From contig NW_026859508.1 of the NCBI RefSeq assembly GCF_026571515.1, forward strand, positions 62,001 through 126,000: a DNA stretch of 64,000 nucleotides. Reading direction: 5' to 3'. Each line of letters opens with the position of its first letter. Position 1 is the stretch's first letter. The stretch comes from Ruditapes philippinarum. Taxonomy: Eukaryota. The notes under the pieces are model-generated. The model was given only the letters and a program-made list of their open reading frames with translations. It searched no databases and was not told the DNA's origin. Made by a program: the position numbers and the translations under genes. Below, in pieces: positions 1-64,000 of this stretch.

Positions 1-536
1 ATCAGTTCGAGTGCAATCAAGTTGTCATACTTATTAATATATAATTTGAAAGAGTGTTATTGTTCTTATAGTTAGAGTTAATGAACGTTCAGAAGGTAAA
101 GACGTATCATTTAGCATTGCCCATGAAGCTGTATTCATTTGTTCACGTGTCATTCATATATTTGACATGTAAAAATACTTTTTATATAATTCATAATATA
201 TAAAATTATACAAAACATATTTTTATCCGTTAAATATATTAACCAAAAGTTAAATAACATTAAAAAATTATAAATAATTCTCATAATATTTTAAGACTAC
301 ATTTTGATTGATAAAGCTACTCACAGCATGGGAAGGGATATTTTTTAATTCGAAACGTTGCAACCAAAAGTTGTCTCCCCTTCACGTGGTCATCTTTATG
401 AACTTAAGGTATTCTTTCAGAATATGCATGCATTTCTTGACGATAAATATTCTTAAAAATATCGCGGGCATTAATTTAACATAAAATATTCCTTAAAACA
501 TTGTGGTCATTTTTATTAATATAAGATATCCTTCAG

Positions 537-1332
537 ATGTTGTTGGCACTTTATCTACACAGTCGAAAGTAGATATGAACCTTGATGTCAAGTTTGATGT
601 GGCGTCGTTTGACGTAAGAGTTGCCGGACCTTTGGCAAGCATAGGCTATCCCCACACGTACCCCTATAATGTGTTCTATATTTGGAATATAACGTTTCAG
701 AACAGCGTGCCTTTATTACAATTTACAGATATATCCCTACGAACATATGAGGTAATGGATGTAATGTAAAAGCCTACATCCGTCACTTACTCTTGAAAAT
801 TCTAAATAACATATCTTTGAATATTTTACTTGGAAAACATTTGATGTTTATCCTAGGTAATTCTTACCATACTATTACACGTATAGATGGACAATAAGGC
901 TTTTTTTAAACATTTCATTTTTTTCTAGAAGTTTTGGATATTTGACAAATTGAATATATTTAAACAATTACTTACGAAATCTATGAACTTATGTATATAG
1001 TTATGTACTTTGATGCAGCTCTTGTGTCCTTCAGGAAACGAATGATTTACCTAACATGGAATGTAGAGACACCATCATCGTAACTGGCTTTGAAATCGAA
1101 AACCCATTCGTCTTTTACAAACGATACTTTGCGGATTATTCTAAGCTGTACTTCCCTTACCAGTATGGGTCAAGGCAACGCGAATTTCTAACCAGTGATT
1201 TCAACGGAAAAATGCCCGCTTATTTTTCAATGCGTTCAAGAGGTGAACCCTTGTATCTAGCTCTCTTGTCGTGTTCTGCTCCGTTTATTAAACAACCAGG
1301 AAGAGGATTCCGAGTTCATGTTATTGAATCAG
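537..1332 (+). CDS. GPCR exons encoding CUB domain 1
   Basis: Exons 537-751 and 1035-1332 read [22 protein letters not shown]...LLQFTDISL...CRDTIIV...SRGEPLYL...GRGFRVH, matching the CUB consensus SPGYP..YP.N..W.I / L.F.DF.L / GRGF. Confidence 0.75.
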
Positions 1333-4300
1333 GTCTGATTTTTTGTTAGTTTTATGAATATTTATTTCCTAAGTACTCAAATTGACAGTTTATTTTGAGT
1401 GCAATATAGACAAGTGGTATAATAAATCAATGAAATCTTTTCTACACGCATTGACGTTGACTTTGAAGTAAAATCAGTAAATTTTTTTAAAATGACTGTA
1501 TGCTCATTTATTGTTTTGTTGTTAAGATAGATAGACTATTTTAATAAAGTTTGACCAATAATTGAAAAATATAAAAAAATGCCTAAAATATGAAAAGACT
1601 GCCTCCACTCCTTTTATAATAAATCATGTGTTGTCGATACATTATGAAGGAAATTTAAAGAATTTCCGGGTGACACGTGGATTATTAAATAGTCATTAGT
1701 TGTTGAGTATGAAATTGGAAATAAATATGGCAAAATGTAAACTTATTTTGAATTTTTCCTGCATTCTCAGCATCTACACTTGGACGGGCATAATGTCACT
1801 TTACAGACGCTCTTGGGATAACTTCTTTGTTGATTAGATACGGTCATTGCCAAAGTAATTCACTATAAATGGAATACCTCGCCTACTTATAATAAATATT
1901 TTAATTGTCTTTTATCTGTCCCATACTATATTGTATAGTACATTAACATTGAATTAATTACGGTTTGTACGACAAATGTTTTCTTTGTGACTCGATCTTG
2001 TGCTTAATACTGCGTATACAGATAAAAAAAAAATCCTTAATCTTTCTTTTTAACTTCAAAATAGCCACCCTGAATGTTTGATAGTTTCAACATATATACA
2101 AAACCAAAATAAAGTGCACGTTATTTTCAGAATTTCCAAACTGTTTTTCAATCGACACGGCAGCAACATCTAGTTATTGTTATGAACAAGTCATGCTTAT
2201 AATAACACCAACATTTCTTGGAAGAGATGACGTCGACTTTCAGAAAATCAAATATACCATTGCTCCTTCTGACACCGCTCTTCTGGTGACTTTTGAGATG
2301 GTAGACTTTGATATCAGCTGTTATTCAGGTATGACTTCTAAGTGTTTCACAGTCCTTGTGAAGCTAAAATGAGCCGCGTCATGACAAAACCAACATAATG
2401 GGTTTGCGACCAGCATGGATCCAGACCAGCTTCCGTGCAGTCTGATCAGGATACATGCTGTTCTCTACTTGTTATAGGGTTTGTAAGCGAACAGCTTGGA
2501 TCCTGATCAGACTGCGCGGATGCGCAGGCTGGTCTGGATCCATGCTACTCGCAAACTCATTATGTTGGTTTTGTCGTGACGCGGGTCAAATGTAAATTAC
2601 CTCATACACACACTAATATACCTTAAAGGAAGTTTGTGAGTTTTAAAGTAGTAATAAATTCCTTACAATGTACTCGTATCTTAATGATCCGCTTTATGGT
2701 CTATTTGCAACTGAGATGTGGTGTTGTTACTTAGAATTATAACATATTATTGAATAAAGGGGACCCTTAAATTGTGGAGAACATCTGTTGTCTTGATGCC
2801 CTGTCTTTATTTCGAGACTTTTGAGACTTACATATATGTATTATACAGTTTATATTGTTCTTTTGCTTTCGAAAATAAGAAACGCTCTGTGAAAATAATA
2901 TATAAAGTTGATTTATTGATTAATGAAATCAAAAATTTTACACGTATTTGTTAAACCATCTATACATGTAGATCTACAATGTATTATAAAATTATTGTTG
3001 TTTTTGTTCCTTCTTTCTCTAGGATCTTCTTTTTCCATTGCAAGTTTTGCGGAACCTCAACGCTACTGTAATCTTAATGTTACACACGGGAAGCTTTTTT
3101 ACTTTGCACAGGGTCTATCCATTATTTATTCAAAATATATCCTCCCTACATCTGAAAAGCAAACCTTTCCTGAAGGTTTTCACATTAAATACAACACAAT
3201 CTCGAGAAATAAGACATTTCCATACGTCATAGAATCACAGGATGGAAAAGGTAAACTATTTTGTATACTTGAAACTAGTCAAAAAAGAGATACGTATGAT
3301 TCTTTATCCATATATGATAAGTTATTCCTATTTGATCTCATTTTGTGCAGTCTCGTTTTTTCTTCTTAAACATACACTGAACTTATACAAGCGGCAAAGG
3401 CGAATCAGCGGAGAAAAAGGTAAAATGACCAGTTTCAGTAAGGATATCATGTTCTTATTATTTTGATATTATCACAGTTCAATTAAAATTTAATAAGTGT
3501 CAATATGTAATTCATTATGTACATCTTTTCAAGGGCAAATTAAAACTAAAAAGTCTGATTTTACCATTTTAAACAATGTTTTGATAAAACTCAATGTATG
3601 TGTTAGAAGAAGTACATCATCCCAAATGATAAGGTCGGACTTCTGTCCGCAATGAGCCATTAATCTCCAAGAGAAGACAGAAAGTTGACTATTTTGAATG
3701 TCATTTTGCATTCCGAGTTCTTGACGACATGCCTTTCCAGCGATACCTGTAAATGCACCATCAATTGTTTAAAAATTCAAATTGAAATCCAGTGGTAGAT
3801 CTTCAGTGGTATTATATAAAAATGACAAATGACAATAAAGTTGCACAAACTAGGCTCTGCATCAAAATAAGAATAATAAAATCCGGAAGAATTGCTCCAG
3901 AGCACTTAAACATCCGATGAGAAATGTGATAGAAGTTGTATACAGAAGTTTTTTTATATTGTATAAAAAGATAGGTATTTGTGAGTTAAACTGAAGCACT
4001 TGTGAAATGTAGAAAGAAATGTTATATTTATACTTTTACATATTTCCTTTGTTAAAATAACAGAAACAAAATAAGTAAAAAATAAACAATTCAGAAAACT
4101 CAGACAATATTGGCTTGTACTCTTGATGACAATAGTTCTGCGAGAGATTGTCTGACATCATTTTTCAAATAGAGGAGGAGTCTCGCAAATTAGGACGTCC
4201 TCCAGACGACATCAGCCAATGTGACAGATTGTCTGACATAATTTTTGAAATAGAGGAGGAGTCTCGCAAAATAGGACGTCCTCAAGACGACATCTGTCAA

Positions 4301-7300
4301 TATGACAGATTGTCTGACATATTTTTTGAAATAGAGGAGGAGTCTCGCAAAATAGGTCGCCCTCCAGACAACATCAGCCAATGTGCCAGATTGACTGACA
4401 TATATTTTGAAATAGAGAACGATTCTCTCAAAATAGGACGTCCTTCAGGCAACATCAGCCCATGTGACAGATTGTCTGAAATCATTTTTGAAATAGAGGA
4501 GGAGTCTCGTAAAATAGGACGTCCTCCAAACGACATCAGCCAATGTAATGAGTAGATTTTTTTTTCGCTGATTAATAATACTAATCATAATAATATGAAA
4601 CTGCTTTGCGTTTTATTTATTAAATAAGATAAGCTAGTGTAGTATTACTTTGACTAATATATGTTTATCGTTCTTAATGTTTTAGATGAAATTAACACTT
4701 TTACATTAAATTAATACTTAACTTTTCTTTAATAAATAAATCGTCAGTTTTTCTTTTCTCTACAAAAGTTGAAACCTGATATATTTAATCAAGAAAACGG
4801 CACAATTGGTGACTGAATTAATCAGTGTGTTTTTGTTGTCATTATATGATGATACCCAATTAGCTAGCTTTAATAGTTTTTTATATCCACATTTTGTAAT
4901 TTTCATGATAAAATAATCACGGTTTTGATGTAACATTATACCAGTATATACAACAACTCTTGGTCATGTGAAGGAAGAAAGAGGACAAAAAGATGTTAAT
5001 TAAAATGATTGTTTAAAAAAAATTATTTTACCGGACATAAACCCTTTTATATGATAAATTCTTTTCACTGTGGGCGTTTGGATAAAACGTCGGTTCTTTA
5101 ATAATCCGAAAAATCAGTTTGTTGTTCAAAAACGGTTAAAGTTGGGGCAATAATGTTATTGTCAACGTCTAGTGATACCATTTAGCTGCAATTTGATATA
5201 TAAGTGGCGGCGTGGCGAAGTGGTTAACATGTCAGACTAGTAATTACTGACCGTGTGGGTTCAAACCCTGTCAGGGGCAAGCCGTTGTTTCCTTGAGCAA
5301 GAAACTTTACATTCATTGCTAAGTACTGGTTGGTTCCAGGAACGGATTCGAGAGTGTTTCAATAAGCTTATAGCTTCCAACACAATCGAACTAAAATAAA
5401 TTTGTATAAACTAATTTGATATATAACTTTATATGATTTACATAAGAATGACTGCAATTTTGACTTATACTGGACAAGTGACATTCGGCCGATTTGGCGT
5501 GTTCAACCCCTTGTCTATATCTTATGTATACAGTACAGTATTTTTTTCTAGAATTTACATTTAACACCATAGTGCCGAGTCCCTGTGGGTTTAACAATGC
5601 AGTGCCTTAACGACAAACTCATAATAGAACTGCATTTATCTTTATCAGTATCGGCGAAAATAAAACGATATTGGTATTTGTCTAAAATGGAGCAATGAAC
5701 TTAAATTTACAACATCAGTTTACTTGTATTAGTTTATAAGATACATTTTTTCACGATAATTGGTTAATTTGTTTGTCTAAATTTTACCTGTTTACAGTAT
5801 GCAACGATGAAATCAACAAGTGCCTTTCGTTTCAAAGGATTTACAAAAAGTCTTGGATGGATGCCGCTGAGATATGCAGAAGTCAAGGAACCTCTCTCGT
5901 CACCATAAAGTCTGTGAAAGAGTTTAACTTTTTGCATCATCTTCTTCTTGCCCTGTTTAGAAAGAGGGTATACTTTGAAGGCCACAAAAGTTTGCTTTAT
6001 ATAGGTATTTAAATGACAAAATTTTAACTGATAGTTTCAGAAATATGAAACATAATCTTTCATAGATTTAAGTAAAACTATCATGTTTATCATGTTGACA
6101 TTTTTCCGCGTTTAACCTGTGATGTTTTTTTGAATTTGTAATCAACACTGATTGTTCATATTGCAAATGTCTTAAAACATTCTTTCTTAAACTTTATCCA
6201 GGTTTGAGCCGGTACATTGACACATCTGGAATAAGCCATGAGCACTGGATTGATGGAACTCCCTTGACATTTACTGCTTGGTTTGTAAAACTAAACCTAG
6301 AAGGCTCGAAATAATTTCATTGGCATCTCATATATTTGTACAGAGTTATCTTTGAGCCTTTAAAATTTTTATTCATGTATGATTATAACTGTCATAATGA
6401 CTGTCATAATTTTAAAATGTTAGATTTTCTCTCTCTCTTGCAAGTTTAAGTAAATTTTATTCTTTACCCAATATGTATTACCGAAGGATTTTTATATCAA
6501 TGCGAATACTTATAGCCACACGGGCGGACAAAATGAATGGCACAACTTGAGAAACAACATTAAGAATTACTCTGAGCAAGCAAGTCTCTGGAAGACATGA
6601 TCCATTACTTATAAAAAAATCTTACTCGTGCTCATACAGCAAATCGAACAGTAATTTTGAATTTAATGTAATTGAAAAGATGACAAATAAACTAACTACT
6701 TTAAACTAACCATTTTGCACATCATTTTTAATTATATAAATACGTGAACACTTTTGAATCCATTGAAGGAATTCAAATCAACCTTCTGAAACCATGATTA
6801 AACAGTGCACAAAAATGGTACTACCTGTCAATGAGCAAAATAAAACAAACATTTGGGAGACAACTACCTGCACAGAAAAATCTGGAGCCTATATGGAGTT
6901 AGTGTGTGAGCAGAAAACTAAGCAATATACACAAAACAATACGGGTAAGAAATCTAATTTAATAGCTGGTTGATTCAGACGGTAAATTAGGACTGAATGT
7001 GAATGAAATAAACTTTTCACCGCAATCGTCAGCAGTGGAATTATATGTTTATTATTCAGAAACTATGAAAGAGATAATGAGAATGCGTTTAAATATTTGT
7101 TTGTTTTATAGATTTTAAAAAGCATAAAATCGGCTATTTTCCCCTATTTTGCCCATGTTATAACGGGACCAAAGCCATGTGTTAACATAGTCACGCGCGC
7201 TTTTTATAGCCCGGTTTTACTTATGCGCAATACATACAGGGTTCAGTAAACAAACATAAAAAATTGACGAGGCCTCAAGCAGACTCGTTTTGATGAGCAT

Positions 7301-10300
7301 TTTAATGATTCAAAATTTACTTTTATGCAATATCTGAATGATTTGTAAATGCTTATAAACAGAACTGTTAATCTGGTTTGCAGAATTTGATACAGGCTGT
7401 TACAGTGGAACGGCATCAAAATACAAAGGAAATCAATCAATATCAAGAAGTGGATTGAGGTGTCAAAGATGGGATAGCCAAATTCCTAACGAACATGAGT
7501 TCCTAAACCGTAGGAAATTTCCTGACAAAAGGATTTCTGACGCCGCAAACTATTGTCGTTCGCCAGATAAAGACGTGAAGCCGTGGTGTTTTGTAAACGA
7601 TTCTATGATAGCGTGGGATTATTGTCCTTTGGAGCGATGCCAGACTGGTTTGTACAGAAAGAAAAGTTGCAATGTTCCATTAAAAGGTCTTGAATACAAA
7701 AACAAGCAGATTTCAAAATGTATAGGTGGCACGATAGCTCAGTTGGTTAGACCACTGATTATCACTCCACTCCTGAGTTCCCTGGTTCGATCCTTGATTA
7801 TACCCTTGGGATTTTCCAGAGACACTTTCAGTGTTTCCCACCTACCAAGAGGTGTACTGGTAGGATATTCAGATTATCCTCGCATGTATCAGTGCTATAC
7901 ACTGGGCATGTAAAGGAACCTTCCTTAATGTATACAATTTATACCTGCTTAGAGTAATCGTAATCAATTCTAAAGCAGTATGATGGAGATGTGTGCTAAA
8001 ACGTCTGGGGGCAGTTTGTTTTGTTGTATTGTTGTTTTGTTGTATTTAACTCTTATAGACAGAGTACGTCTGTTATTACCTATTTGTTTCAATTCATACA
8101 CACAAGAAATATCATGTTTGTTGTACGAAAATATACTTTTGCATCATCTTGATAAACAAAGATTGAATATAAATGATTCACTGCATATTCTTGTTTTATT
8201 CTCTCTTGCTACATTTACAGAAAGTACTGATTTAGCCAAGGATGATACGACATTGTTCAAGTGTTCTAGTGGTGAATGGATGTCATTTAAAGTTCGATGT
8301 AACGGTGCTCCCGAATGTCTCGATGTCTCGGATGAAGACAATTGCACAACACGTACGTTCCTTGCGTATTTTTGGTCTTCTTTCAATGCTATTGAAAGTG
8401 AAGGGTGGTGTATTGTGTCAACTATTGCAATAATATGTACTATATATCTTTTATACTTGATATACATGATAACTTACTTTCAGTACGTCTATGATCTAAG
8501 AAGCACATTGAAATCATATGAAATACCATTTTCATAATTACATTTTACAAGATTTAGGCTTGAAAGTTCTTTCCCTTTTTCACTTAATTAAAAATATGAA
8601 TACATGTGTACAATTATGCTATCCTTTAAACGGATATTTTTCAAAACATCAAATGCATGCGTAGCCTTATAATACTAGTTATATTGTTTGTATCAATTTC
8701 ACAAAGCTCTCTTACCTCAGCATGTTTAACATCTTTTTCTTTTCCTTTTTGTTTCTTCCTCCTTTTACTGTAAAAAAAAATTGGGTATACCCAGCAAGGG
8801 AGAAACCACGCATTGAGCCTTAGAAAATGTTCATTCTATAAAAAACTTTTAAAGTCATTACTTTAAATAACATAAAAGGGCGTCCTCTCACCGCTGTGGG
8901 CTCAAATCACGACAAGATCTTTGGATTCTTTAATGTCAGGAAGTAACGAGCTAGTTTACGGAACGTCGGTTGTTCTACATAGGTGCCCTTTCATGCCTGA
9001 AATAATGCACGAAAGGGTACCTGAGGTCTTCGTCCACCTGTAATGCTGGAACGTCTCAAAATGAACTATACCACGGCGGTGCGACGTAAAACCCAATCAA
9101 ATAAAAAATCAAATCAAAGAACACAAAAATAAAGAACGAATATTGCATGTGTTTTTTCAGCTGTAAGTACATGCGAAGATGACTTTTTCACCTGTCAGGA
9201 TGGTCGGTGCATACATATAAGTTTCCTCTGCGATTTTGTCCAAGATTGCTACGATGGCTCAGATGAGTTTTGTGGTAAGAACAAATAATGACATTATTAT
9301 TATGTTTTGCCTATTGTTGCAAAATAGAGATATACTTAATCTGAAAATGATATGTTCAGTGCTTTGCCGTAATATATATATGTGACATTTTTAAAACATA
9401 ACTTTCAGTACATGGCCATGAAATTCGAAATTTGATTGATCATTGCACCCCCGTATTTTTTAAATTAGAAGGTATTTTGAAATCAGAGAATCCGTATATT
9501 GATGCAAAGCACATTGTTAAGAACTGTTTCTTTTAAGCATAAATTTAGATTTATTGCCCTTAATAGTTTTCATACTTTATTTTTTATTCTGGAAATAAGG
9601 CTATCGCCTCAGTCAGTACGTCATCTATCGGTGAATATCACATCATATTGAATGACCATACATCGTCGACTTTGAATCACTCGCGCGTATAAAATATTTT
9701 GCCTTTTGTTTTTTACGACATTAAAATATTATTAGTTTACTGTTAAACGTTACACCTGCAATGATGAATTACTTTCGTTTGCGCTACGTTTGCTTAGTCA
9801 TTGGTCTGGCGTCATCTTGTTTAAGTGTGTCTTTTTCCAACGATTCTTTAATGATCAAAGCCATTTTTATATAAAAAAACAGATATTATTGACCAGTAAG
9901 CCATCGAATATGACGTGATATTTACCGGCAGAAAATCAGATGTCATCTGCCTGTGAATATCACTTTATATTCAATGGCTCACTAGTCAATAATTGAATAG
10001 TAATTGCTTTAGTCATTGGCTCCAGAGATGCGTCATCAGTCCATACCTTATATGGAATGGACGAATTTAAGCAAACCGAGTGTTCAAGTTTCACCTTTTA
10101 ATTATTATTTTCAATATTTCCCATTTCCTTCCAAATTTTTCAAATTATTTATTGTTATGTATAATTTCTTGCTACAGCATAACTCAAATAAGTCAGAAAG
10201 TATCATCTCGTAACATCATATGTGGATAAATAATGTTAGAGTTATATGTGGATAAATAATGTTAGAGTTATTAATATTTTATTGCTTTTATATTTTTATC

Positions 10301-13300
10301 CTGAGAACAACTGTTTTATTCGTGTTAAATACAGATTTACTAAATACATAGTGCTTAATTCAAATTCAATTTGTTCTTCATCACACAATATTACTTCCCA
10401 GTTTAAGTCATTCCATGCTTTTATAAAACTTTTTTACGTGTATCAATGCAAAGCAGCAAGTGGGACTAGTTGTATTTTAACCAAAACATTAGTTGTTTCA
10501 AGGAGGACAATCTACTTTCTTTACATATTCAATAGTTTTGCATGTTGTCTTATCAGATATTAGGTTTTGAAAAATTACATGACTATTATAATAACATCGA
10601 ATACACCGAAGATCATGTTATATTGTATAATTCAAAATAATTAATAGTACTGAGAATCATGTCGGATCAAATGTTAACATAACTTTTCTTCTACAGAACA
10701 TCCAAATTGCGATTATGAAACCGAGTTCACTTGTAACAACGGTCAATGTGTACCGATTCATCAAAGGTGTGATTCTTACAAACAATGCCTGGATTCAAGC
10801 GACGAAGCGTTTTGTGGTATTATTTTTATACTTTTATAATGATAAACATATACGAGAGACACCATATATTTGACAGAAGATACATGTATGTATAACCGAC
10901 GATTCCATTATTATCAATCCGACAAACATTATCAAATATCAGTTATGAATGCTTTATTTTGTACATTTATGCTTATCAGATGTTTGTTAGTTCTTATAGA
11001 CATTTTGTTCAAGTTATTAATGCTGACCATTATTTTGTCCATGCTATAAAAATATTAAAATAATCTTCAGAAAATTCTTCAAAATAAGGAAGCCCTCAAT
11101 TAGTTCTTATTAAGCGTTTAAGGTTACAGTCAGTTTTGCCACTTGAAAAAATGTTAATTGATTGATTTATTAAATGAACATTTCTATGCTTTCATGCAGA
11201 TTTTTGCAACAATGATGTGGCGTTCCAGTGTGGAGATACGTCGTGTTTATCTGAACGACTGGTTTGTGACGGACATGTGGATTGTGTGGACGGTGCAGAT
11301 GAAAGAAATTGCAGTCAAATCTATAAAACGTGTGATGATATATGGAGAGATGGTTTAACGAAGGATGGAATTTATACTATAGGTTGGTTCTTGGTTTAAA
11401 CATTATAACAGTTTAGGTAAGACATTGCCTTATGGATGAGGTGTTGCCCAAACGTTGAGCGTCTCAGAATTGCAGCCATCGTTTAACGTTGCGTGATCGC
11501 ATGAGGGGACTAAATGGGTTCGATTTTTTTGTCTATGCATCTTTTAGCACCAGCAGGTGAGATGGTTTTGCCTCTTGGTATTGCTTAAAGTTTGTAACAC
11601 CAGATATCAGACAGAATCATGTTTCCTGTTTACCTAAATTGCGTTGGTGCTCGTCAAAAATACCATAAACATAAAAGGTTAATCAAAGTTAACTTTTACA
11701 ACGCTAAATACAATGTACCTTAAATGGACTTGTCTTTTTAAACATAGACGAATCATTTTACAGCTTCTAGTGGTACGGTATAAAAGCATACAAGTGTACA
11801 AAATTGAATTGTATATATATTTATATATATGACATTTCTTGTTATAAAAAGTTAGTCATATACTCTGTGTTATTAAGTTAGTCTACTCAGGCGGAACAAT
11901 GAAAGGTTACGTATCTGTGACGTACCCGAGCACTTGTTTAGGAATTTCACAATAGTAATGGTCTCAATTCTTGTTGCAGCTTTCTTTTAATTGCCAATGT
12001 ATATTTCCAAAATATATGAAGAAAAAAAAAGTTTTTTTCAAGCGCATATAATTTTTTTTGCTTCACATATTATTGTATAAATATAACCTTTTTTTTAGTA
12101 TAATTTGTTTTTTGTTTTTGTTTTTTTTTTTCGTTTATTTTATTTATAATATTTACTTTATCCACGCATTTATATCTTGTTTCAGGCGAAGGATTTAAAG
12201 TACGTTGTACCTTCAACAGAACAACTGGTTTTATAACTATGAAATTTCTCACCAGTGACTGGAGGAGGTACAGCAATACAAACACATTCTCGGTTGATCC
12301 GCCAAGTAATTCTGTGATCAACGATGCTACCCAACACGGTTATATCTGCTCGCAAAAGGTAAATACCTTAATTTCTTCGTATGTTAATATACATACAGAA
12401 TTTATTTAAGTTCGATTTTATAGGAAGCTGTTAGTGAAAAAGGAGTGTAAATTTTCTTGCTCAAGGAGTGTAAAGTTTCTTGTTTAGCTTTCCCCTGACA
12501 GGGTTTGAATCCATGCGGCAAGCGAGCGATCCTTAGAATTCTAAGCCGATCCGTTAACCATTTGACCATATATCCGCCACTTTTATTTATTGATTGACAT
12601 CTTAAATTCTAATTTCTTTATTGGTTATTTAATACCTAGCAATTACAGTATATCGTTTGTTATATAACACAGTTATAACAGCGCTTTTGATTGGATAACC
12701 GTGAACTATATCATAATGTTTATCTTTATCTATGTTCCTTTATCTATGAAACAGAAAATTGTCTTATTAAATTCTCTGATGTGTTATATAATAGAAATAT
12801 TGTTGAAGACAATAGCATTGATAATAAATAGAATTTATGTGTTTACCAATGTGTATATTATGAGTGATTTAATAAGCATTTTACCTTTTTTATTTAAGTA
12901 CTTTGAACGTTTTAAAAGGGGAAAGGAACGAGTTATGGCATTTGACAATGAGTTTTCGAATGAAACAATTACTTCAAGTGGAGAGAGAATAAGATATCTA
13001 AACATCTTTAGACGGCAAGAGTTGTTTTGTATTATTTAAATTTACCCCCCATCCTCCCCAACCCTCTAGTTCTCTTCGCCAACACCCCTTTTCGTTTGTA
13101 GGCCTATTAATTAACCCTTTCTTTAATTTCATTGTCGGTTTCTATTATGTATTATCATAATAGTGTCCTGTTCGTATTTGGGAACTGCTGGACCCTGTCT
13201 TGCTAGGTCGTTTGGGGGTTGCGGTCATTGCACGCCGCCCTTCCTTGTTGATCTTCTTTATTTGTACAATTGAAGCATGTTTTTATTTTCTAAAACAATG

Positions 13301-16300
13301 AATTATATACATATAATTAAAAATGTTTTGCAACAATTGTGATGGGTTATAAACCCTTTCAAGACACCAAGTTTTATCAAATAAATACATTAAAAGGGCT
13401 AATACCTATCATATTGTTTATTGACGAAATCGTAAATTTAAAAATTGTAGACAAAAGCCTTCTTCCCCTCTATATTCTAGGGCTAATTCGGGTAATTTAG
13501 TGTTTAGGTACGATGCATCGGCAGGATCGTTAGGCCTTATCACAGTCGGTGTACCAGAATCGTTTAACGAAGAACATAGATTAGTTATAGATGGTGCTGA
13601 ATGTATCAAAGGTAAGAGTAGTAGCAATGATATTGATGGTAGTATACATGTATGTATACTTGTATCTAACGTGTCTCAGTATCTTCTTATTATGTGATGT
13701 AAGATGAAACACAACAACCATTTTTGTATTACTTACTCGCTTTAGCTGGTACTGATACTTACTGGGAAAATACTTCAATAAGCATAAGGTTGTTTCCAGT
13801 TTATTTCTTTTTTCGGTTGATTGTAGATGTCATGTATAATGTGATGTTGTCTATGACGAATAAATTATGTTTAAACCAAAGACAAAATGTTGTATGCAAG
13901 TTCGCAAAATAAAAGAAATGCTTCATTAAGATTCAAACCTTATATTATCAACTTGAAGCTAAGTCATATCTCCATATCCCAGAGGCTAGTGAGGCAAGTG
14001 TTACACACAAACCATGTATACCGTTTTGCCATACTTCAAAATCCGTATGATTTACTTTAGAATTCGATATTTACCGACAAGAGGTCATTGAATATTCAAA
14101 TGCCCCACGTCAATATTGCCAAACAATATAATCTTATGATTTTAAAGTCAAAACAATATGTTTGTATAGGAAGTTGCATTTAACATATAGTAACAAAACG
14201 TAAAACATATGCAAATGATTCTCTTTTTTAGCTTTAAAGAATTGGGACAAAACAGTGTTCTGCCAAAAGGGAATTAAATCGAAATTGCAGAAAAAGTGGT
14301 GTTTAGAAACATCAAACAATTATTTATATGACCATTATATACAGAATTCATGCCTTTATCTTCATAATACCGGTTGCGGTAAGAATTTTCATTATAATAT
14401 TTATATGTAAAATTCATTTAAACTGAAGAAAATTATTTTTTTTTAAATTTATCAGAAGAATAGTCATTATTTCCTGAGTTAGCTGATTTCAAACAACATA
14501 TGAATAGTATAAGGTATGCTAACAAATGTATAAAATGTGAAAACAAAGATCAACGAGAAGGGCGGCACTAACTAAAGGAACCCTCGATAAATTAACAGCA
14601 CTTGGGACTACCGCAAGGTGCCCAACAGAGCACCAAGAAAACACTGGAGAGGGAATTTAAGACTTTTGCTATAAAACTTAAATATTACTCAATTATAATG
14701 TTTTGTTTATTTCAAATATAGAGGATATTTGTTTGTAATGCATGTAAAATTGAAATATAATTTCACTGAGTGAACACCAGATGCAATATTTTCACGAGTG
14801 GCGTAGCCACGAGTGAAAATATAATAGCTGGTGTTCACGAATGAAATATATTTCAATCTTATATGTAAAACAAATAAATTTTCTTTTTATTTTATGCTTT
14901 TAAGTGATTTTAAGTATTTTTTTACTGATTTTGCCGCGAAACGTCGCGCATTCTCCTTTGTGACGTCATTATATCATGACGTCACATCATAAGTTTTGAA
15001 ATATAGTTCTGTTAAATTTCTCTAATTTTGTTAGATTTTTAACATGATGTATGATGACATAGACTTTCTTTTCCTAAATAAGCATATTTACGTATGACGG
15101 CATTCATTTCTGCCTGTTATTCCATTTGGTTATGATTTTCTTTTCATCCGCATTCAGATAATTATAGTCCGGCTACAGTGAAAATTATATTTTATAAATT
15201 TCACTAGTGGTTTATCAGAATATAATCATCTGATATATTGTAATACAACACTGGAAAGCATGAAATAAAGCATGATAAACAAGTATACAAAAAAAAACCG
15301 TGAAATTCCTTTAAACATGCAACTTGTTTATGTAACAGTTCAGTAGTTTTGCATTTTGAGACTGCGGGTGTCAACCTCTAGTACTATGGGCCGTTTTTGA
15401 ACAATTTCATTTTCAGTGTTTTGGTAAACTGCATCCAACCAACTGATAAAAAAATCTGTACAAAATAACACTTTGCTTACTTGTTTGTGGATACGTGTGC
15501 GTGTGCATTCGCTTGTGTTTGTGCTGTTGTTTAAATATGTGTAGAGGGCGCGAACACATTCATATTCAGTGTAGTTTAATATATACTTTATTTCTAGAAA
15601 GAAACCCATGGACCGAAAACATATTTTGTCAGCAGGGAAGACCTTGTGATAAAAGACTTCACTGTATCTATGATAAGGATGATAATGGACAATTATTAGG
15701 CTGTAGATCGTATGACCATTTGCAAAACTGTGGTAACGTCTCAAATAATACGATTTATCTTTAAATTAATAGTCTACCTATTACATTTTGTATATAATTT
15801 TAACAAATAAAGCTTTAATTGAAATGGTATTAAACGAAACATGCAATGTTCTTATAAAAAGCATACAAAATATTTGATTAAACAGCTTTAATTATCATAG
15901 CATTTCTCCCAGTATTCTAACGTAAAAATTTATAACTGTATATTGTCAAGCTATGAACGAAAAGCTGGGCTTTAATTATTATCTTGACTTTAAGAAGCAA
16001 ACATTTTAATTCATACTAATGTAAAAATATATTCAACACAAATATCACTATTTTTCATACACTAGGTATTAAAAGCGGGATAAATAAACAAATTTGCTAC
16101 TTTGCTTATGATTCTCATTGAATTGACGGTATGTACCATTGGTCTCAGGCCTTGAACTTCAAGTCCAACTTATTGCAAATGACCATTACAGCATACTTGT
16201 TTAGTTTCAGTGTCCGCTATGTCCTGAACGCATGGTGATTACATCATATCACACTACGTTATGAGCGATATATGCCTAGTTTAACTGAATTAGATAGTTG

Positions 16301-19300
16301 TATAATCTATATTTTTATATTCGACGACGTCTACCATTTAAGGTCTTATAATGTTATTAAATTGTGTAATGACATCAGAAAGTAACTTTTCCTTACAGAA
16401 GACATTGCGTGCCCTGTTCATCATTTCAAATGTCCAAAAAGCTATTGTATACCCATGAAGTATGTATGCAATGGTAAGAGCGACTGTCCGGATGGTCAAG
16501 ACGAACATTTTTGTGGTAAATATAAACATCAATAAAACTATGGTCTGTATTTAGAATTGCTGACGTACAAGCAGAAATATGTTGAAAAATTGAAGTATAT
16601 ACTTTCAGATTGAATATGTTTCTTGTACTTGTTTCATTTGTACTGCAGATCCCTTTCATTTCATTTTCTTTACACTGCTTTTCAATGTTACATTTTGTAT
16701 TTTGTAGATTGTATTAACCCGGACAAAAGTGAAGTAACGATATTGTTCCCTGGACCAAATATTATATCTAAACAAAGATCAAAGGTGTTGCAAGAGGTGG
16801 CATCTAAGCTTAGAGGCACGTTGTTCACTAGAAGTTCCTCTACAAAAATATTGAAAATGATGAAAACTGAGGACTCAGGGGTTTATCCTTTCCATTTTGT
16901 TGGCGCTAATGCTTTATCCAAAAGTGAGCACACGGACAAACTAGAGACGGGCCATCTTATCAACTATACTGATGAGTTTGACATTAGAAAACGGAAAATG
17001 GAAATATTGTTTGACAATAAGGATGAAAGGTCAAGCAAGGGACTTATATGGCTAACAGATAGTCTATATGTTACTGAGGCCGAACGAGACATATTTCATA
17101 ACAATCTTGGTACAAATGCTTCAAGATCGATTAAAAAATATAGAGTTATAATTAACGCACGTCCATATAAAGAGATAGATATTCCACGTCAATCGCCTGT
17201 TACAGAAATTATGCTAAGGGACAAGGATATTCTAGGAACATTGGGTTCCAGATTGTTTCCTTCCATATGCAAAGGTAAACATCTCAGTAAATACATCTCC
17301 CTTCCCTTCATATACTATTGTATTTAAAACATATGATAATATGTTAACCTGGTAATACAACAAATAAACCGTGCTTTGATCTTCAACAATCCATTCTAAG
17401 AGCAAGCTTGTAAGACACAAAACTGCCTGTAAAGGTTATTTGTTTTTATTTTCATCAGGAAATTGGTTAAATACACAAAAGGCAGTGCTTTGACTTGCAT
17501 TATGAATTATATTCCAGTGCTTTTAAGTTTATTGCAAATAATTTCAGTCAATTTTGCACTTTAAATTATAAATATTTGATAGTCATATGTCATTAACTTG
17601 TTTTTGTCGTTTAAACTACAGCGAGATCATTTAGCGTTTCCGATATGTGCATGTTGATGTATCTACAAAATCATGTTGGTTGGTACGACTCATGTATGAC
17701 GGTCTTAGCACAACTCATAACAGTGTGCTTTGCAATCAGATAAACTTGTTATCCTTTTGAAAACAAACAAAAGACAATGTGAATTTGTTAAATGCTTGAC
17801 AATTTTACATGACAATATTTTTGCAATACTTTATTATAAGGCATACTGTGCAAAGAGTTCACAATTTGAATAACATGATCATAATGAAATTAGTGACTAT
17901 ATAACATTTAGGGTATGACATTCCGATTTCTTTTATTATTATCTATTTGATTAATATCTAGGTAATCCAGTGGAATGTGAAGGAAGATATCGTTGTAGAT
18001 TAAGTCTGGTTTGCATTCCTTTGTCACAGCTATGTGATAAGATAAAACATTGTCCATTCGGTGATGACGAAGAGATGTGTGACTTCGTTTGTCCTCGGCA
18101 ATGTGTGTGCCAGCCGTTAATTGTCAACTGTTCAAACTTGCTTGACCGAAATGATACAATTAATATATCATCATCGACGCGAGTGTTAGACGTAAGCAAT
18201 AGTGAAGAACTTGGTAGAGCTATTGTCTCAGATGAAGGAAGTTCACACCATGTACCCTTACTGATAAAGTTAAATGTATCAAATTGCGGAATTCAACATC
18301 TGTCAAAATATTCTTTCACTTTTCTAAGAAACTTGTTAACATTAGATATCAGTTTCAATAAGTTGAATGTTTTAGTTAGAGACACTTTTGTATTTCTAAA
18401 GCATCTTCAAGTTTTGAAAATGAATGGAAATGTGTTACTGTCTGCAATAGAGCCTGGGACATTCAATGGCATTTCAAATATTTCAATAGCAGTCAATGAA
18501 GCTAAAATCAAAGTTATAAACAAACACACTTTCGATGGCATAAACATAAATCATTTAGATTTATCCAATAATAACATTGAATCTATAGAAGACGATGCAT
18601 TCGAAGGACTTAGTTGTAGATCAATTGATATAAGAAATAATCCAATAAAGGTGTTTGGTAAGAATATATTCTATGGGATAGAAGGGCTGACAAATTTGAT
18701 AACACCACAGTACAAGTTTTGTTGTCTCAAACCAGTTTATCTTCTAGAAGATAGCTGTTTTCCTTATAAGGATGAATTCTCCTCGTGTCAGCATCTGATG
18801 AGGAACTCGACCCTTCAAACATTGTTATGGGTGATTGGACTTCTCGCACTGTTAGGGAATATTTTGTCCATTTGTTATAGACTTTATTTTGACAGCCAAA
18901 GACTTAAACTTGGTTACGGTGTATTCGTTACGAATTTGGCATTGGCAGATCTTTTAATGGGAATATACATGCTAATAATTGCTATCGCAGATCAAATTTA
19001 CATGGACAGGTATTTATATATATTTTTTTGTTTTATTCACTTTTATTTGAAACAATTATTTACTAGGATCTATTTCTCATTAACCAAATGTCTTGTTTCT
19101 CACCGAAGATTACAACATGTCGTTACTAAGTTAAGACCGCAGCAGTTACATGTTTCCGGAAATTTGACTCAGCCAAACCAAAAGACACATTTTTTTTGTG
19201 AAAAGGAATGTATATTTTTGTAATAAAAAGTAACTGAAATGCCAAAAAAGAATGTTAAAGGTAAAGAATATTAATCATAACATAATGATTTTTCATTGTA

Positions 19301-22300
19301 TCATACTTAATCAAATTAAAAGACTAGTCAGGCTAGGCTAAGATCAATGATTGCTATATTAGAAAATAAGTTTGATTTCCTGTAAAATGTACCGGGAAGA
19401 ACTGAATATAAGAAGATCTACCATTGGCCATTTTGAATTACAAACTGGAATCTGGGAATCGCATTGACTATTATAAAAAAGAAAACAATGTTAAGGATGG
19501 TTCTTGCCATTTTAAAATTAAACTTAAAGGATAGTTCTTAAATAAAATCAAAACGATAATTCTTGCCATATGTTCTTGTCATTTGCATCGAAGACCTGTA
19601 TATGCAAATTAACCAGTTTTACTTTTGCCGAGTATTATGTTTAAAGAGGCTTCTTGTTTTTCATAATTAGCAAACATATAAAGTTTTCTTTATCATTCCA
19701 GATATATTGAAGCGGACGAATATTGGCGTAACAGCGTGTGGTGTAAAATTGCCGGGTTTCTGTCGACAACATCATCAGAGGCTAGCGTCCTTCTCATTTG
19801 TCTTATCACACTAGACCGATTACTTGTGATCAAATTTCCATTCGGACAGTTACGATTTAAACCCAAATCGGCTTTATATGCTGTAATGGTTTCTTGGATA
19901 GTCTCAATAATAGTTGCGATAGTCCCTATATTGCATACTGATTATTTCAAAGGTCGCTTCTATAGTACCTCCGGCGTTTGTCTTGCTTTACCTTTGACGA
20001 ATGACAGACCTCCAGGGTGGCTTTACTCCATGTTCATTTTTGTCGGGTTTAATATGGTAACCTTTACACTGATTGCCGCTGGACAGGTACTTATTTACTT
20101 TGAAGTGAAGCAGCAATCCAAGAGGCGATTGAAAATGCGTACATCACGTGCTAATGATCTGAAAATTGCAAGGAATCTCCTACTTATAGTTACAACTGAT
20201 TTTATCTGCTGGTTCCCAATTGGTGTGATGGGTAAGTTGGTTCCTTTTATGTTACAATGCTTTAAATGGTGAGAATTTAATAGCGCTTCAGTCGGTGTAA
20301 CGGGCATGGGAATTGTTGCATGAACCATAACTGATTCCATTAACTTAAGTGTTGAGGGTTGATTACCGCAAAACCAGTGCAATATATAGGGCATGACAGT
20401 TTATGCAATTCTTTGATCTTTCGTGTCATGCATTTTTATTTAGATAAGTGATCTAATTTTGACGTGAAGAATAACAATTACATGTATCAATTTTCATACA
20501 AGTCCCCACTTTTGTACCTATTTCGCAACATAACTTATTGACAAAAGAAATATATCTTTGTTTTAAAAACAACAAAGAAATACATGATCCTTTTTCTAAT
20601 TGAAAATCTTTTTGTATTGACTAGCATTCGTTTTCTATTTTATACCTCTTTCTATTTACAGGAGTCCTTGCTACGATGGGTCACGTGATTCCTGGGGATA
20701 TGTATGCCTGGACCGCTGTTCTGATTTTACCAGTAAACTCCGCTCTTAATCCATTCATGTATACGTTCTCTGCAATCTTTGGAAAGAAGGTATAAATTTG
20801 AGAGTTGAAATATTTTAAATTGACTCTTGTTAATCATTGTTTTGAAAATAAAGATTTCTCGTCTTACATTTTATACATAAATATTCACGAAGAGCTCTTT
20901 TTAATGTTGTGATGGAAGAATTATCAAATAAAAAATCTGTTAGAAACAACGGCAGAATAAATGACAGTTATCAAGGTATTCTATTTCAATAAATACCGTA
21001 CAATTATTAATAGTATTGGTTAACAAAAACTTGTTTAAGCTTATCTAAACAATGATTAAGCAGTAAACTTAATGCATATGTGACAAACTGAACATACCAA
21101 CATAAGAAGTAAGAAGTATAGCGTGGTCTATCTATCTTTTGTTACAGGCATCTCCGTCGTGAAGATGTACATATAATTTTTGTGCCAATTAAATGTTAAA
21201 AAGGATAACGCAAACATATTATTGTTCTGTATTCCATATCTGAAACTTTTGAGCATACTTATTATTCATTTCTTTTGCCATTTCATATGGCGAAAACATT
21301 GCAAAATTTGCAATTATAAACAGCGCCAACATATAAAGTGAACATGGCAAATGTGTTAACTAAATAAATGATGATTTTTGTGTTCGTGTTTTTTAGAAAT
21401 TCCTTCCGAACATTGACGAACAGACAAGGAAAGAGTTATTAAAAGGTTTGAATACAAACACTTCTAAGCTATTTTTAGTAAAGAAAATTTATATTTGTGT
21501 CAAAACGTTGTTTTTTTTTTTCATCCAAAAGAGTCGAAGCTTTTTAGACATGGTCAACAGCACAAAGTAACAATTTGTACTTCTATGATTTATATGAGTG
21601 CTTCTATTTGAATAGTCAAATGTTTTTTATTGGCAAAAGGAAAGTTCTCGCAAGTTATAACGTCATTATTTCAGGGAAAATGCGAAATGGATCTCGTATT
21701 GTCGTACCTTCGCGCCCATATGAGGATAGCATTATAATTGCCCGGTACAAGACATCATTTTTGATCCACAAAATATTCATGATTCAATATTTCTTCGTGT
21801 TATTTCAAAGAAATTCAAGTCAAGATGCAAAAGAACCTTAAGTTAACGTCGTTCTTCATTAATATTTGTCAACTAACAAATACGCTGGCAATTATTTTCT
21901 TTCAGATGTTGGGCCTGCTGTACTGAACATTCTGCCATATTATTCCGGGAAACAAAGTGACGGTGCAGTGATAACGCTACGGGAATTATTGGATACTCAA
22001 CATCTTACATTTCTTGATTGTGCTTTTATTGTACGCCATCTTTCCAACTATCTTACCATTCTTCATGGAGACGGTCTCGTGCTACAGCCAATCAATGAAG
22101 ACAATATTTTGGTCCATGTGAATAATTTCAAGCAGGTAGTTTCATATAAAAATCTCAATTGCTATAATACCTGTAAAAAAGAAGAAAATAAACACAAAAA
22201 ATTCTTTGTTCCGGAATTATCGCTTCAATAATTTGCCAATTTTTATTCTTCTAAAGTTATTCTTATTTACGTTTTCTGGTTATTAATTGTCCAATTTGGT

Positions 22301-23107
22301 AGTTGCATACAAATAACTTGAACATATTTATTGTCTTTTCGTTGGCTTCTTACGTCATTGATTACATAACGAAATAACAATTGCAGTATTTAGGCGTGCA
22401 GCAACAATGACTAGTGTATGCTTTCAGTATCTTCACTAACATACAGCCTATCTGGACCAGTATAACTTCTGCACACCCATACAGTCTGACCATTTGCACA
22501 CACATACATTCTACCTGGACCAGTATAACTTCTGCACACCCATACATTATGTCCATCTGCACACCAATACAGTCTGACTGGACTAGTGTAACGTTTACAA
22601 ACATATACAGTCTGATATGGCCTGTATAAAGTCTACACATACCCGGACTAGTCGCAAGTCTACACACCCGTCTCACCGTCGCTCCTCAATTTTTTTACTT
22701 TGATATCACTACTACTTGTATTAAACAACATATATTTCCTAATTTAACAACGACAAGTCTACTGCACATACAAATTCTGCAATGAATAGATGACGAATCA
22801 GATGAAGATNNNNNNNNNNNNNNNNNNNNNNNNNNNNNNNNNNNNNNNNNNNNNNNNNNNNNNNNNNNNNNNNNNNNNNNNNNNNNNNNNNNNNNNNNNN
22901 NNNNNNNNNNNNNNNNNNNNNNNNNNNNNNNNNNNNNNNNNNNNNNNNNNNNNNNNNNNNNNNNNNNNNNNNNNNNNNNNNNNNNNNNNNNACGTGCAGG
23001 TGTCTGTAACGCCAGTTTTGTCATCAAAGAAGGTTGACCAAGAAGAAGATGTGTATAAACTGGGACTAATAACGCAGAAATTGTTGCAGAATGTCGGGAA
23101 ATGCTGA
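537..23107 (+). CDS. GRL101-like (type C LGR) mosaic GPCR with C-terminal pseudokinase; 5' end lies upstream of the window. Inferred exons: 537-751, 1035-1332, 2131-2328, 3023-3250, (3351-3419 tentative), 5798-6004, 6202-6280, 6769-6944, 7384-7647, 8221-8352, 9161-9274, 10697-10816, 11200-11382, 12186-12358, 12899-13014, 13481-13611, 15598-15732, 16399-16515, 16708-17274, 17962-19009, 19702-20231, 20662-20789, 21397-21445, 21906-22135, ~23000-23107
   Basis: All listed exons have AG/GT (one GC) ends and join in one continuous frame of ~1,870 codons. They contain LDLa repeats, LRRNT (CPRQCVC), LRRs, the hinge KFCC...[15 protein letters not shown], and a rhodopsin-class 7TM (GN in TM1, NLALAD in TM2, DRL in TM3, CWFP in TM6, NSALNPFMY in TM7). 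LDLa+LRR+7TM is the GRL101 layout. Confidence 0.9.
2131..3250 (+). CDS. GPCR exons encoding a divergent CUB-like domain 2
   Basis: Exons 2131-2328 and 3023-3250 read [14 protein letters not shown]...RYCN...EGFHIKY; phase 1 junctions. Confidence 0.6.
2369..2589. mobile_element. Palindromic MITE, family P (copy 1)
   Basis: ATGAGCCGCGTCATGACAAAACCAACATAATGGGTTTGCGACCAGCATGGATCCAGACCAGC...inverted at the other end; ~90-100 bp arms. Confidence 0.85.
4142..4546 (+). repeat. 81-bp minisatellite, 5 copies, open in one frame (27-aa repeat)
   Basis: Unit GACAGATTGTCTGACATAATTTTTGAAATAGAGGAGGAGTCTCGCAAAATAGGACGTCCTCCAGACGACATCAGCCAATGT; no indels between copies. Confidence 0.95.
5204..5412 (+). mobile_element. 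tRNA-derived SINE (CORE-like), full length with 14-bp target-site duplication
   Basis: A box TGGCGAAGTGG, B box GGTTCAAACCC, body GTTTCCTTGAGCAAGAAACTTTAC; perfect direct repeat AATTTGATATATAA at 5190-5203 and 5413-5426. Confidence 0.9.
5798..6944 (+). CDS. GPCR exons encoding a C-type lectin domain
   Basis: Three exons read KCLSF...[28 protein letters not shown]...YIGL...[18 protein letters not shown]...C...WETTTC...LVCE. Confidence 0.85.
7384..7647 (+). CDS. GPCR exon encoding a kringle domain
   Basis: [28 protein letters not shown]...[16 protein letters not shown]...WDYCPLERC has all six kringle cysteines; symmetric phase 1-1 exon. Confidence 0.92.
7725..7920 (+). mobile_element. tRNA-derived SINE (second family)
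   Basis: A box TAGCTCAGTTGG and B box GGTTCGATCC, followed by a non-tRNA body ending CTGGGCATGTAAAGGAACC. Confidence 0.6.
8221..11382 (+). CDS. GPCR exons encoding four LDL-receptor class A repeats
   Basis: Exons 8221-8352, 9161-9274, 10697-10816 and 11200-11382 each contain F.C..G.C....CD...DC.D.SDE..C-type motifs. Confidence 0.9.
8878..9105 (+). mobile_element. tRNA-derived SINE (third family, Meta-SINE-like), 5' truncated
   Basis: GGAAGTAACGAGCTAGTTTACGGAACGTCGGTTGTTCTACATAGGTGCCC...GAAATAATGCAC...GACGTAAAACCCAA plus A-rich tail; related copies occur elsewhere in the window. Confidence 0.7.
11320..13611 (+). CDS. GPCR exons encoding a fibrinogen/Caspr-like module
   Basis: [30 protein letters not shown]...CSQK resembles the start of fibrinogen-C/Caspr/COLFI-type domains; the remainder is divergent. 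Confidence 0.5.
12390..12580 (-). mobile_element. Same SINE family, degenerate copy
   Basis: Reverse complement of the 5204 element (TTTCTTGCTCAAGG, CCCCTGACAGGGTTTGAA, CCGCCAC). Confidence 0.75.
14718..15269 (+). mobile_element. Non-autonomous ~550-bp dispersed element with subterminal palindrome (copy A)
   Basis: Near-identical inverted copy at 32950-33498; internal hairpin ATTTTCACGAGTGGCGTAGCCACGAGTGAAAAT. Confidence 0.85.
15598..16515 (+). CDS. GPCR exons: GRL101-type variant LDLa repeat and a canonical LDLa repeat
   Basis: [23 protein letters not shown] (15598-15732) and [35 protein letters not shown] (16399-16515). Confidence 0.85.
16708..17274 (+). CDS. GPCR exon encoding a degenerate VWA-like domain
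   Basis: A 567-nt phase 1-1 exon bounded by cysteines (DC...SIC). It contains EVTILF (beta1), [18 protein letters not shown] (cf. F...GAR...KVLIVLTDG) and the terminal [14 protein letters not shown] helix. Confidence 0.6.
17962..20789 (+). CDS. GPCR exons: last LDLa, LRRNT, ~7-8 LRRs, hinge and 7TM domain
   Basis: ORFs 17970-19223 and 19736-20272 plus exon 20662-20789; LxxLxLxxNxI repeats and rhodopsin-family TM motifs. Confidence 0.95.
21397..23107 (+). CDS. GPCR intracellular tail encoding a truncated pseudokinase C-lobe
   Basis: TLRELL...[37 protein letters not shown] matches kinase subdomains V-VIb, with HRD replaced by [13 protein letters not shown] matches subdomain IX. Spliced in frame after NPxxY; stop TGA at 23105-23107. 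Confidence 0.7.
22405..22665 (+). repeat. Degenerate tandem repeat next to the gap
   Basis: Repeated CTGGACCAGTATAACTTCTGCACACCCATACA variants. Confidence 0.8.
22810..22991. other. Assembly gap (182 N)
   Basis: Run of N. Confidence 1.
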
Positions 23108-24391
23108 GATATCCTATATTTATATCAAAACAATGAGATATCAAATGTTTGTTATGTTGCACAAAAGTGCGTGTAATTGGTTACATTGGTTTTGAATTCA
23201 AACTCATTTCGAAGACGATGATCCATCAACAAACTTTTTATATTTTTTAATTTTTAAGCATTAGTTCTAGATAAATGTTTTCCGAGAAATGGACACTACT
23301 CGGAATAGAATATGGTCAGTGTTTTCATAAACCAATCGGTCGCAGATGCATTGATTAAAACATTAAAAACTTTAATTTTTGTTTTATTGATCGTAAATGT
23401 GTTGTATCGATGTGTTGCTTTGAAAAAAAAATACTTGCACTGTTAAAGTTTTTTTATACTTTTCTTCGTCAACTTTTTTAAAAGGCAGATCCAAAATATT
23501 TAGGATAGTAGATTTGGCGTTTAAAATAAAACTATTCGACAAAGGCAAATGTGAAAAAAAATATTTGAGCACTGTCTTGCAATTTGTTGTTTTAATGACA
23601 TAATATGTCAACGTCATATATGACGTCAAAGTCATACCGGAAGATTAAAATTGTAATTTTGTTAAAGCTGTTGTGGTTCTAAGCATTAAGTTGTGTTTTT
23701 TTTGTAAATTGTGTTTGGAATGATATTACATTAATTGAGCGTTTGATTAATGATATAGTTTATTAAATGAGTCGTGTGTAATAGTATCATTTATATATAT
23801 TGTAGCGAAAATATGTTCTAAAGAATCTATGACGTATTGTATTGTAGCTTCACTAGTTATTGTAACCATTTCTGTAAAATAAACAGTGAGTCTTATTCTC
23901 AAATGAGTTCAGTATTTCGTCTATGCCGCCATCCATATTTCAAGACTATTTTTTCTCCTTCTAGCTGTATACCGCCATCAATTATATTATGAAAATTGAA
24001 TTCTCCATTCATCTGATCTTGATTTAAGAGATGATATCAAACTCAATTATTAAATTTTTATATCAATTAGTATTGCATTGTACATGCAATTATTTGCCGG
24101 TAGTCATAGACTATTAGTACACGGATAAACACAAGACATAGCAGCAAGTTCAGTTCCTCCCATGGGATATATTATAATGATTCAGAACATTAATATTCCA
24201 TTGATATTTTATTGCCTCCAGTGGCAAACAAAAGCATCGGCATTTAAGCCACAATTAGGCCCTTTAAATATGTACGTATCCAAATAAATAAATCATAATA
24301 AAATCCGTAAGCTTTTAAGCAATAGATGGAGTCGATAAATGGAAGAGATTATACTCTTCTCCATATCTAATTGTATTAATACGGAATTAAG

Positions 24392-27300
24392 ATGGATAGA
24401 GTAAAGTTGAATGTGTCCGGGACGTATTTCGAATTTGATAAAAAATTATTAAAGGAAGGAAAAAGTCCAAAGTTAACTAGAATATGTAGCGAGTCACGAA
24501 AGGAGGGTATACCGATGGAAGCAACAGTGGACTGCTCGCCATTTGTATTTGGTTCGATCCTGGCATACCTTCAAATGGGAGAGCTTCATATTCCGCCGGG
24601 AGTTTGTCCCGGTGCATTTCGCCGGGAAATGGAATTCTGGGAGTTGGATTATGACTGTCTCCATTCATGCTGCGTGTTCAGGTAATTTTATAACGAAAAG
24701 TATGGATATAAAATCATACATTACACAGCACGTATTCTACTCATAGTCTCCTAAATTATGTACGAAAGACATTCTAAGTATTTTTAATTTAAAGAGAATA
24801 AACACGGTGCCAGTGTATAACATTAGAAATAAATGTATAACTGATGTTTTACAATGTAACTAAATTTCTCCAGTAAATCTTCAGTACAACAACAATACAT
24901 TATCAAAGTAAAAATAATTAATAGTATTAATTATTGATATCTACTATTTAAACAATTAAATACTTTTAATATTCTTTGCAAAAATATACATGTCTAGATA
25001 TCAATCATTCCTGGACGAAGAAAAGACGAGAGAGGAATTTTTTCGTAAAGCTCATCCTGCGAAAACAATGGTGGCACCAATATCCACGCTTCCTGTTTCC
25101 GGTTATGCGTCAAGATGTAAATCAAAACTATGGGGAATCATTGACAACAACGAGAACTCTATACCAGCAAAGGTTGTTTTTATATACTACTTACTTTTTA
25201 TTTATTTTTGTTATTTTGTAAGTACGTGCCAACAATTGTATTCCATTTTGCTGATGTAGGGCTTTCACCTTGTTAGACAATTTAAAAAAAAACTCCGCAT
25301 GCATGTATACATTATTGGATAGATCCCCATGACTCGGGCTCAATGTAAAAACAATTATATGCAAAGATGGTCCCGGTTATTCTATTTGTTTTATTTTCAA
25401 AACATAACTGTCAAATGACATCACACTAGCACGTGGAGAAGCTTGACACAAGCAATGGTCAGTATGAAATAGAGATAACGAAACTCAGAATTACCAATTT
25501 AGACGTATACTTTTATGCAAGAATTAAGTTAATGCACCTTTCTTCTTGCATTACCATCTGTACAAGCCCTCGGCCGTATTTAATCCTTCGCCTTTTGTCC
25601 TCGTGTTTCTGCAGAGGTTCATGCACGAAAAAGGTACACTAATTCATTTGAGACGTCTTCGGTACATATGCCCATGAAAACTCGCATTTGACTGTTATAG
25701 CAAAGTTGTGGTTTGGAAAATGTTGTAGATAACATCGCGACAAAAACATTATCACGCCCGGCAAACTGTCGCTCCACTTCAAAAGTGTGGTGTACGGTAA
25801 AACGAGCGAACGGCATTTCCAAGATAGAGCGGAAGACCGATTAAAACGGATAATTGTAAGTGTTGTTTAATTTTATGTCTTGTTATTCATTTAAATTGTA
25901 TTTTTTCGAAAAACGGAAACTGTAGTTCCGTGTAAGATTGATTTAGGCTTTCAATGATCTAAGCTGTTACAAATAGCCCCGGAGAACATTTCTCCCTGAC
26001 GAAGAGAACGACGATTTGTAGAATATTGAACTTCCCAACCATTAAAATGCCATACCCTTCGGATTTCTTTAAAAAGTGTATTACGAATATATCAACCCGT
26101 AATAAGAACTTGTCCTTCGTGCATTATAAATTACTCCTGAATGATTTCTTAAATTTGTAAATCGATATTTTTCGAAAGTAGTGGAGCCAAAGGGCAAGAG
26201 ATGGAGCGAAAGGTTCGATGTTGAGCGCAAGGCGATATCAATTTGGCATATTGGGAGGAGGTGGTCATGAATTTTTATATATAAAAGCTTTAGAAGTTAA
26301 AATCGACATTTTGTTAGTTTATTCAGAGTATCTGTGAACAAAACGAACGTAATAAAAAAGCAGTTCTCAGTCGGTGTACGGACTAAAATAATTAATAATT
26401 GAAAGGCCTAGTTATAGTAGAAATAAATTATTATCTTATCATATTTCTCCGGCTTCACATTTTAGTATGTCTATTTTAACTTTGAAAGATTTTATTTATA
26501 GAAATTCGTAGACTATGCTCTTTACACCAACTTAATGTCGCCTTGCGCCCAACAACCGACCTTTCGCTCCATCTCTTGCCCTTTGGCTCCACTACTTTCG
26601 AAAACTTTTAAAAAGCCACCAAGAGTAGTTTATTTTGCACGAAAGACTAGCTCTTGTTACGAGTTTATATTTTTGTAAAACACTTTTTCAAAAAATCCCA
26701 AGTGTAGAGCGTTTTCATGGTTTGAATTTGACATTTAACAAATCGTCGTTCTCTTCGTCAAGGGGAACAGTTCTCTCAGGCTTGATATAACTTTGTTTTT
26801 GTAACAGCTTAGATCATTGGAAGCCTAAATCAATCATACACGGAACTACATTTTCCGTTTTTCGAAAAAATGCAACTTAAATGAATTACAAGACAAAAAC
26901 ATAAACAACATTGACAATTATCCGTTTAAATCGGCCTCCATAAAAAATTCATAATTAATTTCGTTTAAATGGAATAAAGTTGTAAATGTGTCATAAACCA
27001 ACCACTTCCCATTATCTATTTGTTTTATTTTTCTCCTTTTTGATTTTTTTTCCTTTATCTTATTTGAAGTGATTTAATATTGTAGTGAACATTAAGAAAG
27101 TACTACAAGAAAATTTGAACATTGTTGAAGGACAATAATGTTTTTGTTTAATTATTTTTTTTTAAATAAAAAATGTTTTTGTGTTGGTTTTTAAAAATTT
27201 TTAACCCTTTTTAAAGTCAAAGCATGTAAGTCTGTATGGGGTAACCCCGAAAATTTAAAGCAAATTAGTCAGACTTTTTCTCCCCTTTTTGACAGAAGGT

Positions 27301-30300
27301 TTAAAAAATTAAACCTACCCCTTCCCCCTTTTTACAAATTTTTTACTAAAAGAATTAACAGTTTAAATTTTTACAGTACGTAAGTGCTGTGTTGTGTTGG
27401 GAAAATGTTTATGGGTTTTTAAAAATGCATGGAAAAGTTAGCACAATTTAAATGTAGGGGAAAATTCAGTGCTATTAAAATTCCCATGTAAAATTCAGTG
27501 TGCGTCATATTCCTAAAAAAATTCGTTTTGTTTTTTTTGTTTTTTGTTTAAAAATTTCCCCAGTACATTCTGTAATTTAATATAACTTTTTTTTATATTA
27601 AAAATTCAGTATTTTGCAAATCAATCCATCTCTGAATATCTAATCTGAAAAAGTTTTAAAAATGTAGTTACTATCCTATATTTTCCAAAAATATTGACCT
27701 GGCACTTCATTTAAATTTTCCCAAAAATCAGGGGGTAAAATAAATTGCCCTTTCTAAATTGAAATTTGTTAAAAAATTTTTGTGTTTGAAAAAATTTGGT
27801 TAAAATTCTAAGTAAAATTGGGGGTTTTATTTTTTTTTCTATTCTGTTTTTAGCTTTACTTCATAAAAATCCGACGTTGGGGGTTGTATCAAAATTTGTT
27901 TTTGCCTAAATACCCAATTTAAAGCGTTGTTTTGTGTTGTTTTTGGGAATCAACCCGGTGTTAAAGGGGTAAAAAATTCCCTTTTTGTTTTGTTTTTTTT
28001 TAGCTTTTACCTGAGCTTGCTTAGAGAGAGCTTTTAGGATCGTTGAACGTCCGTCGTCCGTCGTCTGTAGTAGTCCATATTTGTTCGTTAACACTCTAAA
28101 TAGTGGTCATATTTTGCCTCAATCATCATGAAACTTTGTCAGGATGCTTGTCAAGGTAATTGCTCGGATGAATTCGAACATGGGTTACCTCAGATGAACA
28201 ACAAGGTCATAGGAGCTAAAAATAGAAATATCTTGTTAACACTCTAGTGGCTTCTGTATTGATTCAATTATCCTGGAAATTGCTCTGAAAGTTTGTTTTG
28301 ATAATTGCTTGTTCTAGTTTGAAAATGCATCACATAGGATCAAAAACTAGTTCACAAAACCAAATATAAAAAAAAACATTGTGAACACACTAGTCCTCAA
28401 ATTTTTGACTCAATTGCCATCAAATTTATTCAGAATGCGTGTCAAAATAATTGCTTAGATGACTTAAAACATGGGTCATTTCAATGAAAAACTAGGTCAC
28501 AGGAGCTAAAAATAGAAAAAAAATCTTGTTAACTCTCTAGTGGCTACTGTTGTTATCCAAATATTCTGTAAATACGTCTACAAGTTTGTTTTTATGATTT
28601 CTAGATCAAGTTCGAATATGGGTTACCTAGGGTCAAAAACTAGGTCACACCGCCCAAATATGGAAAAAACATTGTTAACACTCTAATAGTCACATTTTTG
28701 ACTCAGTTGTCATCAAACTTATTCAGGACGATTGTCAAGTTAATTGCTCAGATAACTTAGAACATGGGTCATTTTAAATGAAAAACTAGGTCACAGGAAC
28801 TAATTTTTTTAACTTGCTCTGGTGGCTACTAGCTGTTGTTATCCAAATATCCTGAAAAATGGTGGCAAGTTTGTTTTGATGACTTTTAGGTCAAGTTCAA
28901 ATATGGGTTACCTGGGGTTAAAAACTAGGTCACACTGACCAAATGTGGAAAAACATTGTTAACACTCAAGTGGTCACATTTTATTACTCAATTGTCATTA
29001 AACTTCGTCAGGATGCTTGTCTAAGTAATTGCACGGATGAGTTCAATGGGTTGGTGAGCGATATAGGGCCATTTTGCCCTGTTGTTTTTTATTTCCTCTA
29101 TAAGTTCGATTCACTGATCCGATGGTAGCACTGCTTGTATACCAATTTCAGTTGGACTTTCCTCAAAATAATCAACAATTTGTTTAACTTCCATGAACAG
29201 CGATATTTTGAAATTTCGTCTCAAGCATATCTGATCGCATGGTTAAAAAAGCTTTCTAAGGAAATCCGAAGCACAATGAAGGCGAAACAAATACGGTGGC
29301 AATCAGATCTACATACAAGAAATACCTTAATTGAATAAATGACGTTTAAAAAATATAAATAAGTTTTTTGTTGTTGTTGTTGTTTTTGTTGTTTTTTTAA
29401 ACTGGTGTCATGCTTTTTTCAATCAACATGTGCACACACAAATTGTTGTTGTTGATGTTGTTTGTTTTTAAATTTAAAAGCATCTTTTTATTGTCTCGAC
29501 TTACTGAACAGGTGCGGGACATTATTGGCCAACCAATCTGTACGGAAAAAGGATCGTGGTTAATAGCTGCTGGTGATTGGGACTTTGACTACTTTGATTA
29601 TGACAACTATGATTGGGATAAGCCTAAGGGTAATCTAGCCTTCAACGAGAGCAATACAAAGAAAAACGAAAATTTTAAATTGTGTGGGGAAAAATTTTAC
29701 AAAGAGGAGAAGAAAAACAAAATAAAAACCCATTCACTTTCCCGAATTCTCTTTAAACCAATTTTTCAATATTTTGGACATTGCGAAAAAGTTGTTTTCG
29801 GTGTTTTGTTGGTTTTTGTTTTGGTTTTTTTTGTTAAAAAATTTTTAGAGCCTGGCTTTAAATTTTCACCTACTTTTATTTATAATCGTGTCTGTTGAAA
29901 GAAAATATCTATACGAACCATCGCCCTCGGTGATTTTATTGAATTTTGCACAGGTGTTTCGAGCTTTAAGGCTCTTTCGTGTAGTGAAAAATGTCCGTGC
30001 TAGCAAAGTGCTCGATTCTCTTTAAAAAGTGCGTCAAAAAATGACGCTTTTGATCATTTATTTTTTTGGGGTTTTTCTTTGTTTTTTTTGGGGGTTTAAG
30101 TGTTGTAAAAGTTGGGTTGGGGTTGTTTGGGTGGGTTGGTGTTGTGGATTGGAAATGCTATTTTCGCTGTGTGAAATTTGGGGGTTTTTTATCCTCTCAT
30201 TACTTTTGCCGATGTTTGTCAACAATTTCTTAACTCTGTATCAATACTCGTGTGTCAACGAGTCAATAGAGAGAAAAAGGGACATGAAAGAAAGAAAAAG

Positions 30301-30433
30301 CAAAACGGAAGAATGGAAATGCAGTGAAATTGTTGATCTTGACGACCTTAAAACGTCTAACTATTCAGAAACTGACCTACCGCCCTCTTACAGATCACCG
30401 CGAAATAATTCGCTTGCGGACGTAAAAAAGTAA
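24392..30433 (+). CDS. Shaw-like voltage-gated K+ channel, paralogue A (exons 24392-24681, 24998-25172, ~27854-27970 garbled, 29512-30433 garbled); pseudogene or mis-sequenced
   Basis: T1 domain (VKLNVSGTYFE...GELHIPPGVCPGAFRREMEFWELDYDCLHSCC) is intact. S4 (AQVFRALRLFRVVKNVRASKVL) and S6 end (LPMFVNNFLTLYQYSCVNESIE) are recognisable and match paralogue B, but S1-S3, S5 and the pore are corrupted by homopolymer-rich sequence. Confidence 0.85.
25831..26939. mobile_element. Foldback element, ~1.1 kb with ~400-bp imperfect inverted arms
   Basis: e.g. TTTTTTCGAAAAACGGAAACTGTAGTTCCGTGTA vs TACACGGAACTACATTTTCCGTTTTTCGAAAAAA; TTCGAAAGTAGTGGAGCCAAAGGGCAAGAGATGGAGCGAAAGG vs its complement at 26560-26602. 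Confidence 0.9.
27996..29085 (+). mobile_element. Helentron-associated (HINE/pearl-like) element with ~150-bp internal tandem array; opposite orientation to the other four
   Basis: TTTTTAGC...ACCTGAGC start, CGTCCGTCGTCCGTCGTC microsatellite, ~6 repeats containing AAAAACTAGGTCAC, end GGTGAGCGATATAGGGCCATTTTGCCCTGTTGTT. Confidence 0.8.
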
Positions 30434-32949
30434 TGGTTTAATGTAAAATTTGTAGAATTATTTTCGCTGAATTTTCTTAATTTGAGGCGTATTGTGGTAG
30501 TTATTATTTATAACCTCAGACTTAATACGGATTGAACGTAGTTCTATCACGTGGTTTTAAATGTAAGCGAACGCGATAAAATACTCTGATGAGAACTTGT
30601 TAAAGGGTGATTACGAAATGCCATTATCCCTTCATATTATTTTATATCAATATTCAAATTAGATGATGAAATATAGTTTTTACAAAAAAACTTAGTCCTT
30701 TTGTTTTATTTACCCTGCGAAAGAGTGTCAACTTTGTTCTGCAAGACTAGTATATAAGTTTGTTAGTAACAGTAAAAAATATCATCACGAGGAAAATACT
30801 TTTTACCCGAGGCGTTGAGATACTGTTTCTTTATGTTTTTTATTTATTTTTCAGATTTATTACTGTAAAAAAGTACTGTACTAATGTAACTTAAACTTTA
30901 TTTAACTTGAATGTTAACTTGAATAACTCCCATTGGCCTATGGGAATATGGGGTTGTAACATAAAACATATGCAACCGTTCTGACATTTTTATACAACTT
31001 ATAAACAGTAGAACAAGTAAAATGGTTTCCTGCGGTGAATATTTTAATGATATAAAGATATTTCATTTAACTATTTTCAGCATTATTGGGAAATAAACGT
31101 TTGTATCAGAGGAATATAGTTGACAATTGAATAAACGATCAATATAGAAGAAGGTCTTTGGAAACTGGTGACCGTTGAAGACCTGAGAAGATCGAACATA
31201 AAACGATTATTTCTTTTTAAGAAAATGATTAAATAGGTCTACCATTTTATGAATAATTCCAAGCAAACAATAAATAAAGTAAACACACAAGTTTACACAG
31301 AAAATATCTCTATTTATTATGGCAGATGCCATTACGAATATTTTAGTTTTGTAGATTTTCAGTATAAACAATTTATTGTTTGTAAAATTTTAGATAGATA
31401 TTAAAGAAACATTGATAACTTTCAAACACATCATTCAAGTTTTTCCAACTTAAACGGTAAAGTAATTATAGAAAATTAGAAAAATCACGTAATAGTTTTT
31501 TGTTCTTAATTAGGTGTAATGCGAACTAATTCCCTTCAGGTAAATCCGTAACGTACCGGCAAACGGTATTTAGCTAGGTTTTCGAAAAGGTCAATTAACC
31601 AATCATGTACGGTTTACAGATCACATGCTCCTCCATGTACCGAAAACAGGTCACATGCTCCTCCATGCCTCAAAAGTTAAACACGTACCAATACCCTGCG
31701 GTCTCCAGACCGCATGGAATTTTTGTTTTTCACATTGTCTTATTGTCAACGAAGGAATTGTAACATAGAATATATCTTGAACATATAACGCAAAGAAGAG
31801 TAACATAAATTGGAAAAAATATTATTCTGCTAATTTTAAAAATGTTGTTACCATTTAACATGTCGCCCATTAGGATATTTTCTAACAAATTTTTATTATA
31901 TAGGTATTTTAGAATTATCTTTTTTCTGTCAAAATTAAAAAAAAATGTAAACTACAGATGCAGATATATTTAACTTTATATTCCTTAATCAGAATTCGGA
32001 ACAAAGTATAGACCTTTTTAAATTGTGAAATATTACTGGGTGTTGAAATTTGAAATTGACTGAAATTATAGTTTACGATCAGAGAAATATATTAATGGTT
32101 ATGTAGCTTTCCAATTCAACAAAATAAAAGCTTTCTTGAAAACAAATATGATTCCTTTTTATTCAGCGCAATTAAAAATAGTAATAAAAATGTGTATTTG
32201 TTTAACATTGTATAACATTTAAAGTTTGTATTAAATCTACATGATCTGTTGGTTTGGTGTATTTGTTCACTCTAATACTCTTTAAGTGTCCCGACCAATA
32301 AATCATTTTGAAATAACTATATAATTAGTGTATGCTTTGAACGATTAAAGGCCTATTAAGACTCAGAAATGCTTCTCAAAAACTTTTTATTTTCGGCAAC
32401 TAAAGTTACCTATTTGCCATACAATTGAACTATCTTTTGCTTTTATTTGTATGTAAGTCAAACTACCACTTTGTTTACATTTTGCTACCTTAACGAAACA
32501 TAACTTCACATTCAGCGCTACTTTCCTCAACTGTTCAGCATCTAACATGTTCTAAATCCATTATTAAAACAATACTTAACAAACGTTTGATATTTCTAAA
32601 GAATTAACTAAATATTGATTTTAATACAATTCACAATGGTATCATAATGTTAGGCTTTGTGTTAATATTGACACATTTTTAATGGACGATGTAACGTAAT
32701 TGTCATATTAAATGTTTACCCACGCGGGGCTTGAACTCAATATTATAGAACAAATGTTTGGTTTTGTAAGAACGATATTGTTGTAATTTTTGTTTCATTT
32801 CATTTACGATATGAGAAGTGATCGATTGATTTGTGATGTTTTGATGAACCGGTTGTACCGTGATTTCTAGTAATCAAGACAGCTAAACGTCTATGGTGAG
32901 GTATTTAGAAGTCAATTGTTGCGATAGTAAACAAGTCCCTTTAAAATGA

Positions 32950-33498
32950 TTTATTTCATGCTTTCCAGTGTTTTATTGTAATATATCAGATGATAATATT
33001 CTGATAAACCACTAGTGAAATTTATAAAATATAATTTTCACTGTAGCCGGACTATATCCGAATGCGGATGAAAAGAAAATCATAACTAAATAGAATAACA
33101 GTCAGAAATAAATGCCGTCATACGTAAATTGTGCTTCTTTAGGAAAAGAACGTCGATGTTACCATACATCATGTTAAAAATGTAACAAAATTAGAGAAAT
33201 TTAACAGAACTATATTTCAAAATTGATGATGTGACGTCATGATGTGATGACGTCACAAAGGAGAATGCGCGACGTTACGCGGCAAAATCAGTAAAAAATA
33301 CTTAAAATCACTTAAAAAGCATGAAATAAAAAGAAAATTTATTTGTTTTACATATAAGATAGAAATATATTTCATTCGTGAACACCAGCTATTATATTTT
33401 CACTCGTGGCTACGCCACTCGTGAAAATATTGCATCTGGTGTTCACTTAGTGAAATTATATTTCAATCTTACATGCAAAACAAACAAATATCCTCTAT
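32950..33498 (-). mobile_element. Non-autonomous ~550-bp dispersed element (copy B)
   Basis: Reverse complement of 14718-15269 over its full length. Confidence 0.85.
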
Positions 33499-34877
33499 AT
33501 ACTTTCTTTGTAGTAAACTTACAATTTTACTTTTATCACATACTCGTGCCGCATTAGCAACACCGTAAAAATGTATACAAATGTGTTGTTTTTTCTCTCT
33601 CCCTTATTTCCACTGTGTTACTAAATTATATAAGACGGACTAAAAAGTCATGTAATATTGAATACTTGACCATCACCTTTAAATTGAAGATTTTTACAGA
33701 ATATGTTCATGTCTGCCATTAAAAAATTAGCACACAATCTTTCTAAAATCTACAAAGCGGTTAAAAATGATAGTCCCCCCTTCAGACAAAGCCTTTGAGG
33801 TCATTCTAACATTATAGGGACCGACAAATTAAGCCTAGTAAGTTGATAACATTTCGGTTCTTGAATGCATGAAAATAATATAAAACTATTCATTATATAA
33901 CATTAACCATTTCCCTCATATAGACGTGTTTTGACGGCTTTTAGTCCTCCCCCTTTTTTGAGGCCTCAAACAGTGAAAAAATGCCCTATTTAGGTCCGAA
34001 ACACTGTTTTTTGTTTGAGAAATGTTGATGAAAAAAGTGACCACTTTTTCGGCTCCGCCCACCATCAAAATGGTACATCAGGGTGTTGCCAGAAGGGAAT
34101 GTACCCCCTTCTGTTTGTGGGGTTTGAAGGCGGGGGGGGGGGGTGATAGTCCCCCTCATCGCCAAGAAAATTTTGGACATGTGCCTGGCTAAAAATGGCC
34201 TGAGGTCAATCTTAGGGTAACTAGTAACCGACACTGAAAAGCCTTTTACTCTATCTCAATTCATTGAGAAATTGCAGCACTTTGAAATCAGTTTTGATGG
34301 GAAAAAACAATGCAAAAATAGTGTTTTTGGCAATTTTTAAAAGTCCCCCGTTGCCATGGTAACAGGAAATTTAAGATTGAGCATGTTGTTACAGAGTTAA
34401 TTTACGATTGAACATACTGTTACAGGGGCTATGGTCCAGTCAACATTTGTGCTAAGTTTCATCAGTATTGAAGCATTTTTCATAGTTTCATAGCAGTTTG
34501 AACTTGTAACAGGAGGGTTTTTAATGAAAACGGCCATTTTTCACAATATGCTCATGGGGTAAAATGTTAAGAAAAACATTTCATGTAAAACATTTAAACA
34601 TTAAAAAAATACTTTCAGCACACACCAAGTTGATCTGTCATGACGAAAAATCTTCATAAAATCTAAAAATGCGTTAAAAATGTTAATTTCCACCCCAGAC
34701 AATGACTTTAGTTTTGATGAACCGCTGATGACTTTTTGAAAATTTATATAATTTTAAAAGTCCCATTGTTTCTTACATACGTAAATAAGTAAAGAAGAAA
34801 GTGATTTATGCATAATATTGAATGATATTTAGTCTTGTTTTCTTGTAAGTCGGATCTGTTCCTTTACTGTTTCACAG

Positions 34878-35028
34878 ATATGATATAAAGTGATACATGA
34901 TATGATATGATGTGACATGATCTGCTATATGATGCGATGTGATATGATGTAATATATAAAATGATGTGATATGATTTATGATATGATATATAATATATGA
35001 TATGATATGATATGATATGTTATGATGA
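34878..35028 (+). repeat. (ATATG)n microsatellite
   Basis: Imperfect GATAT pentamer run. Confidence 0.9.
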
Positions 35029-35874
35029 TAATTTTTGATCACGTGTTTTAGAAATTTTAAAACTCGCGTGCTTAATACGTCGCACTTTCAGATCAAATCG
35101 AATCTGTGATAATTTGTACTTATTTGTTCCTGATTTCTTTGTTTAGTATGGCTTTCCTTTTCATATGAATATGTTCTTGAAAACTTTATAAATCACGGTG
35201 ACCTTCTGAATTTTCAAAATAGTAACGTGTTTATTATGTTTCTTTTCCATAGACATGATGTCATACAATGTATATTAATTAATATGGATATAATATTTGC
35301 TTGTCGTAATGTACGGAATCGATACATTTTTCCATTTAAAATATTTTCCTTTTTTTACATTTTAATTGGTTTATAAATTGAATAATGCGTGGCGATTATC
35401 GATCATACCTTGGTCACAGATATACAATTACAGATTATTTAATTGAAATATTGAAGTCTATAATAAAACATTGTCATGTTCCTTTTGAATTCCATTTCAA
35501 TAGAGTAATCTTTCATGTCATCCATATCAAAGGATTCTGTTACGGTTCTAGATTCAGACAAATACATCGTATGCAATATTAGTTCAAGTGGATTTATATA
35601 ATTTAGAACTTGATCGGCGGTGTTTTGCTGGTGAGGCAGAATTAATGTTAACGGATCTAAAGTTATCACGGGCTTTGTTAGTAATGGGTGTAACAAATAC
35701 AAAAGTTTGAAAGGAAATTAAACAAAAGCAGATTTCAATAGAAACGAGATCTTTCAAATGGGACTTAATTTCATTTCTAGGATATAGATAAATATGGCGA
35801 GTAAAATGTGTTTTGTTTTGTTTGTAAATTATAAATGAAATGGGTTAAAATAAAGAAGAAAAACTTCCTTAAAA

Positions 35875-38800
35875 ATGACTAGGGTAAAAATAAATGTTTC
35901 TGGGACACATTTTGAATTTGACCGGAATATTGTGAATGAGAAAACATGCCGGCGACTGAGAAAGTTATGTGACCAATGTCCCGTCGACAAACCAGTAGAA
36001 TTAACAGTTGATCGGTCGGCAATTGCATTCGGTGCCATACTTTCGTACTATCAGACTGGCGAATTGCATATTCCGCCGGGAATATGTCCCGGTGCTTTTC
36101 GTCGGGAGATGGAATTTTGGGATCTGGACTCTGATGCACTGCACGAGTGTTGCTTGTACAGGTATAACACCACGTTACGTTTATACAGATTTTATTTTAG
36201 TTCGATTGTATAGGAAGCTAGAAGCTTATGGACACACTTTCGAATCTGTTCCTGGAACCAACCAGTACTGAGCAATAAGTGTAAAGTTTCTTGCTCAAGG
36301 AAACAACCCTGCACTTGTCCCTGACGGGTTTGAACCCATGCGCCTAGCGACCATTAGATTATTAGTCCGACGCGTTAACCTATCGGCCATGACGCTACTC
36401 TTACGCCTCTTTTTTATACTCGTATGTTCAAGTTGATATTTTAACCATTGAATTTTAATTTAAACAAAATTTTAACATTTTTTTTAAATTTAAAACACAA
36501 CTGTGAGTTTAATAATATCAATATACTGTACAAGACCATCAAAATGTTTTCTTTTTTTTTCATTTGTTTAACAATACCGTTCATTTAAATACTAAACTGC
36601 ATTTGTTTCATTTTTTCACAATTTCGAATTTTTCAATTTCGTTTAGAATCTAGAAAAAGTAAATTATATAAAAACTCAAATTATTGAATTATTTTATAAT
36701 AAAATGACACAAATATAAAGTAAGTAAGTAATCTATTTATTTATTCATTAAGGTGACCTGTGTAAACATATCTTACAAATCAAATTATGTACGGTAAAAT
36801 TTAATCATTTTTACAAGGCCCATTTGTTATATTCATACACACCTCTACTGTGCAGATCTCTTTTTCCGTGGTCAGGAAGCCGATTAATTATAGTTTTAAA
36901 CATTCAGTGTACACGTTTGTAAACTAAAAAAAATAACTATCACGATAGAAAATAGTACTTAATTGTTTTTCATATTAAAAATGAAGAGAAAATGACTGTG
37001 TAACACATTTTAATATTTTATAAGAGGAACAGATAATAATTCACGAAAGTTCAACTAAAGTATGAAATAATAAGAAAAGATTGTTCACGCTTTTGTCTTT
37101 CTTTGAGTTTAGGATAGTATTTATTAGTAAGCATTTACAAAATTAACTTGGTCAAGAACGGCGCAGCCATTCGACCAATTTAATTAACTTAAAGTAAATC
37201 CGTACTAATAGACACACACTAATGAAGTATTTCACATCATTTTTTTTGTATAAAACTGTCGACTGTTTACTAGACTGATTAAAATTAGCCGTTTAACAAA
37301 GCAAATGTGTTAAGAATTATTTCTAAGACAGTGGATCATGTTGAGTGCATTGAAAAACACAGGTATTCAACATACATATCTAAATTTTGTTACGGGAGGG
37401 CTTTTATCCGCCTTGTTAAAATTTCAAGGGAGGACTTTTGTCCACCCAGTCATTTTCATAGGAGGGCTTTTGTCCGCCCTGTCATTTTCACGAGAGGGCT
37501 TTTGTCCGCCTCGTCATTTTTTGAACAGGGGGACTTTTTGTCGGGGGGGGGGGGTGAGCTTTATCCGTTTCCCAATCTAACGTGGCAACCGCAAGTTGTT
37601 GCTACGATTGACATCAGGAATTTGAAACTGAAATAGACCGTTTTCGCTGGCCACATAAAACATTTGGCCATGTATAACTTATATGTTACATTGATTTATG
37701 TATTTTTATACTTTTTTTTATACTTTTGAAAAATAAAAAATAAATATATATTTTGTATCATAATTTGACGATTTATATCCAATATAAATCTGATAAACAG
37801 CAAAAAAATGTTGAATGGAATATTTTAGATATCAAGCATTCCTTGACGACGAGGAAACCCGCCGGCGATTCTTGAACAAGGCTCTTCAACCGACGCCGGC
37901 GACATCGCCTGTAATCCAGTCAGCGGTAATCGGTAGCTTAATGACGTACAGATCAAAATTGTGGAAAGTAATAGATAATAACGAAAATTCTATAGCTGCG
38001 AAGGTAAACAAATTTTACCAGATTAAATCAGTTTCCAGATAACCAATTTAATTTCATTAGATTTCACATTTAAAGGCAATGTTAAATCTGCAAAATTTGT
38101 TTTTTTATTTTTAAGCAAAGAATATTTAAAAATGAATAATGGTTTAAAGAATCATAGATGTTCGTTACCTGATGAAATTGGTGATCAATGTGAAATAATT
38201 TAACATAAAGGTAGCAAAATGTAAACAAACTAGTATTTTGACTTCATACAATATACTCATTCACTGTAACTTATTGCCAAGAAACAACAGATTAAAAAGA
38301 TGTAAGTAATTGACCAGTGAGTTTTTTGATATTATAAAAGTGCACCAACGCTTTTAAAAAAATAAAAGTTAAAGCTTTTCTGAGACTAATGGACCTTTAA
38401 ATAAATATCATTGCAATAAACTTTACGGGAGTTATCTCCATAAGACTTTAATTACACGAGTGATACAAAATATATGTCTATAAAATCACACGTGAGGTAT
38501 TGTTTTGATTGTTTATTAAAGGGTCTCCACTGAGGTTTTTGACATGACAGGACTGGGATAATTTTTCCATTTGATGTAGATCTTAATGAATTACATGTGT
38601 GCAAAAGATTGGGGCCGTTTCATCAACGTGTCGTAGCACGTTGATAAAACGTCCCCACAATGTTTTCCCACAATAATTATACTTATTGTGAGAAAATTGC
38701 CAAAACTTAAAAGCGTTGCAACGTTTTTCACTCATATTGGGCTAAGGATAGCATAAAAAGGCGGATTTTCAATTTATTTCTGAGAATATTTCTTACTTAT

Positions 38801-41800
38801 CTTTTGCATATCTTTCTGTTTTAAAAGTGAACCATTTGATCTATGTAAGAAATTAAAATTTCATGTTGTGAGAATTTTAGACCTCAGTGGAGTTCCTTTA
38901 ATTTCCTGTTAATAATCCGGTTGTTTCATCTCGGCTCAATTCAACCATCGCTGCCATAATCTCCATTGCATGGAGTAATATTCACATTATCACGTTCCGC
39001 ATCACAGTATTACAAATACAGAAATTGAATGTAAACTTTCTTTTTATATAATTAATTAAAATGGCAAAACTTTTATGTCCCGGTTAATTAAAGGCCCATT
39101 ATAACTCAGAAATGCTTTTATTTTGATTTTTCAAAAGTTTTTAATTTTGGTATCCAAAAAGTAACTCATTGGCAAATTACTGGAACTATCTTTTTCATCT
39201 GTTGCTTTAGTTACAGGTAATTTGTATGAAAGTCAAAATATTACTTTGTTTGCATTTTGCTAATTTTATAACAAATTATTTCACATTTATTGCTACTTTT
39301 TCAGGTAGTATATCTCTAAAACCATGTTTTTAAACATTATGAAGTTTATGTTTTTAACTTAGTCCTTTCAAAAGAAGTAAACATTCATTTGTTTCTTAGG
39401 CATAATGTGCCTTTAAGCTTCGTCAGTTTTATAAATTTGATGAGTCTTATCAGTGGGCGGTACTTATATATATATATTTCTTTCTTGTAAAGTATCCATT
39501 TAATTTGAAGTTGTTTTTGTCCAGGTTTATTTTGTGCTTGTATTTGGGATGGTGTTGCTGTCAATTCTCGTACTGGCTTTCAGTACGGTTCCATCTTTGA
39601 GACGTGGGGTCTCCAAATGTGAGCTTCTGGAGTACATAGAAAACGCCAAACGTGAATACTATGACAAGGTACGTGCTGTAAAAACCAAAATTAATTAAAT
39701 TATAGATCTGTCGGGATAAAACAAGGAGAAATATTAACGGTTTATTCTTTCATGTTAATTAAGTGTAGAATCTTCTAACATTCCCGAAGGTGTCGTGCTC
39801 TTATTCAAGTGTGGAAATTCACTGCCTCGATAATGAGAAGTTTACGCATCAAAGATATAATGAAGTATAGCTTTCTTTTTGCGTGTAATAAATGTAAGGA
39901 CTACTAGTATAAACAATGTGTCATTCTTTTGACACGTTAGATGGCATTGAAGAATGATAGATAATTTAATCAATAGAGTATATTGATGTTTCCTGTCAAT
40001 CCAAAGAATTCTTTGTCACATATTCCTGATTTAATGTCCCTAAAGATAATAAATGAATTATTACTGACAACAAAGTTTATACAAATCAATTTGAAATTTT
40101 ATTTTGAATGGTGTAAAGCTATAAGAATATTTATATCTCAGAAATGTATTCCTTATGTAAGTTGGGTTTAGATGATTGGTTTTTACGCCAAGATTTTAAC
40201 AAATCATTGTTTATAATATCTTGGCGGTTTTCTCAATTTGCCAATAATTACCAATTTCTCTGCAAGTGGTCGACCGACTAGCAACTATTATAACCCCACA
40301 TGATTCGTGAACTAATGGTGCCTGGTAAATGACCTTAAGACTCAATGTCCGGTTGAAACGGAAATGTTCTGCCTTATCTGAGGATCGGACCAACGGCCCT
40401 TGCATTACAAATCAAATACTCTTCCGACTGATCTAAGTGGGCGGTTTCCTTTATACATGTATCAGAATTATAATAGGCTGTTTTTATATAGATAAGGACA
40501 AATAAATTGGATATATATAAATTTCCGGATCAATCGTGTAGACACTTTTTTTCAGGAATTATCTATTTACCATTTGTGTCCTTGTTTATCTGGAAACAGC
40601 TATTAAGGATAATGTCTATATGTGAACACTGCTGTAACCTACAATTTTTGCGCATCGTATCTTGCTACTAAAATGTTTATCATTCACGGAAATATGTGGA
40701 ATTCAAATGTAACTTTGATAAAACTAGATTTCGGACGCGGCAAGATTTTAGACAGTCTATATACATGTACCTTGTATATTAGTATACCAATTCACGGAAG
40801 AAAGTAGTGATATACATGTACTATTCTTATTAGATATTTCATAATTAGATTTTCATTCAAATAGGGTGTAGAAGGTGTGGACAAGTTCACGATATAGGTC
40901 TTAATCACATACATTTGTATATATATGAAACACTATTTTATTATCATCAACTGTTGTTAATATGATTATTACGAACATTTACTATCTTAGTTTGTAGAAT
41001 GAATTTGTTTGGCAAAATCCGTATTTAAAACATACTGTGTCTCCTTTATAGCTGGTGGATAGGTGTCCAAAGTTACAATCGACTGATGTATAAACATTGG
41101 AACTTAATTGTAAAGTACATTTTCTTCATTAAACAGGTGAATGAAAAATTAGGATACCCCGACTGTTCATCGTCAACTGGAGCCTGGCCATCAGGGAGCA
41201 GTTGGTATGATGATGAGATAGACTTTTCCCAATATGATTGGGACTATTACGAATATCTATGGCAGCAGTACGAGGATTACTATGCTGATAATAACGAGAC
41301 AACAACCATGGCGTCTTCAACATCATCAACCACAGCGTCTTCTATACATTCAAAGCGAGAGACAAAGCCCCCTAAGAAGCCTCAATCCGTTCTTAGAACA
41401 ATCAATATCCCTGACCTTTCTGTACCGAAATTTCCTTTCTTAGTGCTCGAAGTTATCATTAATACGTTCTTTACAATCGATCTTGCCCTGCGTCTGGTAT
41501 CGTGCCCATCTTTGAAACGCTACTTAACCTCTATTATCAATGTGTTGGACGCGTTTGCTCTTATTGTCGTGCTACGTACATTTGTTAATCGTCTCTATCG
41601 AGAAAGAGTATCGTTATACGGAATCCATTTGGCTAAATCTGCTTGATTTTGCCCAAGTATTCCGAGCACTGCGTCTCTTCAGAGTCGTGAAAAATGTTCG
41701 GGCAAGCAAGGTCCTGGCATACTCTTTGACCCAAGATTTGCGAGACATGACATTGTTGGTCATGTTGCTATTTGTCGGAATATCAACGTTCTCTTGTCTC

Positions 41801-42229
41801 ATATACTTTGCAGAATCGCGTGCGACTATTCCATCAATTCCAAGCGCTTGGTATTGGGCAATCGTCACAATGACCACGGTCGGTTACGGTGACATCTCGC
41901 CCCTGACGGGATTTGGGCGCGTGATCGCGTCTGTCTGCGCAATATGCGGCGTTCTACTCTTAGCGATTACTCTCCCAATGTTTGTCAACAACTTTCTCAC
42001 CCTGTACCAGTACTCTTGTGTCAATGACTCAATTGAGAAGAGGAAAAAGTTGAAAAATGAGCAAGTAGATAAAGGCAAAGCGCCTGTAGATGACGACGTT
42101 GTCGTCCATGACTTGGACGCAGACAGTCCTCCCCCCGCGTACGAAGCTCCGTTAGAACGTGCAAACAATCCTGATAATGTAAAGAAAGAAAATACTGTAT
42201 TTCTTGTTAAAGAAGCTGTTGTCACATAG
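35875..42229 (+). CDS. Shaw-like voltage-gated K+ channel, paralogue B (exons 35875-36161, 37829-38003, 39525-39668, 41137-42229; +1 frameshift near 41560; ~565 aa if corrected)
   Basis: T1 with the Zn-binding HX5C...CC motif, S1-S6, pore WYWAIVTMTTVGYGD. S4 LDFAQVFRALRLFRVVK is like invertebrate Shaw LEFFSIIRIMRLFKLTR. Confidence 0.92.
36180..36398 (-). mobile_element. Same SINE family, near full length, just downstream of the Kv-B exon 1 donor
   Basis: TTTTAGTTCGATTG...GTTCCTGGAACCAACCAGTACT...GTAAAGTTTCTTGCTCAAGGAAACAAC...GGGTTTGAACCC. Confidence 0.85.
37394..37570 (+). repeat. ~30-bp tandem repeat with GGGAGGGCTTTTGTCC core
   Basis: Five to six copies; probably one arm of a TIR element. 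Confidence 0.7.
38070..38400 (-). mobile_element. Kolobok-like element, family K2
   Basis: TTAAAGGCAATGTTA...TCTGAGACTAATGGACCTTTAA; reverse-orientation relative of the 39088-39416 and 32345 copies. Confidence 0.6.
38520..38897. mobile_element. Kolobok-like non-autonomous DNA transposon
   Basis: TTAA|AGGGTCTCCACTGAGG ... CCTCAGTGGAGTTCCT|TTAA: TTAA duplication, short TIRs starting AGG. Confidence 0.75.
39088..39416 (+). mobile_element. Kolobok-like element, family K2 (another, 3'-degenerate copy starts at 32345)
   Basis: TTAAAGGCCCATTATAACTCAGAAATGCTT...GGCATAATGTGCCTTTAA; shares its 5' ~200 bp with 32345-32550. Confidence 0.7.
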
Positions 42230-43291
42230 ATTTAAACTACATGTAGTTTTTATTTGTTTGGGTCGAAAATTTCTAATATTGTTTCATTCTTTATAGATAT
42301 ACATGCTTACAGTAAGCTCCATGATTATTTACATCTGTGTTTAGCGTCGAAATAATGAGTTACAAACCCTAATTTAGAATAATTTGGTTTTCTTCAGGCC
42401 GTTAACATATAATTTCACCGTGGCCGAGTGGTTTGCACGCTCGCCTATGAAACGAGATGTCTCGAGTTCAAATCCCAGTAGAGGCAACTCATTTTTTTAA
42501 AGTCAAATAAACATTGAATTGACTATAAGTGTTGCAATTAGTCTTATAGCCAATTTACTACAGTTAAACACTGGAAAGCATTGGTGGCACTATACAAAAA
42601 CAAATTGGTTTATAATCTCACAACCTTCACCTTTATGACATTCTGAGACCCAAACAAATTCAGCGCCTTCTGTGCTTTGTTTGTTCTACTACGTTACGGA
42701 TCCGCAGGCTGGTCTGGATCCATGCTGAATGACGGAACAAATAGAGGACGTCAGCATGACAAAGATGTTTAGCTCTCGTTACGTATATCCTATTTTTATT
42801 AGTAAATTCTTTTGGAATTAATGATTAACAAAAGTCTGCTGAGAAACCTAAACTGGGATCAATGTCTGAGTGAGTTCAATTACAAGTGTAATTATGTTTT
42901 GTTTGTATTTACTATTTTTATATAAAATGAATATCCATCTTGTTGCTTTTTCATTAAATGTTCATTATTTTTAAAGCAGTTTATGCAAATTTTAAAGAAA
43001 TTTTTGAAAATGTTTTTTAAAGTTAAATATAATTGTAAAGTGAACAAAGATATTAATTTAAACATTGCAAACGTCGCTTACAGGCGACGTAAATTGCCGA
43101 AAAGGGGTTAAAATATGGAAAAATAACCCTTAGTATTAGTTTTGCGTTAGTAACGCAATAGAAATATGGTGATGAGTACAGCAAAATCATTCATAAATCG
43201 AATAGAACACATTTTACTTTTCTGAAAAAGTTAGCAAATTATTTTTAATTATATTAATGTTTTTGTTGAATTGTTTCGGCTCATTTGGAGG

Positions 43292-43855
43292 CGGTACAAG
43301 TCAACCCGGTCCTAAGTCAACCCGGCCTCAGGTGAATCCGGCCCCAAATTAGTCAATTCAATCTGATATCTGATCAACCCGGCCCTATTTTTATTATTAT
43401 ATATTTGCCACGAATTTTTCTTCATTAACTTACCGACATATTTATTATAGCCTAATTATGTTTTCAATAACTTTATTATATGGTTCATAATCTTCATTTG
43501 GTAAAGTTTTATTTTTTTGTAAATGTGAAACATTTTTTGAAAATCTTTTTTAATGTGTGTAATATAATTATATATCATTTAAAGACAAAAGGGGAAATGA
43601 AAGAAGCAAAATATCGTCTAAAACATAATTTAATTTAATAAAAAATTCTCTGAAAATCAATTTCGGGGCCAGATTGACCGATTTTGGGACCGGGTTAACC
43701 TATTTTGGGAACGGATTAACCGGTTTTGGGGCCGCATTGACCAAATAAGAATAATGATGTGGGCCGGATTGACTAATTTTAAGGCCGGGTTGACTAATTT
43801 TGGGGCCGGGTTGACTTGAGGCCGGGTTTACTTGGGGCCAGGTTGACTGTAATTC
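43292..43855. mobile_element. TIR element with tandem subterminal repeats, probable 9-bp TSD (Mutator-like MITE)
   Basis: (AAGTCAACCCGGCC)n on the left and (GGCCGGGTTGACT)n on the right; flanks ATTTGGAGG (43283-91) and ATTTAGAGG (43856-64). Confidence 0.7.
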
Positions 43856-44720
43856 ATTTAGAGGTATGCCGCTTTAAATGCAAAATCACTTGTAACCATT
43901 TTTTAAAACATCCGGAAGAATGCAAAACATAGAAGGGTAAACGAGTTGTGTTATTTGTCTAGTTCTAGTTGTGGCTATATAATGTCAGATTAACGCAGTA
44001 ATTGTATCTCATCGCAAAAATAATCGCAAATGTATAACCTTGTCCAAACTCCGAGAGAACTTGCACTAATCTCACTACACAAATGTAGCTGATTGGGCTT
44101 TACTAGTCCAACAAGGTGTCCGCTATTCTGCTGAATAAAATTCAAAGTTGATCTTATTTAACGCATTGCTTACACGTTTATTTCATGCAATTCGGTTTGA
44201 AGTTGGATCGATGTTGTCAGAAATTACTTTAAAATATTTGTAATATTGGGATTGGCTTGTTATTTGAAATACTAATTTGTATGATTAACGTTTTGTTTCA
44301 TGACTTCATTCAAGTAATGACATTGTTTACATTTAATTTTGTATTTTATGCACAGTTATATTTTCTGCAATAAATAATTTTATAAGTATTGATACACTGG
44401 CTCTGAATAACGTTTTTCAAGTGTTCTACAATAAGTCTATACTAGATAGATAGTACCACGTACAGAATCCCAAAATTATTTTCATCTTTCCATGTCAGAT
44501 GTACTGCGCAATAGACTTGTTCCGGAATTAAGAATATTTTGTTGTTTTTCCGCATCTAATCCAGGGGAATAAATACTTCTACAGTTACAGCTTCGAAAAT
44601 AAGCGCAATAATTTACTTAAGCCTGCGTCACATTACAAACGGTAACCGTTCGAGATGGAGGGTGAATAAACAGTAAAGGCAATATCATTATTGATTGTCA
44701 TTGTGAACCTGATAGCATAT

Positions 44721-44959
44721 ATGAGCCGCGTCATGACAAAATCAACATAGTGCGTTTGCGTCCAGCATGGATCCAGACCAGCCTGCGCATCCGCGCAGTC
44801 TGATCAGGATCCATGCTGTCCGCTATCAGTTTCTCTACTTGTAATAGAGTTGGTAAGCGAACAGCATGGATCCTGATCAGACTGCGCGGATGCGCAGGCT
44901 GGTCTGGATCCATGCTGGTCGCAAATGCAATATGTTGGTTTTGTCGTGACGCGGCTCAT
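44721..44959. mobile_element. Palindromic MITE, family P (copy 2, most complete)
   Basis: ATGAGCCGCGTCATGACAAAA...TTTTGTCGTGACGCGGCTCAT with ~100 bp inverted arms. Confidence 0.9.
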
Positions 44960-45055
44960 TTCATTGTTTTCTCGGCTCGAAAGGTGTTTAGTCAGACTGA
45001 CATTAAGTTTATATAACAACTTTCCTGCTTAACCGGTTGATAAAGAACTCTGGAT

Positions 45056-45340
45056 CCCCTCCATGCATTATTTCCGGTACGTAAAGGGCACGCCTTCTTC
45101 GCATTAAATGGTTCAATGTGTTTGTCGAGACTCGAACACAAAGTGGTGATGGCCAAGTTTTCAAATTCACCGACTAAACTTTGTCATGAAAGCACCAATA
45201 ACCCCTCCATGCATTATTTCGGGCACGTAAACGGCACCCCTTCTTCACATTAAATGGTTCAATGTCTTTATCGGGATTCGAACCCAAAGTTGTGATGGCC
45301 AAGTTTTCAAATTCACCAACTTAACTTTGTCACGGAGGCA
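45056..45340 (-). repeat. Two tandem ~146-bp copies of a truncated SINE
   Basis: CCCCTCCATGCATTATTT...TTAAATGGTTCAATG...TCGAAC..AAAGT.GTGATGGCCAAGTTTTCAAATTCACC at 45056 and 45202. Confidence 0.8.
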
Positions 45341-45657
45341 TCACTAACCTGTTTCAGCACGAATTATAACTCTTCTTTTACAAATGATTATTATATTTCC
45401 CTTTAATATCTAAAATGGGTAAACATAAATTCTTTTCGGAAACAACAACACTCATTATTCCTATTAATGTTTATTATATAAAAAGATATAAAATCAGTGT
45501 ATAATAGCACATTTTGTTTAACAAACATGTAAATCAAATTAATAAAGAGTACAAAAGACCGATTTGAACACATGATAGTATAATAATGCAGTTATGTATC
45601 ATAGTAATAAATTGAAACAATTCATTTGAACAGGTATACAATCAATGCCAAGCACAT

Positions 45658-45850
45658 ATGAGGCGTGTCACGTCAAAACCAACATAGTGGGTTTGCGACC
45701 AGCATGGATCCATGCTGTTCGCTGTCAGTTTCGGTACTTGTAATAGGGTTTGTAAGCGAACAGCATGGATCCTGATCAGACTGTGCAGGCTGGTCTGGAT
45801 CCATGCTGGTCGCAAACCCACTATGTTGGTTTTGTCCTGACATGGCTCAT
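45658..45850. mobile_element. Palindromic MITE, family P (copy 3, internal deletions)
   Basis: Same termini and GCATGGATCC cores. Confidence 0.85.
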
Positions 45851-48111
45851 ATGTACATTTCTTCTTCATATAAAATCACATTTCTGTAGAAAGTAAAAAT
45901 ATGTTTTGTAATGTTGAAATAATGGATAACATCATAATAACCTGAAAAAAGTGCTGAATGTGAAAATAAATATGATAAATATAGCAAAATATAAACAAAA
46001 AGATTGGATTGTGAGATTTAATGGTATCCCTTGCAATAAGCTTGTTGAGAACTTGCAGTAACACTGAAAAAACCTCGCATCTCTTATATACAAGTGGTTT
46101 TGTTGTTAAAGCATACAGAAAGTGTTGTGATAGTTTAGTAGCATCTATATAATCACAGTGTTTGAACTCGCAATATTACAATTCTCAATATACCATTTTT
46201 GCTCCATAAGTCTGAAATTTCCATTTTCAATAGCTGATCTGACATGTATTTGTAATGCTCTTTTAATCTATGTTTCTTCATTCAAGGCAGATGTAAAATT
46301 CAATATCTGCCAATATAAATTAATTGGGGCAGTCACGGCACAAAAATCAATAATGAATGGCAGAAACAACTGAATATATTATTTGACAGCACATTAAAAA
46401 CAGTAATAATGCCCTTGTCACCCATAAATGCCACCAACATTACTGTATCAGTCAAGCTTTAAGTTGAGAGTACATTGTAATGCTACAAAACCTTAGGGAA
46501 ATTTTCCCAATCGAGATAATGCATTCAGTAATAGGCAAACATTTATGCAAGATATTCTAATAAATTTGTGTCCTTTTATCCTCACTGACAAAGGAAATAT
46601 TAAAATAATGCACAAATATACGCTAAAATCATAGAGCAAAAAATCAAATTCAATAAAACTATTACATTAAATGTATATTGTGCTCATCCTTTTTTCTTCA
46701 ACTTTTTTTATGGGAAATATTTCTTTAAAAAAGGAATTAAAATACTAGTATTTTTGTAAGTTTAAAAAATGGACATTAATATGAAAAAAGTTTTCTTGAA
46801 ATTCACACCAATTTTTTTGAATGTGTCCTATTATAATATACAAGTAAAAATAAGTTTGAAAGTGATCTTTAAGAAATTACATTCCAGAGGATGGTCAACC
46901 TATCTGAATAAGCATCTTCGTAACATGGATGAAAATATTTCACATGATAAATCATAGTGATAAAGAAGCTCTTTAAATTATACTTATTCAAGACAATACA
47001 AGTTTCTACACATAAAGATGGACGGAAGTTAACAGTTATTGTAACAAGTCAGTTTTAACATGATCATCACAAAATACAGCACTTTTCATAAAAGGCTAAT
47101 TGACAGAAACATTTCACAGACATTAAATATCAAAAGATTTGTTAAAAATAGGGGAAAATATCACTGAGAAATATCAACAGAAACAGACCTAAAGTTAATT
47201 TTTGAAGGAGGTTTGATTTAATTTTTATATCTCTATATGTCACACAGAGTATGAAAAATGAGCAGCCAGGACTCAAACCCAGTATCCTCTTTCCTGAAGC
47301 TAAACCCACTGAGTCTGGTACATCCAGTCACTTACAGTGAACAATGGTATATACAATACAGTAATATAATGTTAGCAAAGTAGTATGCCCTGCTTCAACT
47401 CTGTGGAATATACTCAAAACTCTAAAATTTTATGAATTAAATTTTTTTTTTATATTTTGGACAATAAATGTTTGCAATTTATCTAAATAAAATGAATATT
47501 TAGCAGAAATTTAAACAGAAATTCATGACTTTTTAACGTCACCAATTACTCAGACATGTTGCTATTGCAAAATAATTTCATTTTACAGTAAACTCTATTA
47601 TTCATTAACAGATAATTGAATAAATGGATCAATATTTTGAAATTAATAAACTTCTATATTCTTAGAAAAAAATATCAACAACTGCTATAAATAAATATAT
47701 AAATATATATAACAATGTTCATATATTTAATAACATATTTCAAAACAGTAAGTTACATATATAACAAAGTTTCAAGTGATATAAACTGAAAATGGTCAGA
47801 AAATACAAACACTATATTTGTAAGACCTGGAAAATTCAAGTAGTTAAAATAAAGAACACATGATATGATGTACATGTGTATGTAACATTTACAGTTGCTC
47901 CAGATCTTTGACAAAATTAAAAACATGGACTTGCTTATGAAGTGTAGGGAAAATATATTTTTAGCACCAGTAACCTTGACCCAATTAAAATGAAACATGA
48001 CCTAAAAGTGTAGAAACTCATGAAAAACTAACACTATGATAAATTAAGATAACCCTAGCATCTCAGGTTATATAATATGTTATAATCATATATATCACCT
48101 TATAGTCATTT

Positions 48112-48282
48112 ATATTATTACTCATAAAGATTCCCCCTGACAGGTTATATGGCCATATAAAAATAATAATAATGTTTTTTTTGTATAATTATATAACCAG
48201 AGTCCCAAGGCAAGGGTTATATTGCCAACAACCATTTTCATATGGCCATAGAACCTGTCAGGAATTTTATGATGAATTTATA
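48112..48282. repeat. ~170-bp palindromic element
   Basis: CCTGACAGGTTATATGGCCATATAAAAAT / ATTTTCATATGGCCATAGAACCTGTCAGG. Confidence 0.7.
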
Positions 48283-49119
48283 AAACAGCAAACTTGATTT
48301 CTTAATAAATTTACAGCAGCCAAGTATAATATTATTAAACTATATAAATGTCACAATTATCCAATGAAAAGCAACATAACAAATGTGCAGTATTATAAAT
48401 GGCCATATAATCCGACAAAAAACCAGCTATAACTCATAATGTACAGGTGTTAAGAGAAATGGCTAAATATTTTTTAACAACCTCTTCAGAGCAACCAATT
48501 TTCAGAGACAAATAAGTAGTTGCTAAGAGGAGTTGCTCTATGGAGTTTAAATTCTTTTGTGAAATTTCCTTTTGGGAAGTGTTGTAAAGAGGTCATTGCC
48601 CCACAGAGGGCTTCAATGTAAAAGTATGATGGATTGGCAAAATGAAGAAGAGACAAACTAACAACTGTATGCTTCATGTAAAAATTACACAGCACATAAA
48701 AAAGACCCTATATTAAATAGAAAGTAAAAGAGACATGGCTCTGCCTGGAATGTTTGAAAATATAAATACAAAATATGGTCATGAAATATATATATAGAGA
48801 GAGAGACAATTTTATAAATGCACTGTTTTAAAGTGATATGTAACCGGAAATTCAATACATAAAAAAGCTTCAAAAAATAAACTTTTAACAAATGTATAAC
48901 AAGCACTCTCAAAAAAAAAATATCTTTCTTTAACAACACTCAAAATATTTGTAATCAGTAATTTATCAAAGAAGTAATTAAATATAACAAAATAAATTAG
49001 CTTCAAAAGTAAGCTCAACAGATTAACTAATATGCATCACAATTATTTCTTATTGTGTTTCTTTCATGTGAATTTACCAGATTTTCCCAAATTCAAATTA
49101 CATGGAATTATGTATCCCA

Positions 49120-49620
49120 TTGACCTTTTCGAAAACCTAGCTAAACACCATTCTCTGGTATGTTACTGATTAAGCTCTGGGGAATTACACCAAATGAAAT
49201 ACATAACACAGTTACATGATATTTCTATTTTTCTATCATTATTTTACTGTTAAAGGTGAAAAAAGTTGATGAGTTTGAAAAATATCAATGTTTCTTTTAA
49301 TATATATCTTTTGCAAATTTTTCAAAAAATAAATTGTTTATTATGAAAATCAATTAAATTAAAACAGTCATAGTGGCATCTTTCATAATAAATAAAGATA
49401 TTTTCTGCCTGAACTTGTGTATTTAGTTCATTACTTGTATGAAATTATTCATACAATGATATTTAATTATTTTCTTACAAAGAAATAACTGCTTAATTTC
49501 AGTTCAATTTAAAAAAATGACAAAAACATAGAGTTCACTTTTACACTCCATTAGGGTGAATTCCCCAGAGCTATGTACAGAAAGTACCGGAAAACAGTGT
49601 TTAGCTAGGTTTTTGAATTT
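49120..49620. repeat. Inverted-repeat element; one arm also at ~31510-31595
   Basis: TTCGAAAACCTAGCTAAACAC...AGCTCTGGGGAATTACACC vs GGTGAATTCCCCAGAGCT...GTGTTTAGCTAGGTTTTTGAA. Confidence 0.65.
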
Positions 49621-49762
49621 GTGAATTCAGCAATATGAGTTAAATTTACGCTCACAATTTGTTGAATTTTGTTGTTCTTGCCACATGTTGTATAATAGGA
49701 AGGCATAAGTCTAATTAATACATCATTGCATCAAAGTAATCAAACATTTCTGTATATTCATA

Positions 49763-51688
49763 AACAAGAGGGCCATGATGGCCCTGAGGTCGCTCACCTG
49801 TATATAGGCCCCCCCACCCGGGCCAATTTTTACCCAAGGGCTTTTATTTGTTTATTTGAACAGACTTGGTAGACACCCATAAGAAGATGTTACATGCTAA
49901 ACATCTAAGTTCTAGCTCATTGGGTTTTTTAAAAGAAGATTTTTAAAGTTTTTACTATACACATATAGTTAAAAACAATGACACCCCTGGGGCAGGGCCA
50001 GTTTTTGACCCCCGGGCCTTTATTTGAACAAACTTTGTTAGATATTTACTTAAAGATGTTTTCATGCTTAATATCTAAACTCTAGCTATTTGGGTTTTTT
50101 TACAAAGAAGATTTTTAAGTTTTTGCTATACACAGATAAGGAAAATCAATGACCCCCGGGCAGGGCCAGTTTTGACCCCAGGACTTTTATTTGATCATAC
50201 TTGGTAGACACCCATTAGAACATGTTTTCATGCTAAATATCTTAGCTCTAGCTTATTGAGTTCTTTAAAAGAAGATTTTTTAAGTTTTTACTATATGCAT
50301 ATAGGGAAAATCAATGACCCCCTGGGGCGGGGCCAATTTTGACCCCAGGGCTTTTATTTGAACAAACTTGGTAGACACTCATTAGAAGATGTTTCATGCT
50401 AAATATCTTAGCTCTAGCTCTTTGGGTTCTTTCAAAGAAGATTTTTAAGTTTTTGCTTTACACAGATAAGAAAAATCAATGACCCCCCGGGCGGGGCCAG
50501 TTTTGACCCCCAGGACTTTTATTTGAACATACTTGGTAGACACCCATTAGAACACCCTTTGTTTCATGCTAAATATCTTAGCTCTAGCTTTATTGAGTTC
50601 TTTTAAAAGAAGATTTTTTAAGTTTTTACTATATGCATATAGGGAAAATTCAATGACCCCCTGGGGCGGGGCCAATTTTGACCCCAGGGCTTTTATTTGA
50701 ACAAACTGGTAGACACTCATTAGAAGATGTTTCATGCTAAATATCTTAGCTCTAGCTCTTTGGGTTCTTTAAAAGAAGATTTTTTAATTTTTACTATATG
50801 CATTATAGGGAAAAATCTATGACCCCCTGGGGCGGGGTCAATTTTGACCCCAGGGCTTTTATTTGAACAAACTTGGTAGACATTCACTAGAAGATGTTTC
50901 ATGCAAAATATCTAAGCTCTAGCTCTTATGGTTCTTTAAAAGAAGATTTTTTAAGTTTTTACTATATGCATATAGGGAAAATCAATGACCCCCCGGAGCG
51001 GGGCCCATTTTGACCCCTGGGTTTTAATTTGAACAAACTTGGTAGACACTCACTAGAAGATGTTTCATGCTTAATATCTTACCTCTAGCTCTTTGGGTTC
51101 TTTAAAAGAAGATTTTTAAGTTTTTACTATATGCATATAGGGAAAATCAATGGCCCCCTGGGGCGGGGCCAATTTTGACCCCAGGGCTTTTATTTTAACA
51201 AACTTGGTAGACATTCACTAGAAAATATTTCATGCTTAATATCTTAGCTATAGCTCTTACGGTTCTTTTAAAGAAGATTTTTTAAGTTTTTACTATATGC
51301 ATATAGGGAAAATCAATGACCCCCCGGGGCGGGGCCAATTTTCACCCCAGGGCTTTTATTTGAACGAATTTGGTAGACACTCACTAGAAGATGTTTCATG
51401 CCAAATATCTAAGCTCTAGCTCTTAGGGTTGTTTAAAAGAAGATATTTAAAGATTTTTCTTTCGGTTGCCATGGCAACCAGAGTTCTGCATGGAATTAAG
51501 TTCTTTGAACAATTTTTAAAGGTGACCACCAAAGGAACATTCCTGTGAAGTTTGGATGAAATTGGCTCAGTGGTTTATGAGGAGATGTCATTTAAAGCAA
51601 AAGTTTACGGACGGACGCCGGACGGACGCCGGACGAAAAGCGATTACAAAAGCTCACCCTGTCACTTTGTGACAGGTGAGCTAAAAAA
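49763..51688 (-). mobile_element. HINE/pearl-like element with ~10 x ~167-bp tandem array
   Basis: AACAAGAGGGCCATGATGGCCCT hairpin plus subTIR GCTCACCTG; array of GACCCC..GGGCGGGGCCAATTTTGACCCCAGGG units; GGACGGACGCC microsatellite; AGCTCACCCTGTCACTTTGTGACAGGTGAGCTAAAAA end. Confidence 0.9.
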
Positions 51689-51763
51689 CCAAAAACATTG
51701 CGTATTATGGACATAAAAAATTTATACAATAATAACATAAATATAAACAAGATTGCATTTGTA

Positions 51764-53594
51764 AACAAGAGGGCCATGATGGCCCTGTGTCTCTCACCAG
51801 AAACAACTGTTTTTCAGTGTTATTTTTCAAAGAACTTGCTGAAAGACCAGTCCAGCTCAACTTTTACTTGCCCTTCTAATTTAAATTATTGAAATATTTT
51901 GCCCTAATATTTTGGAGGCTTTGTTAGAAATATCTATGTTGCAAGTGTGTTCCCATGAGACTATGTAGAATAAAATAATGCAGAATAAACAGGTCTAGGA
52001 TTTCATGATATTTACGGACAGTCTGTAAATTTTTGGACGAGCCATAATTTTACAGATTTTTGCATCTGTAAATTTACAGACATTAAGTAAGAAAAAAGAA
52101 GAAGCTGCATTAAAATTCAAAACCACAGGTTAAAATTAATAAGGTTACATACTATATGATTAAATGTAACAGTATGGTGAGATTCATGCGTCACGGAAAA
52201 CACACAGCTATAATATTACCGCATCAAATGCAAAAGTACTGTGTCAAAAACGCAGAAAACGCTCTCTAGAGAAAACACTGCATGAAGTGATGTAATTAAG
52301 TGAATATGAATGAAACCAAATAAAGCTTGATACTAAGTTCTTATATATCTTGTATAATGTGCTTAAGTTATTTCATAAGAGGTCATGACCTCAATAATTT
52401 CATCAGCAAACAGCAGGTCATTCACATGTATGAAAGAAATTCCAGCAAGAGTTGTTTCCCTTTCATTAAACTATAATTTGAAGAAATGCCATGGTCTGGG
52501 GTATCTTAGCTTTAGCAATCCCTAAAAGGGGCCAATCAAATAAATATGAGCAATTTTTATAAGAGATACTATAAGAATGCTAATAACAAAGTTTGGTGAT
52601 CATCCATCAATAAGTTTTCTGTAGAAAAAAGCTGTCTAAAGGTTTATATCATTTTTAGCTCCCTTGACCCCTAAAAGGGGGCCTATCAAATTAATATGAG
52701 CAAATTTGATAAAAGACTACCTAAGAATGCTACAGACAAAGTTTGGTGATCATCCATCAATTGGTTCTGTAGAAGATGTCTAAATGATTTTCTATTTTTA
52801 GGTCTAGAGACCCCTAAAAGGAACCAATCAAATTAATATGAGCAAATTTGATAAAAGACTACCCAAGAATGCTACAGACAAAGTTTGGTGATCATCCATC
52901 ATATAGTTCTTTAGATATAGATGTTTAAAGTAATTTCTAATTTTAGCTTTAGCAAAAAGGGCCAATCAAATTGATATGAGCAAACTTGATAAAAGACTAC
53001 CCAAAAATGATACAGACAAAGTTTGGTGATCATCCATCCATTAGTTCTGTAGAAGAAGATGTCTAAAGGTTTTTTTCTATTTTTAGCCCTAGAGACCCCT
53101 AAAAGGGGCCATTCAAATTAATATGAGCAAACTTGATAAAAGACTATCCAAGAACGCTACAGACAAAGTTTCGTGAACATCCATCAATTAGTTCTGTAGA
53201 AAAATATGTCTAAAGGTTTTTTTCTATTTTTAGCCATAGAGACCCCTAAAAGGGCCAATCAAATCAATATGAGCAAACTTGATAAAAGACTATCCAAGAA
53301 TGCTACTGTTATACAGACAAAGTTTGGTGATCATCCATCTATTAGTTCTGTATAAGAAGATGTTTAATGGTTTTTCTATTTTTAGCTCTGTTGACCCCTA
53401 AAAGGGGCCAATTGAAATGGCATGAGCAAATTCAAGTGTGACTGTCACAAGGATGCTACAGACCAAATTTGAAGTAAATCTGTCCAGCGGTTTCAGAGAA
53501 GAAGATGATTGTTGACGCATGACGACGGACGCCGGAGTATCCCCCTTTGATACTAATAGCTCACCCTGAGCCTTCGGCTATGGTGAGCTAAAAA
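51764..53594 (-). mobile_element. HINE/pearl-like element with ~7 x ~145-bp array (52500-53480)
   Basis: Same terminal hairpin AACAAGAGGGCCATGATGGCCCT; repeats with CCCCTAAAAGGGGCCAATCAAATTAATATGAGCAAA; end AGCTCACCCTGAGCCTTCGGCTATGGTGAGCTAAAAA. Confidence 0.85.
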
Positions 53595-53639
53595 TGCCAT
53601 GCCACTGCATAAATACAACACTAAATAGTAATGTAGGAA

Positions 53640-55413
53640 CACAATAGTACCTTCAGACAATAAGATTTTTAATGTTTTACTTTAAAACATAGTGACTGAA
53701 AATCAATGATCCCCAGGGGCGGGGCCAATTTTGACCCCAGGGCTTTAATTTGAATAATCTTACTAGAGGTTCACTACACAATATTTAATGCAAAATGTCT
53801 AACCTCTAGCCTTTGTCAATTAGAGAAGATGTTTTTTTAAAGTTTTTACTATATACATGTAAGGAAAACCTATGACCCCCGGGGCGGGGCTAGTTTTGAC
53901 ACTAGATGCAAAATACCCCAGGGCTTTAAATTTGAATAACCTTACTAGAGGTTCACTACACAATATTTAATGCAAAATGTCTTAACTCTAGCCTTTGTCA
54001 ATTAGAGAAGATGATTTTTTAAAGTTTTTACTATATACATGTACATGTAAGGAAAACCTATGACCCCCGGGGCGGGGCTAGTTTTGACACTAGAGGCAAA
54101 ATTTGAACATTTGGTAGAGTACCTATAGATGATATCATATACCAAATATCAAAGCTCTAAGCCTTGTACCTTTAGACAATAACATTTTTTTATTTTTTAC
54201 TATATGTACTTATTGAAAATCAATGAACCCCGGGGCGGGGCCAATTTTGACCCCAGGGCTTTAATTTGTGCAATCTTCCTAAAGGTTCACTACACAATCT
54301 TTCATGCAAAATATCTAACATCTAGCCTTTGTGAATTTAGAGAAGATGATTTTTTATGACATCGCTTTAATCAAGATATTATTCAAGTTTTCTTAGATCT
54401 TTTTATTATCGTTTCGGATCTTTCATTGAGCATGTGATTTGTTTCCAACATGTAAAATCGGTAAAGCTATGTTCATGTCGCTAACATAATGGGTTTTTTT
54501 TATTTGTTGTATTAAAACGGCCCCATTTCTCTCTTTTTTGTTTGATGTTTGACTAAAGGGTTTGCAAAGGAATTCTGCATAGGCTTAAAAATTCCCCCCC
54601 ACTCGTTTAGCTGTTACGTCTAAACAAGTAGGTAATATAGAATTTTCACACACGATATTGCGTTCACCAAAAATATTATTTCAAACATCAGATCTAAACT
54701 GAAAATATCAAAACGTGCTCATTTTACAAAAAGACGTTTCTTAAGCCAGTTTGAATAATGTTCAATAAGCTGTTCAGCCATGTTCAGATTTCTTTTCAAA
54801 TAGTCCATATCCCTAGTGTACTGATTCACAAGACTTTGCTGGTTTTTACTATATACATATAAGGAAAACCTATGACCCCCGGGGTGGGGCTGATTTTGAC
54901 ACTTGAGGCAAAATTTGAACAACTTTGGTAGAATACCTATAGATAATAACACATACCAAATATCAAACCTCTAAGCCTAGTACCTTCAGACAAGAGGGTA
55001 TTTTAATTTTTACTATATGTACATACAGTGAAAATCAATGACCCCTGGGGCCGGGCCGATTTGGACCCCAGGGCTATAATTTGAACAATCTTGGTAGAGG
55101 TCTACCAGACAATGCCTTATGCAAAATATCTAAGCTCTAGGCCTTTTGGGTCTTTACAAGAAGATTTTTTAAGTTTATTCTTATAATTCCTTTTGGTTGC
55201 CATGGCAACCAGATTTCTGCATGGAATGAAATTCTTTGAACAACTTTGGAAGCCCTTCATCCAAGGATCAATCCTGCCAAGTTTGGTTGAAATTGGACTA
55301 GTGGTTTTTCACAAGAAGATTTTTTAAGTTCACTATATAATCTATAGAACACACAAACACACAGGTGAATCGCTACATGCCACCGCATCGCAGATGCTGC
55401 GGTGGCATAAAAA
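53640..55413 (-). mobile_element. Truncated HINE-like array of alternating ~170-bp units, interrupted at ~54355-54830
   Basis: Units related to the 49763 array; GTTGCCATGGCAACCAG post-array motif; terminal hairpin ATGCCACCGCATCGCAGATGCTGCGGTGGCATAAAAA. Confidence 0.7.
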
Positions 55414-56096
55414 CCTTCTTAAATATGAAAATGATATACAAAAAGAATAACATTATGATGGCCGAACAGAAAGCCTTTGTGAGAAAGACAAATTAAATAG
55501 CAAGTAGAAATTACATCCTGTGACAACTATAATTCCTTTTTCTGTTATTAAACTTTAAGATTGAAATTTTCTTTGAAAGTGACGGCCATTAAAGTGGATT
55601 AGACAACAATGGTTAAATTTACCATATTTTAAGTACTGATAAAAACAATAGTGTCAATGTATTGTGAATCCCTGTCTACAATACAGGCTGTGTGTTCACT
55701 AAGAAAAAGATCAGGATAAAAAGATCCTGATTGTATTTTCATTGTTATATAAAACTCTCAAATTGATTTTATCTTGCTAGAATTGAATGGAACATAAAAA
55801 TTATTCAAAATGTAAACAAAATGCAAAGAAGCAAACCTATTTTGAGATAAAAATCAATGAATAACAGAACAAATACAAAAATAATTGGATCAATTTTAGG
55901 ATCAAGATAAATATTTTAATTTACGACGATACAATGGAGAATACATGTATTTGAGTTTTGGTTTAATCTTAGTAAACACAGGGCCAGGTGATTTATACTC
56001 TTAAGTCATCTATCTCTTTTAAATAAATAATAATCTATACCGCAGAATAGGGCAGTATAGAACATGAAATACTATTATCCATGCCCAAACCGATCA

Positions 56097-59000
56097 TCAG
56101 CTAATGAGGAAATCTTGTACACTGCAAGTCTGAGTTCTCGCAGCCTTTTTATGGCAGCCAATTTGCACGAGCTTCAGGTTATTCTTCGTAAACAATAATT
56201 TATACACGTACTCCCAGTTGATCTGCTCGTGTTTCTTTCTGGTCTTTGCTGCCTCGATTAATGTCGGTAAAATTTCTCTAGATTTCTCTATACTGAAATT
56301 AAGATCAAAATATCAAAACAGTTTTTAGTTAAACAATCTCACATGATTTTGTAAAGAAAGCATATCAAAACCATATATTTTAGTTGGAATAAATTAAGAA
56401 TTTAAGTCACACATAAAAAGTCAAAGACATATGTCAAATTTTCTAGCTTTGGTTTGAACATATTTATTTTTTTACTAAGTTACAACCCCATACAACATAC
56501 TGGAAATTAATACAATATCATAATAAACTGGATTGCACTAAAAGCTTATTGCAATGCTCTCTTTCTAGCTTTACCTAAGGTGCACTTTCTTACATTATTT
56601 AAGACACAAGCTGGCACCTAGGTAGAACCACCAACCTTCTGTTTGCTATGCTAGCTGGATAATTTATTTCTCACAAGAATACTATTCAAGTTCTTGTTGA
56701 GATTTGAACCCACAGAGGTAATGGGCTAGTGATCTGAAGTCAGTTACCTTAACCATTCAGCCATGGTCATGAATGAAAGTACTGGCTAGTGGCTAACATA
56801 ACAAGGTCATGGTGAACCAACATTGATATGAAATCCATTGCGTTTGAGCATACTATATAGAACAAGGCAATGTCACAACCAAATATTTTAGTTCAGATTT
56901 TAAAGGTTCTTTAATGTGAGGCTATTTAAAAGCAAGTGATCACCAAAGTTGGGCAAACTTTTACCCAATGCTGTTAATTAAACAAACTTATTGATGTCAT
57001 TAATGGGGGTATTATTTTAAGATGAACAACCATGAACATTTAAAATTTCAGCCGTGTCACAACAAAACCAACATAGTGGGTTTGCGACCAGCATGGATCC
57101 AGACCATCCGCGCAGTCTGGTCAGGATCCATGCTGTTCGCAGTCAGTTTCTCCACTTGTAATAGAGTTGGTAAGCGAACAGCATGGATCCTGATCAGACT
57201 GCGCGGATGGTCTGGATCCATGCTGGTCACAAACCCACTATGTTGGTTTTGTCAAGACGTGGCTCATTAATGATGGTTGAGCTTATAAGTGCACCTTTAT
57301 TGATTTGCATAAGCTTACTTCCTAAGACAAGAGTAGCACATAGCTAGTTTAGTAACATTCCTATCATGAAAATGAAAAATGACTCTTATTTCACTTTAAA
57401 TGGTCTTTATTTTGGGTATGTGATAAATAGAATATTAAATTCGTGTAAGTTCATTACTGAATTTATTGCACTCGTTGAATAAAATAATATTATGCTCGCC
57501 AGAGGCTCGCACAATATAATTTTATTCAACTCGTGCAATAAATTCAGTATTAAACTTACACTCATTCAATATCCTCTATGTATTTACAGTCACACCAACA
57601 CCATGAGAAGTTGAGAACTTTCCATCTCCAATGGTTAAGAAAGAAGACTCAATGTGACCCTTGACATCATTCCTCGTATCTCAGCAAACAACCTGACAGA
57701 ATGGCAATCCGTAAACTAGCGGAAAAACTTTCTTACAAGAAAGAATTCATTACCAATATTAGTAGAATTTAAACTAACAATCATAACAAGCAATGATCAG
57801 AAGACAATAAGTAATATTCACCACTCAGCCACAAAATCTCCTAGTGATGGTAAAAACTTTACCTCTGGGAAGTTAAAAATCAAAATACATTAGCAGATAT
57901 ATCTACTTACACATGATCTAAATTCCACAACCCAAACAGTTGCCGATAACCTCTCGAAGCATAAGGATTTATTGTATGAAAACTATCACATCTCTCGCTA
58001 TCAAATGGTCCTTCACACTGAAACCAGCCTTTCTTGTCACACAGACGGTCATTAGGTTTGGCGGTACGATCAAAATATGCTCCATGGAAATCGTTCTTCT
58101 TCAAAGTTGCATTAAGCTGGTCTACTAAATCAGACAGTGTCTCCTTAGCACCAACATCATTATCTTTTTCTATCTGTTCCTTAGCCTTAAATATCATATA
58201 TACTTCAAGTTTATATTTTGTTACTGAGATACTGAAAACAATACATTATTCATCGTTCATTATGATAAAAAATATCTCAAGAAATGGAGAAGAGTGTCCC
58301 GTGAAGTAGATTTTACTTTAAATCTCAATCTAGTATACTGATATAATATATAAATTGTTCCAGAATACTGATTTTTCTCTGTATATAAAGTTAATTTGAT
58401 AGTATATATTTAAAGTTAATTATATTGTATATATTAAATTTAATTCGATATTTTCTTTATAAAGTACATGTAAAATAATAATAGGACAATAAAGTATTAA
58501 AACTGAATAGAATAACATTGTATGTCCAAAAAAGAAAAATAAATAAAGAAATTTTTAAAGAAATGAATCTCAATGATTTTGCAATTTTCAAAATTATCTC
58601 GATTACGGTATAACCGAGAAGCAAAGTCTTAATCTTAAAATGGCAATAAAATAGAACAACTAACCTCTTAGTCAAGTTATTTTTTAAACATTATTAAATA
58701 TGTTCAAACAATCTCTTTACCATTGCTAACCATGGTAAAGTAACTATAACTCTCAATTCGGTAAACAAGTTAAAAAATTTAACAATATAAGTATTTTCCC
58801 CTAAAATGCTAAGTGCACTTTTTTCGCAATTAACATGATTTAAAAACAGCTAACTTATATCAGCTAGTTGATAAATTTAACTGAATGAAAGACAGAAAAC
58901 TGTCCCTGCTATGAACCATGCATGTTAAACTGAACTGAAATTGAAAATTTGATACAATGTGTGGGTAAATTCCATTCTCAGTTTTTAGAATATGATTTCT

Positions 59001-60056
59001 GGGTTTTCCCTTTTTCTAATTTTTTGTGCTATATTTTCCTACTTCAGAACGCCACAGGTTGTTTTGAAAATTCCAAAAAGGATGACTGTAAATATGAAAA
59101 GAGCAATGTTTTTTTACCGAGTTAAAGTAACTCCTGATTCTGGTCTGAGCATTGTGTCTCATCACCTCCTGTTTTGTTTTATACTTCTTGTTTAAACCTG
59201 AAAGTTTAAAGTATTTTGTTAACTAAAATTTCCAACTATAAGAATATTGAGTAACTTTTTGTTTTGATTAATTTAATTAGAGAAGAGATACAACATTTTT
59301 TCATTCATAAGAAAACTAAAGCATCTGAAAGAACTTTTTTTGTTTGGTGCTGTTTTATGTTGTATCAACACAGTAGAGGTCATATGGCAACTTTCTAGCT
59401 TTATAAGTGGAGAAAGACCCATGGTACATCTGCATCTCTGTGTATTATTTCAAACCGAAAAGGGCATCTGAGTAGAACCACCAATGTTTCGTAAGCTAGA
59501 TGGATAGCTTCCTCAATGAATGCTTCCAAGTCCCTGGTGGGATTCAAAACTCACTGCATTGAGATTCAAGTTGTTGGAAGTCATTGATATTAACCACTTG
59601 GTTGTTTATGCCCAAACAAGAGTAAAGATATAAAACTGTACATATCTTTAAACCTAGGTTCTATGAATTAATTCTTCACATCAGTTCATTTGGAAGAATA
59701 AGTGGCTATTTATAGGATTGAGAAACTTTGTACTGTGACTAACATCCCGAAAATAATATAACTCACACTCAATTGGAAAAAGTTGCCCAATTTAAACATT
59801 TTCATGATGATGATAAATAAACATTAAATATGTCATGCATGTAAGAAACATCAATTTCTACCTTCAAACCAATCTTCATTCTCGTATCTATATTCCGAGT
59901 CTGGGTCGGTCTCTAACAACTCCAGGTACTGTGATATGATATGAACTTTCTCCGGCGAACCTTCGTCAGTCAGCATGTCTCGTATCTGATCAGCTATCTG
60001 GTTCTTCTTAGTTACATTATACAGTTTACTTAGTGCATTGTGAATCAAGGCTCCGG
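56097..60056 (-). CDS. DFFB: DNA fragmentation factor subunit beta (CAD/DFF40), clean exons 60056-59862, 59197-59118, 58185-57911, 56292-56097
   Basis: The spliced protein contains EDWFEGLNKKYKTKQEVMRHNAQTRIRSY, GAYFDR, GWFQCEGPFDSERCDSFHTINPYASRGYRQLFGLWNLDHVIEKSREILPTL and INWEYVYKLLFTKNNLKLVQIGCHKK, all hallmark CAD motifs; phases are consistent. Confidence 0.95.
57047..57267. mobile_element. Palindromic MITE, family P (copy 4, in a DFFB intron)
   Basis: Same arms; a further 30-bp fragment lies at 42697-42727. Confidence 0.85.
57425..57580. repeat. ~155-bp palindromic element
   Basis: TACTGAATTTATTGCACTCGTTGAATAAAATAATATT / AATATAATTTTATTCAACTCGTGCAATAAATTCAGTA; ends ATATCCTCTAT like the 14718/32950 family. 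Confidence 0.75.
59345..59612 (-). mobile_element. Third-family SINE copy (others at ~56560-56765 and ~57585-57830)
   Basis: GGGCATCTGAGTAGAACCACCAATGTTTCGTAAGCTAGATGGATAGCTTCCTCA is the reverse complement of the 8878 body; tRNA-like head at the right end. Confidence 0.7.
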
Positions 60057-60638
60057 CTGTAATGGGTTAAATGCATGCCTTAGAATGATTACCTCAATTA
60101 AATACTTTATTTCCTGCCATTATCAACAAAGTGATATATTCATGACCATGATCAACATGCTATTATCTCTTATTACTGTTTCACACAGCAGATAAATACC
60201 AGCCATTTTATTTTACAGAAAAGACACAACTAGTGTCATTAACTTCTTCACAGGTAAATAACCCCACCTGAGCAAAAAATTGTTTTTATCGTAAAAATAC
60301 ATTAACATAAGAATTATTATAATGCATCATTGTTTGGTGCTTTCACAGGTTTATCTTTTGTTGTACTAAAACAAAACTTAGCATGTGCCCGAAATCTGCA
60401 GGAGCCACATTATTGTTACCAGAACCACATGACACACTTGAGACATTACATTAACCTTTTTAGCTTACCTTACTGTTAAATGTTAGTGTATGCCTTACTA
60501 AATTTGAACACCATATTCCATATATTTAAGCAATAGCATAAGTTGTGTAAGATAACTTCAATCATACCACAGGAACTTGAAATTCTATCAAATAACCAAT
60601 ATTAATTATAATATCCAAATATACCCCCTATATACTAT

Positions 60639-62080
60639 AACAAGAGCTGTCGGTAGGACAGCATGCTCGACTATTCTAAGTGCTTGATAGTAAAAGAGCT
60701 TTGATACTGTTAAATTTTTTAAGTTCACAAAAGGGCTAAATTTTTTTTTATAAATTCATGTTATAGGCCTTAGAGAGGGTCTAATTATACAGTATTGGCT
60801 TGACTATTCGGAAGGAAATGTCACTTAGGGTGTTTTATTGAGTATAATAATATTAATTACCTATGAATACATAAATTTGACAGAAAAGGTACAAAGGCTT
60901 GTTATTAAGATGTTTTATCAAGTAAATCACTGCTTTATTATCATGAATGCATAAAATTGTCCCAAAAAAGGCACAAACCCTTCAGTAGTTGTTGATATAA
61001 CAGCTTACAAGCAAAACTTTACCAAGAATTTCTAAGTTGAAAGAAGGGGAGAAAAATCCGCCTAAATGCAAGATAGAATTATGGATCTTTGTCAGTGACC
61101 TACAATTATGACCCTAAATCATATGTGAAGTTTTAAATAAATATCTTTAAAAGTTATTGAGATATGTAAAACTTGCATGTAAACATTAACCAAGAGACTA
61201 AGTAGAAAAGGGGATATGAATCAGCCTTAATGCAAGATAGAGTTATGGAACTTGGTCAATGACATACAATTATGACCTTCCAATTATGAACCTAAGTGCA
61301 TGTGTAAAGTTTCAAGTAAATATCTTTGAAAACCTTTAACCAAATTTCTAAGTTTCAAAGGGGCAAATAATTCTGCAAATATTGCAGGCAGAGTAATGCA
61401 ATTTTGCAAACTGATGAACATTGTTACTATAAAAAAGTATTTTAAATTTCAATTGAATATCTCAAGCAATAATTGAGATATTTGACTTTACAAAAAAACT
61501 TTAACCAAAATTCTAAGTTCCAAAGGGGCATAATTTTGTCAATATTGTAGACAGAGTTATCCAACTTGTCAATCTGATGTACCTTGTTACTATAAATAAG
61601 TATTGTAAGTTTCAATTGAATATCTCAAGCAATAATAGAGATATTTGACTTTACAAAAAACTTTAACCAAAATTTCTAAGTTAAAAAGGGGCATAATTCT
61701 GTCAATATTGTAGGCAGAGTTATCCAACTTGTCAATCTGATGTACCTTGTTACTATAAATAAGTATTGTAAGTTTAAATTGAATATCTCAAGCAATAATT
61801 GAGATATTTGACTTTACAAAAAACTTTAACCAAAATTTTCTAAGTTAAAAAGGGGCATAATTCTGTCAATATTGTAGGCAGAGTTATCCAACTTGTCAAT
61901 CTTATGTACCTTGTTACTATAAATAAGTATTGTAAGTTTCAATTGAATATCTCAAGTAATAATTGAGATATTTGACTTTACAAAAAACTTTAACCAACGC
62001 AGACGCCGACGCGGACGCTGACGCCGACGCCGGGGCGACTACAATAGCTCTCATATTCTTCGAATAGTCGAGCTAAAAAA
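60639..62080 (-). mobile_element. HINE/pearl-like element with ~165-170-bp array, in a DFFB intron
   Basis: AACAAGAGCTGTCGGTAGGACAGC hairpin, subTIR GCTCGACTATTC/GAATAGTCGAGC, near-identical repeats at 61330-62000, GACGCC microsatellite. Confidence 0.85.
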
Positions 62081-62927
62081 ACACAAGGAATGAAACGCCT
62101 TTTCCCCACCCGAACATAATTTACGCCGAACAAATCAACAAAACAACGGATCAAATTATTCTATCTGGCCATTTCGATAAACAATACATTAATGCATCAA
62201 ATACCACCGATAACTTTTTAAAATCGCGTAGCTGTGTAGGAATGATTCAACATTTTCTGATTATTTCCTGCGATCTGAGTTTGTCGCCGACTCCATTCTG
62301 TGACCTCACTGGATTTTGAATCGAGGAGAATAATATTTATTAAAATTATTTTTAATAAGGCTAAAAAAATAACAGGTATGTATAAAACTTTTATACAAAT
62401 TATTCTATGTAAATAGATTTAAACATCTACATGTAAAACTTTTTTAACAAATTACTTTTATAAATACATTTGAAAGGGAAACCCCAAACAAGAACGGTAA
62501 ATCTTTGAAATAGTACTTTCGTTTTTAAAAAAAAATTGAGTACTCTATTTGATATGGCCCATCAAATAAATTCAGCCCTGTCGTAAGAAATAAATCAGTC
62601 ATTTGTTCTAGTTTGACAGTATTTTACTTGCAAACTTGTTATTTTTGGAACTTGTTAAAAATAATATTAATAAATATTATTCTCCTCGAATCAACATCCA
62701 GTGACGTCACGAAATGGAGTCGGCGACAAACTCAGATCGTGGGAAATAATCAGAAAATGTTGAATTATTCATATATAGCTACGAAATTAAAAAAGTTATC
62801 GGTGGTATTTGATGCATTTATGTATTGTTTATCGAAATGGCCAGATAGATTATTTTGATCCGTTGTTTTGTTCGGCGTAAATTATGTTCGGGTGGGGAAA
62901 AGGCGTTTCATTCCTTGTGTTTTTTTA
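62074..62927. mobile_element. Foldback/MITE, ~850 bp with ~310-bp inverted arms
   Basis: TAAAAAAACACAAGGAATGAAACGCCTTTTCCCCACCCGAACATAATTTACGCCGAACAAA is matched by its reverse complement ending at 62927. Confidence 0.92.
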
Positions 62928-63143
62928 TAATATATAGGGGGTATATTTTGCATATTATCGTTAATAGTGATAGAATTTCAAGTTCCTGTGATCATATCCT
63001 ATTTGTAACAGGTTTTGTTCATGCACAAATCATTTTGTTCATGATTTGTTTTGTCTTTTCTTGTAAATTTGTCTTGTTATATGTTTTACGTATTTGGTCT
63101 TGTATTGTCTTTCCAAAGTGTTCTAAGATATCAGTATTTTTAC

Positions 63144-63960
63144 CTCCCATTCTCTCTTTCTACACCGCACAGTTTGAGCTGGTACATTCTTAAAGGATGC
63201 TTATCTATCCAATGTGCGTCAATCTTTGTACCCCTGTCATTCCTTTATTTATTGCGAATTTAACAGATGTTCTATAGTTTTTTATGATTGTTTAATATTG
63301 ATTTGCTACTTTGCCATTGCCTGAGTCGTGGTAAGCCCTTGCCTCCCCAATCATGTAATGCAGTATCTTTCAAGTTTGTGGTTCTGAAATTTGGCTTGAA
63401 TTAAGGGCGGGCGCCGAGTTTAATTAAGAATTCCGAGCCCCGCTATCAGCGTGTATTTGTCGCGCGACCTGCCAAGCGAAGTCGATATATTACACGTTGA
63501 AATTAGGTCGCGGGCACAAATGTTAATTGTGGGTGGCTAATTAGGTGTTTTCGCTACGGGGCGCGCCTTTTTTTCTTATCTCTCCTCGCCATGGGGCAAA
63601 GTTTTTTTTCTACTTCGCGCCTGCGCCCTCACTTAATTGCGTGTTTTGGCCGACCTGTGTTTTAATTTGTTATGTTTTTCGATTTTCGTTTTGCGGGGTC
63701 GGCGGTTATTTAACTTATGGCCCAATCTCGCAAATATTTTAACTGTATTTTGAATTATAGAATCTTACTGTTATACTTTATGTCTGCTATATCATCGATA
63801 AAAATCTTTAAATTAAAGGCTGGTCATAAATAAACTAAATTCCACTCTCATTTTCAAAGGGCTTTTAATGTCTTCCTCGGCTTCTCAATCCTTTTTAAAG
63901 TTCCCTAAAAGTTTTTGCTGTCACACACCTTCTCTCCCTATCGCATCTTGCACTTGTTGA
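63144..63960 (-). CDS. DFFB: Probable DFFB CIDE-N exons (~63960-63878 and ~63271-63144), indel-ridden
   Basis: Minus-strand fragments across frames read VQDA/DRERR/VTAKTFREL/KG and GTKID/SFKNVPAQTV/EWE+GT donor. These match CIDE-N (KV....R...GV.A.sl.EL..KG; DGT.VD...F..LP..T....W) in the expected order. Confidence 0.6.
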
Positions 63961-64000
63961 CGATTCAATTGATTAATGACGAACTTGTTAGATTCTTGGT

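Follow-up and report, generated by a model that had tools for sequence, protein, structure and literature searches.

A 64,000-nt stretch of the Ruditapes philippinarum genome (the window), AT-rich and with spliced animal DNA, is best explained as carrying one gene for a mosaic type C leucine-rich-repeat (LRR) GPCR that has an RXFP1-like switch, a protein-binding antenna and a docking tail, a joint reading to which we give about an even chance. The gene would encode ~1,900 aa within the window, would be of the RXFP1/GRL101-like kind, and would belong to an old mosaic family of bivalves and ambulacrarians that has multiplied in venerid and mactrid clams. Its modules follow one another in the order CUB, CUB, C-type lectin (CTL), kringle, four LDLa, a fibrinogen/COLFI-like (FBG-like) module, an atypical 4-Cys module, LDLa, VWA, LDLa and LRRs, and these lead into an RXFP1-like 7TM.

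Splice sites and phase place 24 exons within 537-22135, all on the plus strand, and a last coding exon ends at 23107. The original prediction had run from 537 to 19009, and both limits have to be revised. The exon at 537 opens at a phase-1 acceptor inside a reading frame, which places the gene start, with the N-terminus and further exons, 5' of the window; 19009 is merely the end of the TM1-2 exon, and the gene continues to about 23107. CUB1 is encoded in two halves (N-terminal, 537..751, phase 1-0; C-terminal, 1035..1332, phase 0-1), as is CUB2 (2131..2328 and 3023..3250, both phase 1-1). The C-type lectin occupies three exons (5798..6004, phase 1-1; 6202..6280, phase 1-2; 6769..6944, phase 2-1), the third of which has a weak acceptor and is met by a contig from an RNA run that aligns from 6768, with 227 letters ahead of the alignment. 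The kringle is a single exon (7384..7647, phase 1-1), and LDLa 1 to 3, all recognised by Pfam, each have a phase 1-1 exon of their own (8221..8352, 9161..9274 and 10697..10816). LDLa 4 shares a phase 1-1 exon (11200..11382) with the beginning of the FBG-like module, which proceeds through 12186..12358 (part 2, phase 1-0), an inferred exon at 12899..13014 (part 3, phase 0-2) and 13481..13611 (C-terminal part, phase 2-1). The inferred exon has a strong acceptor and a GC donor and forms the sole unproven joint of the model.

Downstream, a possible exon with four cysteines (14232..14378, phase 1-1) has good splice sites, could be skipped in frame and is perhaps a decayed copy of the module that follows; it gave no family-profile match, and only 10 of its residues match the next exon. 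That next exon (15598..15732, phase 1-1) encodes the atypical 4-Cys module, which is conserved in the family (iE 4e-15) and covered by an RNA-run contig piece with identical edges. LDLa 5 (16399..16515, phase 1-1), found by Pfam, contains the internal methionine at which the RefSeq protein P0001 begins. A VWA-fold domain, flanked by cysteines and lacking a MIDAS, fills a single exon (16708..17274, phase 1-1), and the exon after it (17962..19009, phase 1-2) combines LDLa 6, LRRNT, the LRRs, a short type-C hinge and TM1-2; contigs splice each of these two exons to the next. The remainder consists of TM3-TM6 with ECL2 (19702..20231), TM7 with NPxxY (20662..20789), a cytoplasmic-tail linker (21397..21445), a kinase-like fragment recognised by structural match and corresponding to the alphaD-alphaE-catalytic-loop-beta7 region (21906..22135), and the last coding exon with beta8, an alphaF-like helix and the stop (22992..23107), whose acceptor lies inside the preceding N run. 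Two other candidate exons were discarded: a 139-aa frame at 4136-4555 is instead an 81-bp tandem repeat, and an exon at 21675 is unnecessary for the frame and absent from P0001 and its closest relatives.

The mosaic modules that had been predicted prove real by Pfam, by profiles from relatives and by structural matches. Searched on single exons, Pfam identifies the C-type lectin (E 1.8e-4), the kringle (E 4e-25), LRR_8 (E 8e-22), 7tm_1 (E 6e-22) and LDLa in six exons (E 5e-13 to 9e-4), which lie together on a single chain only provided that the GC joint holds. By Pfam alone, CUB appears at E 0.21 in the first exon only; both CUBs emerge with position-specific profiles that were built from relatives and leave the window out (iE 7e-9 and 1e-12 at Z=1000). 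The exons of the VWA, the FBG-like module, the 4-Cys module and the tail went unmatched in Pfam. Two LDLa had been placed behind the FBG-like module: the second is a true LDLa, but the first is the atypical 4-Cys module, without a Pfam match. The FBG-like module is homologous to its counterpart in relatives (iE 3e-12), and that of paralogue P0018 reaches an Atlas score of 0.92-0.93 to neurexin-4/COLFI clusters, in which 16-31% of members carry COLFI. A neurexin-4/COLFI-like identity, which has no Pfam support, is a lead only.

For the VWA module, the predicted structure (pLDDT 72) supports the VWA Rossmann-type fold that had been proposed. The model resembles integrin I and vWF A domains; Foldseek gives a best E of 7e-6 and 95 matches at E<=1e-3, and the top five VIA matches are all VWA-type (Z 9.1-9.6; best 9.6, rmsd 3.8, 138 aligned), with TIR and flavodoxin-like folds less than 1 Z away. 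The MIDAS motif DxSxS is absent from all 17 VWA domains compared. Among 1.84 billion representatives, the VWA exon finds six matches, five of them relatives and one a repetitive protein (P0044) that was dropped. EPN/QPD and WND-type motifs are the signature of Ca-dependent C-type lectin sugar sites. These motifs are degenerate in the window, which reads QPS/WET, whereas most scallop orthologues and those of Lytechinus read QPD/WHD; the clam module is probably not a classical Ca-dependent lectin.

The receptor unit itself is close to the relaxin receptors. Its 7TM is of the rhodopsin class and nearest to theirs (7tm_1 E 2e-29), and its best solved match is RXFP1 (E 7e-63, vs 1e-34 for FSHR). 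LRR_8 is found in three stretches, and the short hinge before TM1 aligns to RXFP1 nearly gap-free. A relaxin-receptor-like 7TM, LRRs and a short hinge are the characters of LGR type C; of those of type C2 (GRL101), multiple LDLa N-terminal to the LRRs are present, but the ectodomain is not restricted to LDLa and LRRs. RXFP1 uses ECL2 as an internal agonist, which the ectodomain restrains and the hinge residues L402/L403 assist, and its hinge and ECL2 residues are needed for signalling, as set out in the accessible part of Erlandson et al. (10.1101/2022.01.22.477343). In the clam receptor, L402/L403 correspond to L/M in the hinge and C563-F564-P565-L566 to C-L-A-L in ECL2, so that F564/P565 of RXFP1 are L/A. 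The hinge and the C-hydrophobic-x-L pattern of ECL2 are matched in 25 of 30 rows; a hinge D conserved elsewhere is replaced by H only in the window's copy among the 30. Because the hinge and ECL2 switch positions align with those of RXFP1, an RXFP1-like switch may operate here as well. RXFP1, of LGR type C1, shares these positions but has a single LDLa, against six in the clam protein.

A search with P0001 among long proteins returned 37 matches, of which the 34 with a 7TM were analysed and three LRR-only proteins (P0036-P0038) were excluded from all counts. These 34 relatives comprise 1 Ruditapes, 12 Mercenaria, 3 Mactra, 5 scallop, 1 oyster, 1 Solemya, 1 Bulinus, 5 sea urchin, 1 hemichordate, 3 sea star and 1 unnamed protein, and the window's exons match them in the same order (family-profile E-values were computed for 35 proteins). 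Ten of the 34, all among the 16 venerid/mactrid models, show the same succession of modules as the window between CUB and the last LDLa, and the Mercenaria model P0006 repeats the window's architecture module for module; P0006 and P0010 may have nothing but a signal peptide ahead of these modules. All seven scallop, oyster and Solemya models read kringle-F5/8-CUB-CUB-CTL-LDLa4-FBG-4Cys-LDLa-LDLa, six of them preceded by ApeC and none with VWA, and Lytechinus, one Diadema model and Glandiceps read CUB3-CTL-LDLa4-4Cys-LDLa-LDLa. The core CUB-CUB-CTL-LDLa4-4Cys-LDLa-LDLa-LRR-7TM is common to scallops, oyster, Solemya, sea urchins and the hemichordate. The sensor had been called lineage-specific, which holds for the VWA and for the kringles behind the lectin, both confined to venerid and mactrid clams, but not for the core. 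One relative, P0017, was not accepted as a genuine 2838-aa receptor, since its two 7TMs indicate two fused genes.

Phase 1 introns predominate as originally stated, making up 15 of the 19 inside 537-19009, and the four that are not of phase 1 all lie within modules (CUB1, the lectin and the FBG-like module). Both the kringle and the VWA occupy a single symmetrical phase 1-1 exon, and it is precisely these two modules that vary between lineages, which supports the proposal of exon shuffling. VWA was absent from all 18 other long proteins scanned, and the VWA-bearing rows (18/18) form one clade (100/99) in a midpoint-rooted tree of the LRR-7TM region, whose 37 rows are mosaic relatives only, with no canonical GRL101. 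In the simplest history, the core is old and bivalves would have gained the ApeC and FBG-like modules; in venerid/mactrid clams, a one-exon VWA would then have entered between two neighbouring LDLa, and the lectin would have gained one to three kringles behind it, before the gene multiplied. The mosaic LDLa-LRR-GPCRs predicted in bivalves, sea urchins and hemichordates (P0002-P0031), which are likewise undescribed, share the core order, the 4-Cys module and a homologous tail with the window, whereas non-venerid models lack VWA and post-lectin kringles and deuterostome models lack FBG-like and ApeC modules.

That all of these modules sit on one chain hinges on the segment around 12899-13014, where the frame needs one exon linking 12358 (phase 0) to 13481 (phase 2). 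When 48 open filler candidates were aligned to the two closest paralogues (mean score 123, sd 15), the two top-scoring variants (163 and 157) both started at 12899 and ended at poor GT sites, and the GC-donor variant scored 141, a modest lead for the exon at 12899 over the 47 alternatives. RefSeq model P0045 uses the same acceptor at 12899, and the favoured donor at 13014, G/GCAAGA, is one letter off GTAAGA, the commonest donor of this gene model (4/24). With this exon included, the model runs to 1861 aa with no stop; the earlier claim of one continuous frame is upheld to that extent, but it depends on the unproven GC-donor joint at 13014. Contigs from the RNA run, aligned to window positions 1-20000, show two exon joints among those listed, 17272 -> 17960 and 19006 -> 19699, both within P0001. 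Three other contig pieces break off where an exon edge is predicted (6768; 15597-15731; 16707) and continue in unplaced sequence, which is consistent with splicing and does not reveal the partner exons. In this same comparison, where high-copy intronic repeats dominate the alignments, no listed read or contig bridges 7647-16399; RNA depth over exon bins is ~0.3-2, from ~4% of one raw run of unstated tissue.

RefSeq annotation splits the locus, since P0045 and P0001 each cover a separate part of it. XP_060603871.1 (P0001; 'GRL101-like', 912 aa, R. philippinarum), the sole protein matched by exon 16708-17274 and 100% identical to it, maps to the window from the internal methionine at 16455 through the gene end, and P0045 ('complement component C9-like', 177 aa), found with exon 12186-12358, reads on to a stop at 13039. 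These two models, the non-canonical donor at 13014 and the lack of a bridging read among those listed for the RNA run would all suit a locus that is truly split or truncated, in which the 5' modules form a secreted protein ending at 13039 (or the GC donor is a disabling haplotype variant) and a shorter VWA-LDLa-LRR-7TM receptor is made separately; in a regulated form of this reading, the locus would yield the full receptor plus a secreted decoy. However, P0001 opens in mid-LDLa and P0045 breaks off partway through the FBG-like module, the FBG-like module and the downstream receptor are joined in a single chain in 23/23 bivalve long relatives, and the contig over exon 15598-15732, which lies 5' of the RefSeq start, has unplaced letters on both sides. 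In 10/34 long relatives, moreover, CUB..CTL-kringle-LDLa-FBG-4Cys-LDLa-VWA-LDLa is contained within a single annotated protein, although these supporting relatives are gene predictions themselves, P0017 being visibly a fusion. We regard a split locus as quite improbable and a single full-length transcript as probable.

A feature that the original prediction missed, and that is more surprising than the module mosaic, lies behind TM7. Here a domain of ~100 aa is predicted to adopt the fold of a protein-kinase C-lobe fragment. The tail model has pLDDT >90 over most of residues 41-130, and every one of the top 50 rows in VIA is a chain with a kinase fold (best Z 11.2, rmsd 2.1, 90 residues aligned). 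All rows listed by Foldseek are kinases as well (best E 3e-3, none at E 1e-3), and the Atlas's independent model of the tail agrees with a kinase fold. At the sequence level, the tails of Solemya and of the hemichordate Glandiceps (for the latter, PK_Tyr_Ser-Thr E 0.004) show weak Pfam kinase-clan matches, phmmer with the tail exon against the PDB found only STK33 (E 1.3), and a PDB profile search with the relatives' alignment matched LDLa and LRR proteins, which is uninformative for the tail. The kinase match spans model residues 27/38-136 and thus the C-lobe core only, without N-lobe or activation segment, and GxGxxG, HRD, DFG and APE are absent in 36/36 tails; for these reasons, the tail cannot be an enzyme.

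An alignable tail of 110-220 aa follows TM7 in 28 of 36 rows, seven others being short and one unrelated. Built on nine non-venerid tails, a profile detects the tail of the window (iE 3e-12) as well as 13/16 venerid/mactrid long tails below 0.01, and a profile from six deuterostome tails alone finds seven bivalve tails below 0.01 in a 45-protein database. Judged by these profiles, the tail is conserved from bivalves to ambulacrarians. Pseudokinases keep a kinase fold without catalytic motifs, and the GPCR-kinase fusions of Dictyostelium and oomycetes carry a kinase-type domain on the 7TM tail. The clam receptor differs from both in having ~100 aa of C-lobe only, on an animal class A receptor.

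Homology shows that the elements of the RXFP1 switch are kept in the LDLa-LRR-hinge-7TM unit, namely two hydrophobic hinge residues and the C-hydrophobic-x-L of ECL2. The ectodomain would restrain ECL2, and ligand engagement would free it into the orthosteric pocket and so activate a G protein. The long module chain, variable between paralogues, may act as a protein-binding antenna for large extracellular or surface-bound ligands, such as secreted glycoproteins, mucus or matrix, and cell surfaces, presumably in sensory or mucosal epithelia. We read this antenna as protein-binding, not as a classical lectin, because the lectin motifs have drifted to QPS/WET. The tail, by its fold a C-lobe fragment without ATP binding or catalysis, could serve as a docking module for signalling or trafficking partners.

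Other functions can be proposed for the same architecture, among them immune recognition, which the original prediction put forward beside a chemosensory role. Lectin and fibrinogen-like modules, joined in relatives by apextrin-C and F5/8, could bind microbial surfaces and convert pattern recognition into G-protein signalling in haemocytes, gill or mantle. The ApeC and F5/8 upstream in many relatives and the many diverged paralogues (12 Mercenaria models among 37 matches) agree with such a role, as do GRL101-labelled genes, which appear in differential-expression tables of schistosome-challenged snails (PMC13619432) and are expanded in Manila clam (PMC6831834), in the accessible parts of these papers. 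However, those genes are not tied to the mosaic family, the lectin sugar-site motifs are lost in venerid copies, and the exon depth of ~0.3-2 reads comes from one raw RNA run of unstated tissue. Pattern recognition seems to us unlikely. Alternatively, the LRRs might bind an insulin/IGF-like peptide as in RXFP1/2, with the extra modules only capturing or localising the hormone or its carrier. RXFP1 is indeed the closest solved relative, and Veenstra proposes IGF as the GRL101 ligand; yet the same preprint finds a single GRL101 in each ambulacrarian species, built of LDLa and LRR alone (10.1101/2021.04.15.440029), and a dozen diverged paralogues with variable ectodomains would fit a single conserved hormone poorly. 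A hormone receptor of this kind appears distinctly improbable, and the switch-antenna-docking-tail receptor is our preferred reading.

The receptor differs from those described so far. The ectodomain of canonical GRL101 is made of 12 LDLa and 6 LRRs and nothing else (10.1101/2021.04.15.440029), and the GRL101 literature, as far as its accessible text goes, describes an LDLa plus LRR receptor, expansions in apple snails and Manila clam, and expression in sensory organs of snails and starfish (PMC4079206, PMC6267866, PMC6573481, PMC2396169, PMC2246102, PMC6831834, PMC13619432, PMC13403566, PMC11521371, 10.1101/2021.04.15.440029). Like the clam protein, whose 3' fragment RefSeq names GRL101-like, Lymnaea GRL101 (LGR type C2) has several LDLa, LRRs, a short hinge and a relaxin-receptor-like 7TM; in the clam protein, however, the six LDLa alternate with modules of the CUB, lectin, kringle, FBG-like and VWA types, and a kinase-like tail is added, a comparison made by description, with no GRL101 sequence in the tree. 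Amphioxus adhesion GPCRs carry kringle, C-type lectin, CUB and LDLa modules, according to the accessible part of PMC2246102. Those are similar kinds of module, but the clam receptor is of the rhodopsin class and has LRRs, and because the GPCR class differs, the parallel is independent. The architecture is common in databases, being found in 10 of 34 long relatives, which counts against the original prediction, but it does not seem to be already characterised: the literature covered, mostly open papers without their supplements, describes neither the mosaic architecture nor the kinase-like tail. The family thus appears undescribed, although the supplements, including Table S30 of PMC6831834 and those of the Veenstra preprint, could contain such sequences.

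Because automatic annotation fragments such genes, GRL101 gene counts in molluscs mix architectures. A bolder and, in our estimate, doubtful view is that these receptors form an unrecognised, bilaterian-old rhodopsin-type class that couples an exon-shuffled antenna to a G-protein 7TM and, within the same molecule, to a half-kinase adaptor; clams would have expanded it into a variable surface-recognition repertoire, and the kinase remnant would dock onto or complete a cytoplasmic partner. GRL101-like receptors are orphans, and paralogues in which entire exon modules vary while the RXFP1-type switch is conserved make ligand and activation testable by module deletion. That bivalves, sea urchins and a hemichordate all retain half a kinase domain on a class A GPCR suggests an undiscovered partner or signalling route.

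The introns of the receptor gene carry several repetitive elements. Four of them, at about 2370-2590 (a palindromic element), 5200-5420, 8930-9090 and 14700-15280, are high-copy repeats, as shown by very high read depth in all four sequencing runs. On the minus strand, intronic sequence at 3664-3819 resembles residues 88-161 of the predicted paralogue P0002 (E 0.003), which may reflect either a repeat absorbed into the P0002 model or a chance match. An 81-bp unit is repeated five times at 4145-4546, also within an intron; this array is open as a 139-aa frame, and no indication was found that the frame is an exon. Further along the gene, a run of 182 Ns (22810-22991) masks both the splice acceptor of the last coding exon and its first codons.

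Downstream, domain matches on the plus strand identify two tandem copies of a BTB_2 exon. The second (within 35854-42229) is followed by Ion_trans exons, the arrangement of a voltage-gated potassium channel. The first (within 24380-30433) lacks an Ion_trans match despite sequence at 29401-30433 that resembles the second copy, and may be damaged. Satellite-like arrays occupy 49851-53412 and 61329-61997, with periods of ~166, 147 and 163 bp across the two regions, and a DFF40 gene, encoding caspase-activated DNase, has an exon on the minus strand at 57907-58245 (Pfam E 5e-32).

Among the receptor's predicted relatives, P0012 from Mactra contains an additional kringle (residues 1694-1774), located between the fibrinogen-like (FBG-like) module and the atypical 4-Cys module conserved in the family. 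Because this kringle is missing from its near twin P0013, it points to recent insertion or loss of a kringle module.

What the first reader, a model, noticed from the sequence alone, without database searches (positions are those of the whole stretch)
20662..23107. Rhodopsin-class GPCR fused to an intracellular truncated pseudokinase
Seen: after TM7 (NPFMY), three further exons splice in frame. They encode [43 protein letters not shown] and DVYKLGLI. Known: these match protein-kinase subdomains V-VIb (L.YLH..GIVHRDIK.ENILV) and IX (DVWSLGVI). The catalytic HRD is LQP, and no Gly-loop, VAIK, DFG or APE is visible. Lymnaea GRL101 and vertebrate RXFP1/2 have no such domain as far as I know. Inference: a catalytically dead kinase C-lobe serving as a scaffold or adaptor on a 7TM receptor, i.e. 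an unusual signalling output. This is the best candidate here for an undescribed system.
Basis: partly seen in the sequence, partly recalled or inferred. Interest (0 to 1): 0.85.

Follow-up and report, generated by a model that had tools for sequence, protein, structure and literature searches.

The report
GPCR with a kinase-derived tail domain
A clam LRR-containing G-protein-coupled receptor really does end in a small, transcribed, catalytically dead remnant of a protein-kinase C-lobe, and the same unannotated tail domain is conserved in a whole subfamily of such receptors in molluscs, some arthropods and a crinoid.

Summary
RNA contigs and reads confirm the junctions 20231>20662, 20789>21397 and 21445>21906. 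They also join 22135 to the last exon. No extra exon lies in the gap, so no DFG or APE exon is hidden there.

The 76-aa exon (21908-22135) has at least 14 paralogous exons in this genome. Each lies downstream of the TM7 exon of a paralogous LDLa/LRR/7TM gene.

Evidence that the tail derives from a kinase:
- A profile of these exons finds only protein kinases in the PDB (best E 1e-4), all at alphaD/alphaE, catalytic loop and beta7.
- Pfam Pkinase weakly hits the same place in three relatives.
- An AlphaFold model of the exon gives 50 of 50 kinase-fold matches.
- ESM Atlas models of two orthologous whole tails match kinase domains.

The N-lobe, HRD, APE and alphaG-alphaI are absent, so it cannot be an enzyme. 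Pfam KIND does not match.

The tail occurs in bivalves, gastropods, a centipede, a spider and a crinoid, but not in canonical GRL101. RefSeq already models this protein, without naming the domain. A scaffold function is inferred, not shown.

The parts
17962..19009 (+). Exon encoding the last LDLa module, the LRR region and TM1-TM2 of the receptor
   Evidence: Pfam LRR_8 E 1e-21, LRRNT, Ldl_recept_a. RNA contigs cover it, with junction 19009>19702. AG/GT boundaries were read.
19702..20231 (+). Exon encoding TM3-TM6
   Evidence: Pfam 7tm_1 E 6e-21. Junctions 19009>19702 and 20231>20662 are in RNA contigs.
20662..20789 (+). Exon encoding TM7 (NPFMY) and the start of the cytoplasmic tail
   Evidence: Translation. 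Junction 20789>21397 is in an X1 contig and in 3 raw polyA reads. The exon is 53-83% identical to TM7 exons of paralogues.
21397..21445 (+). Small linker exon (K-F-L-P-N-I-D-E-Q...), which carries the family motif F-x-P-x-x-x-E-Q
   Evidence: Translation. Junctions 20789>21397 and 21445>21906. The motif KKxFNPSxxEQ is conserved in venerid relatives.
21906..22135 (+). Kinase-like exon covering beta5/hinge, alphaD, alphaE, the degenerate catalytic loop and beta7. The invariant His of 'LH' is at 22064-22066. LQP stands in place of HRD at 22082-22090. Asn stands at the catalytic-loop Asn position at 22103-22105.
22810..22991 (.). N stretch. Most of it is intron, and its last 10 nt belong to the last exon.
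   Evidence: RNA contigs X2 and X4 join 22135 to 22992 with 10 letters between. The letters were not used.
22992..23107 (+). Visible part of the last exon: a short beta region, then a helix with the D-x4-G motif (DVYKLG, 23048-23065) at the position of kinase alphaF / subdomain IX. Stop codon at 23105-23107.
   Evidence: Translation. RNA contigs reach 23097 and 23102. Homologous last exons exist in paralogues. D-x4-G is conserved in 50 non-redundant tails. There is no kinase hit by sequence alone.

Best explanation
The window holds the 3' half of a GRL101-like (LDLa + LRR + rhodopsin-type 7TM) receptor gene of a venerid clam, almost certainly Ruditapes philippinarum. After TM7 the mRNA continues through three short exons. 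They encode a cytoplasmic tail of about 140 residues.

The last ~110 residues of that tail form a small folded domain derived from the core of a eukaryotic protein-kinase domain. It runs beta5/hinge, alphaD, alphaE, catalytic-loop remnant, beta7-beta8, a short linker and alphaF.

Everything needed for phosphotransfer is missing. There is no N-lobe (no Gly loop, beta3 Lys or alphaC). HRD reads LQP. There is no DFG or APE, no activation segment and no alphaG-alphaI.

What is kept is the structural core. This is the 'LH' at the end of alphaE, the hydrophobic beta7, and the acidic residue plus Gly (D-x4-G) of alphaF.

Shown here: transcription and splicing, conservation as part of the receptor, and kinase homology and fold.

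Inferred: the domain cannot bind ATP or catalyse. It most likely works as a protein-protein docking or scaffold module on the activated receptor, as KIND domains and other pseudokinase remnants do. Alternatively it acts as an intramolecular regulator of the receptor's intracellular face.

The domain defines an old paralogue lineage of GRL101-like receptors found in bivalves, vetigastropods, patellogastropods, a centipede, a spider and a crinoid. That lineage is distinct from canonical GRL101.
For: Transcripts: all four junctions behind TM6 are seen in RNA contigs or reads, and the chain reaches the stop codon.

Conservation:
- 18 further six-frame matches of the exon in this genome.
- In at least 10 loci the exon lies 1-4 kb downstream of TM3-6 and TM7 exons, in the same order and strand.
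- Splice sites sit at equivalent places.
- RefSeq GRL101-like proteins of Mercenaria and Ruditapes carry the same tail.
- A tail HMM built from 26 venerid tails finds the domain at the C-terminus in pectinids, Tegillarca, Sinanodonta, Haliotis and Patella. It also finds it in Antedon (2.5e-6), Strigamia (4e-6) and a spider (3.8e-6).

Kinase homology:
- A1 profile against the PDB gave 159 hits. The 60 listed are all protein kinases, aligned at alphaD/alphaE, catalytic loop and beta7: PAK2 1.1e-4, STK33 2e-4, pseudokinase VRK3 6e-4.
- Pfam Pkinase hits the tail of Mercenaria P0086 (E 5.7e-4, profile 95-134, motif ...IKPENVLIY).
- Pfam Pkinase hits Antedon P0214 (E 0.031, profile 86-132), and PK_Tyr_Ser-Thr hits Tegillarca P0256 (E 0.093, profile 90-138).

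Fold:
- The AF2 model of the exon (pLDDT 67.6) has the elements strand, helix, long helix, strand.
- In Foldseek, 6 of the top 10 are kinases, TMq 0.5-0.65.
- ESM Atlas models of the whole tails of P0014 and P0063 match Pkinase clusters in 8 of 10 and 6 of 10 rows, TM by query up to 0.68 and 0.53.
- AF2 of a Mercenaria 7TM+tail protein folds the tail at pLDDT 60-88 with a final helix at the alphaF position.

Spacing from LH to the beta7 hydrophobics, and D-x4-G, are as in kinases.
Against: - The window's own sequence alone gives nothing significant: PDB E 1.3, no Pfam family at E<=10, and no homologue in 1.84 billion representatives apart from its own ORF.
- All kinase scores are below Pfam's gathering cut-off (19.8 against 31.7 bits). 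With about 38 proteins scanned, the Pfam E-values need a multiple-testing discount.
- The last exon's profile finds no kinase.
- The whole tail of the window's own protein was never folded as one piece, because the joined-exon step was left out. The alphaF assignment therefore rests on relatives.
- A domain of ~110 residues lacking half of the C-lobe may not keep a kinase-like tertiary structure on its own.
- No functional datum exists. Expression is low (9 reads in 1.6 Gb of one polyA run).
Confidence: 0.78

Rival explanations
1. The tail is an ordinary, fast-evolving GPCR C-terminal tail with a couple of amphipathic helices. The kinase likeness would then be a chance or convergent pattern (hydrophobic helix + 'LH' + beta strand).
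Against: All 60 listed PDB profile hits and all 50 VIA entries are kinase-fold proteins in one register. Three relatives from different classes and phyla hit Pkinase-type Pfam models at the same profile positions 86-138. One paralogue keeps the literal catalytic-loop string IKPENVLI. Spider and centipede relatives keep DFN/DIN after beta8. Two ESM Atlas models of whole tails match kinases.
Confidence: 0.1
2. The tail is a true member of the KIND family (kinase non-catalytic C-lobe domain of Spire, PTPN13 and KNDC1), newly placed on a GPCR.
For: It follows the same principle: a C-lobe-only, non-catalytic kinase derivative. PAK kinases are the top PDB hits. From my own knowledge, PAKs are also the kinases reported as closest to KIND.
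Against: Pfam KIND (PF16474, 197 positions) hits none of the 15 exon peptides, nor the 18 full-length relatives, at E<=10 or E<=1. In a six-frame search of this genome it finds one other gene (three exons on contig C9267) plus one weak match on another contig (C2335, E 6.9, below cut-off), and none of the receptor tails. The tail is about 110 residues and ends just after alphaF, so it lacks alphaG-alphaI.
Confidence: 0.07
3. The kinase-like exons belong to another gene or to a rare aberrant isoform. The functional receptor would then end shortly after TM7.
For: Expression is low. Only contigs and 3 junction reads support the chain. Some RefSeq relatives end early or read into introns, such as P0067 and P0070.
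Against: Contigs from three studies link TM7, linker exon, kinase-like exon and last exon without alternatives. The same exon order holds in at least 10 paralogous loci and in proteins of more than 10 other species. The next gene (Kv-channel T1 domain) starts only at about 24392.
Confidence: 0.03

Closest known systems
KIND domain (Pfam PF16474; Spire, PTPN13/FRMPD2, KNDC1)
   Same: A non-catalytic module derived from the protein-kinase C-lobe alone, without an N-lobe, used as a protein-interaction surface. PAK-type kinases are among the nearest catalytic relatives.
   Different: There is no detectable KIND profile match. The tail is about 110 rather than about 200 residues and stops after alphaF. 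It sits on the tail of a 7TM receptor, not in cytosolic scaffold proteins.
Pseudokinase / kinase-homology domains of membrane receptors (receptor guanylyl cyclase KHD, HER3, plant LRR pseudokinase receptors; own knowledge)
   Same: A dead kinase-derived domain placed just inside the membrane of a receptor with an extracellular ligand-binding (here LRR) domain. It is presumed to regulate or scaffold.
   Different: Those are complete bilobal kinase folds on single-pass receptors and often still bind ATP. Here only the alphaD-alphaF core remains, attached to a 7TM GPCR.
GPCR-kinase fusions of protists (Dictyostelium RpkA / oomycete GPCR-PIPK and other 'GPCR-bigrams'; own knowledge)
   Same: A 7TM receptor with a kinase-related domain fused to its C-terminus.
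   Different: Those carry intact lipid or protein kinase catalytic domains on non-rhodopsin 7TM parts in non-animals. This one is a metazoan rhodopsin-class LGR with a truncated, dead protein-kinase remnant.
Canonical GRL101 / type C LGR (LDLa-LRR-7TM; Lymnaea GRL101, arthropod GRL101, RXFP1/2)
   Same: The same ectodomain logic and 7TM family. RefSeq names the relatives 'GRL101-like'. Family expansion in R. philippinarum and in apple snails is published (PMC6831834, PMC6573481).
   Different: The canonical clade (arthropods, Asterias, Lineus, Ruditapes P0199) has low-complexity tails with no match to the tail HMM. It forms a separate, well-supported clade in a 7TM tree.

Membership tests
Protein kinase-like fold (Pkinase PF00069 / PK_Tyr_Ser-Thr PF07714), as a degenerate derivative | Profile-level sequence similarity to subdomains V-VIb in the correct register | tested here: met
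   The A1 profile against the PDB lists only kinases, best E 1.1e-4. Pkinase hits tails of P0086, P0214 and P0256 at profile positions 86-138.
Protein kinase-like fold (Pkinase PF00069 / PK_Tyr_Ser-Thr PF07714), as a degenerate derivative | Predicted three-dimensional similarity to the kinase alphaD-alphaE-catalytic loop-beta7 (-alphaF) core | tested here: met
Protein kinase-like fold (Pkinase PF00069 / PK_Tyr_Ser-Thr PF07714), as a degenerate derivative | Score above Pfam's gathering threshold | tested here: not met
   The best score is 19.8 bits against a cut-off of 31.7. The window's own exon gives no hit at E<=10.
Protein kinase-like fold (Pkinase PF00069 / PK_Tyr_Ser-Thr PF07714), as a degenerate derivative | N-lobe: Gly-rich loop, beta3 Lys (VAIK), alphaC Glu | tested here: not met
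   Only about 30 residues lie between NPFMY and the beta5-like segment. RNA shows no further exon. Tails of all relatives are 140-220 residues.
Protein kinase-like fold (Pkinase PF00069 / PK_Tyr_Ser-Thr PF07714), as a degenerate derivative | Catalytic loop HRD Asp and Lys/Asn | tested here: not met
   HRD reads LQP at 22082-22090. Only the Asn position (22103-22105) is kept. No paralogue has HRD.
Protein kinase-like fold (Pkinase PF00069 / PK_Tyr_Ser-Thr PF07714), as a degenerate derivative | DFG, activation segment, APE, alphaG-alphaI | tested here: not met
   RNA leaves room for only 6 codons between exon c and the visible last exon. The RefSeq product and the mollusc relatives show no DFG or APE. 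Spider and centipede relatives keep DFN/DIN. The stop codon follows about 12 residues after the alphaF-like motif.
KIND (PF16474) | Match to the KIND profile | tested here: not met
   There is no hit in 15 exon peptides or in 18 full-length relatives. A genome-wide six-frame search finds one other gene plus one weak below-cut-off match elsewhere, and none of the receptor tails.
KIND (PF16474) | Complete C-lobe (about 200 residues, through alphaI) without an N-lobe | tested here: not met
   The N-lobe is absent, as in KIND. But the domain is about 110 residues and ends after alphaF.
GRL101-like / type C LGR receptors | LDLa module(s), LRR region and rhodopsin-type 7TM on one polypeptide | tested here: met
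   Ldl_recept_a, LRRNT, LRR_8 and 7tm_1 lie on consecutive exons, joined in RNA contigs. The nearest named proteins are 'GRL101-like' of Mercenaria and Ruditapes.
GRL101-like / type C LGR receptors | Orthology to canonical GRL101 (Lymnaea/arthropod type) | tested here: not met
   In the 7TM tree the tail-bearing mollusc receptors are separated from the canonical clade by starred branches. The Lymnaea sequences available were partial.

The most novel reading that the evidence does not exclude
A previously unrecognised, ancient (pre-bilaterian-split) class of LGR-type GPCRs carries a built-in 'mini-pseudokinase' made of the alphaD-alphaF core. In kinases this core includes the alphaD/alphaE/beta7-beta8 docking groove. 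The domain would couple receptor activation directly to a specific cytosolic partner, such as a kinase, a phosphatase or a cytoskeletal regulator. That would give these receptors a signalling output that does not depend on G proteins or modifies G-protein coupling. The same receptors are massively expanded and have mosaic ectodomains.
Probability: 0.25. Interest if true: 0.8.

Novelty: new variant of a known kind. Interest (0 to 1): 0.62.

Why it matters
Kinase-derived dead domains are known as scaffolds (KIND, pseudokinases). Kinase domains fused to 7TM proteins are known in protists. I found no description of a folded kinase remnant on the tail of an animal rhodopsin-class GPCR (four literature searches). 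Pfam and RefSeq leave this region unnamed.

The domain is conserved from clams to a spider and a crinoid. It sits on a receptor family that is strongly expanded in bivalves and snails and has been linked to environmental sensing (PMC6831834, PMC6573481). It therefore offers a concrete, testable handle on how these orphan receptors signal.

It also gives a compact natural example of how far a kinase fold can be pared down while still being kept by selection. In addition it supplies a simple marker (the tail HMM) that separates this lineage from canonical GRL101.

Tried and rejected
- Single-sequence searches of the 76-aa exon gave nothing usable. Pfam found no family at E<=10. The PDB gave one hit at E 1.3. 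The search of 1.84 billion representatives returned only the exon's own ORF and a spurious repeat protein.
- Pfam on each of the 15 paralogous exons gave nothing.
- The last-exon profile (9 sequences) against the PDB found no kinase, only two chance hits. The 'subdomain IX' claim therefore cannot stand on sequence alone.
- Foldseek of the exon model found nothing at E<=0.001.
- KIND membership is rejected.
- A second HMM iteration did not pull in the long tails of canonical GRL101, Branchiostoma, Asterias or Lineus. Those tails are low-complexity.
- A fold search of the 436-aa 7TM+tail model was not run, because the GPCR part would fill the list.
The joined-exon search and fold were left out.
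- Letters of the N stretch: they appeared incidentally in tool outputs. Those were the 10 letters, the RefSeq product P0069, and a translation of locus L001. I did not read them further, use them or report them, and P0069 was kept out of the profiles and models.

Full report
**What is in the sequence**

Between 17962 and 23107 on the + strand lies the 3' half of a gene for an LDLa/LRR/rhodopsin-type 7TM receptor. Pfam finds LRR_8 (E 1e-21), LRRNT and Ldl_recept_a on the exon 17962-19009, and 7tm_1 (E 6e-21) on 19702-20231. TM7 with NPFMY is on 20662-20789.

Downstream, in one frame, lie three more coding pieces:
- a 16-codon exon at 21397-21445;
- a last exon that ends with DVYKLGLI...stop at 23105-23107.

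**Splicing and the gap**

I laid Logan contigs of three runs that look like RNA (X1, X2, X4, three studies) and raw reads of a polyA RNA-seq run (X21) on 17900-23450. Depth is confined to the predicted exons. The junctions seen are:
- 19009>19702 and 20231>20662, with GT..AG ends;
- 20789>21397, in a contig and in 3 raw reads;
- 21445>21906.

Contigs of X2 and X4 join 22135 to 22992 with exactly ten letters in between. The last exon therefore starts ten bases inside the N stretch (22810-22991). The extra 18 nt are six codons, so the frame is kept, and no additional exon is hidden in the gap.

The question whether DFG or APE is hidden in the gap is thus answered: there is no room. I did not use the letters of the N stretch. 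They turned up incidentally in three tool outputs and were left alone.

**The tail exon is part of a gene family**

A six-frame search of the window's own genome (1.4 Gb) with the 76-aa exon found 18 further matches of 25-34% identity. I fetched 18 of these places. In at least ten, the TM3-6 and TM7 exons of a paralogous LRR-7TM gene lie 1-4 kb upstream, in the same order and strand. The acceptor phase and the donor position are equivalent. Homologous last exons were found in nine loci. The exons therefore belong to the receptor, not to a neighbouring gene. The next gene, with a Kv-channel T1 domain, starts near 24392.

**Relatives in databases**

Searches with the LRR exon and with an alignment of hits returned many RefSeq 'G-protein coupled receptor GRL101-like' proteins of Mercenaria mercenaria and Ruditapes philippinarum. 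After NPxxY these carry a KKxFNPSxxEQ motif and then the same tail of about 125 residues.

Two contig lengths of those records (299,541 and 11,498) equal those of contigs C8843 and C3872 of this genome. One R. philippinarum protein (P0069, 912 aa) has this window's tail. The genome is therefore almost certainly R. philippinarum, and RefSeq already models this exon chain. None of the 240 listed family members has a precomputed kinase or KIND Pfam domain.

**Is the tail kinase-derived? Sequence evidence**

Alone, the exon is not convincing. It has one PDB hit, STK33, at E 1.3.

A profile of the exon and 14 paralogous exons (A1) gave 159 PDB hits at E<=10. The 60 listed are all protein kinases, aligned at one place: the end of alphaD, alphaE, the catalytic loop and beta7. 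Examples are PAK2 at 1.1e-4, STK33 at 2e-4, the pseudokinase VRK3 at 6e-4, and then PAK1, ULK2, CDPKs and CK1-gamma. Some CDPK alignments extend back over beta5.

Pfam's kinase models hit three relatives from different lineages at the same profile positions:
- Mercenaria P0086, whose tail keeps HKHGLFYKEIKPENVLIY: Pkinase E 5.7e-4, profile 95-134;
- the crinoid Antedon P0214: Pkinase E 0.031, profile 86-132;
- the ark clam Tegillarca P0256: PK_Tyr_Ser-Thr E 0.093, profile 90-138.

All of these are below the gathering threshold.

**Is the tail kinase-derived? Structure evidence**

AlphaFold2 on A1 gives strand 19-23, helix 24-30, long helix 35-55 and strand 68-72 (pLDDT 67.6).
- Foldseek finds nothing significant, but 6 of its top 10 are kinases.
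- The exhaustive VIA search of 48,161 chains lists 50 entries, and every one is a kinase-fold protein. They include PINK1, LRRK2, PknB, MNK2, TBK1, the MLKL pseudokinase, STK33, JAK, BRAF, KSR, IRAK3, Bud32 and APH. Z runs from 5.8 to 3.4, and model residues 10-75 align.
- The ESM Atlas holds models of two Mercenaria relatives. Searching with only their tails gave Pkinase clusters in 8 of 10 rows for P0014 (TM by query 0.58-0.68, 91-116 residues aligned, up to the C-terminus). It gave 6 of 10 rows for P0063, the relative closest to this gene (TM 0.39-0.53).
- AlphaFold2 of a Mercenaria 7TM+tail protein (P0136, alignment A4) folds the tail at pLDDT 60-88. The elements are a short strand, alphaD-like and alphaE-like helices, a beta7-like strand and a final 20-residue helix.

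**What is kept and what is lost**

An alignment of 50 non-redundant tails shows which columns are conserved:
- 'LH' at the end of the long helix (H in 90%);
- hydrophobic positions 14 and 16 residues after that His, as in beta7 of kinases;
- D/N-x4-G at the start of the last helix (D 68%, N 22%, G 84%), which has the spacing of kinase subdomain IX (D-x-W-S-x-G).

In this gene the spacing from LH to NILV is exactly that of LH..G..HRDLKPENILV, with LQP in place of HRD and the Asn kept.

From my own knowledge of PKA, the alphaE His and the alphaF Asp form a structural link that anchors the catalytic loop. The conserved residues are therefore those of the structural core, not of catalysis.

Missing are the whole N-lobe, HRD, the activation segment with APE, and alphaG-alphaI. 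DFG is also missing in molluscs, while spider and centipede relatives keep DFN/DIN. The profile of the last exon alone finds no kinase. Its assignment to alphaF therefore rests on position, motif spacing and the structural alignments in relatives.

**Distribution**

An HMM of the tail domain (124 positions, 26 venerid tails) was searched against the 258 proteins collected.

It hits C-termini in:
- venerids, including proteins of 1,400-2,000 aa with CUB, C-type lectin, kringle and other ectodomain modules;
- pectinids, Tegillarca, Sinanodonta, four Haliotis species and Patella;
- Antedon (2.5e-6), Strigamia (4e-6) and the spider Oedothorax (3.8e-6).

It does not hit:
- the canonical GRL101 of crustaceans, insects, mites and horseshoe crab;
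- Asterias, Lineus and Branchiostoma;
- a second Ruditapes gene (P0199).

The tails of these are short or low-complexity, even after a second iteration.

In a 7TM-only tree of 76 receptors the canonical clade is well supported and lacks the tail. The tail-bearing receptors form a mollusc clade, an arthropod clade and a crinoid clade. The trait needs 5 changes on the tree, against 20.5 for shuffled labels. Starred branches force only 2. The tree is unrooted, so gain and loss cannot be told apart.

**Comparison with known things**

In principle the nearest known module is the KIND domain, a C-lobe-only kinase derivative used for protein binding. It is not a match:
- Pfam KIND hits none of the peptides or proteins tested.
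- In this genome it finds one other gene, plus one weak match below the cut-off on another contig, and none of the receptor tails.
- The tail is half as long as KIND.

Receptor pseudokinase domains (guanylyl cyclase KHD, HER3) are complete bilobal folds on single-pass receptors. GPCR-kinase fusions of Dictyostelium and oomycetes carry active kinases on unrelated 7TM parts.

Four literature searches found no description of a kinase-like tail on GRL101-type receptors. Published work notes only the expansion of GRL101 genes in R. philippinarum (PMC6831834). In apple snails it reports expansion with expression in tentacles and labial palps (PMC6573481).

**Mechanism**

Shown: the receptor mRNA encodes the domain, the domain is conserved as part of the receptor, and it is a kinase-fold remnant without catalytic equipment.

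Inferred: it cannot bind ATP. It most likely serves as a docking or scaffold surface for a cytosolic partner, or as an intramolecular regulator next to helix 8. The part retained (alphaD, alphaE, beta7-beta8) is the part that forms docking grooves in MAP kinases (own knowledge), which fits a peptide-binding role. I put about 0.8 on the structural identity and about 0.4 on the scaffold function as stated.

**Limits**

Noticed in passing
window 22439-22615: An imperfect 63-bp tandem repeat (2.8 copies, 79% matches) lies in the last intron, just upstream of the N stretch. It may explain why the assembly or masking breaks here.
   Followed up: partly
window 22810-22991 versus locus L001 (G000:C7995:82408-85635): The locus cut from the window's own genome translates without X across at least the last part of the stretch that is N in the window (tblastn output). 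The stretch therefore seems masked in the window rather than unread in the assembly. I did not read or use those letters.
   Followed up: no
window 21397-21445 and relatives (alignment): A short motif directly after helix 8, KKxF-N/L-P-S/N-x-x-E-Q followed by R/T, is conserved in venerid family members and sits on its own 16-codon exon. Its role (linker, sorting or phosphorylation motif) is unknown.
   Followed up: no
window 24392-24685 (+): An ORF starting MDRVKLNVSGTYFEF... looks like the T1/BTB tetramerisation domain of a Kv (Shaw/Shab-type) potassium channel. This is the next gene downstream.
   Followed up: no
L016 (G000:C3872, contig of 11,498 bp) and protein P0067: The RefSeq model of this paralogue reads through the donor of the kinase-like exon into the intron (its tail ends ...KVLIYLFYTYIK...). 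The cause is that the contig ends before the last exon. This is a truncated-model artefact.
   Followed up: partly
proteins P0157, P0163, P0167, P0169-P0176: Many tail-bearing relatives of 1,400-2,000 aa carry CUB, C-type lectin, kringle, F5/8 type C, TSP1 or VWA modules ahead of the LDLa/LRR part (precomputed Pfam).
   Followed up: partly
window 18046-20023: RNA contigs differ from the window at about 2-3% of exon positions, mostly transitions, and several differences are shared between runs of different studies. This fits the high heterozygosity of the species rather than RNA editing. No DNA run of the same individual was compared.
   Followed up: no
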